In this document: in pieces, positions 1 to 64,000 of the stretch | How positions within the stretch are numbered: position 1 is the first letter of the stretch | Layout: each line of letters starts with the position of its first letter | NCBI GenBank assembly: GCA_043820105.1 | Contig: JBDREC010000004.1 | Span: forward strand, 5,682 to 69,681 | Length of the DNA: 64,000 nucleotides | Direction: 5' to 3' | From: Pseudomonadota bacterium | Lineage (GTDB): Bacteria; Bdellovibrionota_F; JAHFAK01; JBDREC01 | The notes under the pieces: model-generated | Databases searched by the model: none | What the model was told of the DNA's origin: nothing | The model's input: only the letters and a program-made list of their open reading frames with translations | Made by a program: the position numbers and the translations under genes

Positions 1-290
1 AAATATACTTTTTTAATTAAGCCTGCTTGAGCCCTGATTGATCTGCCAGATTCCAATAAAGAAGTTGAAAACCATCTCCATGGAAGAAGGGATAAAAAAA
101 CAAACAATAGATAGTCATTGCTTCCTTTTTTAAAAATGACTACAACTAAAAGATAATAAATTAGCATGAAAATCAAAGGATCAAGCATCCACCAGAGCCA
201 ACCAAAAATTGCTCCTTTATTTTTTATTTTAAGTTTCGCAAAAGTGCTGTGCTTAATAAATACTCTATATTTGAAGATGGTTTTTAACAT
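1..290 (-). CDS. ABC-2 type transporter permease, N-terminal part only; the gene continues beyond the window start
   Basis: Reverse-strand translation from ATG at 290: MLKTIFKYRVFIKHSTFAKLKIKNKGAIFGWLWWMLDPLIFMLIYYLLVVV... This matches the conserved N-terminus of ABC-2 (Wzm/KpsM/TagG-like) export permeases (KYRxxxLGxLWxxLxPLLxMxVY). An in-frame stop lies immediately upstream of the ATG. Confidence 0.6.
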   Translation of the reverse strand, partial: MLKTIFKYRVFIKHSTFAKLKIKNKGAIFGWLWWMLDPLIFMLIYYLLVVVIFKKGSNDYLLFVFLSLLPWRWFSTSLLESGRSIRAQAGLIKKVY

Positions 291-742
291 TAATTCTTAT
301 TTAATATTTAAAGATTAAGTTTTTCAAGGTATGATTAAAAAAGTCAAACATGTTTTTGCCAGAATAATGTGTAAGGGGACACGTTAGCCTTTATGTTCTT
401 GATAAGGTATAATTAACTTGAGACATATTATCCTCAAAATATAATTTGTATTTTATTATTGCTTTTATAAGTGCCCGCCTGTAAAGTCTTTTTCACAGCT
501 AGACTTTTTGGTACGATAATTGCAGTTTGAAGAAATCTAGAAAAATTATAAATTAAATATAGGTATAACAACCAATGTCACAATAATATCTAATCATTTT
601 TACGTTCAGTAATTTTATAAATCATGCGATTTTCATTGAATATTTTAAGCAACTGCAACTTGCTGCTTGTAAAGCTATACCTACAGCTTGCTGTTTCATT
701 AATACATCAATTCTATCGCATAATAAAAATGAGGATATTATT

Positions 743-1360
743 ATGTTATCTGCAATATTATTAAATAATATTTCTATACATTCAGAAATAATTGAGTGGC
801 GCTTGGTTCCAACATCTGTACCAAAGGTGAAATGGCTTTGTGGTGGGTGTAAGAGTGCAAGCTTATTTGAATCAACTGGGAAATTTAGAGTTAATGCTCA
901 AAAAAAGACAATTGATGTTTGGCTTATTTATAGCTGCACAAACTGTGGTCATACTTGGAATGCTTCTATTTATAAACGAGTTTCTGCAAAGAATCTAAGC
1001 GCAGAGGAGTTTTTGAGCTTTCAAAGAAATGACGAACCTCTGGCTTTAAAATACGCCTTTGATTTTGAAATGCTTAAAAGAAATAGTGCAATTATTGATC
1101 AAGATATTGAATTTGAAGTTCTTGGCAAGGATTTAAATTTAAAAAATCTTGCATGCAATAGTGAAATCTCTATTGTCATAAAAGGTGCTTATCCTGTTGA
1201 CCTAAGGCTTGATAAAATTCTATCTCAAAAGTTGGGAGTAAGCAGAAATGAACTTAAAAAGCTCATTGATTCTGGCAAAATTCAAATTGCGCCTAAAAAG
1301 AAAGGTCTTAAAAGAAGCTTAAAAGAGGATCTTTTTATTACGATTAAACTTAATAACTAA
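743..1360 (+). CDS. DUF1062-like protein with a C-terminal S4-like RNA-binding segment
   Basis: N-terminal pattern WxLxP...WxCGGC...GKFRVNAQKKxxDVWLIYxCTNCxHTWN is typical of DUF1062. C-terminal RLDKILSQKLGVSRNELKKLIDSGKIQI resembles an S4 domain. GAGGA RBS 8 nt upstream. Confidence 0.5.
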   Translation: MLSAILLNNISIHSEIIEWRLVPTSVPKVKWLCGGCKSASLFESTGKFRVNAQKKTIDVWLIYSCTNCGHTWNASIYKRVSAKNLSAEEFLSFQRNDEPLALKYAFDFEMLKRNSAIIDQDIEFEVLGKDLNLKNLACNSEISIVIKGAYPVDLRLDKILSQKLGVSRNELKKLIDSGKIQIAPKKKGLKRSLKEDLFITIKLNN

Positions 1361-1389
1361 GATATGTTTTTATTAAATTAATCTTAATT

Positions 1390-2658
1390 TTAATTCAATT
1401 GCTCTATCAAATCTATTGCTCTTTTAACTCCATTCTCATTTCTCATAATCTCTGCTGCTTTGACTGCATTTATTTCAAGCTCCTTGGATTCAAGAGACAT
1501 TTGAATTAAAATTGCAAGCTTTTGGGATGTTAAATTCTTTCTATTAATAGATCCTTTTGAAACGTGAATTCTTTTTAATTCTTTTGCCCAAAAAAATTGA
1601 TCCAGAACATGAGGGACAACTATTGATGGAACGGAAGCTAAGACACTTGATTGTGTTGTGCCAGCACCACCATGATGTATTATTAAAGAACATTTTGGGA
1701 AAATTGACTGATGATTGGCACTTGTTACAGGATAAATATTTTTGTCATCTGTCTTGTAATTCAGTTGATCCCACTCGGATTGAAGAATTGCTCGAACACC
1801 TGCTTTTTTTATTGCTTCTATTAATATTTTTGTTGTTTCTTCTGCATATTCGACGCTCACTCCCATCATACTTCCAAAGGTTATATAAATTGGTTTTTCT
1901 CCTGCATTTAAAAATTCTTCTAATCCATCAGGTAATGCCTTATCTTCACCCTCAATTGGCATATTAAAAAAACCACAAATTTTGTGATGATCACTCCAGT
2001 CAGATTGTTTTTCGCATAAAAGAGAACTGATGGCCAAAAGGTTTAAGGTGTTTGAAGAAAAGGCATCTGGAAGCATTTTGTTTATTGGTTTTAAGCCTTC
2101 TTGTAGTCTTAGTTCGTTAAACCTTTTTGAAAAATAAATACTGGTTAATATTTCAGCTGTTTTCCAGAGAAAGGGATTGAAAAATTTTCCTAGATTCGGC
2201 ATGCCACTTGGGGGAATGAATTTTGTTGGAATAGCATTGTAATTTAAGCCAACAGATACATGTTTTTTTTGAAAAAGCTCAGCTGCATTTTTTAATGGAT
2301 GTACAGTAAAGTGACCAATTAAGAGGTCATTTTTTTGACATAGGGCTTTTGAAAACTCGGTCATATCTTTCAAAAAGGGATCATAAATTGCTTCCCAAAT
2401 AATTGATAGATGCTTCATTATGTTGTTAGTTTTTGAAGCTTTTAAAACAAGGTGTTTCATTTTGTCGTGATCAATAATCAAATGACCAACTTTGGAAATT
2501 GAAAACCCAAACTTCTTTGCATAATGGGAATAATCTTTGTTATCACTACTTGAAATGCCAAGAGTAACTTCGTGACCTGCTTCATGTAGGCCCGCTGACA
2601 AGGCGACCATTGGCCGAACATCACCTTCAGATCCCCATGTTTGCAATCCAATTTTCAT
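1390..2658 (-). CDS. GT1-family (UDP-glycosyltransferase/MGT-like) glycosyltransferase
   Basis: N-terminus G.QTWGSEGDVRPMVALSAGLHEAGHEVTL and C-terminal HHGGAGTTQSSVLASVPSIVVPHVLDQFFWA give the GT1 nucleotide-sugar binding signature. Confidence 0.75.
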   Translation of the reverse strand: MKIGLQTWGSEGDVRPMVALSAGLHEAGHEVTLGISSSDNKDYSHYAKKFGFSISKVGHLIIDHDKMKHLVLKASKTNNIMKHLSIIWEAIYDPFLKDMTEFSKALCQKNDLLIGHFTVHPLKNAAELFQKKHVSVGLNYNAIPTKFIPPSGMPNLGKFFNPFLWKTAEILTSIYFSKRFNELRLQEGLKPINKMLPDAFSSNTLNLLAISSLLCEKQSDWSDHHKICGFFNMPIEGEDKALPDGLEEFLNAGEKPIYITFGSMMGVSVEYAEETTKILIEAIKKAGVRAILQSEWDQLNYKTDDKNIYPVTSANHQSIFPKCSLIIHHGGAGTTQSSVLASVPSIVVPHVLDQFFWAKELKRIHVSKGSINRKNLTSQKLAILIQMSLESKELEINAVKAAEIMRNENGVKRAIDLIEQLN

Positions 2659-2773
2659 TTATCTTCCTTGGAATATAAAAGAAATATAGTTTAGCATTTT
2701 CTCATTTGACTTATCAATAAATAATTAATCTATACTCTGTTCATGGAAATTTACAGGAATTGAATTATAAACT

Positions 2774-3862
2774 ATGATGCGATTAAAAAAAAATGAAATT
2801 GATGTCTTAAATTCTTTAAAACTAGAAATTTTAAAAAATGGGTATGATTTTGATCAAACTATAAAGTTTTGTAATGAGGTGAAGTGTAAAATAAGAGATG
2901 AAAAATTTACCTTTACTTATGCGGCCTCCTTATTTGCAAACCAAAAAGATATTAATAATACAATTAAGCTTTTAAATTTTAATGATGAGCCCTTTTCAAG
3001 AGTTTTAAAAAAATATCTAATTGAATCAAATTCTTTTGAACCAGCAGCAATTGTTTTTAAAGATACTTCACCCTATGATGCCTTTGTTAAAACAAATTTT
3101 TACAAAGAGCATAAAAAAAACACTATAAATGCAATAAGGGAATTTGCTAAAGACAATAGACCAAATCATGTGAATGGTGAAATAAGTATTTTAGATGTTG
3201 GTTGTGGAAATGGAATTATGCTGGCTGATATTGTTAATTCCATTGCGAGTTTTCATGGTATAAGAAAATTAAATATTGTGCTCCTTGATCCTTCTTGTGA
3301 GATGTTAAAATCTGCAAAAAAATATTGTGAGGAAAAAATCAATTTTGAAATTGATATAATTTGCATCAACAGTTCCGCGCAAGATTTAACTATGCAAGAC
3401 TATGATTTAATAAAGAGTAAAAAACCTTATTGGTTTATTAATTCAGCTTTTGCATTTCATCACATGCCTTGTGATAAGAAAATTGAAGCATTAAAAAAAC
3501 TTAAATCTATATCAAGTAAATTTCTTTTAACAGAAGTTCATTTTAATCATGATTTGCCTCAAAAAGATTCGCCAGAACTAGTTTATTCTGTTTATAAATT
3601 TTATGGCTTTATTTTTAATGATATTATAAATAGCCCTTTATCAGAACTTGAGAAAAAATCTAGTATGTATCAATTTATGCTAGCAGAAGCAATTAACATC
3701 TTAAGCAAAGAACGTGGAAAAAGGATCGATTATCATACACCTATTGAGCATTGGAAAGAAATCTTTGAACTTTCTGGGTTTCGTGAGAAAAAAACACATA
3801 AAGTAGTAACTTGTCAGGATGGTATTCTTACATTTGTTATGGAAGCTGAAGCAGCTTATTGA
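2774..3862 (+). CDS. Class I SAM-dependent methyltransferase
   Basis: Motif I ILDVGCGNGIMLADIV plus an acidic post-I residue (LLDPS). Substrate unknown. Confidence 0.6.
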   Translation: MMRLKKNEIDVLNSLKLEILKNGYDFDQTIKFCNEVKCKIRDEKFTFTYAASLFANQKDINNTIKLLNFNDEPFSRVLKKYLIESNSFEPAAIVFKDTSPYDAFVKTNFYKEHKKNTINAIREFAKDNRPNHVNGEISILDVGCGNGIMLADIVNSIASFHGIRKLNIVLLDPSCEMLKSAKKYCEEKINFEIDIICINSSAQDLTMQDYDLIKSKKPYWFINSAFAFHHMPCDKKIEALKKLKSISSKFLLTEVHFNHDLPQKDSPELVYSVYKFYGFIFNDIINSPLSELEKKSSMYQFMLAEAINILSKERGKRIDYHTPIEHWKEIFELSGFREKKTHKVVTCQDGILTFVMEAEAAY

Positions 3863-4397
3863 TTTTATCTAGCTTCTTAATTTTTCCCCATTTCTTTTTA
3901 TTAATCTTCATTCTTACAAGGTCCCAGGTTTCATCATCTGACCACCTTACATCATTTTCAAGATAATCAAATTGCTCAAAACCAAGTTTTTTATATAAGC
4001 CCAATGCTACTAAATTAAAAGCAAAAACCTTTAGGTTCACTTCATTCATTTTTAATTTGTAAAAGGCATGATCTAGGGTTAGTGCAACTAAATTAAGTCC
4101 ATAATATTTCCCTGGTTGACCTACTATAATTCTACCAATAGTACATATCTTTTCTTTGTAATCTATTCTTAAAATTTGACTATGACCTATGGTTTTGTTG
4201 TCTGCAGTTTCTGTTGCTTTAAATAAATAAATTAATGGAGGATTTTTGTTTGTCTTTAGAAACAAATTGTTAAGTTGCTTATGATCAAGGGGAAAAGATA
4301 ATTTTATTCCTCCCCACTGCATCAAGAATTTTTCATCAGGGATCCAATTTATTAATAAGTAAAAATCGGTTTTTCCAAATGGTTTAAGTTTTATCAT
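3837..4397 (-). CDS. GNAT family N-acetyltransferase
   Basis: Acetyl-CoA binding motif region GQPGKYYGLNLVALTLDHAFYKLKMNEVNLKVFAFNLVALGLYKKLGF, as in RimJ/RimL-like GNATs. Confidence 0.7.
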   Translation of the reverse strand: MIKLKPFGKTDFYLLINWIPDEKFLMQWGGIKLSFPLDHKQLNNLFLKTNKNPPLIYLFKATETADNKTIGHSQILRIDYKEKICTIGRIIVGQPGKYYGLNLVALTLDHAFYKLKMNEVNLKVFAFNLVALGLYKKLGFEQFDYLENDVRWSDDETWDLVRMKINKKKWGKIKKLDKINKLLQLP

Positions 4398-4552
4398 CCA
4401 TTAGCCTTTAATTTATATAATAATTTTAAATATTTATTTTGTTTTGTCGATTTATATTTTTGTAACATAAATCACTTTTTTTTTAATCATACTTATGATA
4501 TGATATTAATAATATATACAATATATTAGTATAAAAGGGAGGGGTTGGTCCT

Positions 4553-6868
4553 ATGTTGCTTTTATATATTAAATCAACAGGTTATAAGATGGTTAAAAAT
4601 TCTGCTATTGCTTTTAAATTAAGGCTGGCAAGAAAAATGTTAATAATTACAGTTGCTTTGCTGGCTTTAACTATTCTGTTATTTTCAGGCTGTTTGCAAG
4701 GTGAAAATGGCCAGCCTAATTCAGGAACAAGCGGAAATGTGAATGATTCTGAAGGAATAGAGGAAGATAGTATTACAACAGAAGATGATTTAGGTATTGT
4801 TGATTCTGCAGATGTAACTGAGGCAATAGAAGATGCTATTGATAGTATAACATCTCCTGTAAATCTTCCGGTGCCTAGCGAAATAGATGAAGTTGATTAT
4901 GCTTTTACCATTTCTGCAAATCTCCCAGTAACAGACATTGAATCCTCGGCTAAGTTAAGTGATTTTAGTTTAATTTCTAGAAATGATATTATTTCCAGGA
5001 ATGACAATAATCCAGGAAATTCTTCATATTTATCTAAATCTAAAAAACTAAAATATTCAACTTTAGCTTCACCAGCTATAGCTTGTGTTAAGATTGAACA
5101 AGATAGAGTTAGCGGAGAGCTTACAACTAAAGCCTATATTGCAGAAGAAGATGGAACTGTTGTAATCTTTTGGGAGGATTTTCCAGATGAAGTAAATACA
5201 ACTTTTTCAATTTATGTAAAAGATGAAACTTATGGTTGGATACATTTTGAGGATATTGTTACTGAAAGTGATTTAGATGAAGTTTATCATTCAATCGATT
5301 TTTCTAGCTATAGTTCTTCAATTGATTTAGGAAGTTTAGCAATTGAAAACTCAAAACTTATTTCTTCTAGCTCTCTAAATTTAACAAGTTCTCCTGATCC
5401 TGTTGGAGGATTATCTTCTGTTTCTGAGTTTTATGCCTATGGGCACATTACTCAAAGAATAGGCACTGATGATTCAAATACTCTTTATGCAATTACTACT
5501 GATGGATCTGATGTTACAACATGGCTTTTTAATCAGTCACAATTTCTAGATGATGGATATACAAATAATGGTAATTCTGCAAATCTAATTATTACTCCAA
5601 GTGATCTGGCTATTGAGGGGTCCTTTAAACAAACAATTGTGGTTAGTGATGAAGATTATACTTCTTTTTACGCCACATTTTTTAATACCCATTTAATAGA
5701 TTCAACTCTAGATATTAATACCTCTAGTCCTGTATCTTATATGCCTCCAGATGCAATTCACTATGAAGCGGATGATTTTTTAAGAGGGAAACTTTTAGCA
5801 TTTGGGGATAGTCGGAACAAAATATTTTCAGCAGGTGCTTCCAAGTCAATAACAGGAGGGCATGGTGATTATGCTGTCTGGCATTCTTTTACAAGCTCAG
5901 GCATTCTGGTTTCTCCTGAGGTTTATCATGATAATGTGGAAGCAATAGCCCAAGGTATTTATTATGGAGGCACAACTGATGCTGATACAGATGGAACAAA
6001 CTTTGTAATTGCCAATAAGGGCGCTGGAGGAAAAAAGATTGTAGCCAGGTTAATAAATTCTTCCTATAGTATTACTACTACAAAAATATTTGAAGCAAGC
6101 TCAAGCATTTCAGATCCAAGAGTTGCCGTAAATAATTATGGCCATGGTATTATTGTTTTTAAGGCAGATGGAGATTTATATTACTCAATTATTGATACAA
6201 ATGAGGCAAGTATTTCAGATGCAATTCTTTTTGATCTTGCTTCTTTTAATTGTACTTCAGATGGATTTATAGACGTAGTTGTTTTAAACTCTGATAAAGT
6301 AATAATTAAAAATGGTTATAATGCACAGTCAAAAGTTTGTTTAATCGCCTCAGATTACTCTGAGGAGGGACTTGATTTTACAGACTCCTGGACAAAAAAT
6401 CCTTCAGTAGCTTCAAATTACTCAAAACTTGGCTCTATATATGATAAAGACATGCTTGCCTTAATCCACGGATGGCAGCCTGGTTATGGAGAAGCTCTTA
6501 AAATAACAAAATATAATAAAGATGGCTTATCTGATAATGAAAATGGAATTACCATTATAACTTCAGATAGTTCTACTGTCCGAGCTCCAAAGCTAACCAG
6601 TATAAGTGTTTCAGGTGATGCGCAAGGTCGAATTCTTGCTTCTTGGATTGCACAAGTTCCAAATGAAAGCACAGCTTATGTCTATGCAGTTGTTTTTACA
6701 GCCAATGGAGATGTTATTAATTCTGACGATGATAAATTTTTGGTTAATTCAGGAGTATTGAATTATCTTGAAAATGTTTCAGGAGCAATGCTTGATAATG
6801 GGAAATTTGTGATTACCTATACCTTGGCTGGTTCTACCAGTAACTATCTATACAACTTAAGCCTTTAG
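4553..6868 (+). CDS. Large lipoprotein of unknown function, member of the ISRND-motif family
   Basis: Strong RBS GGGAGGGG. Lipobox LLFSGC. Acidic/Ser-rich linker followed by LISRNDIISRND. No recognised catalytic domain. Confidence 0.6.
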   Translation: MLLLYIKSTGYKMVKNSAIAFKLRLARKMLIITVALLALTILLFSGCLQGENGQPNSGTSGNVNDSEGIEEDSITTEDDLGIVDSADVTEAIEDAIDSITSPVNLPVPSEIDEVDYAFTISANLPVTDIESSAKLSDFSLISRNDIISRNDNNPGNSSYLSKSKKLKYSTLASPAIACVKIEQDRVSGELTTKAYIAEEDGTVVIFWEDFPDEVNTTFSIYVKDETYGWIHFEDIVTESDLDEVYHSIDFSSYSSSIDLGSLAIENSKLISSSSLNLTSSPDPVGGLSSVSEFYAYGHITQRIGTDDSNTLYAITTDGSDVTTWLFNQSQFLDDGYTNNGNSANLIITPSDLAIEGSFKQTIVVSDEDYTSFYATFFNTHLIDSTLDINTSSPVSYMPPDAIHYEADDFLRGKLLAFGDSRNKIFSAGASKSITGGHGDYAVWHSFTSSGILVSPEVYHDNVEAIAQGIYYGGTTDADTDGTNFVIANKGAGGKKIVARLINSSYSITTTKIFEASSSISDPRVAVNNYGHGIIVFKADGDLYYSIIDTNEASISDAILFDLASFNCTSDGFIDVVVLNSDKVIIKNGYNAQSKVCLIASDYSEEGLDFTDSWTKNPSVASNYSKLGSIYDKDMLALIHGWQPGYGEALKITKYNKDGLSDNENGITIITSDSSTVRAPKLTSISVSGDAQGRILASWIAQVPNESTAYVYAVVFTANGDVINSDDDKFLVNSGVLNYLENVSGAMLDNGKFVITYTLAGSTSNYLYNLSL

Positions 6869-6992
6869 ATTTTTCTCTAATTTTTAATTTTGTAATATTA
6901 ATCACTATTGTTTCTTTTTATTGTATGATATAATTTATATATACACACATTTTTGTGTCTGATGCAGGGGAGCAATTTTAAGGGGGTAGAAA

Positions 6993-8483
6993 ATGGGGAA
7001 GTGCTGTATTTGTTTTATATCATTGTGTATTTTTCTTTCATGCTCGTCCTTCAATAACTTTGATTATCGATTTTTAGTTGGGTCTTCATCATCTGGCGAT
7101 GAGTCCTATTTAATTTTATCAGGTATTATAACCAGAAATGATCTGCAAAACATTGATAACATATTAACAAGAAATGATCTTTTTCTTAATCGTGAGATTC
7201 TTGAAGTAAATAATGTTGCTATTGATAGTTTAGGCAGTGATTCTGATGAAATTATTCAAAGAAATGATTTATCTGCCACTTTATCAGAAGACATTCTAAT
7301 TAAATCAACATCACTTTTCATGACTTGTGATGCAATTTTGTCAATTAAAAGCTCAAAAGGTTATGAAGAAAGTGATGAAATTAATCTCTATGATTCAAAT
7401 TTCTTATATGCTGATGTGGATTCAGATGGCTATTTTGAGATAAAGGTTTACGCCAGTTCTTACATCGCCCAGCTAACCAATTTTACAATTAGAAATGAAC
7501 TTACTGGAGATCCAATTGTTTCATTTAATTTTCAAAAGGGCAGTGCGCTTTTTGAAGGAATTGAAATGCAAGATGCTGACATCGATTTGGGTGAAATCAG
7601 GTTTAGTTCAGAAAGAGCCAGTATTGATATTAATGATATTCCTGATATTATTGGTATTGAAGAAATAGATGTAGAAGATTCAATTGATGATGAAGCATCA
7701 TTGGAAGCCGGTAGTGAAAACGCTCAAGGGGAAAATGTTTTGACAGATAAAAATGAAAATGAAGATGAAGAAGAAGTTGAGACATATCAGTCCTGCAATA
7801 ATTTAGATTCTATAGATAGCTTATTTTTATCTACTAATATTGATGAAAATGAAGGAAGTATAATCTCAGATTATTCATCTTCTGAAAATGAAGGAACATT
7901 ATACAATGGTTCTTGGGGAAATGGTTCTATTGTAGATGGTATGCAAACAACTTACTTTGATGGCAGCTCAACATTCATTCGTTTTCCTGATATTGGACCA
8001 GCCTTAGAGGATGAAATTACTGTTATGGCATGGGTAGATAGGGCCTCTATATCTTTAGGAGATACAATTATAAGTAAATGGAATATGGATCAAAATGATG
8101 GCGATTCTTTCTTTTTATCTGTTGGTTGGGATGCTGCTTCATTTATGGTTGATACCTGGAATGGATCATATAACGAAGGTGAAGCTATTCATATAAACTC
8201 TAATCGACAGTGGTATCACATTGCAGGTTCTTATACAAAAAACACAATTAAGCTTTATGTAAATGGAGAGCTAATTGGCAGTCAAAATATATCAGGTGAC
8301 GATTTAAAATATGATGCTACAATTCCTTATGATATTGGAAAACAATATAATCCAAATGATGAAGATAGTGAAGACAACTATTGGTTCAAGGGATATATAT
8401 CAGGAGTAAAGGTTTTTAATACAGAAATTTCTGAAGAAGCAATATCTGCATATTATGAGTGTATGGATAATTTTGTAGATTAA
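6993..8483 (+). CDS. Lipoprotein with C-terminal LamG/concanavalin A-like lectin domain, ISRND-motif family
   Basis: Lipobox FLSCSS. IITRNDL/ILTRNDL/IIQRNDL repeats. C-terminal YFDGSSTFIRFPD...TVMAWV...WYHIAGSYTKNTIKLYVNGELIGS matches the Laminin_G_3 pattern. Confidence 0.7.
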   Translation: MGKCCICFISLCIFLSCSSFNNFDYRFLVGSSSSGDESYLILSGIITRNDLQNIDNILTRNDLFLNREILEVNNVAIDSLGSDSDEIIQRNDLSATLSEDILIKSTSLFMTCDAILSIKSSKGYEESDEINLYDSNFLYADVDSDGYFEIKVYASSYIAQLTNFTIRNELTGDPIVSFNFQKGSALFEGIEMQDADIDLGEIRFSSERASIDINDIPDIIGIEEIDVEDSIDDEASLEAGSENAQGENVLTDKNENEDEEEVETYQSCNNLDSIDSLFLSTNIDENEGSIISDYSSSENEGTLYNGSWGNGSIVDGMQTTYFDGSSTFIRFPDIGPALEDEITVMAWVDRASISLGDTIISKWNMDQNDGDSFFLSVGWDAASFMVDTWNGSYNEGEAIHINSNRQWYHIAGSYTKNTIKLYVNGELIGSQNISGDDLKYDATIPYDIGKQYNPNDEDSEDNYWFKGYISGVKVFNTEISEEAISAYYECMDNFVD

Positions 8484-9505
8484 TTTTCTAAATAAAAGTC
8501 ATATATTTTTTTTACACCCGTTTCGTCAAAATCTTTATTAAAAATCATAATTTCATCAATAATACCGTAATAATGATCACCTAAACTTTCAAGACTTGCT
8601 ACATAATCTTCTTTAAAAACAGGACTACAGGCTTCATTGTCATTAATTAAAGATATGTCCTCTTGTCTGTTTTCAATTAATTCTCCGTTTAAAAAAAATG
8701 AAACTTCGAGGATATTTTCAGATATTGCTTTGACGCTAATTCCAACAAACTGAAATGTGTTTTTTTCAAAAGAATAATATGCATCTGTGTTTATATTTAA
8801 ACCACAGCCTTCTATTGATCCCAAATCAAGTCCTGGTCTAAATGATGGAAGGATGTTGCTGTTTTCATCTTGTTCTAAAGCAGCGATAAAAGAAAATGAT
8901 CCACCTCGAATAATTGTTTGTAGATTGTTTAAAATCCTTGTTTCAGTATCCAGACTAATCCACGCAAAGAAAGAAGCACTATCACCAAGCTTAAGACTGT
9001 TGCCAGTATTGCCGTTTACATCATGCATGATTTTTAAAGGATCTGTAAATCCATTTAAATAATAACATTCTCCGCTTGGGCATCTAGAGTTATCTTCAAT
9101 ATATTCATTATGATTTTCAAGATCAACCATTTCACCATATTCTTCAGTGTGCCATGTATGTGTATGGTCAGAAACCCCTATACTGCAGCCATTATGAAAG
9201 TAAAAAGTAAAATCAGTGTCCGCTGTATCATAATTTGGATCTGTTTTTACATACATGGAGTCTTCATAGGAGGTTCGCTTATCAAGATCAAATGAATAAT
9301 ATTCAATGAGTCCATCAACAAGGCCACATCCAATTTCAAATTGTTCACTGGTATCTTGGAGATTGCTTGATGAGCCAAATGGATTGTCTAAATTGCTTGA
9401 GCTACATGATTCTTCGTTGTTAAGCAAAAGTAAAAGTCCATTGGCATAAAGATAAAATGGAAGCAGTAAAAAAAGCGTGATTTTGATGCAGAATTTCATT
9501 TGCAC
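8480..9505 (-). CDS. Secreted LamG/concanavalin A-like domain protein
   Basis: Signal peptide MQMKFCIKITLFLLLPFYLYANG. LKLGDSASFFAWISLD...NTFQFVGISVK...VSFFLNGELIEN is a LamG-like fold signature. Confidence 0.65.
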   Translation of the reverse strand: MQMKFCIKITLFLLLPFYLYANGLLLLLNNEESCSSSNLDNPFGSSSNLQDTSEQFEIGCGLVDGLIEYYSFDLDKRTSYEDSMYVKTDPNYDTADTDFTFYFHNGCSIGVSDHTHTWHTEEYGEMVDLENHNEYIEDNSRCPSGECYYLNGFTDPLKIMHDVNGNTGNSLKLGDSASFFAWISLDTETRILNNLQTIIRGGSFSFIAALEQDENSNILPSFRPGLDLGSIEGCGLNINTDAYYSFEKNTFQFVGISVKAISENILEVSFFLNGELIENRQEDISLINDNEACSPVFKEDYVASLESLGDHYYGIIDEIMIFNKDFDETGVKKIYDFYLEN

Positions 9506-9794
9506 TCCGTATAAAATGTTTTGTGTAATTAATAACTTACAAGAATAATATATGCTTTTTGAATTCGGTTTTAAGTTTTATAACAAAGATTTTTAATAAT
9601 GTCAAATCATCAAAAAGTCAAAAAGTTGGCAGCCAACGTTCAATCCAAAATGGCTCACTCATTTTTAAGCTCATTCACACTTGACCTTTTATATGAAACT
9701 GATAATAAGCAAAATGCTGCAGACAAAAGCCTTAAGTTGTTAGCTGAAGGCTGATCGCTGAAAGCTGATTGCTTATTACTAATAGGTGCTAAAT

Positions 9795-10742
9795 ATGAAA
9801 AATATTCTTGTAATGGGTGCTTCTGGTCAAATTGGTTCAGAATTAACTTGTGCTCTTAGAAAAGAGTATGGTGATTCAAATGTTGTTGCTTCTGATATTA
9901 AAAAAGGTTTATGGGCAAATGCTTGCGATGAAGGACCCTTTGAATATCTAAATGCAACAGAAGGCGAAAAGATTCTAGATGTTGTAAAGAAATACAATAT
10001 CGATACTATTTTCAATCTTGTTGCCTTGTTATCAGCAACAGCAGAAGAAAAACCTCAACTTGCCTGGGATATCAATGTTGGTTCACTTGTTAAAATTTTA
10101 GAAATAGCCAGAGAAAATAATTGTGCAGTTTTTACTCCAAGTTCAATTGGTGCCTTTGGACCTAGTACTCCTAAAGATAAAACCCCACAGCTTACAATTC
10201 AAAGACCAAGCACTATTTATGGTGTAACTAAAGTTTCAGGAGAGCTGCTTTGTGATTATTATTACCAAAAATTTGGAGTTGATACCAGAGGTTTAAGATA
10301 TCCTGGCATTATCTCAAATGTTGCTTTACCTGGCGGTGGAACCACTGATTACGCTGTACATATTTATTATGAAGCTATAAAGAATAAAAAATATACATCC
10401 TTTATTGATAAAGGAACTTTCATTGATATGATGTATATGCCTGATGCATGTCGTGCTGCAATGGAGCTTATGGAAGCAGACCCAGTAAAACTTAATCACA
10501 GGAATGCATACAATGTTACAGCAATGAGTTTTGAGCCAGAAATGCTAGCTAGAGAAATTAAAAAACATATTCCAGATTTTGTGCTTTCATATAACGTTGA
10601 TCCCATAAGACAGAGAATCGCTAATTCTTGGCCTGATAGTATTGATGATACTGCTGCAAAAGAAGATTGGGGATGGAAGGCTGAATTTGATCTTATTAAG
10701 ATGACAGAAGATATGATTAGAGTGTTGAAGGAAAAGTTATAA
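9795..10742 (+). CDS. tdh: NAD-dependent epimerase/dehydratase family protein, probable SDR-type L-threonine 3-dehydrogenase
   Basis: Rossmann motif VMGASGQIGSEL. Catalytic YGVTKVSGELLCDYYYQKFGVDTRGLRYPGIIS. kbl lies three genes downstream. ATG at 9795 with AGGTG RBS preferred over the GTG at 9786. Confidence 0.55.
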   Translation: MKNILVMGASGQIGSELTCALRKEYGDSNVVASDIKKGLWANACDEGPFEYLNATEGEKILDVVKKYNIDTIFNLVALLSATAEEKPQLAWDINVGSLVKILEIARENNCAVFTPSSIGAFGPSTPKDKTPQLTIQRPSTIYGVTKVSGELLCDYYYQKFGVDTRGLRYPGIISNVALPGGGTTDYAVHIYYEAIKNKKYTSFIDKGTFIDMMYMPDACRAAMELMEADPVKLNHRNAYNVTAMSFEPEMLAREIKKHIPDFVLSYNVDPIRQRIANSWPDSIDDTAAKEDWGWKAEFDLIKMTEDMIRVLKEKL

Positions 10743-10746
10743 GAAT

Positions 10747-10774
10747 CGTACAGCGTACAGTGTACAGCGTACGG
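10747..10774. repeat. Tandem heptamer array (CGTACAG)x4, degenerate, immediately 3' of the tdh stop codon
   Basis: cgtacag cgtacag tgtacag cgtacgg read directly from the sequence. Confidence 0.8.
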
Positions 10775-10799
10775 CGTGAAATTTATATGAGGTGAATTT

Positions 10800-11174
10800 G
10801 TGATTTTTGGTATTGGTGTTGATATAATTGAGGTAAGTAGGCTTGATAAAGAAGCTAAGATATCTGATAACTTCTTTAGTCGTGTTTTTACTGAAAAAGA
10901 AATTGAATATTGTGAGTCTAAGAAGTTTTCAGCTCAGCATTATGCTGGTAGATTTGCGGCTAAAGAAGCTTTTTTTAAAGCATTAGGGACAGGCTTAAGG
11001 GATGGATTGACCTGGAAAGATGTAGAGCTCACTAATGATGAACTTGGAAAACCAAGTCTATGTTTTTCAGGAAGAGCAAAAGAAATTATTAAAGAAAAAA
11101 ATATTAAAAATGCGCAAGTATCTTTGTCACATATAAAGAAGCTTGCTAAGGCATTTGTTATACTGGAGACTTAG
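10800..11174 (+). CDS. acpS: Holo-[acyl-carrier-protein] synthase (4'-phosphopantetheinyl transferase)
   Basis: MIFGIGVDIIEVSRL...FSAQHYAGRFAAKEAFFKALGTG is the canonical AcpS signature. GTG start with GAGGTGA RBS. Confidence 0.8.
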   Translation: MIFGIGVDIIEVSRLDKEAKISDNFFSRVFTEKEIEYCESKKFSAQHYAGRFAAKEAFFKALGTGLRDGLTWKDVELTNDELGKPSLCFSGRAKEIIKEKNIKNAQVSLSHIKKLAKAFVILET

Positions 11175-11285
11175 TTATAAGTTGTAAGTCGTAAGTCGTA
11201 AGTCATAAGTCGTAAGTCATAAGTCGTAAGTCGTAAGACATAAGACATTCTTACCACTTATAGCTTACCACTTACCACTTACCAC
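11175..11285. repeat. Inverted pair of heptamer arrays: (GTCGTAA/GTCATAA)x10 followed by (TTACCAC)x5
   Basis: Directly visible. Core GTAAG in arm 1 is complementary to CTTAC in arm 2, giving a periodic 5-bp-helix hairpin. Sits between the acpS stop and the RBS of the acs-like gene. Confidence 0.85.
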
Positions 11286-11304
11286 TTGCTCCAAAGGAGA
11301 CAAC

Positions 11305-13008
11305 ATGAACAATATTGGATCTTATGATGAAAAAGCTAGAGACTTTAATTGGTCAGATTCAGAAAAAGAGCTTGGTTATAAAGATGGTGATGTGATTAAT
11401 ATTGGATGGTATTGTACAGACAGAATTTGCGAAATGGGAAAAGCTGACAAGCTTGCTTTGATTTGGGAAGGAATGACTGGCGAAGAAAAAAAATTTACAT
11501 TTAATGATATTCGCATGGCCAGTAATACTATTGGAAACTACTTAAGAAACTTAGGAGTTGAATCAGGTGAAAGAGTTTGTTTATTCATGGACAAAGTTCC
11601 TGAGCTATATCTTGGCTTTTTGGGGGTTTTAAAAATAGGAGCGATTGCTCAACCTTTATTTTCAGCCTTTGGCGATGAATCACTGCATGTTAGACTTTCA
11701 AACGCTGAAACTTCTGTTGTTGTAACTCAACAAAAACATGTTAATAAGGTTAGAAAGATTCGAGATACTCTTCCATCATTAAAGCATATTATTATTGTTG
11801 ATTATAATGGAAAAAAACCTCTTCAAGAAAAAGAACATGCATTCTTTTTAGGAAATGAAACTCCAGTTGATAAATTTGATATTTTTAAAAGCAAAGCAGA
11901 AACTCCTTCTGTTTTACATTATACTTCAGGAACCACGGGTCAACCAAAGGGTGTTAAGCATGTTCATTATTCATTAATTTCTCAATATATTACAGCTAAA
12001 TGGATTCTTGATATTCAGGAAGATGATATTTATTGGTGCACAGCTGATCCTGGCTGGGTTACTGGAACTTCTTATGGAATAATTGGTGCCTGGTCAAATG
12101 GTGTTACTCAATGCGTGCTTGATAAAGGGTTTTCAGCTGAAAACTGGTATTCTTTCATGGAAAAACATAAAGTAACAAATTGGTATTCAGCTCCAACAGC
12201 CATTAGATCCCTTATGAAAGCAGGAATTGGGGCTGTAAAGAAATTTGATTTATCATCATTAAGACATCTAACATCAGTCGGTGAGCCTTTAAATGCTGAA
12301 GCTGTGGTTTGGTCAAAAGAAGCTTTTGGCAAAGCTTTTCATGATACTTACTGGCAAACAGAAACAGGTTCAATAATGGTAGCTAACTATCCTGGAATGG
12401 AAGTTAAGCCAGGCTCCATGGGAAAACCTTTTCCTGGAATAATTGGTGCGATTTTAGATGAAGAAACATATGAGCCAATTACTGAAGTAAATAAAATCGG
12501 AGCAATTGCTTTTAAACCAGGCTGGCCAGCAATGATGAGAACCTATTGGAACAATGAAGAAACATATCAAAAGAAATTTAAAAATGGTTGGTATCTAACT
12601 GGCGATAGATCTACTGTTGATAAAGATGGATACTTCTGGTTCACAGGACGCGATGATGATGTTATTAATACAGCAGGTCACTTAGTGTCGCCTTTTGAAG
12701 TTGAATCTGCCCTCTTAGAGCATGAAGCTGTAGCTGAGTCAGCAGTAGTAGCAAAACCAGATGATGTTAACATGGAAGTTGTTAAAGCCTTTGTAAGCTT
12801 AAAACCAGGCTTTGAACCAGATAAAGACTTAGAATTAAAAATCATGAATTTTATTAGAAAGAAACTATCACCTCTTGCAATGCCTCAAGAGATTGAATAT
12901 ATGGACAAGCTTCCAAAAACAAGGTCTGGTAAGATTATGAGAAGACTTTTAAAAGCACGGGAATGGGGTGAAGAAATTGGTGATACATCAACTTTAGAAG
13001 ATGATTAG
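11305..13008 (+). CDS. Acetyl-CoA synthetase family AMP-forming acyl-CoA (or acyl-ACP) ligase
   Basis: YTSGTTGQPKGV, IYWCTADPGWVTGTSY, YWQTETGS and C-terminal LPKTRSGKIMRRLLK...GDTSTLED closely track Acs-type enzymes. The protein is shorter than E. coli Acs at the N-terminus. Confidence 0.75.
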   Translation: MNNIGSYDEKARDFNWSDSEKELGYKDGDVINIGWYCTDRICEMGKADKLALIWEGMTGEEKKFTFNDIRMASNTIGNYLRNLGVESGERVCLFMDKVPELYLGFLGVLKIGAIAQPLFSAFGDESLHVRLSNAETSVVVTQQKHVNKVRKIRDTLPSLKHIIIVDYNGKKPLQEKEHAFFLGNETPVDKFDIFKSKAETPSVLHYTSGTTGQPKGVKHVHYSLISQYITAKWILDIQEDDIYWCTADPGWVTGTSYGIIGAWSNGVTQCVLDKGFSAENWYSFMEKHKVTNWYSAPTAIRSLMKAGIGAVKKFDLSSLRHLTSVGEPLNAEAVVWSKEAFGKAFHDTYWQTETGSIMVANYPGMEVKPGSMGKPFPGIIGAILDEETYEPITEVNKIGAIAFKPGWPAMMRTYWNNEETYQKKFKNGWYLTGDRSTVDKDGYFWFTGRDDDVINTAGHLVSPFEVESALLEHEAVAESAVVAKPDDVNMEVVKAFVSLKPGFEPDKDLELKIMNFIRKKLSPLAMPQEIEYMDKLPKTRSGKIMRRLLKAREWGEEIGDTSTLEDD

Positions 13009-13029
13009 AAATTAACAAAGGAGAACAAA

Positions 13030-13278
13030 ATGGATGAAATGAAAAAAGTTATATTAGACTATGTTTATGAAGAATATGTTGAAGATGAAGATGATGAAGT
13101 AACATATGATACTCCACTTATTTCAGGAGGCCTCGTTGACTCATTTTCAATGGTTTCATTAAAAAGATTTTTAGAAAATAAATATAACATCTCAATTCCA
13201 GATGAAGATGCTACCCCTGAGGCTTTTGATTCTGTTGATAAGATTTGTGTTTTAGTTAATAGATTTATTAATAAATAG
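13030..13278 (+). CDS. Acyl carrier protein-like (phosphopantetheine attachment)
   Basis: 82 aa, acidic, with GGLVDSFSMVSLKRFLE carrying the DS(L/F) Ser motif. Adjacent to an AMP-ligase, and acpS is nearby. Confidence 0.55.
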   Translation: MDEMKKVILDYVYEEYVEDEDDEVTYDTPLISGGLVDSFSMVSLKRFLENKYNISIPDEDATPEAFDSVDKICVLVNRFINK

Positions 13279-13340
13279 CTGTAAGCTGTAAGCTGTAAGC
13301 TGTAAGCTTTTCTTACCACTTACCACTTACTACTTACCAC
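13279..13340. repeat. Composite heptamer element (CTGTAAG)x4 + (TTACCAC)x4
   Basis: Directly visible after the ACP stop codon. The reverse complement of this element recurs at 28691-28754. Confidence 0.85.
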
Positions 13341-13360
13341 TTTTATCTCGGAGAGATATA

Positions 13361-14608
13361 ATGGCTTATACTGATGATATAAAAAAGGGTTACAAAGACG
13401 AACTTCAGGGCATAGCAGATGCAGGTCTTTTCAAAAGTGAACGCTTTATTCATGCAGCTCAAGATGCAGACATTGAAGTTGAATTTCCAGCTGGCGCGCC
13501 TATTAAAAAAGTTATAAATATGTGCGCGAATAACTATCTTGGTTTTTCAAGTGATCCTGAGATTGTTCAGGCTGCTCATAATGGTCTTGAAACAAGAGGT
13601 TATGGAATGAGCTCAGTTCGTTTTATTTGTGGAACTCAAGATATTCACAGAGAACTTGAACAAAAGGTTTCTGAATTTTTAGGCTGTGAAGACACAATAT
13701 TATTTCCATCCTGTATGGATGCTAATGCTGGTGTTTTTGAAGCTACTTTAGATGAACAAGATGTTATTATTTCAGATAGACTTGTGCATGCTTCTATCAT
13801 TGATGGCATAAGACTTGCCCCAGCTATGCATGATACTTTTAAACATTCCAATATGGAACATCTTGAAAGTAAATTACAACTGCATGCTGACAAAAGAAGA
13901 AAAGTGATCGTAACTGATGGTGTTTTCTCAATGGATGGTGATTGTGCTAAAATGGATGAAATCGTTGCACTTGGTGAAAAATATGGAGCTTTAGTTTTTT
14001 CTGATGAATCACATTCAACTGGTTTTATCGGCAAAACAGGAAAAGGTGTGCATGAAAAATGTGGTGTAATGGGCAAGATGGATATTATTACAACTACCTT
14101 TGGTAAAGCAATGGGCGGAGCAAGCGGCGGTTGTGTTTCAGGCAGACGTGAAATCGTTGAAATGTGTCGTCAAAAAGCAAGGCCTTATCTTTTCTCAAAT
14201 GCCATGGCTCCTGTAATTATTCAAGGTGTTTTAAAGGTTTTTGAAATTCTATCAGGTTCAACTGAAAGAAGAGATAAGCTGGAATGGAATGCAAATTATT
14301 GGAGACAAGGTCTAACGGATGCTGGCTTTGTATTAAAAGATGGAGATACTCCAATTGTTCCTGTTATGCTTTTTAATGCCAAGCTTTCTCAAGATTTCTC
14401 AATTGGTTTGTATGAAGAAGGAATTTATGCAATTGGATTTTTCTTTCCTGTTGTTCCAAAAGGACAAGCGAGAATCAGAACCCAGCTTTCAGCAGCTCAT
14501 ACAAAAGAGCATCTTGATAAAGCACTTGATGCATTTATTAAGGTGGGTAAAAAATATGAGATCCTAGGAAAAACCAAACAAGAAATCATTGAAATGTATG
14601 GAATGTAA
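13361..14608 (+). CDS. kbl: Glycine C-acetyltransferase (2-amino-3-ketobutyrate CoA ligase), alpha-oxoamine synthase family
   Basis: GLFKSERFI, SVRFICGTQDIHRELEQK, ASIIDGIRL, TDGVFSMDGD and GFFFPVVPKGQARIRTQLSAAHT are near-identical to conserved E. coli Kbl blocks. PLP-Lys region TTTFGKAMGGASGG. Confidence 0.8.
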   Translation: MAYTDDIKKGYKDELQGIADAGLFKSERFIHAAQDADIEVEFPAGAPIKKVINMCANNYLGFSSDPEIVQAAHNGLETRGYGMSSVRFICGTQDIHRELEQKVSEFLGCEDTILFPSCMDANAGVFEATLDEQDVIISDRLVHASIIDGIRLAPAMHDTFKHSNMEHLESKLQLHADKRRKVIVTDGVFSMDGDCAKMDEIVALGEKYGALVFSDESHSTGFIGKTGKGVHEKCGVMGKMDIITTTFGKAMGGASGGCVSGRREIVEMCRQKARPYLFSNAMAPVIIQGVLKVFEILSGSTERRDKLEWNANYWRQGLTDAGFVLKDGDTPIVPVMLFNAKLSQDFSIGLYEEGIYAIGFFFPVVPKGQARIRTQLSAAHTKEHLDKALDAFIKVGKKYEILGKTKQEIIEMYGM

Positions 14609-14726
14609 TCATATATCAGTATTATAATAAAACTCTTTTTTTAATTCCTAAAATCTGCTATAATAGAATTAATCTAAACTTTTAAAACTTTGATAATAAT
14701 AATGAAACCCTTTGGAGGGGGAGTAA

Positions 14727-17009
14727 ATGAAGGCTGTTTTTCAATCATTAATTATTCCATTTGTTCTATTATTCTATCTACTTAGCTGTTCTGCTACTTT
14801 GAAGAATACAGATGATTCACCAGGAGATGAGTCAATTGGCATTTCTGACAATGATGACAGTACAATTGGTGATGATTTAAGTTTAAGTGATGAAAATTCT
14901 TCGGAAAATTTGGAAAGCTCTGATGCAAGCAATTTAGCTGATTCAAGTCTTTCTGCAGGGCAAAGCAATGCAAGTGCTCAGAATGTTTTGGCTTTTTCAG
15001 GGAGTCTTTCCCTTGATGGTATAATTTCAAGAAATGATACTGCAAATATTATAAGCAGAACTGATGTTATAAGTGCTGGTATTACTGTAAGTTCAGCCTA
15101 TAAGGGATTCAATAATTTTAAGTTTTCATCAAGTGCAGAAACTTATGTATTTAAAATTGTTTTAACATTAAATAACCTTGATGAAGGTGAAGTTAATTCT
15201 TATACAACTTACACAACATCAAGTGGGATTTTTAGTGCAAGTGCTGATATTGATTCACTTGGTGATAACACTATTGCAATTTTAGCAGTATATTTTCCGC
15301 AAGAAAGTACAACAGGAGAAATAGAATGGATTTTGCTTGATTATGTTGTTGAACAGGATGAGCTAGCCCTGGTCAATATTTCTGATGAACTTATAGAAGC
15401 GAATTCAACAGTGGATTATGGGACAATATCAAATTCTACGAATGAAAATGGACAGGACATTTTGCAAACCTCAGGAATTATTATTGATGATGAATTAGAG
15501 TTTATGGCTAATAATGGACCCAACTGGCTTTCTAACACCGATATCCGTATTCATCATACTGTTTTTGCTGATGAAACCTTTGAGTATAATATGTCAACTT
15601 TTGCTTTGGATTTGGATGAAAATTTATTTGGTGTTTTTGGTGAATCATGGCTTACAATAGCTGAAAGTGATACTATTGCAGGCAAAGCAATATTAACAGC
15701 TGCTCCACCCACAAGTGCCTCTGGGACATATAAAGCAAAGGTCTGGGTAAAGGATCCCTCTGACAATATTAATCAAACAAACAGAAAATTTCATGTTGCC
15801 AAGAAATGGGATTTTGATAGTTCAACACAGTGTGTTCCTGAAATAGCGTCAGATCCAACTACCCAGTTTAAAAACAATGCATCTTCATATATGCGAATTA
15901 ATAAATATTATACAGGTATGTTACTGGCTTGGAGCTCAAATTTTGGTAATCAAGGCAAATATCAGACAGTAGCCTTAGGAGTAAATAAATATTGCAGCTT
16001 AATGACAGATGGAATCATAAAATTAAAAGCAGATGCTACTTATGACTATGAGCTGATGTATTTAGATACTTATCAAAACCAAGCTCAAGATAAAAACCAT
16101 GTTTTGGCAGTTTCAAAAATAACTTTTGACTTTGGGATAAAGGGGCTGCATTGGGCGATTTACGATTTTGATAGTATCAGTAATGGACAGGCAGAAATTT
16201 TAGTTGAAAATAGTTACATGCTGGAGGAAGGAGATAGTCTTTGGAATCCTAATGGAGGCTCAAATATTAATGGCGAAGGTATTTTTTGTTGGCCTGAAAC
16301 CAATGATGGTTTAACATCTAATAAGTATCTTACCTATAATTTAAGACAGCCTGAATTTTATTCGAGCACCAGAACCTTTGATTTTGATGATACTCCGACT
16401 CCTTTAAAGGTAAACTGTACCAAGTTGCTTTCAGATCAATATGCCTTTGTTGGTGGGGCATCTGATAATATTACTATTTTTTCATTGAGCGCAGAAGACG
16501 GCACTTTGCAAGTGGATTCACAAACGCAAATAGATCCCTCTGGAAATCATAATAGCGGAATAACCATGAGCTCTGTATATGATGGCAATCATTTAGCAAT
16601 AAATTATTTTATTCAAAACGATGCTGAACAGCATCTTTATGGATTTACAATTAATAATTCAGGAGACATCGTAGCAGACAGAGTAAATCTTTTTCAGGAT
16701 AGTGGAATTCTGATCGGACAAAATAATGTTGATCCAATTTTTTCAAGTGGGAGTTCAAATGGCTTAATGGCTACAAGTTTTGCTATTGGAAGTGAAGATA
16801 TAGGTATGCTTTATTTAATGATGAGTTTAACTGACAACTATTCTTATGAGCCTGTTGGATTTCAGCTTTTTTACAATCCTGAGGCCAGCAACATTACTTC
16901 CTATTATCCTGCTCCTTTAATCTTGGCCAGTGGAGAAATTGTATTTTTCTATCAGTATCAGGCTGGGTCAAGCATTGGAAAACTATTTATTATTCCAACC
17001 AGTGACTAG
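14727..17009 (+). CDS. Large lipoprotein of unknown function, ISRND-motif family
   Basis: RBS GGAGGGGGAG. Lipobox LLSCSA. Acidic/Ser linker then GIISRNDTANIISRTDVIS. Confidence 0.6.
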   Translation: MKAVFQSLIIPFVLLFYLLSCSATLKNTDDSPGDESIGISDNDDSTIGDDLSLSDENSSENLESSDASNLADSSLSAGQSNASAQNVLAFSGSLSLDGIISRNDTANIISRTDVISAGITVSSAYKGFNNFKFSSSAETYVFKIVLTLNNLDEGEVNSYTTYTTSSGIFSASADIDSLGDNTIAILAVYFPQESTTGEIEWILLDYVVEQDELALVNISDELIEANSTVDYGTISNSTNENGQDILQTSGIIIDDELEFMANNGPNWLSNTDIRIHHTVFADETFEYNMSTFALDLDENLFGVFGESWLTIAESDTIAGKAILTAAPPTSASGTYKAKVWVKDPSDNINQTNRKFHVAKKWDFDSSTQCVPEIASDPTTQFKNNASSYMRINKYYTGMLLAWSSNFGNQGKYQTVALGVNKYCSLMTDGIIKLKADATYDYELMYLDTYQNQAQDKNHVLAVSKITFDFGIKGLHWAIYDFDSISNGQAEILVENSYMLEEGDSLWNPNGGSNINGEGIFCWPETNDGLTSNKYLTYNLRQPEFYSSTRTFDFDDTPTPLKVNCTKLLSDQYAFVGGASDNITIFSLSAEDGTLQVDSQTQIDPSGNHNSGITMSSVYDGNHLAINYFIQNDAEQHLYGFTINNSGDIVADRVNLFQDSGILIGQNNVDPIFSSGSSNGLMATSFAIGSEDIGMLYLMMSLTDNYSYEPVGFQLFYNPEASNITSYYPAPLILASGEIVFFYQYQAGSSIGKLFIIPTSD

Positions 17010-17096
17010 TCCATTCCTACTTTTCATTCAAATACTTGACATTATCTTTTAAGGGTACTTAAATTAAAAAATCTTATTTGCTTATGGAGTCAAGTT

Positions 17097-17858
17097 ATGC
17101 TTTTCAAATCAATAAAATATTTAATTTTAATTTTAATTTTTGCTCCTTTAGTTGTTAACGCCATGACAGCTGAAGAAATTATAAATAAAGCAAAAAGTGT
17201 CATGAATCAGGATACTTCAAAATCCAGAAGTAAAATGATAATAGTTACAGACAAAGGAAAAGAAAGGATTTTTATCTCAGATTCTTTTTCAAAAAATAAA
17301 GGTGAAAAAAATCTAATAATTTACGTTGAACCCAGCAGGGTCAAAGGACAAGCAGTATTAATGCTTAATAATGCTGATGATATTTGGACCTATTTTCCAA
17401 ACACTGGAAGAGTTCGAAAGATGGCAACACATGCAAAGAAAAGAAAAATGCAGGGATCGGATTTTTCTTATGAAGACATGGGTTCAGGTGATGGATTTTT
17501 AGAAATTTTTAATGCAAAAAGATTAGATGATGAACAAAAAGATGGGTATGATTGTTATAAACTCGAATTAACAAAGAAAAAAGACAAAGACACTTCTTAT
17601 TCAAAGGTTATGCTTTGGATAATTAAATCAAATTACTTGCCAGTTTTCATACAATACTTTGACGAAAAATCCCCGACTTTATTATTAAAAGAATTAACCT
17701 TAAGTGATATTAAAACAATTCAGGGAATCCCAACTCCAATGAAAATGAAGATGGAAAATAAATTAGATAATTCCAAAACAGAAATGGAAACAATCTCAAT
17801 TGAATACGGAGTGGAGCTCAGTGATAACATGTTCACAGAAAAAGGATTGAAAAAATGA
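17097..17858 (+). CDS. LolA-like outer membrane lipoprotein-sorting family protein, partner of the MMPL exporter
   Basis: Signal peptide. About 250 aa with a basic/aromatic-rich pattern. Placed directly upstream of DUF1302-like and MMPL genes, as in conserved RND-associated trios. Confidence 0.5.
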   Translation: MLFKSIKYLILILIFAPLVVNAMTAEEIINKAKSVMNQDTSKSRSKMIIVTDKGKERIFISDSFSKNKGEKNLIIYVEPSRVKGQAVLMLNNADDIWTYFPNTGRVRKMATHAKKRKMQGSDFSYEDMGSGDGFLEIFNAKRLDDEQKDGYDCYKLELTKKKDKDTSYSKVMLWIIKSNYLPVFIQYFDEKSPTLLLKELTLSDIKTIQGIPTPMKMKMENKLDNSKTEMETISIEYGVELSDNMFTEKGLKK

Positions 17859-19060
17859 TGAAAATCTTATTACAATTTATCAAAAATAGAATATTGTTCC
17901 CTTGTTTCCTTGTTCTCTTGTTCTCAATGTTGCATTCTGTTCAAGCTTACTCAACTGACTTAGACATCTACGGCTACTATGAACCACAATATCAGGGTTT
18001 TTATATAAATGATCAATACATACATTTGAATTCCAATAAACTAAGAGTTGACCTTCGATCACAACCCGTGGAATCAGTTGAGTTAAAAGCCAACTTTAAC
18101 TCAATCTTATATTTCGGACAAACCACTTGGAATATTCTAGATTATCTTCCTTCTAGTTTAACGTCATCCTTAAGTAATGAGCTTGCTGCAAATTTTGCAT
18201 TTGATTTTGAAAATCAATATTATCTTGATAATGTATATGCAAAATTTAAAACAGAATATATTGATGTTACAATTGGAAAGCAGCAAATAGCCTTTGGTTC
18301 AGGATATGCCTGGAATCCTATTGATACATTTAATCAAAAAGATGTTATGGATCCAACATATGAAAAAGCAGGTGTTAATGCAATTCGTTTAGAAGGAAAT
18401 ATTGGCACTCGTTTTTCATATGATCTAATGGTTTCACCTGCTGAAGATTTGACAGATTCAGGTAAATTGGCCAGGGCAAAAATATTTTTAGGCAGCTTTG
18501 ATTTTTCAGCTATGTATGTTGAGCAAGCTTGGACCTACACTGATTATTCAACTTTTACTGAAACAAGTTACTTGAGAAGATTAATTGGTGGTGATTTGTC
18601 AGGTGAGCTTTTAGGAGTTGGAATGCATGCAGAAGGTGGATATAGCATTTTAGTTGATGGTGATAATTTTTGGGAAGTTTTAGGTGGACTTGATTATACC
18701 TTTGATTTTGAAACAATGATAATGATTGAATATTATCATAATTCACAAGGAAAAACGAGTTCAGCTGATTACACATTAACTGATTGGATGCAGTATTACG
18801 CACAAGAGAAAAAGACAATCGCACAAGACCAAATATATTTTTATTTAAGTCATCCTCTTAGTGATTTTATTGAAGCAGGCTTATCTGTGATTTCGTGTAT
18901 AAATGATGCAAGCTTTATGGTAGTTCCTATGTTTACATATAGCATGCTAGAAAATGTTGATTTGAGTATGTTTATTGGGGCTAATATTGGTGAAACAGGT
19001 GACTTCTATGGAAGCTCAGCAGGTCAAGGTGGGTTTGTTAGGGCAAAGGTATATTTTTAA
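17855..19060 (+). CDS. Outer-membrane beta-barrel protein (DUF1302-like)
   Basis: Signal peptide. Alternating amphipathic beta-strand pattern. Terminal aromatic residue ...RAKVYF typical of OMPs. Overlaps the upstream gene by 4 nt. Confidence 0.5.
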   Translation: MMKILLQFIKNRILFPCFLVLLFSMLHSVQAYSTDLDIYGYYEPQYQGFYINDQYIHLNSNKLRVDLRSQPVESVELKANFNSILYFGQTTWNILDYLPSSLTSSLSNELAANFAFDFENQYYLDNVYAKFKTEYIDVTIGKQQIAFGSGYAWNPIDTFNQKDVMDPTYEKAGVNAIRLEGNIGTRFSYDLMVSPAEDLTDSGKLARAKIFLGSFDFSAMYVEQAWTYTDYSTFTETSYLRRLIGGDLSGELLGVGMHAEGGYSILVDGDNFWEVLGGLDYTFDFETMIMIEYYHNSQGKTSSADYTLTDWMQYYAQEKKTIAQDQIYFYLSHPLSDFIEAGLSVISCINDASFMVVPMFTYSMLENVDLSMFIGANIGETGDFYGSSAGQGGFVRAKVYF

Positions 19061-19080
19061 AACTTTGCAGTTTTAAAAAA

Positions 19081-19146
19081 GTATTCAGTATTTAGTATTC
19101 AGGAATTTATAAACTGACTGAATACCGAATACCAAATACTAAATAC
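19081..19146. repeat. Inverted heptamer arrays (GTATTCA)x3 ... (GAATACC/AAATACT)x4
   Basis: Directly visible between the DUF1302-like stop codon and the MMPL start codon. Confidence 0.85.
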
Positions 19147-19162
19147 CAAAATGGAGTTTTTT

Positions 19163-21856
19163 ATGCGTAAATGGCTATTTACTAAAGTTTCCTATTGGGC
19201 AACCGATCATCCAAAGAAAACAATTTTATTCTTTTCTTTATTAACCGTAGTTGCCTTTTATTTTACTTCACTATTGGAAATTAAAATTTATTGGGCAGAT
19301 GTTTTGCCAGAAAATGATGCAGCTAGTGCTGAGTTTACTAGAATAATTGAAGAATACGATGCTGCTTCTCAAATCATTTTAGTTGTTAAGGGTGATAATC
19401 TTAAAGAAATGAAAGCTTACGCAAATGATATTGAAAAGCCTTTGAAAAATGTTAATGGAGTTAAATCTGTACTTGTAAAAATAGAAGAGGACTTTATTGA
19501 TAATCACGCTTTAATGCTTGCAAAAACAAAAGACCTTGAAAATTCAAAAGAAATGTTTTCCAATTTATCACTAATCCCCTTGCTGGCTAATATTAATGAT
19601 AATCTAGAAAAGACCTATGTTTATAGTGATGATGAGGATGTTTTATCTAATAAAGAAAAAATAGATGGTGCAATTAATTCATTAGATGGGATTAAAAAGT
19701 TTCTATTAACAATGAAAGAATATGGAGAAGGCAAGTATTCTGATAATACTATGGCTATTGAAGCCGCTGATAAATTCATTGGTGGTGAAAAATATTTACT
19801 GTCTTATTCTCAAAAACATCTTTTAATTATGATTCAGCCAAGTTTTTCAATGGCAGATCAAGAGCAAAGTATTCTTACAGTTAATGAAATTCGCAAAGTT
19901 TTTGCTTCTATGAAATCAAAATATCCAAATATTAAAGCAGGGCTTGCAGGGTCTATTCCAATGGGTGTTGAAGAATTTGAAGCCATAATGGGTGGTTTTT
20001 GGTGGACGATATTTTTAGCTTTTGCTCTTATTATAGGGTTGTTTGTATTTGTTTTCAGAATGTGGATCGCTCCTGTGTTTGCAGGCATTACCTTAATTGT
20101 TGGTTTGGTATGGGCAGGAGCCCTAGCGAGAATTTTTGTTGGTTATCTTGATATGATGACTTATATGTTCGCTATAATTCTAATGGGACTTGGAATTGAT
20201 TACTTTATTCATTTTATTTCCAACTATACTGAAAACAGAAAAGCAGGTTTAAATACCAAAGCTGCCATTGAAATGACCTTCCAAAAAGTTGCTAATGGTA
20301 TAGCAACTGGAGCCCTCACTACATCAGTAGCATTTTTTACCTTAATGGTTGCAGCAACAAAGGGGATGAAGCACTTTGGTTTAATATGCGGTTTTGGTGT
20401 TATTTGTTGTATGCTGGCGTCCTTTACAATATTACCATCTTTAATTGTCTTAAGGGATAAAAGAAGAGAACGCTTGGGTTTAAAAGATAAATATTTAAAA
20501 GCTTCAAGCTTTTCCTTTCTGGGAAGTTTATCATATTACTATGGCAAACTAAGATGGATTGCTTTATCCATCTGCTTGCTTGTTACGGGTTTCTTTTTTT
20601 ATAGAACATTGAATATCGGTTTTGATTTTAATATGCTCAACCTTGAGCCAAAGGGTATGCCTTCAGTTGTCTTACACGATGAAATGATCGAAGAATTTGA
20701 TATGAGCCCTGATTATGCGCTTGTTACGGCAAGCTCTATTGAAGAATCAAGGCGCCTTGCTAACAGAGCAAAAGAATTTCCAGGTATTTCAGATGTGGAT
20801 AGTATTAGCAATTTTGTGCCTAATCCAAGCGAACAGGAAAATAGATCAAAAATTGTGAGAGATATACGCAGTGCTATTTTAACAAATAAAAAAGCTATAG
20901 AAATAGAAAAGTCTGATGCAAATATAATTATTTCTGAGCTTGATAGGCTTTGGATGAATATAACAGAAATGTCTTCATTGGCGTTTCAGTCAGGTCAAGA
21001 GCGCTTAGAGGAAAAATGCTATCAGATGGTAGCTAACCCAGAAAAGGGCGGATTTGATTTTATTAAAGATTTTCTATCTGCTTTTAAAGAAAACGAAGAT
21101 AAGTATTTGGCAGGATTCTCTGACTTTCAAAATGGGTACTTTAGCTTTTTATATGAAAAGATGTTAAAAATGGCCAACCCAGCAACCATAAGTTTAGAAG
21201 ATCTCCCTGCTTCAATTAAATCAAGGTATGTTAGCAAAAAAGGTGATAAGTTTTTGGTTAGTATTTATCCCAAAAATACGGTCTGGTCTATTGATCAGTT
21301 AAAATCATTTAATGAACAATTAATTGCCATAAGCCCAAGGGCAACAGGCACTCCACCAATGTTTTTAAGATTAATTGATCTTGTTAAAGTTGATGGGAGG
21401 AACGCCTGCCTGCTTGCATTGATTGTTGTGTTTATATTGCTGGTGATAGATTTTAGGTCGGCTTTTAAGCCACTTCTTGCTATGATTCCGTTGTTTGCAG
21501 GAGCTCTTTGGATGACTGGTATTTCTGAAATGGCAGGCATGATGTTAAATGTTGTAAATGTTATGGCCTTGCCATTGATTATTGGTATTGGGATCGATGA
21601 TGGGGTTCATTTAGTTCATCGTTATAATATTGAAGGACCTGACAATAAAATCATATTTTCAAGCACAGGCAAGGCAATTTTACTGACCTCTTTAACTACC
21701 ATGATTGGCTTTGGTTCAATAATTATCACTCCGCATCGTGGCATGGCTAGTATGGGTATTATCCTTGTTATTGGGGTTGGAGCATGTTTTCTTACTTCAG
21801 TTTTAATTCTTGCTCCTATATTTGGTATTTTAAAAAAATATTCTAACAAAGGATAA
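19163..21856 (+). CDS. MMPL/RND-superfamily exporter
   Basis: About 900 aa with two blocks of about 6 TM helices each separated by large periplasmic loops (GxxxD...PSLIVLRD). ATG 19163 with GGAG RBS preferred over 19151. Confidence 0.75.
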   Translation: MRKWLFTKVSYWATDHPKKTILFFSLLTVVAFYFTSLLEIKIYWADVLPENDAASAEFTRIIEEYDAASQIILVVKGDNLKEMKAYANDIEKPLKNVNGVKSVLVKIEEDFIDNHALMLAKTKDLENSKEMFSNLSLIPLLANINDNLEKTYVYSDDEDVLSNKEKIDGAINSLDGIKKFLLTMKEYGEGKYSDNTMAIEAADKFIGGEKYLLSYSQKHLLIMIQPSFSMADQEQSILTVNEIRKVFASMKSKYPNIKAGLAGSIPMGVEEFEAIMGGFWWTIFLAFALIIGLFVFVFRMWIAPVFAGITLIVGLVWAGALARIFVGYLDMMTYMFAIILMGLGIDYFIHFISNYTENRKAGLNTKAAIEMTFQKVANGIATGALTTSVAFFTLMVAATKGMKHFGLICGFGVICCMLASFTILPSLIVLRDKRRERLGLKDKYLKASSFSFLGSLSYYYGKLRWIALSICLLVTGFFFYRTLNIGFDFNMLNLEPKGMPSVVLHDEMIEEFDMSPDYALVTASSIEESRRLANRAKEFPGISDVDSISNFVPNPSEQENRSKIVRDIRSAILTNKKAIEIEKSDANIIISELDRLWMNITEMSSLAFQSGQERLEEKCYQMVANPEKGGFDFIKDFLSAFKENEDKYLAGFSDFQNGYFSFLYEKMLKMANPATISLEDLPASIKSRYVSKKGDKFLVSIYPKNTVWSIDQLKSFNEQLIAISPRATGTPPMFLRLIDLVKVDGRNACLLALIVVFILLVIDFRSAFKPLLAMIPLFAGALWMTGISEMAGMMLNVVNVMALPLIIGIGIDDGVHLVHRYNIEGPDNKIIFSSTGKAILLTSLTTMIGFGSIIITPHRGMASMGIILVIGVGACFLTSVLILAPIFGILKKYSNKG

Positions 21857-21859
21857 TTA

Positions 21860-22720
21860 ATGCTTAATGATTTTCTTGAGCTATTGAAGGTTCTTGCAAC
21901 CTTATCGTCTCTTCAGTTGTTGGTGCTATTATTGCCATTTGTTTTGTTTATAATTTTAATTCGCTTTTTAAAAATTGCGTTTGAAATTGTTTTTCCAAAG
22001 GTTTTTGGTCAAAGGCTGTATCTTTTATTTGCTTCAATTGGTACACCCATTCATGAATTAAGTCATGTTATCATGTGCTTAATTTTTAGACATAAGGTTG
22101 TGAGGTTTTCCTTGTTCAATCCTCGGCCAAATGGTACCTTAGGTTATGTTGATCATGACTGGAACAAAAAATCAATTTATCAAAACCTTGGTCTCGTTTT
22201 CATAGGTATGGCCCCAGCGATTTTTGGTTCAATATTAATTTATATTTTAATTAGATTTTTATACCCAAGTTTTTTTATTTTAGAAAGACCCTACTTTACA
22301 CTTAATGATTTAAAGCTTTTTCTTAATTATGAATATGTATTGAAATATTTCGGAATGATTTATGAGCTTTTTATTCTAAAACTGGAGTTTTTATTTTCTC
22401 TAGAAACTTATAAGAATTGGCAAATATATGCTTTAATATTTTTATTAATAGCAATTGGAAGTCATATCTCCCCAAGCAGGGCAGATTTTCAGGGATCATT
22501 AAAATCAAGTATTTTGATAATTGTTTTTGCTTTTGTTTTTATAATAATAATTAATTTTTTAAGTTTTTTTGGAATAATAAATATTTTACCCTTGCTTAAT
22601 AAAGCAGGTGCCATGACAAATGTTTTGTTGCTTGCTTCTATTGTAAATGGATTTTTTTTGGGGTTTTTATTTTTATTATATTTGTTGAAAAGATTATTCA
22701 TTCATTTTATGAAATGGTAG
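21860..22720 (+). CDS. Polytopic membrane protein with HExxH motif (possible membrane-embedded zincin-like peptidase)
   Basis: Multiple TM helices. IGTPIHELSHVIMCLIFRH carries HELSH. No family assigned. Confidence 0.35.
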   Translation: MLNDFLELLKVLATLSSLQLLVLLLPFVLFIILIRFLKIAFEIVFPKVFGQRLYLLFASIGTPIHELSHVIMCLIFRHKVVRFSLFNPRPNGTLGYVDHDWNKKSIYQNLGLVFIGMAPAIFGSILIYILIRFLYPSFFILERPYFTLNDLKLFLNYEYVLKYFGMIYELFILKLEFLFSLETYKNWQIYALIFLLIAIGSHISPSRADFQGSLKSSILIIVFAFVFIIIINFLSFFGIINILPLLNKAGAMTNVLLLASIVNGFFLGFLFLLYLLKRLFIHFMKW

Positions 22721-22745
22721 TGGCAAGCGCTTAAAGGCCTGCCAC
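22718..22745. terminator. Hairpin between convergent genes, possibly a bidirectional terminator
   Basis: gtggcaagcgcttaaaggcctgccac forms a GTGGCA/TGCCAC stem and is followed by aatattttt. Confidence 0.35.
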
Positions 22746-22759
22746 AATATTTTTAAATG

Positions 22760-25159
22760 CTAAATTTGGTCGATTGTTACAAGTCCTTCAAGATCATTTA
22801 TCCAGCCACCATTTATACCCATTGTTATGTTGGCAACAGGTGTTTGATTTCCATTTTCTTGTAGGAAATATGCTAAAGTACCACCTGTGCTAATACTATT
22901 ATCTTCGACATATCTTAAAAGTAATATAGGCGAGTTTTCAAGGTATGATACAACATTTGAGGTACTTCTTTTAAAAGTAATCATTCCATCATAATCGGTT
23001 TTTCCTAATCCAAGACTATACCAAGTTCCATTAAGATTAACCATTACTTGAATACTATGATTGGCTTCTATCTGTTCTCCTTGAGATGTTTGTAAATAAA
23101 AGCTTAAGTTCATTGAGTTGCTATTTTCAAACGCTTGAGCTATTGTTTTTCCTAAATTCAAGGAATCAATAATTCCGGTTTCAATACTGCTTATTAATGA
23201 AGCTTTTGGTATGCTTTGAGATAAATAAGTAAGAATAGTTCCTTCTGCATGGGTAGCTTTATCTTCAGTATGACGAATGGTTAAAATTTTATCAGCTGAT
23301 ATCATATCAATAAAATCGTTTCGATTGACGATGAAAGAAAAGCTTCCACTTACATCAACTGTTCCTGTATTATAATAAGAGTAATTTGATAGAAGTTCAA
23401 ATTCTGTGTTTTCTGTGTGGAAATCTCCATAGGCATCAGTCATTGTAATATTCAAGGTGAATTCAGATGAAACAATATTAACAGCCTCAATAGTTGTTTC
23501 TAAGGAGAGGTCATTTATTGATCCAGCGTTAAGACCAGCAAGCAATACAGCTAAAGACATCGTTTGTCCATTTTGAGCAACTGGAATCATTTCCATAACT
23601 GTTTCATCAACATATGTAGTTGGCTGGTCAATGTATAGAGTTCTTAAATCATTGCCATTGTTTATTAAATTAACCAATTGGGTTCTTATTATTTCAAAGT
23701 AAATTTTACCATCAACATCAGTTGTTTCTGTTGCTAAAATACCCAGATCACCGACACCTGCTATTCTTACTCTCATGTTTGAGCCTTCTTCAATTGGATC
23801 GCCATTTTGATCACTTAATGATAGGCTAATTGAAACATTTTCAGCAATTACAACACAATCATTATCATCATCGTCTATGTCTCCATCACAATCATTATCA
23901 ACAAAATCATCACAAATTTCAGTTGCTCCAGGAAATATAAGTGCATCACTATCATTACAATCATCTGCTAGTAAAAAACCATCAAGATCATTGTCAACAT
24001 CTCCGTTGTTGTTTCCGTCCAAATCATAAAAATATGAAAAAATATTATTGCTAGCCTGTGAAGCATCAGCTGCATATGCAAATGCTCTGTGTTCAATGAT
24101 GGCATCATCAATGCCATCTGGAATTGTGATTGTTAGGTTAGTAAAAACATTGTCCCCTGTTTGAGTTGTAATGTCTTCATCTTCAACAATATAACTTCCC
24201 TGTTGATCATCTGTTAATACATAAGTAATAACTTGAAAACTTACTTCACTAATGTCTTTAATATTATCAGTAATGAGGCTTGAAATCAGATTAAAACTAG
24301 CTGTTACAACTTTGCCTTCTTCTGTAACTTGACTGTTTTGAAAAGCTATTGTGTGATCATCAATTGTTACATCTAATTCTGTATAAATTAATTCTGTTTG
24401 ATAGGTATAATCATTTTCGGCCTCAATTTTTATTACTGTTTCTCCATTTGTGACTATTACGGTATGTGCATATGTGGAGGCTCCTTCCACAAGTTCGAAA
24501 TCATATTGTAAATCTGAGCTTGATTCTTCTCCTGTTGCTATACCATCAACATAATATATTAATGTTGAATTCCAATCATTTGATGGGAATATTATAGCTT
24601 CACCATCTTCCCAGATGTAGGCAGAAAAGGATTGTAAATTATTGTCATTAGCTGAATATGAGTATGCTGTTGTAAAATTACTAGGATCATTTGTGCCTTC
24701 AATACCTTTATAAAAAACAAACTCAGGCCCTTGAGCTGGTGAGGTTTCTGGTACTGTAAACGCTTGGCTGATTTCAAATGATTCGCCATCTAGTTCAACA
24801 GTAGCAATAATGTTTACTTCTGCCAAGGGTTCAAGTTCAAAATTTGCACTACCAATAAACTCTTCACCCACTAGCGAAAGGTCAAAAGATGTTTGCTCTA
24901 CGAGGATATTGCTTTCTAAATCTTCAACATGAATAAGCAGATCACCGATGTCTTGAGCATCATCAATATTTAAGATTTTTACAATAGAATTAACTTCTGT
25001 TAAGGTTTGAACAGCAAGACTTGATTCGTTAGTTTTTTCTGATAAAAAACTATCACCCTTATTTGAACTTGTACATCCAACGAGTCCTATTATAAGGATA
25101 ATAAAAAATAGACTTGAAATGAAATTCAAAAGTGTCCTGTACGTCTTTTCTTTTCTCAT
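22760..25159 (-). CDS. Large lipoprotein with Myxococcus-type Cys-rich 'putative metal-binding motif'
   Basis: Lipobox LVGCTSS. DGFLLADDCNDSDALIFPGATEICDDFVDNDCDGDIDDDDNDC matches the CxDxD...PGAxExCDxxDNDCDG repeat. Confidence 0.6.
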   Translation of the reverse strand: MRKEKTYRTLLNFISSLFFIILIIGLVGCTSSNKGDSFLSEKTNESSLAVQTLTEVNSIVKILNIDDAQDIGDLLIHVEDLESNILVEQTSFDLSLVGEEFIGSANFELEPLAEVNIIATVELDGESFEISQAFTVPETSPAQGPEFVFYKGIEGTNDPSNFTTAYSYSANDNNLQSFSAYIWEDGEAIIFPSNDWNSTLIYYVDGIATGEESSSDLQYDFELVEGASTYAHTVIVTNGETVIKIEAENDYTYQTELIYTELDVTIDDHTIAFQNSQVTEEGKVVTASFNLISSLITDNIKDISEVSFQVITYVLTDDQQGSYIVEDEDITTQTGDNVFTNLTITIPDGIDDAIIEHRAFAYAADASQASNNIFSYFYDLDGNNNGDVDNDLDGFLLADDCNDSDALIFPGATEICDDFVDNDCDGDIDDDDNDCVVIAENVSISLSLSDQNGDPIEEGSNMRVRIAGVGDLGILATETTDVDGKIYFEIIRTQLVNLINNGNDLRTLYIDQPTTYVDETVMEMIPVAQNGQTMSLAVLLAGLNAGSINDLSLETTIEAVNIVSSEFTLNITMTDAYGDFHTENTEFELLSNYSYYNTGTVDVSGSFSFIVNRNDFIDMISADKILTIRHTEDKATHAEGTILTYLSQSIPKASLISSIETGIIDSLNLGKTIAQAFENSNSMNLSFYLQTSQGEQIEANHSIQVMVNLNGTWYSLGLGKTDYDGMITFKRSTSNVVSYLENSPILLLRYVEDNSISTGGTLAYFLQENGNQTPVANITMGINGGWINDLEGLVTIDQI

Positions 25160-25435
25160 AAATTCCCCCTGAAAAAATAATTGATTAATTAATACACTAT
25201 GTTCTTTTAATGATCACTGTCTCCCTTTTAATACTTAATAAATTCATAATATGCCCCCCAGAATTATCCTTTGATTTTTCTGCTAAGAATTAGTGCTATT
25301 TTTGTGCCAATTCTTTATGGTTTCTAAAATACAAATAATATTAAGGTGTTGGTTCGCTGTTTGGGCTTATTATTTTGTTAAAAAAGAAGGTAAAAATTCC
25401 CTTATGTAAAATTCACCTTATGTCATTCAGTCAAA

Positions 25436-26224
25436 TTAAAATAGTGATAGGCATAAAACGGGTATAGTTTTCTCAAATGTAATATTTCCTTGATAATGGC
25501 TTAAAATAGCTTCAACTTCAGGATGTTCTTTATTCCCTTTTTGAGACAATGAATCAATTATTGCCTCTCTAAGCTCATTGTTATCTTTTTCATAATCTAG
25601 ATCACCTAACAAACTAATAAGAGCCTGACTTGCCTTGTCCCCGGAATTAAGCTCACTACCTAAGCTCATGGCAGAACTTATTCTGACAATTGGATCATCA
25701 TGTTTTAAACCTATATTAATCAAAGTGCTTTGAGCCTTTTCACCTTGATTATTAAACTTGCCCAGTGCAAAGGCACACTTGGCCTTAATGTATTGTGATA
25801 TATTTGATTGCATAGCTAATATTAGCCAAGCTTGTGTTTTTTCTGAGGCTAGAAATTTTTCACCAAGTAGTATTGGAACTAAAAATACGAACGAGGGATC
25901 TCTGTATATTAGTGCCCCACCAAGTCTATCAATTATTACTTCCTTTTGTTGATTGCTAATAATATTATCTATATTTTCACAAGCAGCTATGGTCTGTAAA
26001 GATGCAACAGCAGCTCTAAAAACAGCATCATCACTTGTCCCCTTTAAATCTTCAATTAAATTGTCTACATCTGGAAAGATATATGCATCGCTTTTTTGAT
26101 TTACATGGTTAGGGTATAATAATGAGTTTGTTAATAGAAGAAATAAGATAAGAGTAAGCAAGTTCGAAAGTTTCATATAAATGCCCCGCAGCTTTGATAT
26201 ATAACGCATAGCACAAGAGAGCAT
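25436..26224 (-). CDS. Secreted HEAT/PBS-lyase-like repeat protein
   Basis: Signal peptide. Repeated helical units with DPxVRxxAxxALG-like motifs (DDPIVRISSAMSLG). Confidence 0.5.
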   Translation of the reverse strand: MLSCAMRYISKLRGIYMKLSNLLTLILFLLLTNSLLYPNHVNQKSDAYIFPDVDNLIEDLKGTSDDAVFRAAVASLQTIAACENIDNIISNQQKEVIIDRLGGALIYRDPSFVFLVPILLGEKFLASEKTQAWLILAMQSNISQYIKAKCAFALGKFNNQGEKAQSTLINIGLKHDDPIVRISSAMSLGSELNSGDKASQALISLLGDLDYEKDNNELREAIIDSLSQKGNKEHPEVEAILSHYQGNITFEKTIPVLCLSLF

Positions 26225-26293
26225 TTTTTGTCAAGAAAAAGAGTTTATTCTTTTATGGAAAGTTGATTAATATAGATTATTTATTATCCTAAA

Positions 26294-26330
26294 TTTTGAA
26301 TTTTGAATTTTGAATCTTGAATTTTGAATC
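26294..26330. repeat. Tandem heptamer array (TTTTGAA)x5
   Basis: Directly visible, immediately 3' of the transketolase-family stop codon. Confidence 0.85.
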
Positions 26331-26331
26331 A

Positions 26332-28671
26332 TTATTCTGGGATATTTTCTCTGATGGTATTTAATCTCTGATCTCTTTCATTAACGAATTTTTCGATTCC
26401 TTTGAGGATCCATTCTGCTGAGATGTGTGCTTCTTCGCAAACTTCTTCAATTGAACCGCCTGATCTCCATTTATTATCCCAGTCTGAAGAAACAGTATAA
26501 GCTTCAGAGATTTTATTTGAAGTCCAGTCAGTTACTATTTCACGAGATCCGTTTGTAACTACCATTGAATCTAGCCATTCTTTATTAGATACGATTTTTT
26601 CCTGGTAGTCTTTGTCTTGCATTTTGAATAGCTCGTGACTGATTGCTGCAACTATCTTAACATTTATACCTTTAGCATCAAGCTCAGGTAAAATCTTTAA
26701 AATATTAGCAGTAGTGCTTGTTCCTTGAACAAATACAACACCATGTTTTTTGCCTTCTTTATAATCTCTAATTAAATATGCACCTTTAGCTGCTTCAAAG
26801 TGGCTTGCCATTCCAAGCTTTTCTCTGTCTGGAATTTCAATTGGAGGTCTGGTTAGGTGAAGAGCAATAATTGGAACATCAGTTTTCATGGCTTCAGCTA
26901 GAACTACTGGAACTTCATTATGTTCCCATGGGAATAGATTTAAAACATGTCCCTTTGGAAATAGCTTTGAAACTGCTGGAGAGAAAACACCAAAATGTGT
27001 TCTTGAATCTTCAGCTGTTTCTGGGCCTGAATGACCTGAGATCCAAATAGTTTTTCCAACTTTAAAATCACAGTCTTGAGCAAGTTGAGAATAAAGTCTC
27101 ATCATACCATATTTTAAATAAGAAAATGATCCATAAGTTGATGTGGCTGTATAAAATCCACTAAAATCTTTATAAGGATCTAAGGCAAAGTTAACTGAAC
27201 TCATTCCAACTGCAATTCCCGCATTTGCAAATTCAGTGATTTCTTGTGGAAGTAGTGCGCCTAAGTGATTGTCATCTCTATGGTACCAACCGCAGCCTTT
27301 TTTATCTTTGAAATCTTTTGCAAATCCAGAAATGTTAGTTGAATCTGATAAATCAGCAGATGAAACAACAAATAATGGTCTTCCATAATTTTCTTTGCAG
27401 TATGTGTTTACATAAGCACCAAAATTAGCAAGTCCTGCTCTGTTTGGTGATTGTGAGCCTGGTTTTGCCCATACTTCTTCAGGATAATTTTTATAATCCC
27501 AAATATTTTCATCATTTAATGGGTTTTTATCATCTTTAACTGCCACTGTGTCAATGCATTCAGGCACTGAATCACCAATTGCAACTAGAGTATCACAAAC
27601 ATAATCAAGTGCTTCTTGATTGTTTCTTAAAACATCTAGTGCTTTGTTAAGATTGTTCCATGTTTGTTCTTTTAAAGCTTCTTTTGATTCAGGGGCGCCT
27701 TGGCCAAAGCCATCAAAACTTACTTCATATTTGTCAGCAAAGTCTTTTTTTGTTTGCCAGTAAAGGTCTGAGTTTGTGGCATGAGGAGCTCCATGGGAAG
27801 CATTGTCATACTTATAATAGCCTCTTCCTTTTTGTGTTTTCATCCAACCAATATTTGGAACCTTATCATGGTTTTCACCCCAATAAAGTTCGACCATCAT
27901 TTTTGTTAATGGTGCCCAATCAGAACCATTATCTGATTGTGTAACTCTCCATCCGTGTGATCCAAACCAATCTGTTGGTGTTCCATAAACAACATCGCTT
28001 GTTCTGTGACCATCAATTCCATAATCATTCCAGTCAATAACAAAATAAAGATTGTCAAGGCCAAGTCCCCATGCTGAGTTCATTGTTTCATGAACGCAAC
28101 CTGGAGTTAAGCCGCCTTCCCCTTCAAAAGAAATAACCTTAACACCTTTGGCTCCTGACATTTTTAAAGCTAATGCAGCTCCAGCTGAGCCGGGTGCTCC
28201 GTGGCCTGATGGACCTGTATTAAATTTTAAGAACAAGGTTTTTCCTGCCATTTCAGCGTGACCAGGTAAGCCGCCGTGATTTCTAAATTCTAAAATATCT
28301 TCAGGTAAAACAACCTTATTATCTGGAACAAAGTATTTTTTGTCCCCAGTTTGTTTATATTTTGTTCTCATTGCATCAGATAGCACTGACATAACAGCAT
28401 ATATCATTGGAACTGTATGACCGCCTGATAAAATAAATCTATCAGCAAATGTTTTGTCAGGTTTTCTTATATCCCACTTCATTGCACCACTTAATAGGGT
28501 TGCAACAAGTGCATGTACTTTTGATCTTGAGCCACCTGGGTGACCACTTTGTCTTAAGTTTAATGCCATATCAATGACCTGATCAGTACAGTCTTTGACA
28601 ATTTCCCATTTGTCGAAATGCTTTGCGCATTCTTCATATTTTTGATTAATAAAATCACTATTGCATGTCAT
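26332..28671 (-). CDS. Transketolase-family protein, long variant of 779 aa
   Basis: SGHPGGS...DRFILSGGH (TPP-binding N-terminus). GEGGLTPGCVHE...IDWNDYGIDG parallels the E. coli TktA GDGCMMEGISHE...YDDNGISIDG block. Extra C-terminal region of about 100 aa. Confidence 0.7.
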   Translation of the reverse strand: MTCNSDFINQKYEECAKHFDKWEIVKDCTDQVIDMALNLRQSGHPGGSRSKVHALVATLLSGAMKWDIRKPDKTFADRFILSGGHTVPMIYAVMSVLSDAMRTKYKQTGDKKYFVPDNKVVLPEDILEFRNHGGLPGHAEMAGKTLFLKFNTGPSGHGAPGSAGAALALKMSGAKGVKVISFEGEGGLTPGCVHETMNSAWGLGLDNLYFVIDWNDYGIDGHRTSDVVYGTPTDWFGSHGWRVTQSDNGSDWAPLTKMMVELYWGENHDKVPNIGWMKTQKGRGYYKYDNASHGAPHATNSDLYWQTKKDFADKYEVSFDGFGQGAPESKEALKEQTWNNLNKALDVLRNNQEALDYVCDTLVAIGDSVPECIDTVAVKDDKNPLNDENIWDYKNYPEEVWAKPGSQSPNRAGLANFGAYVNTYCKENYGRPLFVVSSADLSDSTNISGFAKDFKDKKGCGWYHRDDNHLGALLPQEITEFANAGIAVGMSSVNFALDPYKDFSGFYTATSTYGSFSYLKYGMMRLYSQLAQDCDFKVGKTIWISGHSGPETAEDSRTHFGVFSPAVSKLFPKGHVLNLFPWEHNEVPVVLAEAMKTDVPIIALHLTRPPIEIPDREKLGMASHFEAAKGAYLIRDYKEGKKHGVVFVQGTSTTANILKILPELDAKGINVKIVAAISHELFKMQDKDYQEKIVSNKEWLDSMVVTNGSREIVTDWTSNKISEAYTVSSDWDNKWRSGGSIEEVCEEAHISAEWILKGIEKFVNERDQRLNTIRENIPE

Positions 28672-28690
28672 GTAAATACTCCGTATTTAA

Positions 28691-28754
28691 GTGGTAAGTG
28701 GTAAGTGGTAAGTGGTAAGTGACAAAGCTTACAGCTTACAGCCTACAGCTTACG
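28691..28754. repeat. Composite heptamer element (GTGGTAA)x4 + (GCTTACA)x4, reverse complement of the element at 13279-13340
   Basis: Directly visible. Lies 20 nt upstream of the transketolase start codon, that is, in its 5'UTR. Confidence 0.85.
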
Positions 28755-28823
28755 ATTATATATTAAATAGTGAATGGCATATAGTAGAAAAATAAATAGA
28801 TTGCAAACTAAAAAAGCTTTGTG

Positions 28824-28851
28824 GTATTTAGTATTCAGTATTCAGTATTCA
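28824..28851. repeat. Tandem heptamer array (GTATTCA)x4
   Basis: Directly visible. Confidence 0.85.
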
Positions 28852-28866
28852 GGATAGGAGATCCTT

Positions 28867-28959
28867 ATGAGGCGATTTAAAAAAATCTTAATCTTAATCC
28901 CAATCTTAATCATAATCCAAATCTCTATTTTATACGGATTGCCCAAAAAAGGTAGATAA
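28867..28959 (+). CDS. 30-aa mini-ORF encoding a signal-peptide-like sequence across an AATCTTA heptamer array
   Basis: TAGGAG RBS 6 nt upstream of ATG. Translation MRRFKKILILIPILIIIQISILYGLPKKGR. The ILILIPILIII stretch is encoded by the repeat tract. Confidence 0.3.
   Translation: MRRFKKILILIPILIIIQISILYGLPKKGR
28884..28925. repeat. Tandem heptamer array (AATCTTA)x6, degenerate, lying inside the mini-ORF
   Basis: Directly visible. The same unit recurs at 57507-57541. Confidence 0.8.
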
Positions 28960-29038
28960 GGTTATTGCTTCAAGCAAAGTTGATCTAAATGGAGAAATTC
29001 CCTTTGTTTTTTTTAATGAGAGTTCTTATGGAAATATT

Positions 29039-29536
29039 TTGGCTGACTCATTTAAGCAGTGTTCTTTGTCAGATGCAGCGATTATTGTGAGTGTTGTCTT
29101 GAATTCTTCATTAAAAAAAGGTGATATCAGGATAAGGGATATTTTTAATTCTCATAGATGGGTAGCTGGTTTATATGTGCTAGAATTAAACGGTGGTAAG
29201 GTTTTAGAAATATTAAATAAATTAACAGAAGAATATCCAAAACCATCACCACTTTTTCCTCAAGTTTCAGGCATTTCATTTGAGCTAACAAGCAAGAAAG
29301 ATGCAAAAAAGATTTCAAATGTTCAAATTAATAGCCAGGCTCTTATTCTTGATAAAACATATAAAATTGTTATGGACGCAGCATTGCCATCTGTTTTAGT
29401 TGATGAGAGAATTATTGAAAAAGGTGTTGCAAAAGATACATGCAATAAAAAATATATGTGGCAAATTTTTGCAGATTATTTAAAATCACAAGGAGAAACT
29501 GCAAACTTTGAAGACAAGAGGATTCTTATAGATTAA
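29039..29536 (+). CDS. 5'-nucleotidase C-terminal-domain-like protein with no canonical start; frame open from 28916, one frame out of register with the upstream mini-ORF
   Basis: The open frame begins right after the repeat. SKVDLNGEIPFVFFNESSYGNILADSFKQ and GDIRIRDIFNSHRWVAGLYVLELNGGKVLEIL resemble the 5'-nucleotidase C domain (ETNLGNLIADAM; GDITxxDLxxVLPFxNxLxxxELTGxxL). Only a TTG at the position where the track starts the ORF. Confidence 0.45.
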   Translation: MADSFKQCSLSDAAIIVSVVLNSSLKKGDIRIRDIFNSHRWVAGLYVLELNGGKVLEILNKLTEEYPKPSPLFPQVSGISFELTSKKDAKKISNVQINSQALILDKTYKIVMDAALPSVLVDERIIEKGVAKDTCNKKYMWQIFADYLKSQGETANFEDKRILID

Positions 29537-29647
29537 TCTTTATTGTTATCGGTTAATTAGCAGTTTGTTTTGAAATAAAGCTATGTTTTCATTCGGTTTT
29601 GTGTTATAATAATAATAATTTTATTTGTCGATTTTTAAGGGGATAAT

Positions 29648-30145
29648 ATGGATAAAAGAGGATTTAGTCTTGTAGAGTTGATGATAGTAGTTGCTATTAT
29701 TGGGATATTAGCTGCAATCGCAATTCCATCATTTATGAATTACATTAAAAAATCAAAACAATCCGAAATATTAACAATGCTAAATGCAATATATGCTTGC
29801 GAAGCAGACTATAATATTGAGAATCAAAAATTTCACACTACAGGTATAATACCAGCTGGTTCATATAATCCTGCTAATTTAGACGGAAATAGAAAACCTG
29901 GCTCTCAGGTAGAGTTTATGAATGATACAGATGGCTTTGCAATAATTGGTTTTGTGCCTGATCAGGATGTTTTTTCTGCTTTTATTGTCAGTTCAACTGA
30001 TGTAACGACAAGTGCTTTTATTAAAATATATTCAGATTTAGATGATGATGGTACGATTGGACTTCACAGCCAACAAATAAAAAGGGACAAGGATACAGGA
30101 AATGCTTATAAGGTTGTTGAGGCGATTCAAAGTATAGACGATTAG
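29648..30145 (+). CDS. Type IV pilin/pseudopilin-like protein
   Basis: Prepilin leader [27 protein letters not shown] (G-1, F+1, E+5). Single Cys, so no C-terminal disulfide loop. Confidence 0.75.
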
Positions 30146-30420
30146 AAGTTCACAGATTAATCCTAAACCTGATATCTCTATTCTTTAAATTAACTTCTTT
30201 TATTTCTAAAAAAAGAATCTGAGCAAAAAACATCTCAATTTATTTTAATCAAATTGATTTTTTCGAGTAAGGAAAAGGCATCTAATATATTTACCCAAAG
30301 ATGTGATTTCTCAAGTTGCTGTAATTAAAGTATTTTTATTGGAATGGTTTTTTGAGATATTGGTATATTACTTGCAAAAAGGTAGCTTGAGATATTTTTT
30401 AACAGACACTAGGGGGAACG

Positions 30421-30924
30421 ATGAAACTAAAGCGTAAAGGACTCACCTTATTAGAACTAATGATCGCAGTTGCTATAATTGGCATTATCAGTGCCATAGC
30501 ATCATCATCTTTGATGGGTTTAATCAAAAAATCAAAGAAATCTGAAATAAGCCATATGGTGAATGGTATCTATGTTTGTGAAGCAGATTATAGTATTGAT
30601 TCACAAAAATTCCATATAACATCTGTTGTGCCTGCTGGTTCATTTAATCCAGCAAACCTTGATGGAAATAGGATTCCAGGATCCCAACAAGAGTTCAAAG
30701 AAGACACAGAAGGTTTTGCAATAATAGGATTTGTTCCTGACCAGGATGTTTACTCGGGATTTAAGGTAGATGCTACAGATGTAACAAGTATGGCATATAT
30801 AAAGGTGATGCAAGATCTTGATGATGATGATACTATTGCTGTTTATTCTCAAAGAATAAAAAGAAATAAGGAAACAGGAGATGCATACAAATTTTCCGAC
30901 TTAGTCATAAGCGTTGAAGATTAA
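30421..30924 (+). CDS. Type IV pilin/pseudopilin-like protein, tandem paralog of 29648-30145
   Basis: KGLTLLELMIAVAIIGIISAIA. Shares CEADYxIxxQKFHxT, [13 protein letters not shown] and [13 protein letters not shown] with the upstream paralog. Confidence 0.75.
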   Translation: MKLKRKGLTLLELMIAVAIIGIISAIASSSLMGLIKKSKKSEISHMVNGIYVCEADYSIDSQKFHITSVVPAGSFNPANLDGNRIPGSQQEFKEDTEGFAIIGFVPDQDVYSGFKVDATDVTSMAYIKVMQDLDDDDTIAVYSQRIKRNKETGDAYKFSDLVISVED

Positions 30925-30925
30925 T

Positions 30926-30956
30926 AATTCAAAATTCAAGATTCAAAATTCAAAAT
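30926..30956. repeat. Tandem heptamer array (AATTCAA)x4
   Basis: Directly visible after the pilin stop codon. Inverted partner at 31114-31145. Confidence 0.85.
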
Positions 30957-31035
30957 TATAATATATAACCAAAATTGAACTAATTATCAGAAACTTATAA
31001 ATTATCCTAAAATATTAGTTGTTTATAAAAAATAT

Positions 31036-31064
31036 CTTGACAGAGTATTGCCTGTGTGCTATAG
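31036..31064 (+). promoter_or_regulatory. Candidate sigma70 promoter for the GntR-family gene
   Basis: TTGACA, 17-nt spacer, TATAGG. Confidence 0.4.
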
Positions 31065-31113
31065 GACTAGTGCAATGTTTAAATAGTTAAACGCATAACC
31101 AAATGGCTGAGTG

Positions 31114-31145
31114 ATTTTGAATTTTGAATTTTGAATTTTGAATTA
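31114..31145. repeat. Tandem heptamer array (AATTTTG)x4 in the 5'UTR of the GntR gene
   Basis: Directly visible. Reverse complement of the AATTCAA/TTCAAAA family. Followed by AAGGAGGTGA RBS. Confidence 0.85.
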
Positions 31146-31156
31146 ATTATAAGGAG

Positions 31157-31543
31157 GTGATCAAAATGATCGAATTTAAACTGGATCTAAAAAGCGGGGT
31201 TCCTTTTTACAGGCAAATTCAAGATCAAATTAGATCTGCAATAGCATCATCGCTGCTTCTTCCTGGACAGCAGCTTCCAACTGTTCGAGATATGGCAGTT
31301 AAGCTTGAAATAAATCCTAATACAGTTAGAAAAGCCTATTCTGAGCTTGAAATTATGGGAATCCTCACAACTCAACAAGGAACAGGTACTTTTATTAGTA
31401 ATCAAAAAATTAATATTGATGAAAATGAAAAAAATCGGATGCTCAATCAAATTTGTGATGAGCTAACTTCAAGAGGTCAAAGATTTAATATTACTTTAGA
31501 GGAAATTATTAATCATCTAAATGGGAGGATTAAAAATGGATAA
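31157..31543 (+). CDS. GntR-family (YtrA-like, short) transcriptional regulator
   Basis: Winged HTH PTVRDMAVKLEINPNTVRKAYSELEIMGIL. 128 aa with no effector domain. Confidence 0.7.
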   Translation: MIKMIEFKLDLKSGVPFYRQIQDQIRSAIASSLLLPGQQLPTVRDMAVKLEINPNTVRKAYSELEIMGILTTQQGTGTFISNQKINIDENEKNRMLNQICDELTSRGQRFNITLEEIINHLNGRIKNG

Positions 31544-32465
31544 TAACATTTCAAAAATTAAAGAACCTAATAAGCCATTTACTTTTACAAATTGGCTTGC
31601 AGTTTTTGTAACAATTATTGTTTTAGCAATCGGTTATTTTATTAATAATGTTTTAGCTCAAGATGGCTATTATACAAACTCCCTTGTTATGGCAATAACC
31701 TTAATATTAGGAGCCTTAACTTTAACTTCAATTAAGATTATAGCTGAATGGGATAGGTTTGTGATTTTGAGATTTGGGAAGTTTCAAAAAATTGCTAATC
31801 CTGGAATTTGTTTAATTATACCAATTGTTGATAAGGTAGCTAAAGTTGTTGATATGAGAACAAGAGTGACTGACTTTAGCTCAGAATCAACTTTAACAAA
31901 AGATACAGTTCCAGTTAATGTTGATGCAATTTGCTTTTGGCTTGTATGGGATGCTAAAAAGGCAATTCTAGAAGTTGAAAAATATTATCAGGCTATTATT
32001 TTATCAGCACAGACTGCGCTAAGAGATATTATCGGAACTCATGAGCTGGCTGAAATATTAACTCACAGGGTTGCTCTTGGAAATAAACTCAAAGAAGTTC
32101 TTGATGAAAAAACAAATCCATGGGGAATAACAGTTCAGTCAGTTGAAATTCGTGACATTATTATTCCTAAAGATCTAGAAGATGCTATGAGTAAACAAGC
32201 TCAAGCTGAACGTGAAAGACAGGCAAGGATTATCTTGGGAACAGCTGAAACAGAGATTGCTGAAAAGTTTGCTCAGGCTGCAAAGTTGTATGAAAAATCA
32301 CCAGAAGCAATGCATCTTCGAGGAATGAATATGTTGTTTGAAGGTTTGAAAGAAAAAGGATCAATGGTAATTGTTCCAAGTTCAGCTTTAGAGACAATGA
32401 ATTTAGGTGCTATGGCAGGACTTGCTTCTTTAAGTAAAAATCAAATTACTGAAAAATCAGATTAG
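31536..32465 (+). CDS. SPFH/band-7 (stomatin/slipin-like) membrane protein
   Basis: N-terminal TM. FVILRFGKFQKIANPGICLIIPIVDKV...VPVNVDAICFWLV is an SPFH signature. ATG 31536 with GGGAGG RBS preferred. Overlaps the GntR gene. Confidence 0.75.
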   Translation: MDNNISKIKEPNKPFTFTNWLAVFVTIIVLAIGYFINNVLAQDGYYTNSLVMAITLILGALTLTSIKIIAEWDRFVILRFGKFQKIANPGICLIIPIVDKVAKVVDMRTRVTDFSSESTLTKDTVPVNVDAICFWLVWDAKKAILEVEKYYQAIILSAQTALRDIIGTHELAEILTHRVALGNKLKEVLDEKTNPWGITVQSVEIRDIIIPKDLEDAMSKQAQAERERQARIILGTAETEIAEKFAQAAKLYEKSPEAMHLRGMNMLFEGLKEKGSMVIVPSSALETMNLGAMAGLASLSKNQITEKSD

Positions 32466-32469
32466 GATT

Positions 32470-34056
32470 TTATCGATATAATTCAGGATAGAGTTCTTCA
32501 TGAAGTAGCATTTGCTGGGTTGTATTAATAAGCTCATATTGGTATTTTGTAATATTGGTTTGATATAGTTCATTACTATTTGGAAAATATTTTTTGCCTT
32601 CACGTAAATATTGATCAGACTTTTCAAAATCTTTTTGTTTTGCAAAGAGCAAAACAAGGCCTGTGTAAGCAATTTCCGTTCTTTCGATTTCTAGCGATTT
32701 TTGAAAAGCGTCTTCAGCTAGATCATAGTCTGCTGTGCATGTTAAGGCAAAGCCAAGGTTATAATAAGAACTTGCTGTTTTTTTAATTTCAAGAGCTTTT
32801 TCATATTCTTTTACAGCAGTCATGCAATAATTTCTGGCTAGCAACATGCTACCATAACTTTCATGAAGAGTTGAGTTCTCTGGTTCTAGTTTTATTGCCT
32901 TTTTATATAGATCATCACTTAGCTCCCATTCTTCTACTTGGTAACAAATGCTTGCAAAAACGAAAAGAAAGGAAATATCGTTAGTACTTTCAGGTAATAA
33001 ATCATAAACTTTTTTTAAATAAAAAAAGGCGTCATCAAGTTCTCCAAGAGTAAAGAGTGTTAAACCCATTAAATAAAGAGCTTCTATGAAATCAAAACCC
33101 ATTTCTTTGGCTTCAGCTACAATCTCACCTACTATTGATATAAGGTCTCTGCTAATAAACCCTCCTTCACTCAATGATGACATGAAAAACTTTCCCCAAA
33201 TAGTATCTGAAAATTCAGTTTTGAAGTCTAGGATGCTTTTATTTACACTGCTTCTTGATAAGCCATCAGAGATACTTATGTCTTCTAATAATTCTCTTAT
33301 ACTAACACTGGAGGTGTTATGTGACTTTTGAACTAAACTATTTGCTAACATTCCAACGACTTTTCCCTGCTTGTTTATTAAGGGACTTCCATAGCATCCT
33401 TGAGGCGCAAGAATATTGGTAATAATTTGGGGGTAAGTTGAACTAAGTGGAGTTTTGCTTACTAATACAACTTTAGCGAAATTAATTTTTCTATATGGTG
33501 CACAAACTAATATAAGATCCTCTCCTTTTAAGGGCAAGTCATCAGAAATTTCCAAATAGTTTGTATCATTAATTTCTTCACCATTTATTTTTACTTCTAA
33601 AGTAGCTACATTTGATTCTTCTTTTATTGCTAAAACTTTAATGACTTCATATGTGGCATTTATTAGTGATGTATCAAAAAAGGAATTACTTGCTTTATTT
33701 TCATAAAATTCTAGTTCAAAGTCTTCATTCGAAAATACATCATATGGTGGTATTAATGCAGAAGTTTCATTATAGGTAGATATTTTCATGTTATGAGATC
33801 CTGAAAACAATAAATTAGACAAAGGAAGTACAATTTGATTTTTGCTTATAAAAAAACCAGTTGCTTCCAAAATCCCTTGTCCATTGTAATATGGTATTTC
33901 AATTTTTACAAGAGTCCTTGAGGTTTGATTTATAAGCTCATCCCAGTTGGTTAGATTTGAATTTTCAAAAGAATAAGAAAAAAGACTAGAAAAGGTAAAG
34001 AAAAATAAGAAAAAGAGTTTTATAAATAAATCTTTAGATATGAGTTTTTGCTTCAT
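32470..34056 (-). CDS. Secreted trypsin-like serine peptidase domain fused to C-terminal TPR repeats
   Basis: Signal peptide. Trypsin_2-like region (GCYGSPLINKQGKVVGM). C-terminal repeated W/Y-LG-Y-A-P helical TPR units. Confidence 0.5.
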   Translation of the reverse strand: MKQKLISKDLFIKLFFLFFFTFSSLFSYSFENSNLTNWDELINQTSRTLVKIEIPYYNGQGILEATGFFISKNQIVLPLSNLLFSGSHNMKISTYNETSALIPPYDVFSNEDFELEFYENKASNSFFDTSLINATYEVIKVLAIKEESNVATLEVKINGEEINDTNYLEISDDLPLKGEDLILVCAPYRKINFAKVVLVSKTPLSSTYPQIITNILAPQGCYGSPLINKQGKVVGMLANSLVQKSHNTSSVSIRELLEDISISDGLSRSSVNKSILDFKTEFSDTIWGKFFMSSLSEGGFISRDLISIVGEIVAEAKEMGFDFIEALYLMGLTLFTLGELDDAFFYLKKVYDLLPESTNDISFLFVFASICYQVEEWELSDDLYKKAIKLEPENSTLHESYGSMLLARNYCMTAVKEYEKALEIKKTASSYYNLGFALTCTADYDLAEDAFQKSLEIERTEIAYTGLVLLFAKQKDFEKSDQYLREGKKYFPNSNELYQTNITKYQYELINTTQQMLLHEELYPELYR

Positions 34057-34281
34057 AAGATACCCCTTAATTTTAATAAGTTTTTAGCCCTTAACATGTG
34101 TGGCGCAACATGTCAAGAAAAGAGGTGGTCTGCGACATTGGGTTCGCTTTTTAAACAAGATAATGTTTTTAAGCTTATGAAATATAAAGAGTTTGAATTG
34201 TTGTTGAATGGCATATTATTTGCATCTTAATTGACCAACAAAAATTTATTTATGTATATTAAACTTTCTGGGGCGGCAATT

Positions 34282-37200
34282 ATGAACAAAACCTTTGTTT
34301 TGATTTTACTTGCATTATTTCTAAATTCATCCTTTGCTTTTACAAATGAATGTATTGATGTCTTTGGGAACAAGCAAAGACAAGCTGATCAAACCACTTC
34401 CTATGCAGAGAAAAAACAGGAAATACCCAACACTTCTAGGCCTTCACAAAATAGTTCAGAACATTTTGTGTCTTTTGTTTCAATTGGACAAATTCAAATG
34501 TACTCAAAATATGTTGCAGGCTTACATGAAATGCATATTTTATTTCAAAATATGACTGAGCTTGTTTTTCATGTTGAAATGCAAGGAGGCCGAGATAAAA
34601 GAAAACTAGTTGTAGCAAATAATGCACACGCATATATTAAGGATTTAGTAAGTGGACAAATTATTAGTGAGGTAAGTGCTGCGAATATTGAAAATAGCGC
34701 GACTTCCATTTACTTTAATCACAGGAATCAAAACCTGTTTCAACTTTCTTTCTCTTTTCATGAAAGAGAAGAACATGATGCAAGACCACCAAGAATAAGT
34801 TTAAACAATAATCAAAATAGTGAAATAAATTATCCAACATTATATCAACATATAAATACATTGGGTCAAGCAAATGGGTCAAGTTTTGGTGATGTGAAAA
34901 TATTAGATATTGAATTTTTAAGAGATAAAAGAAATAGGACTAGGCAATCTTATGTGTGTGAGTATAGGCTTTTGCTTTCAAATGGTGATACAATTGTATT
35001 TAAAGTAGACACTGGTCATCATGGTAAAGGTAATTATACTACAGCTGGGCTTGATGCATATTTGCATCGTTTCGCAGATGGAAATATTATTAAATTAATT
35101 CTAAGTGGATCTGGCAATTTGATTCCAGGTAAAATTAGAATCAATGGACAAGGCTATGATATTCATTTAACTATAGGCTCTCATGAGCAAGAAGTTGTTA
35201 AGGCCCACCCTGATATTGAGACATCTATTATTAGAGAAGCACCATCTCGCCCTAGAAAAAACATTGAAGATTTAAAAAGCCTCGAAAATACAATTCCTCC
35301 AGACAAAAGGTTAATCGAAAAAAAAGCTTTGGCAACTCAAACCTTAACAATTGAAGATGATACTGAAGCCGAATCTAAGGGCTTTGATTCTTTATTATCA
35401 GATTATCCTATTGTGTCTCGAGGAATTTATCCAGATGCAACATCAGCTGATACAATTACATCCTTGGGAAAGATAAGGGGCTCAATAACCTCAAGAACCA
35501 CTAAGTTTACAAGCTTAGTGGCACGTCAACTTTTTAGTGCTGCAAATATTCCAGATAAAGTTGCAATTACTTTAATTGTTGATGTGCATGGAAGTAAGAA
35601 GCATGAGGTGGTGATTAAGACAGAAGAAGGTTGCAATGAACTGATAATCAGAGAGTTTTCTTATTTGCAGCCAATTAAGGATAATGGTCAAATTGTGGGA
35701 TTTAGAAGGATTAGAAAAGAAAATATTATTGCAACATTTGTTAAAAGAGAAGATCATTGGTCTATAATCATTGAAGACATTGAGTTGCGATCTTTTAAGG
35801 CTGAATTTTCAAGGCAAAGCCAAGCAGTTTTTGGCTTTGTTATAGTTTCAAGAAATGAGAATGCACTTAATGCCTCTGAAAAACAAGGATTAAGAAAAAA
35901 TTTTCAAGAAAGACTTAGGCGTTTTGGATATAAAAAGGAAATTGATAAAGAAGAGAAAAAATCGATTCAAAAAAAAGCTCCCAAAGAAGCCATTGAAAAT
36001 GAAATTCGACTGGTTCAAGATACTCTTCAGATTACCTTAGATCAAGGTGCTAAAGAACAAGGTCACCAAGACGAAGGAGAGGCAAAAAGACAAGAAACCT
36101 CAAAAGAGGAAGAAAGAGAAGTTTTACAAGCCGAAGATTCAAGTGAATTTGAGAACCTATCAAGTGAATCAGTGAATAGTGATATGCAAGCAGGCTTTCC
36201 GGAAAACAAAATATTAACCGCTGATCCAGAAGATTGGCTTTTGGGGAGAGCCATATTAAATGCTAAACCTGATCAGTCAATTCCTGTAACCTTGAAATAT
36301 AGATCTGAAACTACAAATGCTGATGTGGTTTTTGTTACATTGAATGTAACGGCTGTAAACCAAAGAGATGTTGGTGATCGCCTTGTGCTTGAAGAAGGTA
36401 TAGTTGAAGTTTTTTATAATGATGAGTTAATAGAAGCAGAAGTGCTTAACCTTTCAGGTTCAAAAGTAATTGGTCTTTATTATTTACACTTAATCAAGGC
36501 CAATAGATATTATCCAATTCTATTTGCAAACTGGGGAAGCAGTGCAGATAATCAAGAATTTTTCATTTCCACCAAGCATGATGGATATCGAGACTTAGTT
36601 ACTATGTTAAATGATAGAATATTATATCCATCGGATATTCTAAAAATTTTTACTGATAGTTTAGAGCATAGAAGATTATTGGCGTATAGATATTTTCAAA
36701 GTTATGGTGGGCCTTTTATGTATTTATATGAATATGATGTTAAAGATATGTCTGGTTTAGATTTTTTAGGTGGAAGTGATTTTCTTGGTTTTAGATTCCC
36801 AAATGGTGAAATAATAGAAGCTAAAGTAAAAAAAGAAGATGCTTCAGGTTTTGCTTTTGATATTAAATATCAAAGTGGCTCACATAATTATTTTGATGTT
36901 GAATTAAGAATAAAGCCAAAAGATTCCAATTCCTTTTATTACATTACACACACATGTTTAGCTTATAGATTTTCACATTATGAAGTTCTAGCCTTATCTT
37001 TATTAAATGTTGCCTTTATAATAAATAAAAATACTGGCGAAATGCATCTTTTACCCTTAAAGCCACCAGGCAAAAAACCTCTTTATAAATCTTCTTCCTT
37101 TAGAGGGTTTCTAAGAAAATTGCCAAAAGCACTTGCAAGTTATGAAATTGATGAATCAGAGTTTGAACACCTTAATAATGGTTCATCAAAAGAAAATAAC

Positions 37201-38757
37201 TCTAGAAAAGAGCCTTCACAGGTTCAGGTAGATGTAGTGGAAGAAAATATACCTTCTTCTTCAATAGCTTCTGAACCAATGGAGGGTACTGGAATAATTG
37301 CAAGACTAGGAAGAATGTTAAGAAAAATTAATATTCCCAAAAAGTTTTCAAAGAAAAAAGATGCCCCTGATGAAGAAAGGCAAGGATCATCTGAAGAAGA
37401 AACTGATGAACAAAGAGAAAATAGATTTGTTAATGTAGCCAGAGTTTTTGATTCTGGTGCTACCACTGAGGATATTGTTGGATCAGGAGAAAGCTTAATT
37501 AATGATACTCTTGAACTATGCAAAAGGGCAAGGCTTGCTGATGTTTCCATCGCTGATCAAATCGATATTAAAAGGCCCTTGGAAATAGATTTTGAAAAGA
37601 TAAATTTTGAAACATTCGCAGCCCTTATGGATAAAGGATATGTTCATCTAGAACAGGACTATTTTCATTTTGAAACTATGATGATGGCAGATTTAAACAA
37701 AGAACTTATTATAAATAGTAGAATAACAATTGGCCCTTTAGAATTATTTTTAACAGGATACATTGATAAAGCTAGTTCAAAAATTAAGTGGGATGATATG
37801 CTAACACAGGGTTCTTTTAAAGGAAATTCTGTTGTTGTTACAACATTACCTGGCTGGGAAAAGACTTTTCCTTTATTGGTAATTGATCCAAGGTCTTTGA
37901 CTAGATTAGATCTTTATTTGACTGTAACACAAGATGGCTTAGTTGTGTATTCTGCAAGAAAATATGTTAGATATGGAAAAAAAGCTCAGCCAGATTATGG
38001 TTTAGACGATCCCAGGAAAATGCTAAGTGATCTGGAAATAAACAAGGACATTGGTATGCTTTTTTCAAACACAAATGTAGAGGGAATGGATTTTATTTTT
38101 TCTGAAGTTGCTCAGACAAATCAACTTTCGACTGGTGAAACTTTTGCACAAGAAGGATATCAGGGCTTTGTAATTAAACCAGGTACTGCTATAAGATTTC
38201 CTTTGCTATATAAGCGAAATAAATGGGTTTTTGATCAAGAGAATTTCCATGTTAGTTTTCTTGGATCTTTTGGTGTCCATTATCTTACAGGAACAAATAA
38301 TGTTCATTTAAGAAGATATGGAAATATTGAAGTTGTAAGGATTCCGAGTCTTAGTATTGCAGTAATTCTTGATCCAAAGACATCTTATTTGCACCCTGTA
38401 CCACTGAGCTATGTTGATATTAAAGCAAAAAAACGAAATAAACGAATTGAGCAGTATCTTGCAGATAATCAAGATAGGATTATTCCCTGGCCAGAGCTTG
38501 GCGAACTTGATGTAACATTATTTTTAAGATTAAAAGTTATAGATATTGTAGATAACATGCAAATACCGGCTAATGAAAGTGAAGCTTTTTGGGCTGGTTA
38601 TGAAAAGCTATTGACACCTCCAATTAACTTTTCAAAGGAAGAATTTATTGCTGCCATGACTAGGATTATTGATTGTGCGGATGCCAACGGTAGGGCTGAA
38701 TTTGAAGAAGTGAGACAAGTTCTTGAAGAAGTTTTGCTAAGACTGGGTTTAATTTAA
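34282..38757 (+). CDS. Giant secreted protein (about 1490 aa) with no recognised domains
   Basis: Signal peptide MNKTFVLILLALFLNSSFAF. Long charged linker (KEEEREVLQAEDSSEFEN). The track start at 34231 is TTG; ATG 34282 is chosen. Confidence 0.55.
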   Translation: MNKTFVLILLALFLNSSFAFTNECIDVFGNKQRQADQTTSYAEKKQEIPNTSRPSQNSSEHFVSFVSIGQIQMYSKYVAGLHEMHILFQNMTELVFHVEMQGGRDKRKLVVANNAHAYIKDLVSGQIISEVSAANIENSATSIYFNHRNQNLFQLSFSFHEREEHDARPPRISLNNNQNSEINYPTLYQHINTLGQANGSSFGDVKILDIEFLRDKRNRTRQSYVCEYRLLLSNGDTIVFKVDTGHHGKGNYTTAGLDAYLHRFADGNIIKLILSGSGNLIPGKIRINGQGYDIHLTIGSHEQEVVKAHPDIETSIIREAPSRPRKNIEDLKSLENTIPPDKRLIEKKALATQTLTIEDDTEAESKGFDSLLSDYPIVSRGIYPDATSADTITSLGKIRGSITSRTTKFTSLVARQLFSAANIPDKVAITLIVDVHGSKKHEVVIKTEEGCNELIIREFSYLQPIKDNGQIVGFRRIRKENIIATFVKREDHWSIIIEDIELRSFKAEFSRQSQAVFGFVIVSRNENALNASEKQGLRKNFQERLRRFGYKKEIDKEEKKSIQKKAPKEAIENEIRLVQDTLQITLDQGAKEQGHQDEGEAKRQETSKEEEREVLQAEDSSEFENLSSESVNSDMQAGFPENKILTADPEDWLLGRAILNAKPDQSIPVTLKYRSETTNADVVFVTLNVTAVNQRDVGDRLVLEEGIVEVFYNDELIEAEVLNLSGSKVIGLYYLHLIKANRYYPILFANWGSSADNQEFFISTKHDGYRDLVTMLNDRILYPSDILKIFTDSLEHRRLLAYRYFQSYGGPFMYLYEYDVKDMSGLDFLGGSDFLGFRFPNGEIIEAKVKKEDASGFAFDIKYQSGSHNYFDVELRIKPKDSNSFYYITHTCLAYRFSHYEVLALSLLNVAFIINKNTGEMHLLPLKPPGKKPLYKSSSFRGFLRKLPKALASYEIDESEFEHLNNGSSKENNSRKEPSQVQVDVVEENIPSSSIASEPMEGTGIIARLGRMLRKINIPKKFSKKKDAPDEERQGSSEEETDEQRENRFVNVARVFDSGATTEDIVGSGESLINDTLELCKRARLADVSIADQIDIKRPLEIDFEKINFETFAALMDKGYVHLEQDYFHFETMMMADLNKELIINSRITIGPLELFLTGYIDKASSKIKWDDMLTQGSFKGNSVVVTTLPGWEKTFPLLVIDPRSLTRLDLYLTVTQDGLVVYSARKYVRYGKKAQPDYGLDDPRKMLSDLEINKDIGMLFSNTNVEGMDFIFSEVAQTNQLSTGETFAQEGYQGFVIKPGTAIRFPLLYKRNKWVFDQENFHVSFLGSFGVHYLTGTNNVHLRRYGNIEVVRIPSLSIAVILDPKTSYLHPVPLSYVDIKAKKRNKRIEQYLADNQDRIIPWPELGELDVTLFLRLKVIDIVDNMQIPANESEAFWAGYEKLLTPPINFSKEEFIAAMTRIIDCADANGRAEFEEVRQVLEEVLLRLGLI

Positions 38758-38835
38758 ATCTTAAAGAATAGTTGTTTTTCAAATAATTTTAATTTATATT
38801 TTTTTTATTATTTCTATTAATTTTTAGGCATATTC

Positions 38836-39978
38836 ATGGATAATTTTCCTTGGGAACTTATCAATCCATATTGTGATGAAGTTGATGAAAAAAATATTGG
38901 TGTTTTTTTTAAAGATCCCAAGTTCTTGGAACTTAATACAACAGTTTTAAATGCAATTTATTATAGGATAAGAAAAAATCCCGATTTAACTAAATTACCT
39001 CAAAACATTGTTTCAGAATTATCTCAGATTTATCATCGAAATTTAGCTAGAAATACATTGTTAAGACAAAACCTTTTAGATATTTTAGGTCAATTTAATG
39101 CTAATGGACTGCAATGCATAGTTTTAAAGGGCGGGATTTCCCTTTTTCAATCAATTTATCCAACAAACGCAATTAGATATATGGGAGATATTGATTTATT
39201 AGTAGATTCAAATGATTTTGAAAAGGCTAAATCGCTTTTAAATAAGAATAATTATTTTTTAAAAGATGATGGCTCTTTTTATAATGATGATACCATTTTA
39301 TTTATAGACCTACACTCTTCAAAAAACAGACAATATAAAAATAAAAAAATCGATATTGACCAATTTATTAAGAAAGCACAGGTGATAAGTGTTGATGGTG
39401 TAGATGTTCGAATTCCATCTCATATAGACCAGTTATGGTATTATTTTTACCATTCCTTTTATAGGCATTCTTATCTTGCTGAACCTGATAATCCAGAAGT
39501 TTTGCTCGAGTTGATATCATATATTAAGTCTTATGAGGGTTTGATTGATTTTAATGAACTTATTCAAAGGGCTTTTCATAGTAAGTGTGAACTCGTTTTT
39601 GCTATTGTTGTTTATCTGCTTGATGAAAGGTTTTCTACCTCACTTTTAGATGATCGTCTTCATGATCCAAATCTTGCCCTTTTTTTATCTTGGATAAAAT
39701 ATTCAAAACAAATAAATAAGAAATATCACTATGCTCTTAGTAGATATAATCAAATAAATATTACACGACCTGGTTTGTTTAGAAAGTTCGTTCAAACCAT
39801 AAAGGTTTTAATAATTACTCCTGTGTTATTTGAAAAAAAAGAATTTATTCTCAGTTTTTATAAGGTTAAGAATTCAAGATTATTGCCATTGTTAAAAACT
39901 ATCCATATATTTAGACTTTTTTTTCTAAATTGTTTTATTTGGTTTAAATGGATAATTTTTTATTTGAAAAAACATTAA
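38836..39978 (+). CDS. PF14907-type 'uncharacterised nucleotidyltransferase' family protein
   Basis: LKGGISLFQSIYPTNAIRYMGDIDLLVDSNDFEKA matches the LKG...R.MGDIDLLV core of the family seen beside HprK-like kinases in lasso-peptide loci. Confidence 0.6.
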   Translation: MDNFPWELINPYCDEVDEKNIGVFFKDPKFLELNTTVLNAIYYRIRKNPDLTKLPQNIVSELSQIYHRNLARNTLLRQNLLDILGQFNANGLQCIVLKGGISLFQSIYPTNAIRYMGDIDLLVDSNDFEKAKSLLNKNNYFLKDDGSFYNDDTILFIDLHSSKNRQYKNKKIDIDQFIKKAQVISVDGVDVRIPSHIDQLWYYFYHSFYRHSYLAEPDNPEVLLELISYIKSYEGLIDFNELIQRAFHSKCELVFAIVVYLLDERFSTSLLDDRLHDPNLALFLSWIKYSKQINKKYHYALSRYNQINITRPGLFRKFVQTIKVLIITPVLFEKKEFILSFYKVKNSRLLPLLKTIHIFRLFFLNCFIWFKWIIFYLKKH

Positions 39979-39997
39979 GAATAAAAAGGATGAAATA

Positions 39998-40288
39998 ATG
40001 AGTATAAATCCAGAAACCATTATAATAAAAAATAAAAATCTTTTAGATCGTGATGTCAAAGATGGCAGTGTGCTGTATGATATAAAAAAAGGGAATGTGC
40101 ATGTTCTAAATAGTTATGCTTCCTTTGTTTGGTTATCTATGGAAGATGAATGTGTTTTTCAGGATTTAGTAAACTCAGTAAAGCAAGAGTTATCAGATTC
40201 TCAAATTGATCATAATGAGAAAATTTCTGAGCTTATTAAAAAATTTATTTATGATGGATTAATTGAGATTAAAAATAGTGAGTCTTGA
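39998..40288 (+). CDS. PqqD-family protein (RiPP recognition element-like)
   Basis: VHVLNSYASFVWLSMEDECVFQDLVNSVKQEL...ISELIKKFIYDGLIE fits the PqqD pattern hxLNxxxxxIWxxxDGxxTxxEIxxxLxxxY...DVxxFLxxLxxxGLI. AAGGA RBS. Confidence 0.7.
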   Translation: MSINPETIIIKNKNLLDRDVKDGSVLYDIKKGNVHVLNSYASFVWLSMEDECVFQDLVNSVKQELSDSQIDHNEKISELIKKFIYDGLIEIKNSES

Positions 40289-41106
40289 TGATTTTATATT
40301 ATAATGTAAATGCTATAAGTTTTTCAATTCAAGCTAATAAAAAATTAGCAATTTTAATTAAACAACAAATATATCCTTCAGCAATTATTTCTGAAAAAAC
40401 TATTGAAACTGAAATTAATTATTTAGTAAAAAACTCAAATGGATATTTTGAGATTTATGAAAATAAGTTGAGACTTTATAAATGCAAAAGACTTGAATAT
40501 TTAGTTTCAAAGTTGGAATGGTATATTACTGGCAAAATTTTGAGAGAACTAAATGGTTTTTTGCAAATACATGCAGCCGGAATTGTCAAAAATAATAAGG
40601 CAACCCTTGTTATTGGTGATCATGGAATTGGCAAGACTATTATTTTAACCTATTTTTTATTAAAAGGTTATCGTTGCTTATCAGATGATATTATTTTGCT
40701 TAACCCAAAAGATTTAAGCGCTCATTGTTTTGCACGTGGATTTAAAATTAATAAAGATACTTATAGAATATTGCCAAAACTAAAACAGGAGTTTTTGGAA
40801 AAAACAATAAATAAGAATTGGGATTTTCGTATTAATGCAAAAGATATTAGAAAAAATGCATTTACAAAAAAAGCAAAGATTGAAAAAATTATTTTTGTCA
40901 AAAAAAACCATGAAAAAAAGCAAATAATTTATAAAATAGGTCAATCCGAAGCTTTTATAGATTTACTATTAAATTCTTTGAATTATAAGGAACATGAAAA
41001 ATATGGAATTAATATATTGGCGGATTTGATAGATAATAGCCAAGCGTATTGTCTTAAACGAGTTGGGTTTTTATCAATGATAAAGCAGATTGAAGCTATC
41101 TTATAA
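40288..41106 (+). CDS. HPr kinase/phosphorylase C-domain-like kinase (HprK-related)
   Basis: LQIHAAGIVKNNKATLVIGDHGIGKTIILTYFLLKGYRCLSDDIILL parallels the HprK P-loop region GxSGxGKSxxALxLxxRGHxLVxDD. Its start overlaps the PqqD stop (TGATG). Confidence 0.65.
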   Translation: MILYYNVNAISFSIQANKKLAILIKQQIYPSAIISEKTIETEINYLVKNSNGYFEIYENKLRLYKCKRLEYLVSKLEWYITGKILRELNGFLQIHAAGIVKNNKATLVIGDHGIGKTIILTYFLLKGYRCLSDDIILLNPKDLSAHCFARGFKINKDTYRILPKLKQEFLEKTINKNWDFRINAKDIRKNAFTKKAKIEKIIFVKKNHEKKQIIYKIGQSEAFIDLLLNSLNYKEHEKYGINILADLIDNSQAYCLKRVGFLSMIKQIEAIL

Positions 41107-41122
41107 TAAAAGGATAATTTTT

Positions 41123-42058
41123 ATGATACCATATTACATTCGTATGCTAAATGATGAAAATAGAATTAATCATTTCAAAAAAGCTATTTTTGAATGTGTT
41201 AAAGAAGGTGATGTTGTAGTAGAGATTGGTTCAGGTTTAGGAACTTATTCCTTTTTTGCTGCTTTAGCAGGCGCTTCAAAAGTATATGCTATTGAAGAAA
41301 CAGCTATTATTGAAGATTCAAAAAGTTTGGCCATGGAAAATGGGCTTATTGATAAAATTGAATTTATTAAAGCTGATTCTACTAAGGTTTCTTTACCTGA
41401 AAAAGCAGATGTTTTGATATTTGAAGACTTTAGTGCATCTTTTATTACTTCGCGCTGCAATAAAATTATAGTTGATGCAAAGGCTCGATTATTAAAAGAA
41501 AATGCTAAAATATTGCCATTTTGCTCTGAACTTTACCTTTCTTTACTAAAATCTGAAAAAATATATAAAGAACTTTCTTTAAAAAATGAGGGTGATTTGT
41601 ATGGTTTAGATTTTTCTTCTCTTTTTAAAAAGGGAATGAATAATTGGTATGTTGAAAAACTTGAAAGTAAAGATATTCTTTCAGAATCAAAATTGCTAAG
41701 AAGCTTTGATTTCTATATTGATAATGATTTTTCCTTTAATGAGGACTTAAGTTTTCAGCTTGAAAGTTGTGAAATATTTGGAATAACTTCATGGTTTGAT
41801 TTGAAAATTACAGACCAAGTATTTTTGTCAAACTATCCAAGCTCTTTACCAACTGTTTGGGGGCAGGCAATTTTTCCATTTGAAAAACCTGTTAAAATAA
41901 ATGAAAGCCAAAAAATCACTCTTTCTATGTGTAATCAGCAAAATGTTGAAATGACTGAACAATATTTTTCCTGGTCTCTAAAGGTAGGTGATGTATGTTA
42001 TAATGGCTCTACTTTTAAGGGTTTTTCCTTGGATGTTGAAAGTCTTGTAATGAAATGA
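41123..42058 (+). CDS. Protein arginine N-methyltransferase (PRMT)-like class I SAM methyltransferase
   Basis: YYIRMLNDENRINHFKKAI (compare PRMT HEEMLKDxVRTxxY), motif I VVEIGSGLGTY, post-I AALAGASKVYAIE, ADVLIFEDF (compare VDIIISEWMGY). ATG 41123 with AAGGA RBS. Confidence 0.6.
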   Translation: MIPYYIRMLNDENRINHFKKAIFECVKEGDVVVEIGSGLGTYSFFAALAGASKVYAIEETAIIEDSKSLAMENGLIDKIEFIKADSTKVSLPEKADVLIFEDFSASFITSRCNKIIVDAKARLLKENAKILPFCSELYLSLLKSEKIYKELSLKNEGDLYGLDFSSLFKKGMNNWYVEKLESKDILSESKLLRSFDFYIDNDFSFNEDLSFQLESCEIFGITSWFDLKITDQVFLSNYPSSLPTVWGQAIFPFEKPVKINESQKITLSMCNQQNVEMTEQYFSWSLKVGDVCYNGSTFKGFSLDVESLVMK

Positions 42059-42106
42059 AACAGACCCTGTCCTCGGCGCAAGCCGCTGATATTAAAGGCT
42101 AAAATT

Positions 42107-42135
42107 GGCTTGCAACATTGCTAAACATTTGCTAT
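42107..42135 (+). promoter_or_regulatory. Near-consensus sigma70 promoter upstream of the small Tat-signal peptide gene
   Basis: TTGCAA, 17-nt spacer, TATAAT. Confidence 0.5.
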
Positions 42136-42183
42136 AATATTAATTCAAATGGGAGAGTTTAACTATCGACATTATGGGTTACA

Positions 42184-42375
42184 ATGAAAAATAATAGACT
42201 TAATCTTGAAGACAATAAAAAACCTAAGAATGAATCCAGAAGAGAATTTCTTAAAAAAGCAATTTTGGCTACAGCTATTGCAACACCAATGGTGCAAACT
42301 TTTAAAATAAAAGAACTAAGAGCTGATCCGCCTTCCTGGAGTATGGGAATGGGTGGTAATCCAATGGGCATGTAG
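42184..42375 (+). CDS. Small 63-aa protein with twin-arginine (Tat) signal and Met/Gly-rich C-terminus
   Basis: SRREFLKKAILATAIATP matches S/T-R-R-x-F-L-K followed by a hydrophobic region. The C-terminus is PPSWSMGMGGNPMGM. Confidence 0.5.
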   Translation: MKNNRLNLEDNKKPKNESRREFLKKAILATAIATPMVQTFKIKELRADPPSWSMGMGGNPMGM

Positions 42376-42388
42376 TTTTGTAGTTTTT

Positions 42389-44251
42389 TTATGATATTGG
42401 GTCACTTTTGTCTTCAGAAATATCAACAATCATTACTCTTTCTTTTATTCCTGAAAGGTAAACAACTTCATATCCTATAAAAAGTTCATCTTCTGAATAT
42501 TTCGGTAATAGATTTCCAAGTTCATTTGTGTCAATTGTATAAATACTCAGGGCTTGTATTTGATTGAGCATGCCTTTTACATTTTTTCCAAAAATTAGAC
42601 CCGCTACTTTTGCAAGCACTGTGGGTTTAACTTCAGATCTATATAGATTTGCTCTAACTGAATCTCCATTTAATGCAACATATGCTTCAAGCTTTTTTTG
42701 TTTTGTTGATTTTTGTATGAGCCTTCCTATTCCCGCATTTTTCGAAAGATCTTGATAGCCTTGAGCAAAATCACCTATAAAACTAAATAATTGGAGCGAG
42801 TTTTCTGCAACATATTGAACAACTTCAAAAATTTCAGGATCATCATAAGTGGCTTCACTGAGGTTTCTATCATAAGCTGCTAAAATATTTTTTTTCATCA
42901 TGTCATAATAAAGCCAAACTGGTGTTGATTTATATTCGTCTTCATAGAGTAGTTGAAGCCAAATAGTTTCACTGTCTTCTTTTACAAGAATATCTAATAG
43001 TCCAATTTTAACATTTGTAAGTCTTTTAAGACCATAACTTTTACTCACTGATGCTGGGACTTCAGTTGTTAAAGATAAAACTATGTTTGGAGTTTCTTTT
43101 TGATTTGAGTTAAAATATGAAAAATCTGGACTAGCCTCTTTTTCGAACAAGCCAACACTTGCAAACAATGCTTTAACTTGTGTTTTCAGTGTGTTAATGC
43201 TGTCATCATCTCCAGGAAGAACATTGTCAATTGTATTTAAGTAAACTTTAGCAACTGTAAAAGCAGAAGCATATGGATAATTCATTAACTCATCTGTTGC
43301 CGCCAAAACTAATCTATCAGCCAATTCTTTGTTTGGGCCTAATGCTTTTCTTAATTGCCATAACACATATCCAAATACTTCACCTAGATCGTGGACTTCC
43401 ATGTTGGACTGATATGCTACTTTCTTTTCTGCATTTCTTATTGGATCTGATCCACCAAAAACAAGACCAATCATTGGGCTTTCAAGAGTCATCATTGCCA
43501 TGTAGTCAGCAAAGGCTTCGTTATAGCCGCCATCAACTTCTGCATTAAATAAAACACGATCACCTAGTATTTGATCAAATATAAAGTGTCCTGTTTCATG
43601 TATTATAACACTTGGATCATATCCAGCTGAAACAAGACGTTCTTTTGATAATATTTTCGTTAAAAAGCTATTTTTTGCAGGAAGAAAGCTTAAGGTCATA
43701 TCTTCTGAATTAAAAAAAGCATTGTTTTCGCTTCTTATATTAGTGATAGGATCATTGACTTCTCTGTCAACATAGACTTGGAGCTTTTCATTAGTAGTAA
43801 AATCAAGACTTTCAAGTTTTTTAAGGAAGGTGTTAATCCAATAGTAAACAGTGCATTGCCTTATTATGCTGCCATTTTTATCTCTTGCTTCATCTTTTTC
43901 CCAAAACATCTTATCTGATACTGTATCAACTGCTACAAAAAAATTTCCTTTTTCTCTTAAAGGAACTAGATTTTGCTCTTCATCGCAATCATTATTACAT
44001 AAAATAATGTTATCATTTTGAAAAAAAACATCTTGGTATGGATTGCTAAATGCCTGACTAGGAGAAGTTGTTTCAACAAAGCGAAGCAAAGCTGCTGGCA
44101 CTTGATTTTCACCTAAGTCTCGCCACAATTCTTTTGCTTGCGCTGATTTGTAGTTCATTACAACAGGTAAATATGTTTTTGGAAAAATTGAAGAATAGAA
44201 AAATATGCTTAGGAAACTAAGTACTATTATAAGGTTATATCTTTGTTTCAT
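42389..44251 (-). CDS. Secreted thermolysin-like (gluzincin) zinc metalloprotease
   Basis: Signal peptide. HETGHFIFD (HExxH) followed by GGYNEAFADYMA (the NEAxAD third-ligand motif of the M4-like clan). Confidence 0.65.
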   Translation of the reverse strand: MKQRYNLIIVLSFLSIFFYSSIFPKTYLPVVMNYKSAQAKELWRDLGENQVPAALLRFVETTSPSQAFSNPYQDVFFQNDNIILCNNDCDEEQNLVPLREKGNFFVAVDTVSDKMFWEKDEARDKNGSIIRQCTVYYWINTFLKKLESLDFTTNEKLQVYVDREVNDPITNIRSENNAFFNSEDMTLSFLPAKNSFLTKILSKERLVSAGYDPSVIIHETGHFIFDQILGDRVLFNAEVDGGYNEAFADYMAMMTLESPMIGLVFGGSDPIRNAEKKVAYQSNMEVHDLGEVFGYVLWQLRKALGPNKELADRLVLAATDELMNYPYASAFTVAKVYLNTIDNVLPGDDDSINTLKTQVKALFASVGLFEKEASPDFSYFNSNQKETPNIVLSLTTEVPASVSKSYGLKRLTNVKIGLLDILVKEDSETIWLQLLYEDEYKSTPVWLYYDMMKKNILAAYDRNLSEATYDDPEIFEVVQYVAENSLQLFSFIGDFAQGYQDLSKNAGIGRLIQKSTKQKKLEAYVALNGDSVRANLYRSEVKPTVLAKVAGLIFGKNVKGMLNQIQALSIYTIDTNELGNLLPKYSEDELFIGYEVVYLSGIKERVMIVDISEDKSDPIS

Positions 44252-44426
44252 TTTGGCACTCCTTCTTCTATCATTAATTCACATGATATTGCTTTGAGCA
44301 AGTACTATGCCAGGCTCGGCATGTGGGTTTAAGGTTCTGATATGAAATCGAAAAATGGATTAAGGTTTTCTTTATTCACCTGTTTAAAGTAGTATCATTA
44401 TGGGATTAAATTATAATAAAAGGAGG

Positions 44427-46619
44427 CTAATTGGATTCTGCGTATTGAAATATTAGGGAAATAATATCAGGAGATGTATTGGGGTTATCAATAAGGCATA
44501 CTATGGGAAGATTAACTTTATATTCTTCAGTTTGATATGGTATTGCTGTTGTTACATTGACAATTGGAGTATCAAGAGAAATGCTTGTGCCAATGGAATC
44601 ATACAATTGGCTTCCGCTTGATATGGTAAGGGGTTTTGTAATTACTGATCTTTCACTTCCATTTGAAATGTCAACAGTGTATGTTGCAACTTTAAAAGCC
44701 GAATCAAGCCAGATGTTATTAAAAGTATTGGCACTGTCAACTTCTATAACCTCAACTGTTCTTTCTATTTTTGTTGGAATATCAAGATTATTGCTTTGAT
44801 TTAATATTGCTGCTTTCAGTATTTTTTTGCCATTGTTTTCTACTACATAAGAAGCTATTATTACCTTTGCTTCTTTAGCATGGTATAATCTTGGTGGATT
44901 GACCATTTCACTATCATCGAGGCTTATTTCTTCGATACCAACAGTATTCATTTCAGTGTCATTTTCTAAGGACATGACAGTAATTGTATTTCCATGAATC
45001 ATATATAATCTTTTTTTGCTTAAAGCAAAGTCAATTTCATTAAGACTTGTAATGTTGCTGGCAAGTTGTATTGGTTCCTTAAATTCTAATTTTACACCAT
45101 CTTCAATTTGAATTAGACTAATTGGAAATGCTAAGGCAGTTTGTTCTGTTGAGCTGAGAACTACAATATAGCCATAGTTAAGATTTTCTTGGCATAGGAT
45201 TTTTATCTCTTTGCTAAAAGAAGTTGATCCTTTTGTGACAGTATGTTCATTGCTGATATTACCTTCTCCTACTTTCAGGAGATTAAAAATATGTTTAGTG
45301 TTAGTTGCCTCAGCTGATATAAAATAAGTTGAGGTTTGATACTTAATTGCATCTGATAAAAATATTTTATCATCTGATGTTATGTTTTGAGAACTGCTTT
45401 CTGTGTCTTCAATACTTAAAGTTGTGATTACTTCAGGTTGTTGCTCTTTATATTTATTTAATAATATGTATTTTGTTGCAAAGAGTCCATTCGGCTTTTC
45501 TTCTTTGGCAGCAATAAAATATGAGTTAGGGTGTAAATACTTTATTTTAGGAGAAAAAGCCAAGCTTGATAAATCAGTTAATTCATATATTGTGCTTTTA
45601 TTAGTTTCAAATACGGGAATAGATTCGATATTTGTAGTTGTTGTGATTAATACATTATCTATTACCATAAATATAGAAAGTCGAAGTCTTGAAAAGTTAT
45701 TTTCACTGTTTGTTGAAAGGCTAATATTTGCAATTATATCCATTGTGCTATCAGCATAACTTTCTTTTTCCAGGCTTACTGAAATTTCAGAGCAGGTTCC
45801 ATATATACATTCATAATTAAAGTATATATGGTCAGTTGAGGCCACGCCATCTAATAGAGTCTTTGATAATGAATCATTTTCTGCTAAGTAAAGGTTGTGA
45901 TAAATCATAGCTTCTTTTTCATAAGAACTTACAGCTGTTTCATTTGAGAGTGAATACTCAAAATCAGCGTCAGCTGTTGATACATTAAGGTCTCCAAGGT
46001 CAATGTCACTTGAGCCATCTGATAAGGCGTCTGAAAGCTTGAAAATATCATTTAATGTTGCAATTCTTTCTTCATAATATTCTCCATCTGCATCAAGCAT
46101 TGGAAGATAAACAGAAACAAAGTGATATTCTTCGTCTTCGTCTAATGCAACTGAAAAATAACCACTTGAATTTAAAACCGCGTTAGGACTTGACTCATCT
46201 AATGTCAGGGTTTCAGTGATATCGCTGTTAAGTGAATGTACCTTAATAATCAGTGCTAGATTATCACTTGTTATTTCACTGCATTTTAATGCAGTGCTTT
46301 TGGGTGCTTTGGTAATATCAGATCTGGTAATAATATCTGTGCCTGTATCTTCATTTGAGTCTGTTCTTGTAATTATTCCCATATCATAAAGATCAGTTCT
46401 TGTGATTATTGTATTATCAGCAGATAGAGTGCCCAGGTCGTTATTATTGATAAGTTCTATTGTTTCTTCTAGATCTATGGTTCCGCTTATTGAGTAATCA
46501 GCAGAAGTGTTTGGGGTGTTTCCATTGTTTTCTTCTGAAGAAGTGAAAATTGTACAAGAATTGATAGAGATTGAGATTATGATTAAAATTAAGCTTTTTG
46601 TAAGTTGAATCTTGCTCAA
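44427..46619 (-). CDS. Large lipoprotein of unknown function, ISRND/TRTD-motif family
   Basis: Lipobox ISINSC. IITRTDLYDMGIITRTDSNEDTGTDIITRSDI near the N-terminus. Confidence 0.6.
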   Translation of the reverse strand: MSKIQLTKSLILIIISISINSCTIFTSSEENNGNTPNTSADYSISGTIDLEETIELINNNDLGTLSADNTIITRTDLYDMGIITRTDSNEDTGTDIITRSDITKAPKSTALKCSEITSDNLALIIKVHSLNSDITETLTLDESSPNAVLNSSGYFSVALDEDEEYHFVSVYLPMLDADGEYYEERIATLNDIFKLSDALSDGSSDIDLGDLNVSTADADFEYSLSNETAVSSYEKEAMIYHNLYLAENDSLSKTLLDGVASTDHIYFNYECIYGTCSEISVSLEKESYADSTMDIIANISLSTNSENNFSRLRLSIFMVIDNVLITTTTNIESIPVFETNKSTIYELTDLSSLAFSPKIKYLHPNSYFIAAKEEKPNGLFATKYILLNKYKEQQPEVITTLSIEDTESSSQNITSDDKIFLSDAIKYQTSTYFISAEATNTKHIFNLLKVGEGNISNEHTVTKGSTSFSKEIKILCQENLNYGYIVVLSSTEQTALAFPISLIQIEDGVKLEFKEPIQLASNITSLNEIDFALSKKRLYMIHGNTITVMSLENDTEMNTVGIEEISLDDSEMVNPPRLYHAKEAKVIIASYVVENNGKKILKAAILNQSNNLDIPTKIERTVEVIEVDSANTFNNIWLDSAFKVATYTVDISNGSERSVITKPLTISSGSQLYDSIGTSISLDTPIVNVTTAIPYQTEEYKVNLPIVCLIDNPNTSPDIISLIFQYAESN

Positions 46620-46788
46620 AACTATGTACCCCCGATATGCATTGGAAATTATAATCTTTATGCATATATATGTATATTATAGCACAAGACGAAGAAATAG
46701 AAAAGTGATGAATGTCACATAATTGTTTGGATTTAGAAAAACAAGATAAGCCTATGAAAATATAATAATTTATGTTTAAGCGCTGGCC

Positions 46789-48279
46789 TTATGCTGTGAT
46801 TTTCTTTTGTTTTGTTGACCAGATATAAAAGCCTACCATGGCTATTGTTGAAACGAATCCAACGCTTCCGAGTATCCACCAAATGATCCAGGGATTGTGA
46901 AGGTTCCATAGCATTTGAGTAGCTGAATCAAGTGTAGCTCCACTTCCCATTTTTTCAACTAAGGTTTCCATTATCTTTGTATTAGGAAATTGTTTTTCAT
47001 CCATGATCAAGGAAGCATCCATGCCAATATTATTTATAAGATATTCTCTTGCAAAAAAATATTTTGAAGCAAGTTTGTCATATAATGGGCCTGAGACACC
47101 ATTCCCAAGCGCCCAGCCTATGGCAAATGGAATATTAGAATACCCCATGTAAAGTGCTTTTTTATCTTTTGGAGCTGTCATTCCTATGTATTCTGAAAAT
47201 TTCGGACTACAGGCCATTTCACCAAAGGTAAAAACTATAATCATGATTACACAAAGGAAACCAATATTAGTAGCACCTGATCCAATAAAGCCAACAATTG
47301 AAATTACCATTCCACCGATTAAAGCTATTAGGGGGTTAAATTTTCCTGATAGCCAGCTAAGTGGAATAACAAACAAGATAATGGCAATTGGATTAATGTT
47401 AATAATCATTTCTGGTTTTACATGCCCTGAATCCATTATTGTATTTGAGCCCAAGATTGCACTAAAAATAGAAGCAACATCTTTTGTGTTGGTCCATTCA
47501 TCAATGAAGTTAGGCAGAAGATCCCAAAGTTGCATAAACATAAACCAGAAGCCAGAAAAGATTAGTAAGAAAATTAAAAATTGTTTATCTTTTAAAGTTG
47601 TAAGCGCTTCAATAAATGTTTGAGTTGCTGATTTTGGAATTGCATTTGGATCTTTTTCAAATTCATCGAAAAAGAAAATTGCAGGGATATAGTTAATGGC
47701 TGTGACTATGGCTGCTGCATAAAAAACATAACTCCAGGTTGGGGCTGATTCTGATCCTCTTAGGTTTGCAGCTAAGAAAGGAGCAAGAGCTCCACCAATA
47801 TTTACAACCCAATAAAAAAGACCAAAACCTACAGAAGAATTGTCTTCTGTAACTGTTTTAGCAATTGTTCCATGAGCTGAAGGTTTGAAAATTGCAGTTC
47901 CAGTACCTATTAATATAGCTGCAAATAACATTGACCAGAAGCCAATAGCTTTTGCCATAACAATATAGCCAGCAATATTAATTGCAAAGGCAACATATAA
48001 AGATTTTTTATAACCGTAATTGTCAGTATATCCCCCACTTATCATTGGTAATAAGCATTGAATTAAAGCCCAGATCATATAGATCATGCCTTTTTCTGTG
48101 TAGGTAAGACCAATACCCAACTGATCTGATGAGGCAACCAGGTAAAGTGGAAGAACAGCCCGAACTCCAAAAAATGCAAGACGTTCAAACATTTCCATGA
48201 TGTTAGCTATCCAGAAATTCTTTGGAAATGCCTTTACTTGCTGTAAGAATGGAGCTTTACTTTTCTTTACTTCATGCAT
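46789..48279 (-). CDS. POT/PTR2-family MFS peptide:proton symporter
   Basis: EMFERLAFFGVRAVLPLYL matches the ExxERFxYYG POT signature. About 12 TM. Confidence 0.7.
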   Translation of the reverse strand: MHEVKKSKAPFLQQVKAFPKNFWIANIMEMFERLAFFGVRAVLPLYLVASSDQLGIGLTYTEKGMIYMIWALIQCLLPMISGGYTDNYGYKKSLYVAFAINIAGYIVMAKAIGFWSMLFAAILIGTGTAIFKPSAHGTIAKTVTEDNSSVGFGLFYWVVNIGGALAPFLAANLRGSESAPTWSYVFYAAAIVTAINYIPAIFFFDEFEKDPNAIPKSATQTFIEALTTLKDKQFLIFLLIFSGFWFMFMQLWDLLPNFIDEWTNTKDVASIFSAILGSNTIMDSGHVKPEMIININPIAIILFVIPLSWLSGKFNPLIALIGGMVISIVGFIGSGATNIGFLCVIMIIVFTFGEMACSPKFSEYIGMTAPKDKKALYMGYSNIPFAIGWALGNGVSGPLYDKLASKYFFAREYLINNIGMDASLIMDEKQFPNTKIMETLVEKMGSGATLDSATQMLWNLHNPWIIWWILGSVGFVSTIAMVGFYIWSTKQKKITA

Positions 48280-48441
48280 TTTATCTCCTTTGTAGAATTA
48301 TTAAGGTTCGTTTTTTTGAAGGGCGTAATTGAATAAACCATGCTCGAATCAATACATCATTATATAATAAGAAGAAAATCGATAGCAGTAATGTTTTTAG
48401 ATGACAAGAAAAATATTTAGCTGGTAGTTAGTAGTGGATAT

Positions 48442-48492
48442 GGAGGTAGCCTCTTCTCCCCTCCAATTAATTATTATTTATTAATTATTGGT
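48442..48492. repeat. Intergenic element: GGAGG...CCCCTCC hairpin plus AT-rich ATTAATTATTATTTATTAATT block
   Basis: Directly visible. The same 21-mer and the same G/C hairpin type recur at 52571-52684. Confidence 0.7.
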
Positions 48493-48811
48493 TATTAAAA
48501 AAAGAATTTCCAAAAATTAATAGAAATAAACTAAAAACTAAAAAGTCAAAACATAAACAATGTTAAATATATATAATTCAAGCGATCAGGAAATCCTTCA
48601 CCCCTTGTGCCAGTGAAATAGCGCACATAAGAAAGCATTGACATCGTTAATATGCACCAAGCTTGCCCTGTGATTAAAGGCAGAAAAACCTTACATAAAG
48701 TTGAAACTCAAGCCGTCCTAAAAGTGTCGAAATTGTGAAAAAAAAGTTACGGAATAAGTTCTTGATATTATTGAAATGTGACAAGGATGTGAAAAAAATA
48801 TGAAAAAGATG

Positions 48812-48840
48812 TTGACAAAATAAGTTTCTTTGCTTATAAG
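48812..48840 (+). promoter_or_regulatory. Near-consensus sigma70 promoter driving the ORF-free segment
   Basis: TTGACA (48812-48817), 17-nt spacer, TATAAG (48835-48840). Confidence 0.5.
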
Positions 48841-48846
48841 CTATCT

Positions 48847-50016
48847 TACAAGGCAGGGAAAAATAGCCCACGGTAGAGAAAGCCAACACTGACTAATCCT
48901 AACTAGTTAAGCATTCAGCTTGCTGAGCGCTTAATAAAATGTGTCAGTACTATGCTAAGTCAAGTTCTTAAGGGAAGTCAATGCCAGCTGGTAACAGCTA
49001 GTAAATTTTCCGGAGAAAAAATGATCTTTGAGCTTGAGCATATTTGAGTAGCTAGGAATAACGAGGCTAAAAACCTCCCAAAGGATGTTAGCTGTATTAG
49101 GGTCAAACCTATCGCCGTTAACTAGTTGCATTGTTTGTAAAACTCTAAAGGCACGCAAAAGCTACAGTCTGGCAACAGGCGGTAGTTAGAAATGCCATAA
49201 GAGGAGGAAGATTTTAACCGGATCTTCTAAATAGCATTGTAGCGAAAACCTTAAAGGGGAAAAAGCTAAGAAAGCTAAAACCGCTAGAAACAGACTTTTG
49301 TTTGTCAAGGCGGGGAAGCCTCATAATTGGTAAGAGGCCCTGAGGTTCATGAAGCCTCGTGAATTAATCGAGCTTGCTTGATTTTGGAACGAGATGGATA
49401 AGAGCGTGAGGGCATGTTAATAGTGACGAGCTATTAATACTGATTATGCGGAAGTTAAAGCTTTGGAAGCTAAATCCTAAAAGTGTAGCTTGGTTGAAAT
49501 AACACCAAGACGTTTTACTGGGAAAGATTAAACTTCGAAAGGTTAATCAAAACCTATGGAAGCTACAAAAAGCAGCCTCGGATAAGCTGCTTGCACGTTA
49601 GTCCCAGTTTGACAAAAAACGCTATAAGGACGTAAAACCTCGGTGAAAGGTCAAAGAAGCCTAAAAACTTCGAGACAGGTTAGTGCGAACACTCTATAGT
49701 AGAGTCAAAGTTCATAAGAGGATAAGCAGGTGGTCAAACATCTGCAAGACGGTAAACAATTGAAAGCCTGGAAGTTGTTAAAACAACATGTAGGCCGCTA
49801 ATTAACCAGAAAATTAACTAAATTGTTTACATATAAAACTCTAAAGAACCTGATAACTGCACAAGAGGCGTTAATGTAAGACCAAAAGGGTCAAACCTTT
49901 AGGATTATTTTAACTAGCATTTTCCTGGATGATCTTTGGAGAGGAAAACTCTTTCAGGTTATTGGATCCTGCCTTATAAAAAGCCAACTAGCAAATTTTG
50001 CTAGTTGGCTTTTTTA
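48847..50016 (+). ncRNA. Candidate large (about 1.2 kb) structured non-coding RNA of unknown family
   Basis: No ORF of 60 aa or more on the + strand. GC visibly higher than flanking CDS. Recurrent GGTCAAACCT, AAACCUC and GAAGCCUC motifs and many local hairpins. Bounded by the promoter above and a strong terminator. Confidence 0.4.
49982..50016 (+). terminator. Rho-independent terminator
   Basis: agccaactagcaaa/tttgctagttggct is a perfect 13-bp stem followed by TTTTTT. Confidence 0.8.
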
Positions 50017-50224
50017 GTTTGTGCTTTGTGTGAATAGAGTAACTATAATTGTTGTTGGCACAATATTGTCCCAGTTTAAACAAAATAATAGCTTGTAAAA
50101 GTTCTGCAGTGCCTTGATATGATAGCGATAAATACTGTTGAAAAGCCATTGGCATCAAATTTGCAATTGTCTAAAAAAGTGGCTATTATAGCTTGTTTAT
50201 TTAACTTAATTTATGGAGTATATT

Positions 50225-50788
50225 ATGAGGCACTTATTTTTATTTTTTATCATGATTAATCTTTTTAGCTATTTGTATGCAGGTGAAAATTTAGATTTTC
50301 CCTTGCTTGGGATGAATGTCAAATGCGTTCAATCAACCGGTTCCACGGATACTGATTCTTTTGTTACTTACGAGGATCAGGTAATTACTTCAGAAACAAG
50401 TTCTACTATGATGCAGAGAAGCTTTTCATTTGATGATTCGTATTTTGTTTTATCGCTAAATAAATCAGGCCAGATATTATCAGGCGCTGATAATAGTTTT
50501 TTAGGATTTTCATACTATTTGACTCTTTCCAGGGTATATAATGAATTTTCTTTAGATGAACCAAAGGTAAAAGGCAAAACAACTGCCTTGGTTAATTTTA
50601 TTGTAAATAAAGATGGTTCTATAAGAGGTCATTATCATGAGTCATTTGACATTCCAAGTGATCCATTAAGCACATATCGAGATGGAGTTGCTCCTTATAT
50701 CGGCTTTAGATATTTTGTAAAACAATCTGCAGTAAATTGGCAGGAGATTATCTTGTCATGTTCTTTAGAAAACGTTTCTGTGTATTAA
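50225..50788 (+). CDS. Secreted hypothetical protein
   Basis: Signal peptide MRHLFLFFIMINLFSYLYAGEN. GGAG RBS before ATG 50225. Confidence 0.5.
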   Translation: MRHLFLFFIMINLFSYLYAGENLDFPLLGMNVKCVQSTGSTDTDSFVTYEDQVITSETSSTMMQRSFSFDDSYFVLSLNKSGQILSGADNSFLGFSYYLTLSRVYNEFSLDEPKVKGKTTALVNFIVNKDGSIRGHYHESFDIPSDPLSTYRDGVAPYIGFRYFVKQSAVNWQEIILSCSLENVSVY

Positions 50789-50855
50789 AAAATAATTGAA
50801 TTTTACAAAAAGTAGTGTTACCTGAAGTTTTATGCAATTTCTTTAGGTAAAATAG

Positions 50856-52568
50856 ATGAGAACCCTCCAAAATTTAGATTTTGTCATAATCATAGCATAT
50901 ATTGTAATATCTCTGGCTTTTGGCTTAATTTACACTAAAAAAGCATCAAAATCTGTTGAGAATTTTTTTTTATCAGGGAGATCTTTGCCTTGGTGGTTAA
51001 TTGGTATATCAATGGCAGCTACAAACTTTGCAATTGATACACCACTAGTTATTACAAAATTTGTTTATAAAGAAGGCATAGCCGGTGTTTGGTTTTTCTG
51101 GGCTTTTGGTATAACTTATGTTTTAATGACCTTTTTGTTTTCTAAACTATGGAGAAGAGCAGAAGTTTTAACTGACGCTGAAATAATTGAACGAAGATAC
51201 AGCGGCAAATCAGCCAAAGGTTTAAGGCTTTTTAAAGGATTTTATTTTGGAGTTTTGGTCAATTGCTTTGTAATGGGTTGGGTTTTCAGGGCTCTTATTA
51301 AAATTATGACAGGTGTAACAGATCTTGATACTACTACTATTCTTGTAGTTTTTACGACTATTGCTTTTATTTATACTGTTGCCTCTGGTTTTTACGGTGT
51401 TGTTATTACTGACTTTGCTCAATATATTGTCGCTTTTTTAGGGGCAATTTTGCTTGCGGTTTTAGCTGTGAACGAAGTTGGAGGAATTTCTGTTTTACTT
51501 GCTAAGCTTGAAACCCTTCATGCAGGCAAAGGGATCACAAACTTTTTTCCACGCATTGGTTCTGAATCACAGCTAATGCCATTTTCTGTTTTTCTGATGT
51601 ATATTATGGTTCAGTGGTGGGCTTATAAATATTCTGATGGTGGAGGAAAACATATTCAAAGAATTTCAGCAGCTAAAAATGAAAAGCACGCAGTAGCAGG
51701 TTCTTTTTTATTTACAATTTTATTTTATGGAATCCAAACCTGGCCATGGATCATTACAGCTCTTTGTTCAGTTGTTGTATTTGGTGAAGTCGCTGATCCT
51801 GAAATGACTTATCCAATGATGATGGCTAAAGTGCTTCCTGTTGGTATTCTGGGGCTTGTGGTTGTTGCCTTGCTTGGGGCTTTTATGTCAACAATTGATA
51901 CACATTTAAATCTAGGCGGCTCATATATTATAAATGATATTTACAGAAGGTTTATTAATAAAAACGCTAGCGAAAAACATTATGTTTTTATGTCTAGAAT
52001 TATGATGCTGGTAATACTTATACTTTCTGTTTGTATTGCTTTAATTATGGATTCAGTTACTTCTGCCTGGAAATTTATTATGGCCTTTTCTTCAGGAGCT
52101 GCTGTAACCTGGATTTTAAGGTGGTTTTGGTGGAGGCTTAATGCCTGGACAGAGATTTCAGCAATGCTTGCCTCTGGAATAGTTACAACACTTTTACAAT
52201 ACCAGTTTCCAGACATGGTTTTTTCTTTAAGAATAATGCTCATTATATCAATTTCAACCGTGATTTGGCTTGTTGTTACTTTTCTCACAAAGCCAGTAGA
52301 TGAAAAGGTTTTGCTTGAGTTTGTCAAAAAAGTTGGCCCTGGATCTCCTGGTTGGAGATATATTTACAAAAAATATAATGTTGAAACTTCTATGTATTTT
52401 GGAAGGGCAGTTGTTAATTTCTTTTTGGGACTTGTTGTTTTGTTTGGAGTTAATTTTGGTATAGGAAATATATTGTTACAAAGTTATTTGTATGGAATTT
52501 TCTTATTGATAGCTGCTGGGATTTCGTTTTTAATAATTTTGAAAAGACTAAAACAAGATAATGTGTAG
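50856..52568 (+). CDS. Sodium:solute symporter (SSS) family transporter
   Basis: N-terminal SSS pattern FFLSGRSLPWWLIGISMAATNFAIDTPL. About 13 TM. Confidence 0.7.
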   Translation: MRTLQNLDFVIIIAYIVISLAFGLIYTKKASKSVENFFLSGRSLPWWLIGISMAATNFAIDTPLVITKFVYKEGIAGVWFFWAFGITYVLMTFLFSKLWRRAEVLTDAEIIERRYSGKSAKGLRLFKGFYFGVLVNCFVMGWVFRALIKIMTGVTDLDTTTILVVFTTIAFIYTVASGFYGVVITDFAQYIVAFLGAILLAVLAVNEVGGISVLLAKLETLHAGKGITNFFPRIGSESQLMPFSVFLMYIMVQWWAYKYSDGGGKHIQRISAAKNEKHAVAGSFLFTILFYGIQTWPWIITALCSVVVFGEVADPEMTYPMMMAKVLPVGILGLVVVALLGAFMSTIDTHLNLGGSYIINDIYRRFINKNASEKHYVFMSRIMMLVILILSVCIALIMDSVTSAWKFIMAFSSGAAVTWILRWFWWRLNAWTEISAMLASGIVTTLLQYQFPDMVFSLRIMLIISISTVIWLVVTFLTKPVDEKVLLEFVKKVGPGSPGWRYIYKKYNVETSMYFGRAVVNFFLGLVVLFGVNFGIGNILLQSYLYGIFLLIAAGISFLIILKRLKQDNV

Positions 52569-52570
52569 TG

Positions 52571-52684
52571 GAGGGGCTTGTTTTCCCCCTAACATTAATT
52601 ATTATTTATTAATTGTTAATTATTAATTATTCAATGCTCTTCAAATAACCAATAATTAATAAATAATAATTAACAATTAATGTT
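52571..52684. repeat. Intergenic element: GAGGGG...CCCCT hairpin plus an approximately 95-bp AT-rich imperfect inverted repeat containing ATTAATTATTATTTATTAATT
   Basis: Directly visible. The arms aacattaattattatttattaattgttaatt and ccaataattaataaataataattaacaattaatgtt are near reverse complements. Confidence 0.7.
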
Positions 52685-52704
52685 AAGAGAAAGAAAATTG
52701 AACT

Positions 52705-53178
52705 ATGAAGATAGATATTTTACTTCCATTTAAAATAAAAAAGAGTTTTGTTAAAGAAGGAAGCCAGGAATACTTAAAAAGAATAAAAAGATATTCAAAT
52801 GTAAATGTGGTTAATATAAAAGAGGAAGCGAAAAAGAATGTTGTTGATCCTTCCCTAATAATGGAAAAAGAGGCCACACGAATAAATGAAAAATTAAGAA
52901 AGAGTTCTTTTACTATTTGTTTGTCAGAAAATGGAAAGAGAGTTGATATAAATAAACTTGAAAAGATAATTAGAGATAAACAAATATCCGGCAATCCAGA
53001 TTTTTCCTTTGTTATTGGCTCTGCCTTTGGACTTGATAAAGAGCTTCAAAAAAACGCGCACTTAAATCTTTCAATTTCAGAATTTACACTTTCCCATGAA
53101 ATGGCATTCTTGGTGTTGACAGAACTTTTATACAGAGTATTTGCAAAGATGAATAATGAGCCTTTTTCCAGGTATTGA
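52705..53178 (+). CDS. rlmH: 23S rRNA (pseudouridine1915-N3)-methyltransferase RlmH (SPOUT)
   Basis: 157 aa. IGSAFGLDKEL and LSISEFTLSHEMAFLVLTELLYRVFA...NEPFSRY align with E. coli RlmH IGGPEGL...[22 protein letters not shown]...NHPYHR. Confidence 0.75.
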   Translation: MKIDILLPFKIKKSFVKEGSQEYLKRIKRYSNVNVVNIKEEAKKNVVDPSLIMEKEATRINEKLRKSSFTICLSENGKRVDINKLEKIIRDKQISGNPDFSFVIGSAFGLDKELQKNAHLNLSISEFTLSHEMAFLVLTELLYRVFAKMNNEPFSRY

Positions 53179-53310
53179 TATCTAAATATGGCTTTTTTAA
53201 ATTTAAAGAGCGTTGAATATTTCCATAATAATGATTTTTGTGGACTAAATTAGATTTATCTGAGATAAGTAAAATCAATAAATGTTATACATTTTTAAAA
53301 TAACATAAAT

Positions 53311-54723
53311 ATGGTCGAAAAAAATAAAAAAATAATTTCTAAATCTGATCCCAGATTAAGCCAATTTATCGATTCTGCTACTGACTGTTTTACTCTTTGG
53401 GATGCTAATTTTGATCTAATAATGATCAATAAAACAGGTCAAAAGATGTTCAATCTCAAAAAAGAAGATATTTTGGGAAAAAATATGCTAGAGCTGGTTC
53501 CAAACGTGAAAGAAACAGGAAGATATTTTAAACACAAAAAAGTAATGGAAACAGGCAAGCCTTTTTATGAATCAAACTTTGTGCCACATTCTAGTTTTGG
53601 AGATAAGCATCTTGATGTAAGATCATTTAGAGCAGGGGATATGCTTGGAATGATTACCACAGACATAACTAAACGAATTGAAACTTTAGAAGCCCTGCAT
53701 GCACAGGAGAAAAATTTCAAGGATTTGGCAGAAAACGCTGGAGTTGGTATTTTAATAGCAGTAGATACAGGGACACATGTTTATGCAAATAAATGTGCTT
53801 CTAAAATAACAGGCTATTCTATTAAAGAGCTTTTAAAAATTGGAGTTTCAGGACTTATCAATAAAAAAGATCAAAAAAAGATTTTAGCTTATACTGACAA
53901 AAGAATACAAAACAAACCAGTTATAAAAAGCTATGAAACTGTATTTATAAGAAAGGATAAAACTAAAATAATCGTTGAAATTGAAGCTGCAAGAACCTTT
54001 TGGAAGTCACAAGCAGCAAGTATGGCCATTTTTAAAGACATTACGAATCGTAAAAACTTGGAAAAAAAGATTTTTGAAATGTCTAAAAAGCTAATTATAA
54101 ATCAAGAAAATGAAAGAAAGAGAATCTCTCGTGAAATTCATGATGATCTAGCTCAATCTTTGGTTGCTCTTAAGCTTAGTATGCAATGTGATAATTTAGA
54201 AAGCATGTCAAGAGCAGAGCTCAAAATGAAAAATACTAAAATTATAAAATCAATTAATGATATTATTCAGAAAACTCGTAGTATTGCCGCAATGATAAGA
54301 CCAAGCATTTTGGAAGGACAAGACCTTAATTCAGCAATTGAAAATATTATTTCAGAATACTCTGAAAAGTTTCAAATTAAGATTAAGCTTTCAATTGATA
54401 ATCTTAAGAAACTTGTAGATTCTGATTTAAAGATTAATATTTTAAGAATCGTTCAAGAAGCATTAATGAATATTGCAAAGCATGCAAATGCCAGCACAGT
54501 AAATATTTCAATTGAAAAGAATCAAGACTATCTTTATTTGAAAATAAAAGATAATGGCATTGGGTTTAACACGGAACTTAGAAATGGAGATAAAAAAGGA
54601 ATAGGTATTAATATTATCAAAGAAAGGGTAGAGCTTTTGCATGGTACAATTCAAATAAAATCTACTATTAATAAGGGAGCAAGCTTAAATGTAAAGGTGC
54701 CATTAAAAAACAATACTTCCTAG
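53311..54723 (+). CDS. Cytoplasmic PAS-domain sensor histidine kinase, HisKA_3 (NarL-partner) type
   Basis: Two PAS-like regions. H-box ERKRISREIHDDLAQSLVAL. HATPase_c motifs (NASTVNISI...DNGIGF). Confidence 0.75.
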   Translation: MVEKNKKIISKSDPRLSQFIDSATDCFTLWDANFDLIMINKTGQKMFNLKKEDILGKNMLELVPNVKETGRYFKHKKVMETGKPFYESNFVPHSSFGDKHLDVRSFRAGDMLGMITTDITKRIETLEALHAQEKNFKDLAENAGVGILIAVDTGTHVYANKCASKITGYSIKELLKIGVSGLINKKDQKKILAYTDKRIQNKPVIKSYETVFIRKDKTKIIVEIEAARTFWKSQAASMAIFKDITNRKNLEKKIFEMSKKLIINQENERKRISREIHDDLAQSLVALKLSMQCDNLESMSRAELKMKNTKIIKSINDIIQKTRSIAAMIRPSILEGQDLNSAIENIISEYSEKFQIKIKLSIDNLKKLVDSDLKINILRIVQEALMNIAKHANASTVNISIEKNQDYLYLKIKDNGIGFNTELRNGDKKGIGINIIKERVELLHGTIQIKSTINKGASLNVKVPLKNNTS

Positions 54724-54791
54724 TGAGCTATTTTTTTCTTTCAATTTAATAATTCTTGTGATAGGAAGCACAGCGTCATAAATAAATCGGA

Positions 54792-55598
54792 GTGTTTGCT
54801 TTGGATTTTAAAGATAAATCAATAATTGCAATGATTCATGTTCCTGCTTTGCCTGGAACTCCTAAAAATTCTCATTCTATTGATGAAATTGTTGCTATTT
54901 GCCTTGAGGAAGCTTCAGTTTTTGATGCACTTGATATTGAAACAATCATGATTGAAAATATGCACGACCTTCCTTATGAAAAATCAAAGGTTTCACCAGA
55001 AATTACAGCCTCAATGGCAGTTGTTGCCAGAGAACTTAAAAATAAATTTACTGATAAAAAATTTGGAATACAAATCCTTGCTGGTGCTAATAAAGAAGCT
55101 TTGGCTGTTGCCCAGGCTGCAGATTTTAATTTTATTAGAGCTGAAGGCTTTGTATTTGGGCACCTTGCTGATGAAGGATATATTGATTCTTGTGCTTCAG
55201 AATTAATGAGATATAGAAAAAACATTCGCGCTGAAAGTATAAAAATATTAACTGACATTAAGAAAAAGCATAGCTCTCACTCGATTACAGCTGATCTTGA
55301 CATAAGTGAAGTTGCAAAGGCTGCTCAGTTTTTTCTTTCTGACGCTGTAATAATAACAGGATCTCACACTGGTTGTGAGCCTTCTTTAGAAGAGATTAAA
55401 AAAGTTAAGCAAAATTTGGATATTCCAGTGATTCTTGGATCCGGCTTAACAGAAGATAATATAGAAAAATATTATTATGAAGCCGATGCCTTTATTGTTG
55501 GGTCTTTTTTTAAAGAGGATGGGATTTGGAGTAATGGTTTAGATAAGAAAAGAATAGAAGGGTTTCTGAGTAAAGTTAGAATGTTGAAAGGCTTTTAA
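54792..55598 (+). CDS. BtpA/SgcQ-family TIM-barrel protein
   Basis: IAMIHVPALPGTP...IMIENMHDLPYEKSKVSPE...LMRYRKNI follows the BtpA pattern IGxIHLxPLPGSP...ENxxDxPF...RYR. Confidence 0.6.
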   Translation: MFALDFKDKSIIAMIHVPALPGTPKNSHSIDEIVAICLEEASVFDALDIETIMIENMHDLPYEKSKVSPEITASMAVVARELKNKFTDKKFGIQILAGANKEALAVAQAADFNFIRAEGFVFGHLADEGYIDSCASELMRYRKNIRAESIKILTDIKKKHSSHSITADLDISEVAKAAQFFLSDAVIITGSHTGCEPSLEEIKKVKQNLDIPVILGSGLTEDNIEKYYYEADAFIVGSFFKEDGIWSNGLDKKRIEGFLSKVRMLKGF

Positions 55599-55600
55599 AA

Positions 55601-55672
55601 GTATTCAGTATCTATTAGTCAGTATTTAGTGGTTTTTTTCTGAATACTGAATACCGAATACTAAATACCAAA
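55601..55672. repeat. Inverted heptamer arrays (GTATTCA-like)x4 ... T7 ... (TGAATAC/CGAATAC/TAAATAC)x4
   Basis: Directly visible between the BtpA stop codon and the psuK RBS. Same family as 19081-19146 and 28824-28851. Confidence 0.85.
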
Positions 55673-55694
55673 ATTCACAATAAGGAATTTTAAA

Positions 55695-56561
55695 ATGCAA
55701 TATAGCAATGGTACTATTTATATATTTGGTGCAATTATTCTAGATCTTATTGTTAAAAAAGATAAGTTCATTCCCAATACATCAAATATTAGCAAAATTG
55801 ATATGTCCTTAGGTGGCGTTGGATATAATATATTTAGAGGAATTTCTTATCCAAACAAGAAAATGGTGACAATGCTTGGCGAAGATTTTGTTAATGATTA
55901 CATTTTAAAAAATATGAATCCTGAAAATGTGATTTATAAGACCATTCCCAACATTCCTAATAGTAAATATATCGCCTTTATGGAATCAGGAGAACTTTTA
56001 TTATCTACAACTGGCTTAGAAGAACCAGTAGATTTTTTTGATGAATACTTTATTGATCATTGTTTAGAGCATCTTACAAACAAGGATATGGTAATTATAG
56101 ATTCTAATTTGCAACCAGATATTTTAAAACATATTATTGATAAATGCTCTTGGGCTGGAGCCAGAGTTGTTTTTGAAACTGTTTGCGTTGAAAAAGCTCA
56201 GCGTTCAAAGGATGTTGTGCGAGATGCTTTTTTAATAACGCCAACTATTGAAGAGCTTGAAGCAATTACTGCTTATAATTGTGACAATGATGTTTTAGAT
56301 TTTATGCATAGACGAAATATTGAAAATACTGTGCTTACTCTTGGAAAACAAGGAATAAAATGGTTTCGTGGAGGAGATAAAAATTCCATTGAGTCAATTC
56401 AACCTCATAGAGTTTTAAATGTTGATAATACAAATGGTGCAGGAGACAAGCTGCTTGCAACCTTAATAGATAATCTTTATAGAGGTCAAGAAATTGAAAA
56501 AGCAATAGATTATGCTCTTTATGCTGTTGAAGAGCTTCTAATGAGCAGAGTTAAGAAATGA
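55695..56561 (+). CDS. psuK: PfkB-family carbohydrate kinase, probable pseudouridine kinase
   Basis: NTNGAGDKLLATLI (PfkB GAGD motif). Overlaps and precedes psuG, as in yeiC-yeiN. Confidence 0.6.
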   Translation: MQYSNGTIYIFGAIILDLIVKKDKFIPNTSNISKIDMSLGGVGYNIFRGISYPNKKMVTMLGEDFVNDYILKNMNPENVIYKTIPNIPNSKYIAFMESGELLLSTTGLEEPVDFFDEYFIDHCLEHLTNKDMVIIDSNLQPDILKHIIDKCSWAGARVVFETVCVEKAQRSKDVVRDAFLITPTIEELEAITAYNCDNDVLDFMHRRNIENTVLTLGKQGIKWFRGGDKNSIESIQPHRVLNVDNTNGAGDKLLATLIDNLYRGQEIEKAIDYALYAVEELLMSRVKK

Positions 56562-57478
56562 ATCTAAGCGAATTCCTTTATATTAACCCTAAAATAAAAG
56601 ATGCCATTCAAAATAATAAACCTGTAGTGGCTTTGGAATCAACAATTATAGCCCATGGAATGCCGTATCCTCAAAATCTTGAAACAGCTTTAATGCTTGA
56701 ATCTATAATTAAAGACACAGGATGTGTGCCTGCAACGATTGCTATCTTAGATGGCAGGATAGTTGTAGGTCTTTCTTTAGAAGAAGTTGAGAAAATTGCT
56801 CAAGGAAAAGACATTTTAAAGGTTTCAGCTGCTGATATTTCCTATGTTTTAGGAAAGGATTTGAGCGGAGCAACAACTGCTGGAGCAACAATGAAACTTG
56901 CTTGCTTAGCAGGAATAAGGGTTTTTGCAACAGGCGGAATAGGTGGAGTTCATAGGGGTGTTGAAAATACTTTTGATATTTCATCTGATTTGAAAACCAT
57001 CTCTGAAACTCCGATTATTACAGTTTCAGCTGGTGCGAAGGCCATTTTAGATCTTCCTAAAACCTTAGAACACTTAGAGACTTTGAATGTTTTAGTCCTG
57101 GGCTATCAAACAAATGAGTTTCCTGCTTTTTATTCAAGAGAGTCTGGCTTAAAATTAAATCACAGTGTAATTAAGGCATCTGAAATCGCTTCAATTTTTT
57201 CAGCCCAAAAAGCGATTAATGAAAATAGTGGAATCTTAGTAGCTAATCCAATTCCAGAAGAATTTGAAATTAAGGCAGAGCTTATTAATTCTGTTATTGA
57301 TAAGGCTATTTTAGAGGCAAAGAATCAAGGTGTTTCAGGAAAAGAACTAACTCCATTTTTACTAAAATATATTAAAGATAAAACAAGTGGTGAATCTTTA
57401 AAAGCGAATATTGAGCTTGTTAAGAATAATGTTAAGCTTGCTTGTGAAATCGCAAAGTTGCTGGTTGCTGGTTGCTAG
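56558..57478 (+). CDS. psuG: Pseudouridine-5'-phosphate glycosidase
   Basis: VVALESTIIAHGMPYPQN...VFATGGIGGVHRG is characteristic of PsuG/YeiN (IndA family). Confidence 0.8.
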   Translation: MNLSEFLYINPKIKDAIQNNKPVVALESTIIAHGMPYPQNLETALMLESIIKDTGCVPATIAILDGRIVVGLSLEEVEKIAQGKDILKVSAADISYVLGKDLSGATTAGATMKLACLAGIRVFATGGIGGVHRGVENTFDISSDLKTISETPIITVSAGAKAILDLPKTLEHLETLNVLVLGYQTNEFPAFYSRESGLKLNHSVIKASEIASIFSAQKAINENSGILVANPIPEEFEIKAELINSVIDKAILEAKNQGVSGKELTPFLLKYIKDKTSGESLKANIELVKNNVKLACEIAKLLVAGC

Positions 57479-57487
57479 TTGCTGGTA
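57457..57487. repeat. Tandem heptamer array (GTTGCTG)x4 overlapping the psuG 3' end
   Basis: gttgctg gttgctg gttgcta gttgctg. It encodes the C-terminal LLVAGC and contains the TAG stop. Confidence 0.8.
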
Positions 57488-57506
57488 TTATATCTGTCTT
57501 CTGAGT

Positions 57507-57541
57507 TCTTAACTCTTAAATCTTAAATCCTAATCCAATCC
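57507..57541. repeat. Tandem heptamer array (ATCTTAA)x5, degenerate
   Basis: Directly visible. Overlaps the 3' end of the minus-strand gene 57530-58258. Confidence 0.75.
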
Positions 57542-58258
57542 GCTATCGTCTTCTTCGATCTCTACTTCTTCTTCTTCTTCTTCTTCTTCTATTTCCCTAC
57601 TCATTTCATCTGCAATAGCGATCAACGCCATTCCACCAATAGTTGATAAATGGCTATATCCAGGTTCTTTGCCAAGCTCCATAAGAAAAACAGGTCCAAA
57701 AAGTTCAGTGAATATTTTCCCATTTTCAATATCTAGTTTGGCTGAACTAGCTATCATCTTATTTATAATTTTAACTGTTTGAGCGCTTGCATTTTTAATT
57801 TTTTCTTTATCATTTATTTCAGAAACAACCTGTGAAATGTAGTCTCCTAAGTAAATGCTTAGGGATCCAGGAAAAAGAGAAATAATGGCTAATTGTTCAA
57901 TAGTCTTCATATCAATATTTTCTTTTATCGATGAAAGAATTTCCCGGCAATCAGATCTGACAATTTGAAAAGTGGCCAATAATGCTGGCTGTTTTATAAA
58001 GCAAGTCTTGCCTTCCTGTCTTAGTGTGATACCGCTTAAAGGGTTGATTTCTGCTTCAAGCTTCAAATTTTCAAATTCTACTGATTTGTTCCCTATATTA
58101 ATGCTTATTCCATAATTTTTCTCAAGGATATTATTAAGTAGAAAAATAAATTCAGTATTACCTTCATATGCTTTTATTTGTTCTGCACTGACAACATTGC
58201 CAATAATAAGTGAGATTATTACTATTAGCAGACTAAATTTAATAAATAAATTTTTCAT
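57530..58258 (-). CDS. Secreted hypothetical protein with C-terminal poly-Glu tail
   Basis: Signal peptide. C-terminal EIEEEEEEEEVEIEEDD is encoded by a (CTT)n tract on the + strand. Confidence 0.5.
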   Translation of the reverse strand: MKNLFIKFSLLIVIISLIIGNVVSAEQIKAYEGNTEFIFLLNNILEKNYGISINIGNKSVEFENLKLEAEINPLSGITLRQEGKTCFIKQPALLATFQIVRSDCREILSSIKENIDMKTIEQLAIISLFPGSLSIYLGDYISQVVSEINDKEKIKNASAQTVKIINKMIASSAKLDIENGKIFTELFGPVFLMELGKEPGYSHLSTIGGMALIAIADEMSREIEEEEEEEEVEIEEDDSGLD

Positions 58259-58625
58259 TTTGATGGCTCCTTTGCTTGCGATTTTTTACTCACATAATGT
58301 ATTATTTCAGCAATTGCTGTGCCAAAAGCTGCCCAGAAAAATGGTGTGTAATATCGAGCAGTTATTTTGAGTCTTTTTTGTCTTTTATGTTAAAGGTTAA
58401 GTATTTTACTATAAACTAAGGCTTTAAGGGATGTGGCTGTCTCAGGACCAGAATTTAGATTTGTGACTTATTTAGGCCTATTAAAATTCAATTTAAGTTT
58501 CTGTTTACAAGTGTTTGAAAATATAAGGATAATGTTTTGTGGTTTTGGCACATTCTTTGCAAAAGTTGTTTAAGAATTCAAGGAGGAATTTTTTTAATTT
58601 AAACTAGGTTGTTAAAATAAGGGAT

Positions 58626-59285
58626 ATGAAAAAGCTATTCTTAAAATACTCATTATGCTTATTGATTTCATTTATTAGCTATAATCTTATATCTTGTTCT
58701 GTGGAAAATTCTTTTGATGAACAAATCTTTGCACCACTTGATGTTTCGGTTTTCTCTGTTAATGAAGATTTTGATTTTGAAATATATACAGATAATGACA
58801 ATGACCATATTATTGATATTTTTGATAATTGTCCTGAGGTAAAAAATAATAACCAACGAGACACAGATAATGATGGTCTTGGTGATGCCTGTGATAATGA
58901 TGAAGAATTGAGTAATGAAGCGCAAGAGTCATCTGTTTCGAGCGATGACAATAATGATAGCACTTCTGATAAAAATTATGATGATGAGAATAACGAAGAT
59001 GATTTTATTGATACTGATAATGATGGAATTGAAGATGAATCTGATAATTGTCCAGATATTTCGAATGAATATCAGTATGATGAGGATTTTGATGGATATG
59101 GAGATTCCTGTGATCAGTGTCCACTTGATCACGATGATGATATGATTGATTCTGATAATGATGGAATAAAGGACCTTTGTCCAGCGGATTCTGATTTAGA
59201 TGAGCTTGACCCTGTAGCTGGATATACATCTAGAGGCAATCGCGGAACAGAAAGCAAATGCTCTTATGGAAGCTTTTGTAAGTAA
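58626..59285 (+). CDS. Lipoprotein with thrombospondin type-3-like Ca-binding repeats
   Basis: Lipobox LISCSV. Repeated DxDxDGxxDxxDNCP motifs (DTDNDGLGDACDND; DTDNDGIEDESDNCP; DSDNDGIKDLCP). Confidence 0.6.
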   Translation: MKKLFLKYSLCLLISFISYNLISCSVENSFDEQIFAPLDVSVFSVNEDFDFEIYTDNDNDHIIDIFDNCPEVKNNNQRDTDNDGLGDACDNDEELSNEAQESSVSSDDNNDSTSDKNYDDENNEDDFIDTDNDGIEDESDNCPDISNEYQYDEDFDGYGDSCDQCPLDHDDDMIDSDNDGIKDLCPADSDLDELDPVAGYTSRGNRGTESKCSYGSFCK

Positions 59286-59348
59286 TAAATATAAAATCAT
59301 AATTAAATACAATTGCAATTTATTTCCAGCTTAAGTTAAATTCGCTTC

Positions 59349-60413
59349 ATGACAAAAAAGATAATACATATTGATATGGATTGTTTTTATGCAGCCATCG
59401 AAATTAGAGACAATCCAGAATTAAAAAACAAACCCGTAGCCGTTGGAGGTAGCCCTGATGAAAGAGGCGTTTTAGCTACAGCTAATTATGTTGCAAGAAA
59501 GTTTGGAGTTCATTCTGCACTTTCATCAAGATCAGCGGTGCAAAGATGTTCTAAGCTTATAATAATACCTCCTGATTTTAAAAAATATAAGGAAGAAAGC
59601 CGAATTATAATGGATATCTTTCATGATTATACAGATCTTATTGAGCCACTTTCTTTAGATGAGGCCTTTTTAGATGTTACTTTTTCTGAAAAACATAAAA
59701 ATAGCGCAACCTTGATAGCTAAGGAAATACTAAATAGAATAAAAACTGAAAGGAACTTAACAGCCTCCGCTGGAGTTGCACCTAATAAGCTATTAGCCAA
59801 GATTGCTTCTGATATTAATAAACCCAATGGTATTTTTATAATTACACCAAAAGATATAGATTCATTTGTTTTTAAATTACCAGTTAAAAGACTTTTTGGG
59901 GTTGGGAAGGTTACAGAAAGTAAGATGAAGGCCTTGGGAGTAAACTCGTGTTCTGATTTGCAATTTTTAACAAAAACAAAACTGCAAAAAGAGTTTGGAA
60001 AATTTGGGAATCAGCTTTTTAATATGTGCAGAGGTATTGATACTCGTGATGTTGATACGTCAAGAGTGCGAAAATCCTTAAGTGTTGAAAGAACATTCAA
60101 TGAAGATCTTGTTAATTTGTTTGAATTAAAAAAAAATCTACCCTCTATTTTTGATGAATTTTCAAGAAGGTTTTTAAAAATCAAAAGAACTGCTAGGATT
60201 AAAGCGTGTTTTGTTAAAATTAAATTCAATGATTTTACACAAACAACTGTAGATAGTTGTGAATTAAAAGAGCCATCTTTATCATCTTTTAAGGCCCTTT
60301 TAGAAAGAGGGTTTTTGAGAAAAGAAATACCAGTTAGATTAATAGGTCTGGGGGTTAGACTTGATAGTGATAAAAATGAAGAAGAAAGACCTTATCAAAT
60401 GGGACTTTTTTGA
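59349..60413 (+). CDS. dinB: DNA polymerase IV (Y-family)
   Basis: IIHIDMDCFYAAIEIRDNPELKNKPVAVGG...LSLDEAFLDVT is the canonical DinB N-terminus and palm. Confidence 0.85.
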   Translation: MTKKIIHIDMDCFYAAIEIRDNPELKNKPVAVGGSPDERGVLATANYVARKFGVHSALSSRSAVQRCSKLIIIPPDFKKYKEESRIIMDIFHDYTDLIEPLSLDEAFLDVTFSEKHKNSATLIAKEILNRIKTERNLTASAGVAPNKLLAKIASDINKPNGIFIITPKDIDSFVFKLPVKRLFGVGKVTESKMKALGVNSCSDLQFLTKTKLQKEFGKFGNQLFNMCRGIDTRDVDTSRVRKSLSVERTFNEDLVNLFELKKNLPSIFDEFSRRFLKIKRTARIKACFVKIKFNDFTQTTVDSCELKEPSLSSFKALLERGFLRKEIPVRLIGLGVRLDSDKNEEERPYQMGLF

Positions 60414-61882
60414 GCCTTTCTTTTGCTTGCTACATCAAGCCATTTTTTACCAATTAATAGGGCTATCGGAGAAATCATTGTTGAAATACCTACTATAATC
60501 CACATTAGTTCAGTGTTTCTAGGACCTTCAGCTGGACAGAGATTGGCTAATAATATTCCTGTTATTGGTCCTGCGCCGACTTTTGCGAAAAACATGGGAA
60601 CCAGTGAAAGGGACATATAGGAAGCTATTTGATCTTTGGGTGCAACCTCTGCTGTGTAATCATACAGTCTTGGAGACCAAAGGGCTTCACCAACTGATAG
60701 AAAAACCTGGAAAAGTACTATCATTAGAATACTTTCATTAATACCCATAAATAAAACTGATGCTGCACTTATGAAGCAGCCAATTATAATTACCTTATAG
60801 GCGTGCAATTTACCAGTTAGTGCTGTCATAACAGGAACCAGGAATATAATTATTATTGGATTAATAATATATAATTTTCCAGTCCATTCCTTAAGGCCAA
60901 TGCGATCCATGTACATCGGATAGAGGGAGTGATTATATTGAAAAATCATTTTAACTAGAACCAAAAGGAACATGAAAATAATGAATATCCAGAAAAGTCT
61001 GTCTGAGCCAACTTCTTTCATGATTTCCCAAGGCATTTTCTTCTTCTTGTTAGCCGGTTCTTTGCTTTCTTCAACTTTTGTTTCTGCTTTTATTTCCTTT
61101 GATGCGATTTCTCGATAGGCTTCTTTAGGAATAGTGTTTCTGACAAAGAAAAACACTAAAAATAAAGAGGCTATTGTACTTATAATAGCAACAAAAAACA
61201 CACACTGTATGGGGGAAATTGATAAATTCAAACCTAAAAAATTAAAATTAATGGCTGTTTTAAAGATTCCTCTAACTGAATCTAAAACTAGTCCAGCCAT
61301 AACTGCACCAACATTCATAACTACATAATACCAGGAAAAGGCATATCTCTGAACCTTTTTAGTGGAAAAAATCTTAACTGCGGCTGTTATTAGGGGGATC
61401 ATATAGGCAAAGCCAATTGAAAGAACTGCAAGACCTGGATACACTACCCAGGGATTTACAGTAAAGGTTATGGCAATTCGGCCAACCAGAGCGATTCCTA
61501 ATCCAAGTAAGAGAGCTTTTTTTATGCCTAGGCTGTCGGCTATAAAGCCAACAAACAGCATAAAAAAGGACATTGAGGCTGAGAAGATTCCAAAAACGGT
61601 GCCTGCCATTGTGTCTGATAAGCCCATGTCTTTAGTCAAAAAATGCATTAACACAAGCACTGATGAAAAGTAACAAAGGGATTCAAGGACTTTAATAGCA
61701 AAAGCGATCCAGATTTCTCGCGGACAATAAAATAGACCCTTAAGGCCAATCCAATAATCTAGAAAGACTTCTTTTAAGTAGCTTGTTCCTGATTTTGCTG
61801 TAGCTTCCATTTTCTCCTCCAATATTAGGTTTACATAATACCCATAACTTCCTAACATGTCTGTGAATATTTTTATTGGCAT
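60395..61882 (-). CDS. MFS transporter
   Basis: 12-TM profile. GFIADSLGIKKAL (MFS motif A-like). Confidence 0.65.
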   Translation of the reverse strand: MPIKIFTDMLGSYGYYVNLILEEKMEATAKSGTSYLKEVFLDYWIGLKGLFYCPREIWIAFAIKVLESLCYFSSVLVLMHFLTKDMGLSDTMAGTVFGIFSASMSFFMLFVGFIADSLGIKKALLLGLGIALVGRIAITFTVNPWVVYPGLAVLSIGFAYMIPLITAAVKIFSTKKVQRYAFSWYYVVMNVGAVMAGLVLDSVRGIFKTAINFNFLGLNLSISPIQCVFFVAIISTIASLFLVFFFVRNTIPKEAYREIASKEIKAETKVEESKEPANKKKKMPWEIMKEVGSDRLFWIFIIFMFLLVLVKMIFQYNHSLYPMYMDRIGLKEWTGKLYIINPIIIIFLVPVMTALTGKLHAYKVIIIGCFISAASVLFMGINESILMIVLFQVFLSVGEALWSPRLYDYTAEVAPKDQIASYMSLSLVPMFFAKVGAGPITGILLANLCPAEGPRNTELMWIIVGISTMISPIALLIGKKWLDVASKRKAQKSPI

Positions 61883-62047
61883 GCTAATATTCTGAAAGCA
61901 AGATAAAAAATTATATGAAAAATTTTAATATTTCTTGGTTTTTGCTTGTGTGGAAAGATGTTCAAGGAATCTTCTTGCTTTTTAAAGCCTTTTTTGATGA
62001 ATCAATAAGCTAGAAATGTCGGATAAATTATTATTGGGAAAAAACTT

Positions 62048-63292
62048 ATGTCACATGAAAAGATATCAAGTGAAACAGTCATATCTATTTTGCGTACAAC
62101 AGATGAGCTACATAATTTAAAAGATGTTGACGCTGTAATTGATCACTTGTTGCATGAATCACGCAAATTGACAAACTCTGAGGCTGGTTCTGTTTTTTTA
62201 ATGGAAGGCAATGAGCTCGTTTTTTCATATGTGCATAATGACGTTTTGTTTCAAAAAAACGATTCAAGTGCCGCGATTTATGAAGATATTAAAATTCCTG
62301 TAAATAAAAATTCAATAGTTGGGTATTCAGCAATTACTGGTGAAATTCTTTCAATAGATGATGTTTATAATATTAGCAATGCTGTTCCTTATAAATTCAA
62401 TGATGCCTTTGATAAAAAATCAGGATATGTAACAAAATCAGTCTTAACAATTCCTTTAAAAACCATGCAAGAAAATCTTGTTGGTATAATGCAGCTTATA
62501 AATACAAAAGACAAATCTGGAAATATCGTAAATTTTTCTGAGGAAGACAAACTTTATGTTCCACTTCTTGCTTCTTATGCAACTGTTGCAATTGAGCGTG
62601 GAAAGATGAATAGGGAATTGATTCTTAGGATGATGAAATTAGCAGAACTTAGAGATCCCCTGGAAACAGGTGGCCATGTTCAGCGTGTGGGTGCATATTC
62701 TTCTGAGATATATCAACACTATGCTGTGAAAAAGGGAATAGATAAAAAAGAAATGAAAAATACAAGAGACCTCATACGTTTGGCAGCAATGCTCCATGAT
62801 GTTGGGAAGGTTGGCATTTCAGATACAATTTTAAAAAAACCAGCAAAACTTGATGAAGATGAATTTAATCAAATGAAATTGCATACTATTTATGGAGCTC
62901 AAGTTTTTGTTAATAAAACAGCATCTCCTATTGATGATATGGCAAGAGAAATTGCTCTTCACCATCATCAAAAGTTTGATGGCACTGGTTATCCGGGTGT
63001 TGTTAATAACCTGTCTGAACTACAAATTTTTAATGATAAATGCTTAAAGGGTGAGGATATTCCGCTTCCTGCTAGGATTGTAGCCCTGGCGGATGTATTT
63101 GACGCTTTGTCATCAGCCAGATATTATAAGCCGCCCTGGCCAGATGATAAAATCATCAAGGTCATTAAGGAAAACTCTGGAACTCAATTTGATCCTGAAA
63201 TGGTTGATTCATTTTTAGATATTTTTGATGTAATGGTTGCCATTAGAAATAAATATAAAGATGATATTATGCCAATGCTTTCTAGAAAGTAA
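62048..63292 (+). CDS. GAF-domain HD-GYP phosphohydrolase (probable c-di-GMP phosphodiesterase)
   Basis: N-terminal GAF-like region. LAAMLHDVGKVGI ... HHHQKFDGTGYP is the HD-GYP signature. Confidence 0.75.
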   Translation: MSHEKISSETVISILRTTDELHNLKDVDAVIDHLLHESRKLTNSEAGSVFLMEGNELVFSYVHNDVLFQKNDSSAAIYEDIKIPVNKNSIVGYSAITGEILSIDDVYNISNAVPYKFNDAFDKKSGYVTKSVLTIPLKTMQENLVGIMQLINTKDKSGNIVNFSEEDKLYVPLLASYATVAIERGKMNRELILRMMKLAELRDPLETGGHVQRVGAYSSEIYQHYAVKKGIDKKEMKNTRDLIRLAAMLHDVGKVGISDTILKKPAKLDEDEFNQMKLHTIYGAQVFVNKTASPIDDMAREIALHHHQKFDGTGYPGVVNNLSELQIFNDKCLKGEDIPLPARIVALADVFDALSSARYYKPPWPDDKIIKVIKENSGTQFDPEMVDSFLDIFDVMVAIRNKYKDDIMPMLSRK

Positions 63293-63379
63293 GGCCCTTG
63301 CAATATTTTGTAAATTCTTCCTTAAAAGCTTTAACAGCTGGAGCCTTATACTTTTCATAATTAATTTTGGGAGTTTACA

Positions 63380-64000
63380 ATGAAAATTAAAATATTTTTC
63401 ATCTTTATTTTTTCACTTATATATTTTTCAAATTCATTTTCAGATGAAACTTCAAAAGCTATCATTTGGAATCCTGACAAAGCAAATATTGGAAAAACTG
63501 CCAAAACGAATTTAATTAAAGGCATAAAAATATTATATGGTGAAAAAAGTGATATACTAATGATAGAAACAGAAAAACAACCAAGTATCTCTGCAAAAAA
63601 ATTTAATTATTCAAAATATGATAAGCAATTGGCAAAACTAGTAGTTAATCTATATGGATCAAAAAGTACTTATGAGGTGGGGAAAGCATTTTTATTTAAG
63701 GAAACAGCTGTAAGAAGTATTAAGTTTATTGAACATTTAGATGATTTAAACATTACAATTGAACTTAGAAATACTTATGATTTAGATGTGTATTTTAGTT
63801 CAACTCCTTCTGCTATAATGATTGAGTTTTTTAAATTAAATGTTGTGCCCTATGAAAAAGAAATTCCAATTGAAACAATTAATAAAATTGCAGATGACTC
63901 TGATAAAAAAGTAGAGCAGCCCAAACCTGAAACCAACGCAGAGGCGAAAAAGGAAACAAGCGTAAGCTTTATTCAAATAAAGAGTAAGCCAAAAGGAGCT
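63380..64000 (+). CDS. AMIN-domain secreted protein (AmiC/PilQ-type N-terminal domain), 3'-truncated by the window end
   Basis: GGGAG RBS. Signal peptide. VRSIKFIEHLDDLNITIELRNTYDLDVYFSSTPSAIMIEF resembles the AMIN domain. Open to the end of the window. Confidence 0.5.
   Translation, partial: MKIKIFFIFIFSLIYFSNSFSDETSKAIIWNPDKANIGKTAKTNLIKGIKILYGEKSDILMIETEKQPSISAKKFNYSKYDKQLAKLVVNLYGSKSTYEVGKAFLFKETAVRSIKFIEHLDDLNITIELRNTYDLDVYFSSTPSAIMIEFFKLNVVPYEKEIPIETINKIADDSDKKVEQPKPETNAEAKKETSVSFIQIKSKPKGA

What the first reader, a model, noticed from the sequence alone, without database searches (positions are those of the whole stretch)
4553..8483. Paralogous family of large lipoproteins sharing N-terminal [IL][IL][ST]R[NT]D repeats
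Four large secreted or lipobox proteins in this window carry the same short repeated motif in their first 60-160 residues. 4553-6868 has LISRNDIISRND. 6993-8483 has IITRNDL, ILTRNDL and IIQRNDL. 14727-17009 has IISRNDTANIISRTDVIS. 44427-46619 has IITRTDLYDMGIITRTDSNEDTGTDIITRSDI. In each case the motif follows an acidic/Ser-rich linker after the lipobox. The C-terminal bodies differ (one is LamG). This looks like a shared N-terminal module of unknown role, such as sorting, anchoring or a processing site. I do not recognise it as a named domain.
Basis: seen in the sequence. Interest (0 to 1): 0.55.

Follow-up and report, generated by a model that had tools for sequence, protein, structure and literature searches.

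The report
Repeated IISRND tag in orphan lipoproteins
Four otherwise unrelated predicted lipoproteins of an uncultured low-GC bacterium each carry 2-3 copies of a sharply conserved six-residue peptide (I-I-S/T-R-N/T-D) between their flexible acidic tether and their first folded domain; it is real and undescribed, and probably a recognition or cleavage tag, but its function could not be established.

Summary
The motif [IL][IL][STQ]R[NTS]D occurs 10 times in the window. All 10 copies lie in residues 45-151 of four ORFs: A 4553-6868, B 6993-8483, C 14727-17009 and D 44427-46619(-). About 0.04 copies are expected by chance. A position matrix scores the copies at 23-29 bits; the next best site in the window scores 9.9, which is noise level. 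The copies differ at synonymous sites, are not DNA repeats and are not selected as DNA palindromes, so conservation is at the peptide level.

All four proteins have a signal peptide ending in a Cys. The lipobox is canonical in A and B and near-canonical in C and D. A 27-92 residue acidic or Ser-rich tether follows, almost free of Lys and Arg. Then come the motifs, then a beta-rich segment. The C-terminal bodies are not detectably paralogous and have no homologues. No Pfam, NCBIfam or PDB match covers the motif. Database and pattern scans found no family elsewhere.

Best reading (inferred, not shown): a lineage-specific short linear motif read by a shared envelope factor. I favour an Arg-directed processing or shedding site. 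A non-cleaved docking or sorting motif and a purely structural element are close rivals. Interest is moderate, because the evidence comes from one metagenome-assembled genome only.

The parts
4553..6868 (+). Gene A (771 aa; GenBank MFH1726908.1, ABIA04_00630): predicted lipoprotein with 2 motif copies and an orphan body
   Evidence: ORF. Canonical lipobox LFSG|C, Cys47. Singleton in the 15-billion-protein collection. No Pfam, NCBIfam or PDB match.
4694..4969 (+). A: acidic tether (residues 48-139)
   Evidence: 92 aa, D+E 0.24, K+R 0.01.
4970..5005 (+). A: motif copies A1 LISRND and A2 IISRND, directly adjacent
   Evidence: 23.0 and 28.4 bits. These are the only Arg residues between Cys47 and 30 aa past the last motif.
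6993..8483 (+). Gene B (496 aa; MFH1726909.1): predicted lipoprotein with 3 motif copies and a C-terminal LamG domain (nt 7959-8447)
   Evidence: ORF. Lipobox FLS|C, Cys17. Laminin_G_3 at residues 323-485, E 6e-19. Singleton.
7125..7142 (+). B1 IITRND
   Evidence: 29.3 bits.
7161..7178 (+). B2 ILTRND
   Evidence: 24.2 bits.
7251..7268 (+). B3 IIQRND
   Evidence: 25.0 bits.
14727..17009 (+). Gene C (760 aa; MFH1726916.1, ABIA04_00670): predicted lipoprotein with 2 motif copies and an orphan body. A LolA_like / unknown / MMPL gene set (17097-21856) follows on the same strand
   Evidence: Near-canonical lipobox LLS|C, Cys21. No homologue except itself among 5.8 billion proteins. Neighbours.
14790..15020 (+). 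C: acidic/Ser-rich tether (residues 22-98)
   Evidence: 77 aa, D+E 0.21, K+R 0.01.
15021..15065 (+). C1 IISRND and C2 IISRTD, separated by 3 residues
   Evidence: 28.0 and 24.9 bits. Only Arg residues in this region.
44427..46619 (-). Gene D (730 aa; MFH1726936.1, ABIA04_00775): predicted lipoprotein with 3 motif copies and an orphan body. A secreted HExxH metalloprotease-like gene (42389-44251) lies directly downstream
   Evidence: Non-canonical lipobox INS|C, Cys22. The only hit in the profile search was itself. Singleton. HETGH in the neighbour.
46410..46553 (-). D: acidic tether (residues 23-70)
   Evidence: 48 aa, D+E 0.19, K+R 0.00.
46317..46409 (-). D1 IITRTD (46392-46409), D2 IITRTD (46359-46376) and D3 IITRSD (46317-46334)
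   Evidence: 28.0, 28.4 and 23.1 bits. Only Arg residues in this region.

Best explanation
The hexapeptide I-I-[S/T]-R-[N/T]-D is usually preceded by G, N or D and followed by L, I or V. I read it as a lineage-specific short linear motif kept by purifying selection at the peptide level. It is present in 2-3 copies with variable spacing, at the junction between a disordered, acidic, Lys/Arg-free lipoprotein tether and the first beta-rich folded domain of four otherwise unrelated envelope proteins. I propose that one shared trans-acting envelope factor reads it. My favoured version is an endoprotease that cuts at the invariant Arg, which would detach the mature body from its lipidated acidic pro-segment (maturation or shedding); the extra copies would act as redundant sites. 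Shown: the motif exists, its statistics, its position, its peptide-level conservation, and the absence of any known domain. Inferred: that the tether is disordered, that a partner exists, and that cleavage occurs.
For: 1. There are 10 crisp copies against 0.04 expected, with nothing between 23 bits and the 9.9-bit noise level.
2. 40% of codon pairs that encode the same residue use different codons, and TRF finds no DNA repeat at the sites.
3. Gaps between copies are variable (0, 3, 5, 6, 8 and 24 aa) and so is copy number. In A the flanks are polar and low-complexity on both sides. This is typical of linear motifs, not of a fixed fold.
4. The copies always lie after the tether and 12-27 aa before a Cys-containing beta segment in A, B and D.
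5. In A, C and D the motif Arg residues are the only Arg between the lipid-anchor Cys and 30 aa past the last motif. The tethers hold 3 Lys+Arg in 244 aa; about 28 would be expected from my own estimate of the window's Lys and Arg frequencies, a figure not computed in any call.
6. The bodies are unrelated or very distant, so the motif is what these proteins share.
7. There are precedents for short cleavage motifs in such positions. Type V pilins of P. gingivalis are lipoprotein precursors freed by Arg-gingipain at Arg46 and Arg49 (PMC8512630). M. hyopneumoniae adhesins are cut at S/T-X-F|X-D/E inside disordered regions (PMC3322551).
8. Candidate secreted proteases are encoded nearby: a Trypsin_2+TPR protein at 32470-34056 and an HETGH metalloprotease-like protein directly downstream of D.
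Against: 1. There is no experimental or comparative evidence of cleavage.
2. Only one genome is available, and orthologues are absent, so conservation across species cannot be tested.
3. Known lipoprotein maturation sites are usually single, not 2-3 copies. Multivalency fits a binding motif at least as well.
4. The depletion of basic residues is a general property of acidic linkers, so 'the only Arg' is weak evidence.
5. The [S/T]-x-x-D-hydrophobic part matches the generic helix N-capping box plus hydrophobic staple. Low-confidence AF2 models put a helix start (B) or a beta strand (C2) on the motif, which favours a structural role.
6. The nearby proteases are linked to the motif only by proximity.
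Confidence: 0.35

Rival explanations
1. A non-cleaved docking, sorting or anchoring motif. The copies bind a common envelope partner by avidity. The partner could be a TPR or LolA-like protein, an outer-membrane protein or a cell-wall polymer. Binding would hold or route these lipoproteins at a defined place, for example surface export or retention.
For: Multivalency with variable spacing. Invariant charged (R, D) and hydrophobic (I-I) positions. Location in a flexible tether. Disordered N-terminal linkers are known to matter for lipoprotein sorting (bioRxiv 10.1101/2021.01.05.425367), and a short export signal exists in Bacteroidota (PMC5080379). A LolA_like protein and an MMPL transporter follow gene C, and a TPR protein is encoded in the window.
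Against: Known lipoprotein sorting signals lie within a few residues of the Cys, whereas these motifs lie 28-99 residues away. One canonical lipoprotein in the window lacks the motif. No partner has been identified.
Confidence: 0.25
2. A structural element of a diverged, lineage-specific N-terminal fold. Each copy would be a strand end followed by a helix or turn N-cap (hydrophobic staple plus S/T-x-x-D capping box). The last copy would form the first strand of the beta sandwich that follows. On this view the motif is conserved for folding or self-assembly, not for recognition.
For: h-[S/T]-x-x-D-h matches the capping-box plus hydrophobic-staple grammar (established knowledge). 7 of 10 copies are followed by L, I or V. 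The same grammar explains the look-alike hits in CBS domains (GIISRKDAVRAILTRTD) and in the helical repeats of P0004 (EEIVSRTDL). AF2 places a helix from Arg48 in B and a strand on C2 paired with the next strand. B shows a 6-residue hydrophobic periodicity over residues 45-80. There is weak homology of the post-motif domain.
Against: The invariance of Arg and the restriction of position 5 to N, T or S are not explained by capping. Spacing and copy number vary, and in A the two copies are flanked by low-complexity sequence on both sides. The models have pLDDT 32 and 49 and find no significant fold match.
Confidence: 0.25
3. Calcium-binding loops of the EF-hand or dockerin type. G-I-I-T-R-N-D-L resembles loop positions 6-13, as in calmodulin G-T-I-T-T-K-E-L.
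For: The surroundings are acidic. 4 of 10 copies have Gly at position 6, and Ile at position 8, S/T at 9 and Asp at 12 fit the pattern.
Against: The liganding positions 1, 3 and 5 are not conserved. Only 1 of 10 copies has D/N/S at all three, and none passes the strict pattern. A conserved Arg at position 10 is not an EF-hand feature. There are no EF-hand or dockerin Pfam hits.
Confidence: 0.05
4. A DNA- or RNA-level element. The codons of I-I-S-R-N-D are mutually reverse-complementary (ATY/RAT, TCT/AGA), so the peptide could be a by-product of an 18-bp palindromic protein-binding site or of a spreading repeat.
For: A1 and C1 are self-complementary at 7 of 9 positions.
Against: The total self-complementarity is 47 of 90 pairs, no more than expected from the peptides and the window's codon usage (48.8 +/- 3.3). 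Thr variants break the palindrome. Third-codon positions vary freely. There are no TRF repeats at the sites.
Confidence: 0.02

Closest known systems
Arg-gingipain maturation site of type V pilin lipoprotein precursors (FimA Arg46, Mfa1 Arg49; Porphyromonas gingivalis)
   Same: A lipidated precursor, with an Arg in the N-terminal segment between the lipid anchor and beta-sandwich domains. Cleavage frees the body from the membrane (PMC8512630).
   Different: The pilin site is a single site with no I-I-S/T-R-N/T-D consensus. The organism is Bacteroidota. The pilin families are recognised by Pfam, and none is hit here. The bodies here are 500-770 aa and heterogeneous. Cleavage has not been shown.
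S/T-X-F|X-D/E endoproteolytic motif of Mycoplasma hyopneumoniae P97/P102 adhesins
   Same: A short motif with S/T upstream and an acidic residue at P2'. It lies in disordered regions of surface proteins and is shared by several proteins (PMC3322551).
   Different: P1 is Phe there, not Arg. The register is different. The host is a wall-less Mollicute. The motif is not repeated in tandem.
Bacteroidota lipoprotein export signal (LES)
   Same: A short peptide signal in the N-terminal region of lipoproteins that decides their fate (PMC5080379).
   Different: According to PMC5080379, as I recall it (the position was not checked in the paper here), the LES lies directly after Cys+1 and is a single negatively charged patch. 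Here the motifs lie 28-99 residues from the Cys, in 2-3 copies, and carry an invariant Arg.
CBS-domain G-h-h-[S/T]-x-x-[D/N] strand-to-helix motif, or the generic helix capping box with hydrophobic staple
   Same: The same local pattern. Pattern scans pulled out CBS proteins with GIISRKD...ILTRTD.
   Different: No CBS Pfam hit. Copies are spaced 6-30 residues start to start, whereas a CBS domain is about 60 residues. The context is extracytoplasmic low-complexity sequence.
Intrinsically disordered N-terminal linkers of outer-membrane lipoproteins
   Same: A long flexible tether after the lipid anchor (bioRxiv 10.1101/2021.01.05.425367).
   Different: Those linkers are described without a conserved sequence motif. 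Here a crisp repeated hexapeptide ends the tether.

Membership tests
Bacterial lipoprotein (PROSITE PS51257-type lipobox) | No D/E/R/K in the 6 preceding residues, then [LIVMFWSTAG]2-[LIVMFYSTAGCQ]-[AGS]-C near the N-terminus | tested here: inconclusive
   A and B pass the strict pattern. C fails only at -4 (Tyr) and D only at -2 (Asn); both pass a relaxed pattern. Lipidation itself cannot be tested here.
Any curated domain or motif family (Pfam-A, NCBIfam) | Profile match covering the motif region | tested here: not met
   No family at E<=0.1 covers residues 45-151 of A-D. The one hit there, an IF-6 model on B residues 27-80 at 19.5 bits against a cut-off of 333, is spurious.
CBS domain | About 60-residue beta-alpha-beta-beta-alpha unit (PF00571), usually in pairs, containing G-h-h-[S/T]-x-x-[D/N] | tested here: not met
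   The local pattern is present, with Gly at -1 in 4 of 10 copies. There is no PF00571 hit, and copies are only 6-30 residues apart start to start.
EF-hand / dockerin Ca2+ loop | D-x-[DN]-x-[DNS]-G-x-[ILV]-x-x-x-[DE] with liganding residues at positions 1, 3 and 5 | tested here: not met
   No copy passes the strict pattern. Only C1 has D/N/S at positions 1, 3 and 5.
Bacteroidota lipoprotein export signal | Acidic patch at positions +2 to +5 after the lipidated Cys | tested here: not met
   Residues after the Cys are LQGE, SSFN, SATL and TIFT. The motifs lie 28-99 residues downstream.
Type V pilin (FimA/Mfa-like) | Lipobox, Arg/Lys maturation site, and two transthyretin-like domains recognised by fimbrillin profiles | tested here: not met
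   A lipobox and Arg residues are present. No fimbrillin Pfam or NCBIfam hit. The TafC hit of B (37 bits against a cut-off of 410) overlaps the LamG region of B (residues 224-489 against 323-485) and I attribute it to that domain. Fold search was not significant.
Left-handed beta-helix hexapeptide repeat | [LIV]-[GAED]-x2-[STAV]-x repeated over many turns (PF00132) | tested here: not met
   No Hexapep hit. A 6-residue periodicity is seen only in B residues 45-80; spacing in C and D is 9, 11 and 14.
   BLASTP best pair is C-D at E 0.27. A-C gives E>=1.7 despite Smith-Waterman z 4.7. The post-motif domain gives z 2-3.6. These are hints only.

The most novel reading that the evidence does not exclude
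The hexapeptide is a previously undescribed, multi-copy maturation or sorting tag for lipoproteins. An Arg-centred signal at the end of an acidic tether would direct a dedicated envelope protease or receptor to release, export or anchor a set of otherwise unrelated surface proteins in an uncultivated low-GC lineage. It would be a lipoprotein counterpart of sortase-type or gingipain-type processing signals.
Probability: 0.3. Interest if true: 0.6.

Novelty: new variant of a known kind. Interest (0 to 1): 0.4.

Why it matters
Short peptide signals that decide the fate of lipoproteins after the Lol step (surface export, shedding, maturation) are known for only a few lineages. Examples are the Bacteroidota LES and gingipain processing of type V pilins. 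A crisp, repeated, Arg-centred tag shared by unrelated orphan lipoproteins would be a new example. It would also give a handle for finding the processing or receptor protein and the whole set of client proteins in an uncultured lineage. Its value is limited for now: it is seen in one metagenome-assembled genome, no orthologues are available, and there is no functional evidence.

Tried and rejected
1. Chance or low complexity is rejected.
2. A DNA tandem repeat or recent duplication is rejected. TRF finds nothing at the sites, mean nucleotide identity between copies is 74%, and 40% of codon pairs encoding the same residue differ.
3. DNA palindrome selection is rejected: 47 self-complementary pairs observed against 48.8 +/- 3.3 expected.
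4. Known domains: Pfam, NCBIfam and PDB sequence searches were negative.
5. Homologue searches found nothing. C has only itself. The motif-only, X-masked profile gave 3 word-sharing candidates and none at E<=10. A multiplexed alignment of D, A and the B N-terminus returned only D. A and B did not reappear in that search even though they were in the query, so it is uninformative for those two.
6. An exhaustive HMMER search with a motif profile against 1.84 billion representatives gave 3 hits: B itself, a Vibrio repeat protein and a helical-repeat protein. A, C and D themselves fell below threshold, so this search cannot exclude other proteins with only 2-3 bare copies.
7. The degenerate tandem-motif DNA pattern gave 7 hits in GTDB representative genomes and 28 in JGI metagenomes. 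They were chance or out-of-frame hits, CBS domains, an 18-nt satellite (L031), a heparinase-like protein, and one Clostridia transglutaminase-like protein with a C-terminal IISRTD/IISRND/IIDRSD tail (L003/L004). The source genome is not in those collections.
8. Exact-protein contig look-ups failed three times, so the rest of the 157,935-bp contig and of the genome could not be scanned.
9. tblastn against plasmids found nothing.
10. AF2 gave unusable models: B as a single sequence had pLDDT 32, and the module with a 4-sequence alignment had pLDDT 48.6 and pTM 0.44. Foldseek against PDB gave no hit below E 0.03 and only generic Ig-like sandwiches.
11. The TafC hit is a haloarchaeal fimbrial family; the hit overlaps B's LamG region and I attribute it to that domain, so it is irrelevant.


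Full report
**Observation**

The window has 32% G+C. It contains four long ORFs whose products carry the quoted strings.
- A, 4553-6868 (+), has LISRND and IISRND at residues 140 and 146.
- B, 6993-8483 (+), has IITRND, ILTRND and IIQRND at residues 45, 57 and 87.
- C, 14727-17009 (+), has IISRND and IISRTD at residues 99 and 108.
- D, 44427-46619 (-), has IITRTD, IITRTD and IITRSD at residues 71, 82 and 96.

A six-frame scan of every stop-to-stop ORF of at least 20 aa with a looser pattern finds these ten copies and nothing else. From composition, 0.036 copies are expected in the 18,166 residues of window proteins. In 2000 shuffles of the four proteins the mean was 0.005 and the maximum 1. 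A position matrix scores the ten copies at 23.0-29.3 bits. The next best site in any window protein reaches 9.9 bits, which equals the mean maximum of shuffled proteomes. The motif is therefore real, sharply defined, and without degenerate relatives in the window.

**Level of selection**

- The copies use different codons: ATT/ATA/ATC, TCT/TCC/TCA/AGC, ACC/ACA, AGA/AGG and GAT/GAC.
- 79 of 196 codon pairs that encode the same residue differ, and mean nucleotide identity between copies is 74%.
- Tandem Repeats Finder reports nothing at these positions.
- I noticed that the codons of I-I-S-R-N-D are mutually reverse-complementary, so the peptide could have been a shadow of an 18-bp palindrome. 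The observed self-complementarity (47 of 90 pairs) is no higher than the peptides and the window's codon usage predict (48.8 +/- 3.3).

Conservation is therefore at the peptide level.

**Anatomy**

- Each protein begins with a hydrophobic signal sequence ending in Cys. A (LFSG|C) and B (FLS|C) satisfy a PROSITE-type lipobox rule. C (LLS|C, with Tyr at -4) and D (INS|C) satisfy only a relaxed rule.
- Between the Cys and the first motif lie 92, 27, 77 and 48 residues. These stretches are rich in Asp, Glu, Ser, Asn and Gly and nearly free of basic residues (K+R 0.00-0.04).
- In A, C and D the motif arginines are the only Arg from the Cys to 30 residues beyond the last motif.
- Gaps between copies are 0, 6, 24, 3, 5 and 8 residues.
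- After the last copy comes a short Lys/Ser-containing stretch. In A, B and D a Cys follows 12-27 residues later. Then comes a beta-rich segment with an S-[SD]-G-[YI]-F signature.
- The residue before the motif is G, N, D, E, S or T. The residue after it is L, I or V in 7 of 10 copies.

**Are the proteins paralogues?**

- All-against-all BLASTP of 42 window proteins finds no significant pair among A-D; the best is C-D at E 0.27.
- Smith-Waterman with shuffling gives only hints. For the 160 residues after the motifs, z is 3.6 (C-D), 3.05 (B-D), 2.3 (A-D) and 2.0 (A-C).
- For the remaining bodies, A-C gives z 4.7 and every other pair gives at most 0.9.
- BLASTP of A against C gives collinear segments, but with E of 1.7 or more.
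- Only B has a recognisable domain, LamG.

'Paralogous family' is therefore not established. A shared, highly diverged N-terminal module joined to different bodies is the most that can be said.

**Outside the window**

- The four proteins are singletons in a 15-billion-protein collection. They are annotated as hypothetical or LamG proteins of a 'MAG: Pseudomonadota bacterium' (MFH1726908.1, MFH1726909.1, MFH1726916.1, MFH1726936.1) on a 157,935-bp contig.
- C has no homologue but itself. A profile search led by D returned only D.
- No PDB sequence relative exists.
- A motif profile searched exhaustively against 1.84 billion representatives returned three proteins. One was B. The second was a Vibrio protein with five 29-residue repeats ending in ELISRND. 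The third was a protein with 58-residue helical repeats containing EEIVSRTDL. A, C and D fell below threshold, so this search cannot detect bare 2-3 copy carriers.
- A degenerate DNA pattern for two motifs within 30 nt was specific in the window: it matched B and C, with 0 matches in shuffles.
- That pattern gave 7 hits in 185,579 representative genomes and 28 in JGI metagenomes. On inspection, most were out of frame or inside tiny ORFs. The rest were CBS domains (GIISRKDAVRAILTRTD), an 18-nt satellite and a heparinase-like protein.
- One hit was a Clostridia transglutaminase-like protein whose C-terminal tail reads IISRTD...IISRND...IIDRSD.
- The source genome is not in these collections, and exact-protein contig look-ups failed. 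The rest of the genome therefore could not be scanned.

**Structure**

- AF2 on B alone was useless (pLDDT 32).
- With the four-sequence module alignment it gave an all-beta model (pLDDT 48.6, pTM 0.44). In that model copy C2 is the first strand of a sandwich.
- Foldseek found no significant match: best E 0.04, TM about 0.2, generic Ig-like folds.

These models are not evidence either way.

**Comparison with known motifs**

- The core h-[S/T]-x-x-D-h is the classical hydrophobic staple plus capping box at a strand-to-helix transition (established knowledge). That explains the CBS and helical-repeat look-alikes.
- It also resembles positions 6-13 of EF-hand or dockerin loops. However, the liganding positions 1, 3 and 5 are not conserved; no copy passes the strict pattern.
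- Neither pattern explains the invariant Arg or the restriction of position 5 to N, T or S.
- The Bacteroidota lipoprotein export signal, as I recall it, sits next to the Cys and is a single signal (PMC5080379; position not re-checked in the paper). Here the motifs lie 28-99 residues away.

**Mechanism**

The features point to a short linear motif read by a shared trans-acting factor:
- crisp conservation in otherwise unalignable sequence;
- variable spacing and copy number;
- placement in a flexible, charged tether just before the folded body;
- presence in proteins with unrelated bodies.

I favour an Arg-directed processing or shedding site (0.35). The arginines are the only tryptic-type sites in the tether, and the position is where a cut would free the body from its lipidated acidic pro-segment. 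There are precedents: type V pilin lipoprotein precursors are cut by Arg-gingipain (PMC8512630), and mycoplasma adhesins carry the S/T-X-F|X-D/E motif in disordered regions (PMC3322551). Secreted protease candidates lie in the window: a Trypsin_2+TPR protein at 32470-34056, and an HETGH protein at 42389-44251 directly downstream of D.

A non-cleaved docking or sorting motif (0.25) fits the multivalency at least as well. A structural role as cap or strand of a diverged N-terminal fold (0.25) cannot be excluded. Ca2+ loops (0.05) and a nucleic-acid element (0.02) are unlikely. None of the steps beyond anatomy and statistics has been shown.

**Verdict**

This is a real, undescribed, lineage-restricted peptide motif. 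It is a new variant of the known kind 'short signals in lipoprotein N-terminal regions'. Interest is moderate (0.4), because everything rests on four orphan proteins of one metagenome-assembled genome and no function could be tested.

Noticed in passing
window 11173-11287, 13277-13342, 28688-28753 (minus-strand sense); also 9741-9773, 10747-10777, 19080-19150, 26292-26329, 28824-28924, 30926-30957, 31114-31144, 52594-52681, 55640-55668, 57457-57533: Many intergenic 7-bp tandem arrays of 4-11 copies. Upstream of at least three housekeeping-type genes (starts at 11305, 13361 and 28671 on the minus strand) the leader is (GTAAGTC)n or (GTAAGCT)n, then (CTTACCA)n, then the RBS and ATG. The two arrays are 5-6/7 complementary per unit and fold into a long hairpin with periodic mismatches (-45.6 kcal/mol, z -7.0 for 11165-11310; z -2.4 for 13265-13365). 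There is no Rfam match. They are reminiscent of cyanobacterial STRR heptamers, but here they form paired leader structures.
   Followed up: partly
L003 6387-6446 and L004 5701-5760 (Clostridia / Eubacteriales MAGs): A 257-263 aa transglutaminase-like protein (Transglut_core, E 1e-7). I saw no obvious signal peptide in its N-terminus, by eye only. It ends in a tail with three similar units: KIRIISRTD, KIKIISRND and KINIIDRSD. This is the only in-frame tandem occurrence of the motif found in 185,579 representative genomes with the codon-restricted pattern.
   Followed up: partly
P0003 (Vibrio sp. L3-7, WP_145569599.1) residues ~540-690: Five tandem 29-residue repeats, EPLSDDD[SF]IELQSTTNEVK[VA]AELISRNDTS. 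An acidic stretch followed by LISRND recurs in an unrelated hypothetical protein.
   Followed up: no
L031 around 2293-2328 (JGI metagenome Ga0209628_10055556): An 18-nt DNA satellite whose reading frame spells IITRTD many times with decayed copies (IITHTD, IITRAD). It is a DNA repeat, not a protein motif.
   Followed up: no
window 7125-7232 (B residues 45-80): Strict 6-residue periodicity of aliphatic residues: IITRND LQNIDN ILTRND LFLNRE ILEVNN VAIDSL. This suggests a short beta-meander or solenoid-like stretch in B only. It is not seen in A, C or D.
   Followed up: partly
window 17097-21856: Directly downstream of gene C, on the same strand, lie a LolA_like 'outer membrane lipoprotein-sorting protein' (E 2e-53), a 401-aa protein without a Pfam match, and a 901-aa MMPL/sterol-sensing-type transporter. 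This may be an operon with C.
   Followed up: no
window 29648-30145 and 30421-30924: Two tandem paralogous genes (63% identity) for type IV pilin or pseudopilin-like proteins with N-terminal [20 protein letters not shown] / LTLLELMIAVAIIGIISAIA segments.
   Followed up: no
window 22760-25159 (-) and 58626-59285 (+): Other predicted secreted proteins without the motif. The first is a 799-aa canonical lipoprotein (LVG|C) with an acidic N-terminal region and a MopE-type metal-binding motif. The second is a 219-aa Asp-rich protein with thrombospondin type 3 repeats and an N-terminal hydrophobic segment ending LIS|C; it did not register in the lipobox scan.
   Followed up: no
window 8480-9505 (-): A 341-aa secreted protein whose stop region overlaps the end of B by 4 nt in convergent orientation. 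It has no Pfam hit. I did not compare it with B's LamG part, and the all-against-all BLASTP lists no pair between it and B at E<=1.
   Followed up: no

What the first reader, a model, noticed from the sequence alone, without database searches (positions are those of the whole stretch)
9795..14608. tdh and kbl split by acpS, an Acs-like AMP-ligase and an ACP
Kbl (very close to E. coli Kbl in all conserved blocks) and an SDR-type Tdh-like dehydrogenase normally form a two-gene threonine-to-glycine operon. Here they bracket holo-ACP synthase, an acetyl-CoA-synthetase-family ligase and a small carrier protein. A ligase + ACP + PPTase + alpha-oxoamine synthase set is the logic used to make acyl-aminoketones, for example sphingoid bases or CAI-1-type signals. 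The cluster may therefore make or recycle a short-chain acyl-ACP-linked aminoketone rather than only degrade threonine.
Basis: partly seen in the sequence, partly recalled or inferred. Interest (0 to 1): 0.6.

Follow-up and report, generated by a model that had tools for sequence, protein, structure and literature searches.

The report
Carrier-protein version of threonine–glycine pathway
The five genes are real. Three of them (an acetate-activating enzyme, its own small carrier protein and a Kbl-like enzyme) form a very conserved, widespread and apparently unstudied module that seems to link threonine, glycine and acetate through a private carrier protein instead of coenzyme A.

Summary
All five genes are present as described: an SDR-type L-threonine dehydrogenase, AcpS, an AcsA-like AMP-forming ligase, an 82-aa carrier protein and a Kbl-like alpha-oxoamine synthase (AOS1). 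This is not a tdh-kbl operon interrupted by an insertion.

The conserved unit is ligase-ACP-AOS1, usually preceded by AcpS:
- The ACP occurs in at least 583 species genomes, nearly all MAGs: Bacteroidales, Aminicenantes, Zixibacteria, KSB1, Delongbacteria, Cloacimonadota, Chloroflexota and others.
- The ligase sits directly upstream in 71 of 74 loci and AOS1 directly downstream in 73 of 74.
- The three proteins are 69-80% identical to the window's across phyla.

AOS1 is a separate, 100%-bootstrap clade inside the Kbl family. A canonical Kbl often lies beside it. The ligase keeps the acetate pocket but has Leu in place of an Arg needed for the CoA step. Acetate transporters of two unrelated families, Pat/Sir2 and TDH recur nearby.

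Best reading: acetate is loaded on a private ACP, and AOS1 interconverts acetyl-ACP plus glycine with 2-amino-3-ketobutyrate, which TDH links to threonine. The direction is unresolved. The logic mirrors AasR-AcpR-SPT of bacterial sphingolipid synthesis, but the proteins are not members of those families. I found no paper describing it. I rate it a new variant of a known kind.

The parts
9795..10742 (+). SDR-type (UDP-galactose-4-epimerase-like) L-threonine 3-dehydrogenase. It interconverts L-threonine and 2-amino-3-ketobutyrate. It is an accessory partner of the module.
   Evidence: PDB phmmer: 18 solved L-threonine 3-dehydrogenases at E 1.7e-125 to 5e-71. Pfam Epimerase. YGVTK (YxxxK) motif in the translation. 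A homologue lies within 10 kb of the ACP in 15 of 83 loci.
10800..11174 (+). AcpS-type 4'-phosphopantetheinyl transferase. It presumably converts the apo carrier protein to the holo form.
   Evidence: TIGR00516 acpS 102 bits (cut-off 59.8) and PF01648. An AcpS homologue sits directly upstream of the ligase in 53 of 71 loci, at 46-55% identity to the window's.
11305..13008 (+). AcsA-like AMP-forming ligase. Proposed to be an acetate:[ACP] ligase.
   Evidence: NF003313 772 bits, above the 729 cut-off. 48.6% identical to B. subtilis AcsA (9g79) and 38.0% to E. coli Acs. The acetate-pocket residues V310, T311, V386 and W414 and the catalytic Lys609 are conserved. Arg526 is Leu in 65 of 65 family members. 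The gene is always about 20-40 bp upstream of the ACP gene.
13030..13278 (+). Dedicated 82-aa acidic carrier protein. The phosphopantetheine Ser38 lies in the invariant motif GG(I/L)VDSFSMVSLKRFLE.
   Evidence: PDB sequence hits to type II carrier proteins (6cxt, PltL, PigG, DltC). AlphaFold model with pLDDT 91.8; helix II starts at Ser38. Foldseek TM 0.75-0.86 to PltL, PigG, 6cxt and the aminoacyl carrier protein 4h2u, and 0.73 to 6bug. 37 invariant columns in 27 sequences from many phyla. 20 Asp+Glu against 8 Lys+Arg.
13361..14608 (+). AOS1: a Kbl-family PLP-dependent alpha-oxoamine synthase of a distinct, ACP-linked clade. Proposed to be an ACP-dependent glycine C-acetyltransferase (2-amino-3-ketobutyrate:ACP lyase).
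   Evidence: NF005394 557 bits, above the 460 cut-off, and below the cut-offs for BioF, SPT, ALAS and CqsA. Clade bootstrap 100/100. Within-clade mean identity 82%; 52% to E. coli Kbl. Clade-specific substitutions and a 17-aa C-terminal extension. Directly downstream of the ACP in 73 of 74 loci.

Best explanation
The window holds a self-contained, carrier-protein-dependent version of the threonine / 2-amino-3-ketobutyrate (AKB) / glycine + C2 pathway. The proposed steps are as follows.

1. AcpS phosphopantetheinylates the dedicated 82-aa ACP.
2. The AcsA-like ligase adenylates acetate and transfers it to the ACP thiol rather than to CoA, giving acetyl-S-ACP.
3. AOS1, a Kbl-clade PLP enzyme, catalyses acetyl-ACP + glycine <-> AKB + holo-ACP.
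4. The SDR-type TDH links AKB to L-threonine.

I commit to the ATP-driven condensing (assimilatory) direction as the more likely one: free acetate + glycine -> AKB -> L-threonine. Where a canonical Kbl is present, AKB could instead go on to acetyl-CoA. The private ACP pool would insulate this flux from the acetyl-CoA pool and let a highly acetylated carrier push an otherwise unfavourable Claisen condensation.

Shown: gene identities, the conserved synteny, the separate AOS1 clade, the intact acetate pocket and the Arg526-to-Leu change. Inferred: ACP as the ligase's acceptor, acetyl-ACP as AOS1's substrate, and the direction. My confidence in the direction-independent core is about 0.7. My confidence in the core plus the forward direction is about 0.45.
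For: (1) Linkage. The ligase is directly upstream of the ACP in 71 of 74 informative loci and AOS1 directly downstream in 73 of 74. AcpS is adjacent in 53 of 71. The loci come from Bacteroidales, Aminicenantes, Zixibacteria, KSB1, Delongbacteria, Cloacimonadota, Chloroflexota, Acidobacteriota and Ignavibacteriales MAGs.
(2) Joint constraint. Ligase, ACP and AOS1 are 71-78%, 69-80% and 73-80% identical to the window's across phyla. AOS1 is a 100%-bootstrap clade distinct from canonical Kbl.
(3) Substrates. The ligase keeps the acetate pocket (V310, T311, V386, W414) in 61-65 of 65 members. AOS1 keeps the SVRFICGTQ motif that it shares with Kbl in the alignment, and it scores above both Kbl equivalog cut-offs.
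(4) Carrier switch. Arg526, which is Arg in E. coli Acs and B. subtilis AcsA, is Leu in 65 of 65 ligases. In M. thermautotrophicus Acs, changing the equivalent Arg528 cut kcat 130-326-fold or made the enzyme unsaturable for CoA (PMC10455477). The ACP's nearest structures are stand-alone carriers, several of them solved with the ATP-dependent enzymes that load them (PltL/PltF, PigG/PigI, glycine:carrier-protein ligase).
(5) Pathway context. TDH lies within 10 kb in 15 of 83 loci and a canonical Kbl or Kbl-like paralogue in 37 of 83.
(6) Acetate context and direction. An AceTr acetate uptake transporter lies nearby in 22 loci. An ActP/MctC-like symporter with a DUF294-CBS protein lies nearby in Aminicenantes and Delongbacteria. 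Pat-like ACD-GNAT occurs in 15 loci and SIR2 in L004. I read these as the usual companions of acetate-scavenging Acs. In E. coli the acs-yjcH-actP arrangement was seen directly; that Pat and Sir2 regulate Acs is background knowledge.
(7) Precedent. AasR-AcpR-SPT is an experimentally shown ligase -> private ACP -> AOS system running in the condensing direction (PMC9386255). The E. coli BL21 cluster also carries an SDR gene.
Against: There is no biochemical evidence for any step. The ligase passes NCBI's acetate--CoA ligase equivalog cut-off and keeps Arg584, so it may still use CoA. The alignment around Arg191 is uncertain, and B. subtilis AcsA also lacks Arg there. AOS1 has substitutions next to PLP-site motifs: LNHAS to LVHAS, YSSxF to FPSCM and H325T. 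These could mean different chemistry rather than only a different thiol carrier. TDH and Kbl are classically catabolic. A co-encoded canonical Kbl would drain AKB made by AOS1, so the condensing direction gives no obvious net benefit over plain Acs in those genomes. The hosts are mostly anaerobes, for which the reverse, ATP-yielding direction would be useful. AceTr channels can work in both directions.
Confidence: 0.45

Rival explanations
1. Same enzymes and the same ACP chemistry, run catabolically. TDH oxidises threonine to AKB. AOS1 cleaves AKB with holo-ACP to glycine + acetyl-ACP. The AMP-forming ligase runs backwards (acetyl-ACP + AMP + PPi -> acetate + ATP + ACP). Acetate then leaves through AceTr. 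A private carrier pool would let anaerobes conserve the thioester energy independently of the acetyl-CoA/CoA ratio. The canonical Kbl would feed acetyl-CoA to biosynthesis in parallel.
For: TDH and canonical Kbl recur in the neighbourhood: 15 and 37 of 83 loci, and L028 has Kbl-x-AcpS-ligase-ACP-AOS1-TDH in one array. In this reading every associated gene works in one coherent direction. The hosts are labelled as lineages I take to be mostly anaerobic fermenters: Aminicenantes, Cloacimonadota, Zixibacteria and Bacteroidales. That an AMP-forming Acs makes ATP in Syntrophus aciditrophicus is from my own knowledge and was not checked here.
Against: No ANL ligase is known to work physiologically in reverse on a carrier protein. 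ActP/MctC-type symporters and the Pat/Sir2 regulators are typical of acetate uptake and activation. TDH is absent from the 10-kb neighbourhood in most loci. A protein-bound carrier is an odd choice for a high-flux fermentation.
Confidence: 0.25
2. Different chemistry on the same scaffold. AOS1 may not be a simple Kbl. It may be a decarboxylative (ALAS-like) aminoacetone synthase, or it may take another small acyl group. One example is glycolyl-ACP + glycine, giving the 3-amino-1-hydroxyacetone skeleton used for PLP synthesis. The product would then be a specialised small aminoketone, such as a cofactor precursor or a pyrazine-type metabolite.
For: AOS1-specific, clade-wide substitutions lie inside otherwise invariant Kbl motifs next to the PLP-stacking His and in the motif that, by analogy with AONS, should form the phosphate loop. 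AOS1 also carries a C-terminal extension. A second AOS paralogue of varying type (Kbl, AOS2b, AOS3) recurs beside AOS1, which suggests non-redundant functions. E. coli ActP is annotated as an acetate/glycolate symporter.
Against: The acetate-pocket Trp414 and the other pocket residues are kept. AOS1 scores as Kbl above both equivalog cut-offs and keeps the SVRFICGTQ block it shares with Kbl in the alignment. The TDH linkage fits AKB as the intermediate.
Confidence: 0.15
3. Nothing special: an ordinary tdh-kbl threonine degradation pair with a housekeeping acpS, a normal acetyl-CoA synthetase and an unrelated ACP that happen to lie between them.
For: Each protein passes, or nearly passes, the standard family models for Kbl, acetate--CoA ligase and AcpS. 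Kbl makes acetyl-CoA and Acs makes acetyl-CoA, so a loose metabolic link would be unsurprising.
Against: The ligase-ACP-AOS order, with 20-80 bp gaps, is kept in 71-73 of 74 loci across many phyla. The AOS is a separate clade that co-occurs with a canonical Kbl. The ACP family is tight: thousands of 69-85% identical members collapse to only 66 representatives at E<=1e-10. It is never seen in these loci without AOS1. The ligase carries a family-wide Arg526Leu change.
Confidence: 0.05
4. One reading: the module makes a long-chain acyl-aminoketone such as a sphingoid base or a CAI-1-type signal.
For: The gene logic (ligase, ACP, AOS, SDR) is the same as in the E. coli BL21 / Caulobacter sphingolipid cluster.
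Against: The ligase has the small acetate pocket and is only 23% identical to AasR. The AOS is 32% identical to BL21 SPT and below the SPT and CqsA model cut-offs. BLASTP finds no similarity between the ACP and AcpR, and hhalign gives only a weak 69% probability. The SDR is a bona fide threonine dehydrogenase.
Confidence: 0.03

Closest known systems
Tdh-Kbl threonine-to-glycine pathway (E. coli kbl-tdh operon; SDR-type TDH + Kbl)
   Same: The TDH here is a close relative of solved SDR-type threonine dehydrogenases. AOS1 belongs to the Kbl family by model score and by phylogeny. It keeps the SVRFICGTQ motif shared with Kbl and the PLP-site motifs aligned with E. coli Kbl, including the FGKA lysine motif. 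The intermediate is expected to be 2-amino-3-ketobutyrate.
   Different: AOS1 is a separate clade: 52% identical to E. coli Kbl, with fixed substitutions and a C-terminal extension. It is always encoded with its own ACP and an acetate-type ligase. It often co-occurs with a canonical Kbl. The thiol partner is proposed to be ACP, not CoA. E. coli Tdh is of a different enzyme family (zinc-dependent MDR type; my own knowledge).
AasR-AcpR-SPT module of bacterial sphingolipid synthesis (Caulobacter, E. coli BL21, Sphingomonas; PMC9386255)
   Same: The logic is the same. A specialised ANL ligase cannot use CoA and loads a private ACP, and an alpha-oxoamine synthase prefers that acyl-ACP. An SDR gene lies in the same cluster.
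   Different: The proteins are not homologous at family level. The ligase is 23% identical to AasR. The ACP is not detectably similar to AcpR by BLASTP and reaches only 69% hhalign probability. The AOS is 32% identical to SPT. Here the acyl group is predicted to be C2 and the amino acid glycine, not C16 and serine. The product is not a lipid.
AMP-forming acetyl-CoA synthetase (B. subtilis AcsA, PDB 9g79; S. enterica/E. coli Acs) with acetate permease and Pat/CobB control
   Same: 580 bits and 48.6% identity to AcsA. The acetate pocket and the catalytic, acetylatable Lys609 are conserved. Acetate transporters, Pat-like ACD-GNAT and SIR2 lie in the neighbourhoods.
   Different: Arg526 is Leu in all 65 family members, and position 191 is not Arg. 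The gene is always followed by an ACP gene. The acceptor is proposed to be the ACP thiol.
Acetate:[ACP-SH] ligases of citrate lyase and malonate decarboxylase (CitC, MadH). From my own knowledge; not checked here.
   Same: Acetate would be ligated to the thiol of a dedicated carrier protein, giving acetyl-S-ACP that takes part in a C-C lyase reaction.
   Different: Those ligases are not ANL-family enzymes. Their ACPs carry a different prosthetic group and are subunits of a lyase or decarboxylase complex. No alpha-oxoamine synthase is involved.
AOS enzymes that accept acyl-ACP from the housekeeping pool (BioF with pimeloyl-ACP; SulA/CapB cysteate acyl-ACP transferase, PMC9304779 listed)
   Same: A PLP-dependent alpha-oxoamine synthase takes its acyl group from an ACP thioester.
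   Different: Those enzymes use housekeeping AcpP and long or medium acyl chains. They have no dedicated ligase/ACP pair. AOS1 is below the BioF cut-off (348 against 426 bits).

Membership tests
Kbl / glycine C-acetyltransferase (NF005394, TIGR01822) | Score above the curated equivalog cut-offs | tested here: met
   557 bits against 460 and 556 bits against 493. Best PDB hits are Kbl structures (452 bits).
Kbl / glycine C-acetyltransferase | Groups with bona fide Kbl rather than BioF, SPT, ALAS or CqsA | tested here: met
   The Kbl-like group (AOS1 + AOS2b + Kbl) has bootstrap 100/100, with E. coli BioF and BL21 SPT outside it. AOS1 is below the cut-offs for BioF (348/426), SPT (223-296 against 500-670), ALAS (258/339) and CqsA (189/428).
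Kbl / glycine C-acetyltransferase | Orthology with canonical CoA-dependent Kbl (same clade, same conserved motifs) | tested here: not met
   AOS1 is its own clade (100/100) and is sister to AOS2b (99/100). Canonical Kbl genes in the same loci are closer to E. coli Kbl (59-61%) than to AOS1 (52-55%). Fixed changes are Y108F, S109P, F112M, E133R, N135V, H325T and GD to FN, plus a C-terminal extension.
Kbl / glycine C-acetyltransferase | Uses CoA/acetyl-CoA as the thiol substrate | not testable with these tools
   Needs an enzyme assay. The obligate linkage to an ACP argues for ACP.
SDR-type L-threonine 3-dehydrogenase | Close sequence similarity to characterised or solved TDHs, and the SDR YxxxK catalytic motif | tested here: met
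   E 1.7e-125 to 7ol1, and 17 further TDH structures at E<=5e-71, against 1e-12 for UDP-glucose 4-epimerase. YGVTK is present.
AMP-forming acetyl-CoA synthetase (NF003313 / AcsA type) | Score above the equivalog cut-off; acetate pocket (V310, T311, V386, W414); catalytic Lys609 | tested here: met
   772 bits against 729. The pocket residues and the Lys are conserved in 61-65 of 65 family members.
AMP-forming acetyl-CoA synthetase | The three conserved Arg residues for CoA binding and the thioester step (Arg191, Arg526, Arg584; PMC10455477) | tested here: not met
   Arg526 is Leu in 65 of 65. Position 191 is Pro, Gly or Asn; the alignment there is uncertain, and B. subtilis AcsA has Glu. Arg584 is conserved.
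AcpS-type phosphopantetheinyl transferase | Score above the TIGR00516/TIGR00556 cut-offs | tested here: met
   102 bits against 59.8 and 104.5 bits against 45.35; PF01648 at 73.9 bits.
Acyl/peptidyl carrier protein (PP-binding superfamily) | Helical carrier-protein fold with the attachment Ser at the N-terminus of helix II | tested here: met
   AlphaFold model with pLDDT 91.8; three major helices at residues 2-16, 38-52 and 69-80; Ser38 in the motif DSF. Foldseek TM 0.73-0.86 to PltL, PigG, 6bug and the aminoacyl carrier protein 4h2u.
Acyl/peptidyl carrier protein | Match to the Pfam PP-binding model or to a named NCBIfam ACP family above its cut-off | tested here: not met
   No Pfam hit at E<=1e-3. 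The best NCBIfam match is ACP_for_OlsHI at 62 bits against 130. It is an unnamed, tight ACP family.
AasR-AcpR-SPT sphingolipid module | Homology of each component to AasR, AcpR and SPT | tested here: not met
   Compared with the E. coli BL21 proteins. ACP: no BLASTP alignment, hhalign probability 69%. Ligase: 23% identity. AOS: 32% identity. SDR: no significant similarity.
AasR-AcpR-SPT sphingolipid module | The ligase acylates only its private ACP, and the AOS prefers that acyl-ACP | not testable with these tools
   This functional analogy is inferred from synteny and the Arg526Leu change. It needs biochemistry.

The most novel reading that the evidence does not exclude
The module is an ATP-driven route, channelled through a private carrier protein, that condenses free acetate with glycine to 2-amino-3-ketobutyrate and, with TDH, to L-threonine. 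That would be an aspartate-independent threonine and acetate-assimilation pathway, widespread in uncultured anaerobic bacteria and currently hidden under the annotations 'acetate--CoA ligase' and 'glycine C-acetyltransferase'. The mirror-image reading would be about equally novel: substrate-level ATP synthesis from threonine via acetyl-ACP and a reversed AMP-forming ligase.
Probability: 0.3. Interest if true: 0.8.

Novelty: new variant of a known kind. Interest (0 to 1): 0.62.

Why it matters
Three points would make this matter if the reading is right.

1. It would add a second, independent example of the 'ligase -> private ACP -> alpha-oxoamine synthase' design. This one would sit in central C2 and amino-acid metabolism rather than in lipid synthesis.

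2. It would redefine thousands of database entries now named acetate--CoA ligase and glycine C-acetyltransferase. The ACP alone has more than 7,400 relatives in the metagenome protein set and occurs in at least 583 species genomes.

3. It would change metabolic reconstructions of abundant uncultured anaerobes such as Aminicenantes, Zixibacteria, KSB1, Cloacimonadota and environmental Bacteroidales. In those reconstructions the fates of threonine, glycine and acetate are used to infer lifestyle.

The 70-82% identity of all three core proteins across phyla also points to horizontal spread of a self-contained, strongly selected function.

Tried and rejected
- Exact look-up of the window ACP in the contig index: not on record. 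The same sequence was later found as P0001 in an NCBI MAG labelled 'Pseudomonadota bacterium'.
- The ornithine-lipid OlsH/OlsI lead from the weak NCBIfam ACP hit: the paper never uses the term 'acyl carrier protein' and the score is far below the cut-off. Dropped.
- Riboswitch or other RNA leader upstream of the operon: no Rfam hit at gathering score in the window or in 7 related loci.
- Promoter and terminator scan of 9300-15000: no more sites than in shuffled sequence, and no informative operon boundaries.
- Literature searches for an ACP-dependent Kbl, acetyl-ACP with an alpha-oxoamine synthase, or this gene combination: nothing relevant.
- Membership in the AasR/AcpR/SPT families: tested against the E. 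coli BL21 cluster and rejected.
- Search for further conserved neighbours, such as glycine cleavage or reductase, threonine aldolase or deaminase, or pta-ackA, by clustering all ORFs within 10 kb of the ACP in 83 loci. None recurs. Beyond the core, only Kbl-like paralogues, TDH, AceTr, the ActP-like symporter, Pat-like proteins and lineage-specific genes do.
- Apparent exceptions to the synteny: frameshifts in nanopore MAGs or contig ends, except L038, L055 and L079, where the ligase is missing or displaced.
- Deciding the direction of the pathway from sequence: not possible.

Full report
**1. What is in the window**

Five co-directional ORFs occupy 9786/9795-14608 with short gaps of 57, 130, 21 and 82 bp.

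- The first is an SDR-type L-threonine 3-dehydrogenase. It matches 18 solved TDH structures at E 1.7e-125 to 5e-71, against 1e-12 for the nearest sugar epimerase. The ATG at 9795 is the likely start.
- The second is an AcpS-type phosphopantetheinyl transferase (TIGR00516, 102 bits, cut-off 59.8).
- The third is a 567-aa AMP-forming ligase. It passes NCBI's acetate--CoA ligase equivalog (NF003313, 772 bits, cut-off 729). It is most like PDB 9g79, which I take to be B. subtilis AcsA (580 bits, 48.6% identity).
- The fourth is an 82-aa acidic protein with 20 Asp+Glu and 8 Lys+Arg. It has no Pfam hit. It is nonetheless a carrier protein by sequence (type II PCP-like hits). It is also one by predicted fold (pLDDT 91.8; helix II starts at Ser38 of a DSF motif; TM 0.8 to PltL, PigG and an aminoacyl carrier protein).
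- The fifth is a 415-aa PLP enzyme above both Kbl equivalog cut-offs and below those of BioF, SPT, ALAS and CqsA. Its best solved relatives are Kbl structures.

The flanking genes are unrelated: large lipoproteins of unknown function and a LolA-like/MMPL export unit. No Rfam family and no informative promoter or terminator signal was found. The ACP is identical to a protein of an NCBI MAG labelled 'Pseudomonadota bacterium', on a 158-kb contig.

**2. The conserved unit is not tdh-kbl**

The ACP has 7,447 relatives in the metagenome protein set. The best 120 are 76-100% identical to it, and named sources include Bacteroidales, Zixibacteria, KSB1 and Acidobacteria. In the 50%-identity library the family collapses to only 66 representatives at E<=1e-10. 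Twenty-seven members from different lineages share 37 invariant columns, including GG(I/L)VDSFSMVSLKRFLE.

Eighty loci were kept. After removing near-duplicates there are 83 loci:

- The ligase lies directly upstream of the ACP in 71 of 74 loci with enough sequence.
- The AOS lies directly downstream in 73 of 74.
- An AcpS lies directly upstream of the ligase in 53 of 71.

The few exceptions are contig ends, frameshifts in nanopore MAGs, or three loci where the ligase is missing or displaced. Identities to the window proteins are 71-78% for the ligase, 69-80% for the ACP and 73-80% for the AOS. For AcpS they are only 46-55%.

TDH lies within 10 kb in 15 of 83 loci. The window's exact order, TDH-AcpS-ligase-ACP-AOS, recurs in the Zixibacteria and Ignavibacteriales loci L015, L025, L030, L047 and L068. 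So the module is (AcpS)-ligase-ACP-AOS and TDH is a recurrent accessory. The picture of a tdh-kbl operon split by an insertion is not right.

**3. The AOS is a distinct Kbl-family clade**

The ACP-linked enzymes (AOS1) average 82% identity to each other and 52% to E. coli Kbl.

Thirty-seven loci carry a second Kbl-like gene. In Bacteroidales this is a 398-399-aa canonical Kbl just upstream of AcpS. It is 59-61% identical to E. coli Kbl and only 52-55% to AOS1, and it scores higher on the Kbl model (622 bits). In Delongbacteria and some others, a 417-419-aa paralogue (AOS2b) follows AOS1. In Zixibacteria and Ignavibacteriales, a third AOS type at about 30% identity follows it.

A neighbour-joining tree with 100 bootstraps gives AOS1 100, AOS2b 100, AOS1+AOS2b 99 and all Kbl-like 100. 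E. coli BioF and BL21 SPT fall outside.

AOS1 keeps the Kbl-type SVRFICGTQ block and the other PLP-site motifs aligned with E. coli Kbl. It also has clade-wide changes inside Kbl motifs: YSSxFDANGG to FPSCMDANAG, LNHAS to LVHAS, E133R, H325T and GD to FN. It carries a 17-aa C-terminal extension.

**4. The ligase looks like an acetate enzyme with an altered thioester half-site**

Aligned with E. coli Acs and B. subtilis AcsA, the 65 ACP-linked ligases keep the acetate pocket: V310, T311 and V386 in 65 of 65, and W414 in 61 of 65. They also keep Gly524, Arg584 and Lys609.

Arg526 is Arg in both reference enzymes but Leu in 65 of 65. Position 191 is not Arg, although that part of the alignment is uncertain. 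Arg191, Arg526 and Arg584 are reported as the three conserved Arg residues needed for CoA binding and the second half-reaction. In M. thermautotrophicus Acs, Arg528Ala was unsaturable for CoA, and the Lys and Gln variants lost 130-326-fold in kcat (PMC10455477).

The ACP gene invariably follows the ligase gene. The ACP also resembles carriers that are loaded by stand-alone ATP-dependent enzymes. Together with the Arg526 change, this makes an acetate:[ACP] ligase the best reading. This is an inference, not a demonstration.

**5. Context points to acetate, threonine and glycine**

ORF clustering around the ACP shows few recurrent neighbours beyond the core:

- An AceTr 'acetate uptake transporter' (275 bits, cut-off 50) lies just after AOS1 in Bacteroidales and divergently in a Cloacimonadota locus. 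In all, 22 loci have one within 10 kb.
- In Aminicenantes and Delongbacteria, an unrelated ActP/MctC-like sodium:solute symporter and a DUF294-CBS protein lie next to the module.
- A Pat-like ACD-GNAT protein occurs in 15 loci.
- A SIR2 deacetylase follows the module in a Zixibacteria locus.

No glycine-cleavage, glycine-reductase, threonine-aldolase or pta-ackA genes recur.

**6. Mechanism**

The best-supported model has four steps. AcpS makes the holo-ACP. The ligase makes acetyl-S-ACP from acetate and ATP. AOS1 catalyses acetyl-ACP + glycine <-> 2-amino-3-ketobutyrate + holo-ACP. TDH connects that intermediate to L-threonine.

I give the direction-independent core about 0.7. The direction is open.

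- For the condensing direction: every characterised ligase -> carrier -> AOS system runs that way, the neighbours are typical of acetate scavenging, and AMP-forming ligases are normally driven forward. A private, highly acetylated carrier pool would also give a thermodynamic push that the shared CoA pool cannot.
- For the cleaving direction: TDH and Kbl are classically catabolic. A co-encoded Kbl fits a common catabolic direction. The hosts are labelled as lineages I take to be mostly anaerobic, and these could gain ATP by running the ligase backwards.

I put about 0.45 on core plus forward and about 0.25 on core plus reverse. I put about 0.15 on altered chemistry, meaning decarboxylative aminoacetone formation or another C2-C3 acyl group, which the motif changes in AOS1 leave open. 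Trivial coincidence and long-chain products are each unlikely (5% or less).

**7. Comparison with known systems**

The closest mechanistic precedent is AasR-AcpR-SPT of bacterial sphingolipid synthesis. There, a specialised ligase cannot acylate CoA and acylates only its private ACP, and SPT prefers that acyl-ACP (PMC9386255). The E. coli BL21 cluster (ligase, SDR, ACP, SPT) has the same four kinds of gene as the window.

The proteins are not members of those families. The ligases are 23% identical. The ACPs show no BLASTP similarity and only 69% hhalign probability. The AOSs are 32% identical, and the SDRs are unrelated. So the module works like AasR-AcpR-SPT, but it has been assembled from an Acs-type ligase, a Kbl-type AOS and a threonine dehydrogenase.

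Four literature searches found no description of an ACP-dependent Kbl or of this gene set. The library does not cover subscription journals fully, so prior description cannot be excluded.

**8. Verdict**

The functional-unit idea and the short-chain acyl-ACP/aminoketone idea hold. The 'split operon', 'ordinary Kbl' and sphingoid/CAI-1 analogies do not.
- The module is a new variant of a known kind: widespread, strongly conserved, unannotated as such and directly testable in vitro.
- Interest is 0.62.

Noticed in passing
window 4553-6868(+), 6993-8483(+), 14727-17009(+), 44427-46619(-): Four large predicted lipoproteins or secreted proteins share a tandem I-I-[S/T/Q]-R-[N/T]-D motif near the N-terminus. 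Three have no Pfam hit and one has only a Laminin_G_3 domain. Three of them flank the tdh-to-AOS cluster. This looks like an undescribed paralogous surface-protein family.
   Followed up: partly
window 17097-21856: A LolA_like protein, a 401-aa protein of unknown function whose start overlaps the LolA_like stop, and a 901-aa MMPL/RND-type transporter lie in a row. This could be a lipoprotein or lipid export unit.
   Followed up: no
window 34231-38757(+): A 1508-aa ORF with no Pfam match at E<=1e-5.
   Followed up: no
window 2774-3862(+): A 362-aa protein that matches both SAM-methyltransferase domains and the plant-type GRAS domain (E 1.2e-9), i.e. a bacterial GRAS-like methyltransferase.
   Followed up: no
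L015:6054-7379, L025:12029-13264, L030:11570-12994: In Zixibacteria and Ignavibacteriales, a third alpha-oxoamine synthase type follows AOS1. It is about 30% identical to AOS1, has 'LNHNC' instead of 'LNHAS', and is below all NCBIfam cut-offs. Its function is unknown.
   Followed up: partly
L006, L021, L040, L043, L054, L066, L071, L079 (gene starting about 1.55-1.6 kb downstream of the ACP start): The AOS2b paralogue directly after AOS1 looks mosaic. Its N-terminal half carries the Kbl-type motifs (YSSAF, LNHAS). Its C-terminal half carries the AOS1-type features (FNA, R298, W309, the C-terminal extension). In these loci AcpS is absent from the operon, and most of them have a 1253-aa Ser/Thr kinase gene next.
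   Followed up: partly
L013, L026, L053 (Aminicenantes), L066 (Delongbacteria): An ActP/MctC-like sodium:solute symporter lies next to the module in all four loci. In the three Aminicenantes loci a 1081-aa PHP-Cache-CBS-DUF294 nucleotidyltransferase-like protein lies there too. I recall this pairing from acs/actP loci of other bacteria (my own knowledge).
   Followed up: partly
L030, L041, L053, L074: The ligase and/or AOS1 are broken into several reading frames in these 'MFD' MAG assemblies. These are most likely long-read indel errors rather than pseudogenes.
   Followed up: yes
all related loci compared with the window: The ligase, ACP and AOS1 are 69-80% identical to the window's across phyla, while the adjacent AcpS is only 46-55% identical. 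The window itself is about 32% G+C and the cluster 34-36%. This suggests horizontal spread of the three-gene core under strong constraint. It was not analysed phylogenetically.
   Followed up: partly

What the first reader, a model, noticed from the sequence alone, without database searches (positions are those of the whole stretch)
10747..13340. Every intergenic gap of the tdh-kbl cluster carries hairpin-forming heptamer arrays; one is a dispersed composite element
After tdh there is (CGTACAG)x4. After acpS there is (GTCGTAA)x10 followed by (TTACCAC)x5. After the ACP there is (CTGTAAG)x4 followed by (TTACCAC)x4. The two arms pair through a GTAAG/CTTAC core with 2-nt mismatches every 7 nt, giving long segmented hairpins. 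The 62-bp element at 13279-13340 recurs as its reverse complement at 28691-28754 with only a few substitutions. It is therefore a dispersed REP/MITE-like element built from heptamer arrays. The position immediately after stop codons suggests terminator, attenuator or RNA-stability roles. Heptamer tandem repeats of this kind are known as STRRs in cyanobacteria, but this genome is not cyanobacterial.
Basis: seen in the sequence. Interest (0 to 1): 0.55.

Follow-up and report, generated by a model that had tools for sequence, protein, structure and literature searches.

The report
Paired heptamer repeat arrays between genes
The spacers between genes in this uncultured bacterium are filled with runs of 7-base repeats that often come in complementary pairs and fold into segmented hairpins; this kind of repeat is known from cyanobacteria and a few other groups, and its arms turn out to follow a strict orientation rule across many phyla.

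Summary
The arrays are real and far beyond chance. The window has 16 period-7 arrays against 0.05 in shuffles, and 15 of them are intergenic. The copy numbers, the GTAAG/CTTAC pairing and the reverse-complement copy at 28688-28753 are as described. "Every gap" is wrong: the 21-nt gap at 13009-13029 has no array, and the array after tdh is single-armed with a non-significant fold.

These are heptanucleotide satellite arrays of the STRR/LSSR type in a non-cyanobacterial MAG. They are specific to this lineage. Orthologous clusters and the closest available relatives lack them.

At least three composite families recur within 64 kb, so dispersal is supported. REP or MITE membership is not shown. 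A terminator role is not supported: there is no U tract, the stems are weak and AU-rich, and the arrays sit inside a conserved gene cluster that is probably one operon.

Across about 1.5 Mb of array-rich loci from many phyla, paired arrays almost always have the G-rich, stop-codon-bearing arm 5' and the C-rich, start-codon-free arm 3'. Single arrays follow the same rule relative to the neighbouring stop and start codons.

The best reading is slippage-born, copied filler DNA, filtered by translation signals. An RNA-level role in coupling or stability remains possible.

The parts
9741..9773 (+). Degenerate (AGCTGAN) x4.7 array. It ends about 10 nt before the AGGTG Shine-Dalgarno (SD) sequence of tdh, whose likely start is the ATG at 9795.
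   Evidence: period 7 and 14 rows
10747..10777 (+). (CGTACAG) x4.4 single array. It starts 4 nt after the tdh stop codon and has no partner arm.
   Evidence: the fold is not significant, z -1.3
11173..11248 (+). Family A variant, 5' arm: about 11 units of GTCGTAA, GTCATAA, GTTGTAA and GACATAA. It overlaps the acpS stop codon and carries TAA in every unit.
11250..11287 (+). Family A variant, 3' arm: (CTTACCA) x5.4. It ends 5 nt before the small CUCC-AAA-GGAG hairpin that contains the Shine-Dalgarno (SD) sequence of the ligase gene.
13277..13308 (+). Family A copy 1, 5' arm: (GCTGTAA) x4.6. The ACP stop codon TAG is part of the first unit.
13312..13342 (+). Family A copy 1, 3' arm: (CTTACCA) x4.4. 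It is followed by a small hairpin that contains the Shine-Dalgarno (SD) sequence (UAUCUC-GGA-GAGAUA) and by the kbl ATG at 13361.
28688..28753 (-). Family A copy 2, both arms. Read on the minus strand it is (GTAAGCT) x3.7, then TTTGTCA, then (CTTACCA) x4.9. It ends 16 nt upstream of the start of gene 26332-28671 and lies in a divergent gap.
   Evidence: folds
19080..19150 (+). Family B copy 1: (AGTATTC) x3.3, a 18-nt loop, then (GAATACC/AAATACT) x4.3. It fills the gap between the stop at 19060 and the ATG at 19151.
55599..55669 (+). Family B copy 2. It has the same outer ends as copy 1 (AAAAGTATTCAGTAT ... GAATACTAAATACCAAAAT) but an unrelated loop. It starts at the stop codon of gene 54792-55598.
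28824..28852 (+). Family B unit as a single array, (GTATTCA) x4.1. It is followed by an AGGAG and a 30-codon ORF.
26292..26329 (-). Family C single array. On the sense (minus) strand it reads (TTCAAAA) x5.4 and starts 2 nt after the stop of gene 26332-28671.
30926..30957 (+). Family C, first arm: (AATTCAA) x4.6, starting 1 nt after the stop of gene 30421-30924.
   Evidence: pairs I2 and I7, 92-96% complementary to 31114-31150
31114..31144 (+). Family C, second arm: (ATTTTGA) x4.4, lying 157 nt after the first arm and ending 6 nt before the AAGGAG of gene 31157. This AT-only pair is one of the two exceptions to the G-rich-arm-first rule; the other is one pair in the locus L151.
48429..48498 (+). 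Family D copy 1: a small GC-rich hairpin (GGAGG..CCTCC) followed by an (ATTAATT) array.
52569..52697 (+). Family D copy 2: a GGGG..CCCC hairpin directly after the stop of gene 50856-52568, then an (ATTAATT)n / (AATAATT)n inverted pair. This is the longest inverted repeat in the window.
   Evidence: (pair I1)
57457..57533 (.). (GTTGCTG) x4.3, which overlaps the 3' end and the stop codon of gene 56558-57478, followed by (TCTTAAA) x3.9. The two arrays are not complementary.

Best explanation
These are lineage-specific heptanucleotide satellite arrays of the same general class as cyanobacterial STRRs and the 'long simple sequence repeats' of prokaryotes.

Inferred origin: replication slippage of 7-nt units, followed by inverted duplication or copying of arrays into other spacers.

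Shown: the arrays occupy whatever part of a spacer is free, from the stop codon, which they often contain, to about 10 nt before the ribosome-binding site.

Shown as a pattern, with the cause inferred: what survives is filtered by translation signals. Units next to the end of an upstream ORF are G-rich and carry stop codons, so expansion there cannot extend the protein. Units next to a downstream ribosome-binding site are C-rich and free of ATG, GTG and SD-like purine runs, so they create no false starts. When the second array is the inverted copy of the first, the transcript folds into a segmented hairpin as a by-product.

The hairpins are read through rather than terminating transcription. 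Any effect on mRNA stability or translation is secondary and untested.
For: Enrichment and location:
- Period 7 alone is enriched, with 16 arrays against 0.05 in shuffles, and 15 of 16 are intergenic.
- The arrays make up 54-86% of the gaps they occupy in the cluster.

Lineage specificity:
- The same acpS-ligase-ACP-kbl cluster in three other organisms has 12-159-nt gaps with no heptamer arrays.
- A fourth organism has hexamer pairs in the same gaps instead.
- The closest relatives on record (70-73% identity in the transketolase-like protein) have no period-7 array in 22 kb each.

Copying:
- Families A, B and D recur with the same outer ends and the same order of variant units.

Not terminators:
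- No terminator-like site or U tract at any array.

Polarity:
- In other genomes the partner of (CTTACCA)n lies upstream in 23 loci and downstream in 0.
- Of 37 complementary adjacent pairs in 1.5 Mb, 35 have the G-richer arm 5'.
- After de-duplication to 33 pairs, 24 have stop codons only in the 5' arm and 2 only in the 3' arm. Only 1 of 33 has ATG or GTG in the 3' arm.
- The pairs fill spacers from -3..+16 nt after the stop to 0-18 nt before the start.
- Single arrays follow the same rule relative to genes. Nearer the stop they are G-rich 14 to C-rich 5. Nearer the start they are G-rich 2 to C-rich 16. Fisher p = 1.9e-4.

No privileged sequence:
- Same-composition control heptamers form arrays as often as CTTACCA in viral contigs: 3, 33 and 14 loci against 14.
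- 58 families were seen among 196 arrays in other genomes.
Against: - Complementarity of adjacent arms is far more frequent than chance. Seven of 9 adjacent pairs in the window are complementary at 5 or more of 7 positions, by my own count. So either an inverted-copy mechanism or selection for pairing is needed. Neither was shown.
- The ends of (CTTACCA)n arrays are phase-biased across phyla: 29 of 42 end in CCACT or CCACTT, p about 1e-6. Plain slippage does not predict this.
- The identical composites in this window could equally be moved by a dedicated enzyme encoded elsewhere in the genome.
- Only 64 kb of this genome was available.
- Gene calls in the other loci were crude ORF calls of my own.
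- No expression data exist.
Confidence: 0.5

Rival explanations
1. The paired arrays are functional intercistronic RNA stem-loops. One version: a ribosome terminating on the stop codon at the foot of the 5' arm melts the lower stem and frees the region just upstream of the next ribosome-binding site, giving translational coupling. Another version: the stem protects the upstream cistron from 3' exonucleases, as REP/BIME elements do.
For: - Geometry. The 5' arm overlaps or abuts the upstream stop, and the 3' arm ends 0-18 nt before the next start, in this window and in other phyla.
- The folds are well below shuffles, z -4.3 to -9.3.
- Each family A copy is followed by a small hairpin with the SD sequence in or next to its loop.
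- The polarity follows the direction of the genes.
Against: - The sense strand folds less well than the antisense strand in 6 of 6 elements, because the mismatches are C.A and U.C on the mRNA and G.U on the opposite strand.
- The SD sequence itself is outside the large stem.
- Many arrays are single-armed.
- The elements are absent from orthologous clusters and from the nearest relatives, so the genes do not need them.
- The copy at 28688-28753 has no upstream cistron.
Confidence: 0.2
2. The composites are non-autonomous mobile elements, REPIN-like or MITE-like, that are recognised as hairpins and moved by a transposase encoded elsewhere in the genome.
For: - Three composite families each have 2-3 copies in 64 kb, with conserved outer ends and phases.
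- Several loci in single other genomes carry the same hairpin.
- Array ends are phase-biased.
Against: - No target-site duplication at the 13279, 28691, 19078 or 55597 copies, judged by reading.
- Copies differ in unit number, and in family B the loop sequence is completely different.
- No transposase, RAYT or reverse transcriptase among the window's genes.
- The same architecture is built from many unrelated heptamers.
- The composite was not found in JGI metagenome contigs.
Confidence: 0.12
3. The arrays are multivalent binding sites for an RNA-binding or DNA-binding protein, such as S1, a cold-shock protein or a CsrA-like protein, that sets translation or transcription of the downstream gene. 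MacGregor proposed this for TAACTGA repeats, and Pradhan and co-workers proposed it for TTTTGAA repeats in Nostoc.
For: - The 3' arms end about 8-12 nt before the SD sequence in all cluster gaps.
- The window's family C unit, TTTTGAA/TTCAAAA, is the heptamer reported near start codons in Nostoc PCC 7120.
- The SD sequences after the family A copies sit in small GGA-loop hairpins that resemble CsrA sites (the resemblance is from my own knowledge of the CsrA consensus).
Against: - At least six unrelated heptamer families occur in 64 kb, and 58 were seen in other genomes. One binding protein cannot account for them.
- The downstream genes show no functional theme.
- No TAACTGA arrays occur here.
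- There is no binding evidence anywhere.
Confidence: 0.08
4. The G-first polarity reflects how the arrays are made. Either G-rich repeats are added to both 3' ends of a DNA break and the ends are then joined, or a G-rich nascent array snaps back and copies itself. Either route would give G-arm, junction, C-arm on both strands.
For: - 23:0 and 35:2 polarity of pairs.
- Variable, unrelated loops between conserved arms.
- Phase-biased outer ends.
Against: - Single arrays also obey a rule that depends on the direction of the neighbouring genes. A gene-blind repair process would not produce this.
- No candidate enzyme has been identified.
- The AT-only pair at 30926/31114 has the opposite sense.
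Confidence: 0.05
5. The hairpins are intrinsic terminators or attenuators placed after stop codons.
For: - The arrays start 0-4 nt after stop codons in the cluster.
- A T-rich stretch (CTTTTAT) follows the ACP-kbl element.
- Family D copy 2 does begin with a small GC-rich hairpin after a stop codon.
Against: - No terminator-like site at any array in 9400-19400.
- The helices are 5-6 bp, AU-rich and interrupted every 7 nt.
- There is no U tract after 11287, 19150 or 28688.
- The arrays interrupt a cluster that is tightly packed in other organisms.
- One copy lies upstream of a gene in a divergent gap.
Confidence: 0.03

Closest known systems
STRR (short tandemly repeated repetitive) heptanucleotide sequences of heterocyst-forming cyanobacteria (Mazel et al. 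1990, from my own knowledge; Vioque 1997, title seen in the reference list read)
   Same: - 7-nt units in tandem.
- Several unit families per genome.
- Many dispersed, mostly intergenic loci.
- From my memory of Vioque 1997, not re-read here: inverted STRR runs can lengthen an RNA helix, P12 of RNase P RNA.
   Different: - The host is not a cyanobacterium.
- The units differ from STRR1-3.
- Here the arrays mostly come as complementary pairs with a fixed polarity, and as recurring composites.
Intergenic TAACTGA heptamer direct repeats of marine Beggiatoaceae, some Cyanobacteria and Bacteroidetes (MacGregor 2015, PMC4679880)
   Same: - Heptamer arrays of 2-6 or more units in intergenic regions, often just upstream of start codons.
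- Sporadic phylogenetic distribution; absent from close relatives.
- Indels in 7-nt steps between strains.
- Mixed with other heptamers.
   Different: - No TAACTGA arrays in this window.
- That study found essentially direct repeats only, with one indirect repeat, and one dominant heptamer.
- Here there are many families, inverted pairs, and arrays that start on stop codons.
Long simple sequence repeats (LSSR) of prokaryotes, in which 7-nt units are the commonest long class (Mrazek et al. 2007, as summarised in PMC4679880)
   Same: - Period 7 is the only enriched period.
- The arrays lie outside coding regions.
- Array-rich genomes are scattered phylogenetically.
   Different: As far as the summary I could read goes, the LSSR survey describes abundance only. 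It does not describe paired arms, polarity or recurring composites.
TTTTGAA / TTCAAAA heptamer repeats near start codons and promoters in Nostoc PCC 7120 (Pradhan et al. 2022 preprint, doi 10.1101/2022.06.06.494920)
   Same: The same heptamer occurs at window 26292-26329, 30926-30957 and 31114-31144, next to stop and start codons. Deleting the repeats changed reporter output in that study.
   Different: The phylum is different. The authors give no evidence on mechanism beyond speculation about a binding protein or a secondary structure.
REP / BIME / REPIN extragenic palindromes of Proteobacteria (REPIN paper PMC3116915, listed but not read; the rest from my own knowledge)
   Same: - Dispersed intergenic imperfect palindromes.
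- Often located between genes of one operon.
- Able to form mRNA stem-loops that are read through.
   Different: - REPs are unique 20-40-nt sequences, not tandem 7-nt arrays.
- REPs have a conserved motif cut by a RAYT transposase. None was found here.

Membership tests
STRR / heptanucleotide LSSR arrays | Tandem head-to-tail repeats of a 7-nt unit, longer than chance allows | tested here: met
   16 arrays against 0.05 in shuffles; only period 7 is enriched
STRR / heptanucleotide LSSR arrays | The same unit recurs at several dispersed loci of one genome | tested here: met
   CTTACCA at 3 loci; AGTATTC/GAATACY at 3; TTTTGAA at 3; ATTAATT at 2, all within 64 kb. The rest of the genome was not available.
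STRR / heptanucleotide LSSR arrays | Predominantly intergenic location | tested here: met
   15 of 16 arrays are intergenic while 87% of the window is coding
STRR in the strict sense | The host is a heterocyst-forming cyanobacterium and the units are STRR1-3 (CCCCAGT, TTGGTCA, CAACAGT; unit sequences from my own knowledge) | tested here: not met
   The source is a MAG labelled Pseudomonadota bacterium. The nearest named homologues are from KSB1, Calditrichota and Acidobacteriota. None of these units is among the arrays.
TAACTGA repeat system (MacGregor 2015) | Direct repeats of TAACTGA upstream of start codons | tested here: not met
   0 matches to (TAACTGA)x2 with up to 2 mismatches
REP / REPIN | A unique imperfect palindrome with a conserved cleavage motif, plus a cognate RAYT (IS200/IS605-type) transposase in the genome | tested here: inconclusive
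   The arms are tandem arrays, not a unique sequence. There is no transposase among the window's genes. The rest of the genome could not be read.
MITE | Terminal inverted repeats flanked by a target-site duplication | tested here: not met
   The flanks of the two family A copies and the two family B copies share no direct repeat. Copies differ by whole 7-nt units and, in family B, by the whole loop.
MITE | A related autonomous insertion sequence in the same genome | not testable with these tools
   Only 64 kb of the MAG was available. The genome-contig scan returned no locus from it.
Intrinsic (Rho-independent) terminator | A GC-rich uninterrupted stem followed by a U tract | tested here: not met
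   No terminator-like site at any array. The stems are 5-6-bp AU-rich helices with mismatches every 7 nt. The exception is the small GGGG..CCCC hairpin at 52572-52593, which precedes the family D arrays and may itself be a terminator.
Phase-variable contingency repeats | A repeat tract inside an ORF or between promoter elements of surface or virulence genes, with unit number varying between strains | tested here: inconclusive
   The flanking genes are housekeeping or metabolic. No second strain was found, so variation could not be measured.

The most novel reading that the evidence does not exclude
Paired heptamer arrays are a widespread, so far undescribed, polar intergenic module found in at least ten phyla. 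Its form is: stop codon, then a G-rich arm carrying stop codons, a variable loop, a C-rich arm free of start codons, then the ribosome-binding site. Its fixed polarity and phase-defined ends would reflect either a dedicated way of making or copying such repeats, or a real role as a translational-coupling or mRNA-stability hairpin. On this reading it is not mere tolerated slippage.
Probability: 0.15. Interest if true: 0.75.

Novelty: new variant of a known kind. Interest (0 to 1): 0.48.

Why it matters
Heptamer arrays have been noted for 35 years in cyanobacteria, and more recently in giant sulfur bacteria and Bacteroidetes, without an accepted origin or function.

This window shows the same phenomenon in an unrelated, AT-rich uncultured bacterium. 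The comparison it prompted gives a simple rule that can be tested genome-wide. The G-rich arm with stop codons lies towards the upstream gene. The C-rich arm without start codons lies towards the downstream gene. This holds on both strands and for unrelated heptamers.

If the rule holds, it says which forces shape these repeats, and it makes the question 'filler or device?' testable with existing genomes and a few reporter constructs.

There are practical consequences too. Such arrays break short-read assemblies. They also shift predicted stop codons, create stops in all frames, and create false small ORFs.

Tried and rejected
- Exact look-up of the window's kbl protein and of its 100% database match found no contig on record. 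No further sequence of this MAG could be read.
- A scan of JGI metagenome contigs for the family A composite pattern gave 0 hits. Strain comparison was therefore impossible.
- None of the 110 genome-contig loci comes from the source genome.
- Rfam at gathering threshold, and tRNA and tmRNA scans of the whole window, found nothing.
- I tested whether CTTACCA is a privileged heptamer shared across phyla and rejected the idea. Same-composition permutations give 3, 33 and 14 loci in viral contigs, against 14 for CTTACCA. Other genomes show 58 families.
- I tested whether (CTTACCA)n has an overall strand preference relative to flanking genes and rejected the idea: 14 loci in sense against 16 in antisense. 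The real rule depends on position.
- A promoter reading was rejected. One TTACCA-17-TATAAT match at 13334-13362 overlaps the kbl ATG, and promoter-like sites are not enriched, 39 found against 40.9 expected.
- I considered that the cluster might be a mis-named sphingolipid-type (Spt/ACP) cassette and did not pursue it. The kbl and ligase proteins pass the NCBIfam equivalog cut-offs for glycine C-acetyltransferase and acetate-CoA ligase.
- Literature searches for a description of inverted, hairpin-forming heptamer arrays found none beyond the papers cited. Vioque 1997 is not held.

Full report
**1. What is in the sequence**

Tandem Repeats Finder and direct reading confirm the arrays:
- 10747-10777: (CGTACAG) x4.4.
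- 11173-11248: about 11 units of GTCGTAA, GTCATAA, GTTGTAA and GACATAA.
- 11250-11287: (CTTACCA) x5.4.
- 13277-13308: (AGCTGTA) x4.6, perfect.
- 13312-13342: (CTTACCA) x4.4.
- 28688-28753: the reverse complement of the last two.

- 9786-10742: an NAD-dependent epimerase-type dehydrogenase.
- 10800-11174: acpS.
- 11305-13008: an acetate-CoA-ligase-type AMP-binding enzyme.
- 13030-13278: a small acyl carrier protein.
- 13361-14608: kbl.

The acpS stop codon lies inside the first unit of the array that follows it, and so does the ACP stop codon. The tdh array starts 4 nt after the stop.

'Every gap' is not correct. The 21-nt ligase-ACP gap and the 118-nt gap after kbl have no array.

**2. More than chance, and a property of the whole window**

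With a uniform detector, period 7 gives 16 arrays against 0.05 in 20 dinucleotide-preserving shuffles. Periods 8-12 give none. Period 6 gives 4 against 0.5. Fifteen of the 16 period-7 arrays are intergenic, although 87% of the window is coding (a stricter scan gives 11 arrays against 0-3 for other periods). Twelve of 37 intergenic gaps carry arrays. The longest inverted repeats of the window are all heptamer pairs.

**3. Structure**

- 13270-13350: four 5-bp GUAAG/CUUAC helices separated by 2x2 loops, -20.5 kcal/mol, z -4.8.
- 11170-11300: 6-bp helices with single mismatches, -45.0 kcal/mol, z -9.3.

The tdh array alone does not fold better than shuffles (z -1.3).

In all six paired elements, the strand opposite to the flanking genes folds better than the mRNA strand. 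Examples are -30.3 against -20.5 kcal/mol, -27.6 against -18.8, and -39.9 against -29.5. This is because the mismatches are C.A and U.C on the sense strand and G.U on the other. The copy at 28688-28753 is inverted relative to the copy at 13277-13342, and so is its downstream gene. The asymmetry therefore follows the gene, not the replication strand. The six elements belong to only three families, so this evidence is weak.

No terminator-like site coincides with an array, and no U tract follows the stems.

Each family A copy is followed by a small hairpin that carries the SD sequence in or next to its loop.

**4. Dispersal**

The ACP-kbl element and the copy upstream of gene 26332-28671 are nearly identical. 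Their arrays end in the same phase, the loop differs by 3 nt, and there are single-unit variants. The composite pattern is never seen in shuffles.

Two more composites recur:
- Family B at 19078-19150 and 55597-55672. The outer ends and the order of variant units are the same, but the loops are unrelated.
- Family D at 48429-48498 and 52569-52640. Each is a small GC-rich hairpin followed by (ATTAATT)n.

The TTTTGAA/TTCAAAA unit occurs at three loci.

Copying of arrays between spacers is therefore supported. I saw no target-site duplications, and no transposase or reverse transcriptase is encoded in the window.

**5. The arrays belong to the lineage, not to the gene cluster**

The ligase and kbl proteins are about 80% identical to homologues in many phyla.

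In three other organisms, the acpS-ligase-ACP-kbl genes (ligase-ACP-kbl only in L114, where no acpS was called) are separated by 12-159 nt with ordinary SD sequences and no arrays (L111, L114, L115). In a fourth organism (L113), the same gaps hold hexamer pairs, (GGTTAA)n and (CCTTAA)n.

The closest relatives on record have 70-73% identity in the transketolase-like protein. Below that, identity drops to 63%, in Calditrichota and KSB1. These relatives have no period-7 array in 22 kb each.

The source is an NCBI MAG labelled 'Pseudomonadota bacterium' (MFH1726915.1, contig of 157,935 bp). Its phylum is not settled by what I could test, but nothing points to cyanobacteria.

**6. Other genomes**

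The hosts include Acidobacteriota, Bacteroidota, Gallionellaceae and Nitrosomonadales, Planctomycetota, a cyanobacterium, Bdellovibrio and others. The loci range from 32 to 67% G+C.

Many of these loci have a complementary (GTGGTAA)n arm upstream, which is the same hairpin architecture. These 775 kb hold 79 further exact heptamer arrays in 57 other families.

CTTACCA is not special. Same-composition permutations give 3, 33 and 14 loci in viral contigs, against 14 for CTTACCA.

**7. A polarity rule**

- Among 96 loci with enough flank, the complementary partner of (CTTACCA)n is upstream in 23 and downstream in 0. With a looser cut-off the counts are 30 and 1.
- Over all sequence held (1.5 Mb), 35 of 37 complementary adjacent period-7 pairs have the G-richer arm 5'. 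This includes pairs built from the control heptamers.
- After de-duplication to 33 pairs, the 5' arm has positive GC skew in 32. Stop codons occur only in the 5' arm in 24 pairs and only in the 3' arm in 2. ATG or GTG occurs in the 3' arm in 1 pair.

The reverse complement of 'G-arm, loop, C-arm' is the same arrangement. The rule therefore holds for transcripts of either strand.

The pairs fill spacers between co-directional genes. They run from -3..+16 nt after the stop to 0-18 nt before the start.

Single arrays obey the same rule relative to genes:

| Position of single array | G-rich on sense strand | C-rich on sense strand |
|---|---|---|
| Nearer the upstream stop | 14 | 5 |
| Nearer the downstream start | 2 | 16 |

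Fisher p = 1.9e-4, on de-duplicated arrays.

The window's families A and B follow the rule. The AT-only pair at 30926/31114 does not.

The ends of (CTTACCA)n arrays of 28 nt or more are phase-biased: 29 of 42 end in CCACT or CCACTT. I cannot explain this.

Caveats: gene calls in the other loci are my own crude ORF calls, and the loci were seeded with C-rich heptamers. Both strands were searched, so the seeding does not bias the polarity.

**8. Interpretation**

Shown:
- Enrichment and intergenic location of the arrays.
- Hairpin potential.
- Recurrence of composites.
- Absence from orthologous sites and from relatives.
- Absence of terminator features.
- The polarity.

Inferred:
- The arrays arise by slippage of 7-nt units. 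This is the explanation given for heptamer LSSRs by Mrazek et al., as summarised in PMC4679880.
- They are copied in inverted orientation and between spacers by an unknown route.
- They persist where they do not disturb translation. Stop-bearing units are tolerated at ORF ends. Units that are G-poor and free of start codons are tolerated before ribosome-binding sites.
- The hairpin is then a by-product.

I give this reading 0.5. The main rival, at 0.2, is a real RNA-level role in translational coupling or protection against exonucleases. It fits the geometry, but it is weakened by the weaker sense-strand folds, by the single arrays, and by the absence of the elements from relatives. I rate mobile-element, protein-binding, break-repair and terminator readings lower, for the reasons given under each.

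**9. Relation to what is known**

The class is known:
- STRR heptamers of cyanobacteria.
- The heptamer-dominated LSSRs of prokaryotes.
- The TAACTGA repeats of Beggiatoaceae, cyanobacteria and Bacteroidetes (PMC4679880).
- The TTTTGAA repeats of Nostoc 7120, which is the same heptamer as the window's family C.

Within the library I could search, I did not find any description of recurring inverted composites, of arrays that start on stop codons, or of the polarity rule. I therefore file this as a new variant of a known kind, with moderate interest.

Noticed in passing
window 48560-50212: About 1.65 kb has no ORF longer than 71 codons on either strand. It is purine-rich on the + strand (AT skew +0.14) and lies between two divergent genes. 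Rfam gives nothing above noise. It could be a large non-coding RNA, a decayed gene or a mis-assembled stretch.
   Followed up: partly
window 28867-28959 (+), with the hexamer array at 28883-28924: A 30-codon ORF (MRRFKKILILIPILIIIQISILYGLPKKGR) is preceded by AGGAG. Its hydrophobic core is encoded by an (AATCTT)n hexamer array. It could be a small membrane peptide made from a repeat, or a chance ORF.
   Followed up: no
window 9786-14608; loci L111, L113, L114, L115: The acpS, acetate-CoA-ligase-like, small ACP and kbl genes form a cassette. Its ligase and kbl proteins are about 77-82% identical across very distant phyla (KSB1, Acidobacteriota, Bacteroidota, Cloacimonadota, Delongbacteria). This is unusually high conservation for a cluster of unknown joint function. 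An ACP and a phosphopantetheinyl transferase next to kbl are not explained by threonine catabolism.
   Followed up: partly
window 13344-13358, 28675-28689 (minus strand), 11289-11299, 10779-10799: The SD sequences that follow arrays sit in or next to the loops of small hairpins: UAUCUC-GGA-GAGAUA, AAAUAC-GGA-GUAUUU and CUCC-AAA-GGAG. The first two have the same shape with different stem sequences and resemble CsrA-type GGA-loop sites. I did not test whether this is commoner than at other genes.
   Followed up: no
locus L113 1877-1949, 2998-3189, 5668-5868: Another organism (37% G+C) carries period-6 arrays in the same cluster gaps: (GGTTAA)n paired with (CCTTAA)n, and (GATCTT)n. So spacer-filling paired arrays are not restricted to period 7.
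   Followed up: partly
window 57457-57486: The stop codon of gene 56558-57478 lies inside a (GTTGCTG)n array, in a variant unit GTTGCTA that gives TAG. The array may have replaced the original 3' end of the gene.
   Followed up: no
window 19121-19165: The family B array runs right up to the ATG at 19151 of the HpnN-like RND transporter gene, leaving no SD sequence. A second ATG at 19163 has only a weak GGA upstream. This resembles the SD-less, repeat-preceded genes that MacGregor described.
   Followed up: partly
loci L001-L110: (CTTACCA)n arrays from many phyla begin and end in preferred phases. They start with ACTTACC or CACTTACC and end with CCACT or CCACTT. Partly degenerate neighbouring units such as CTCACCA explain some of the cases but not all.
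   Followed up: partly
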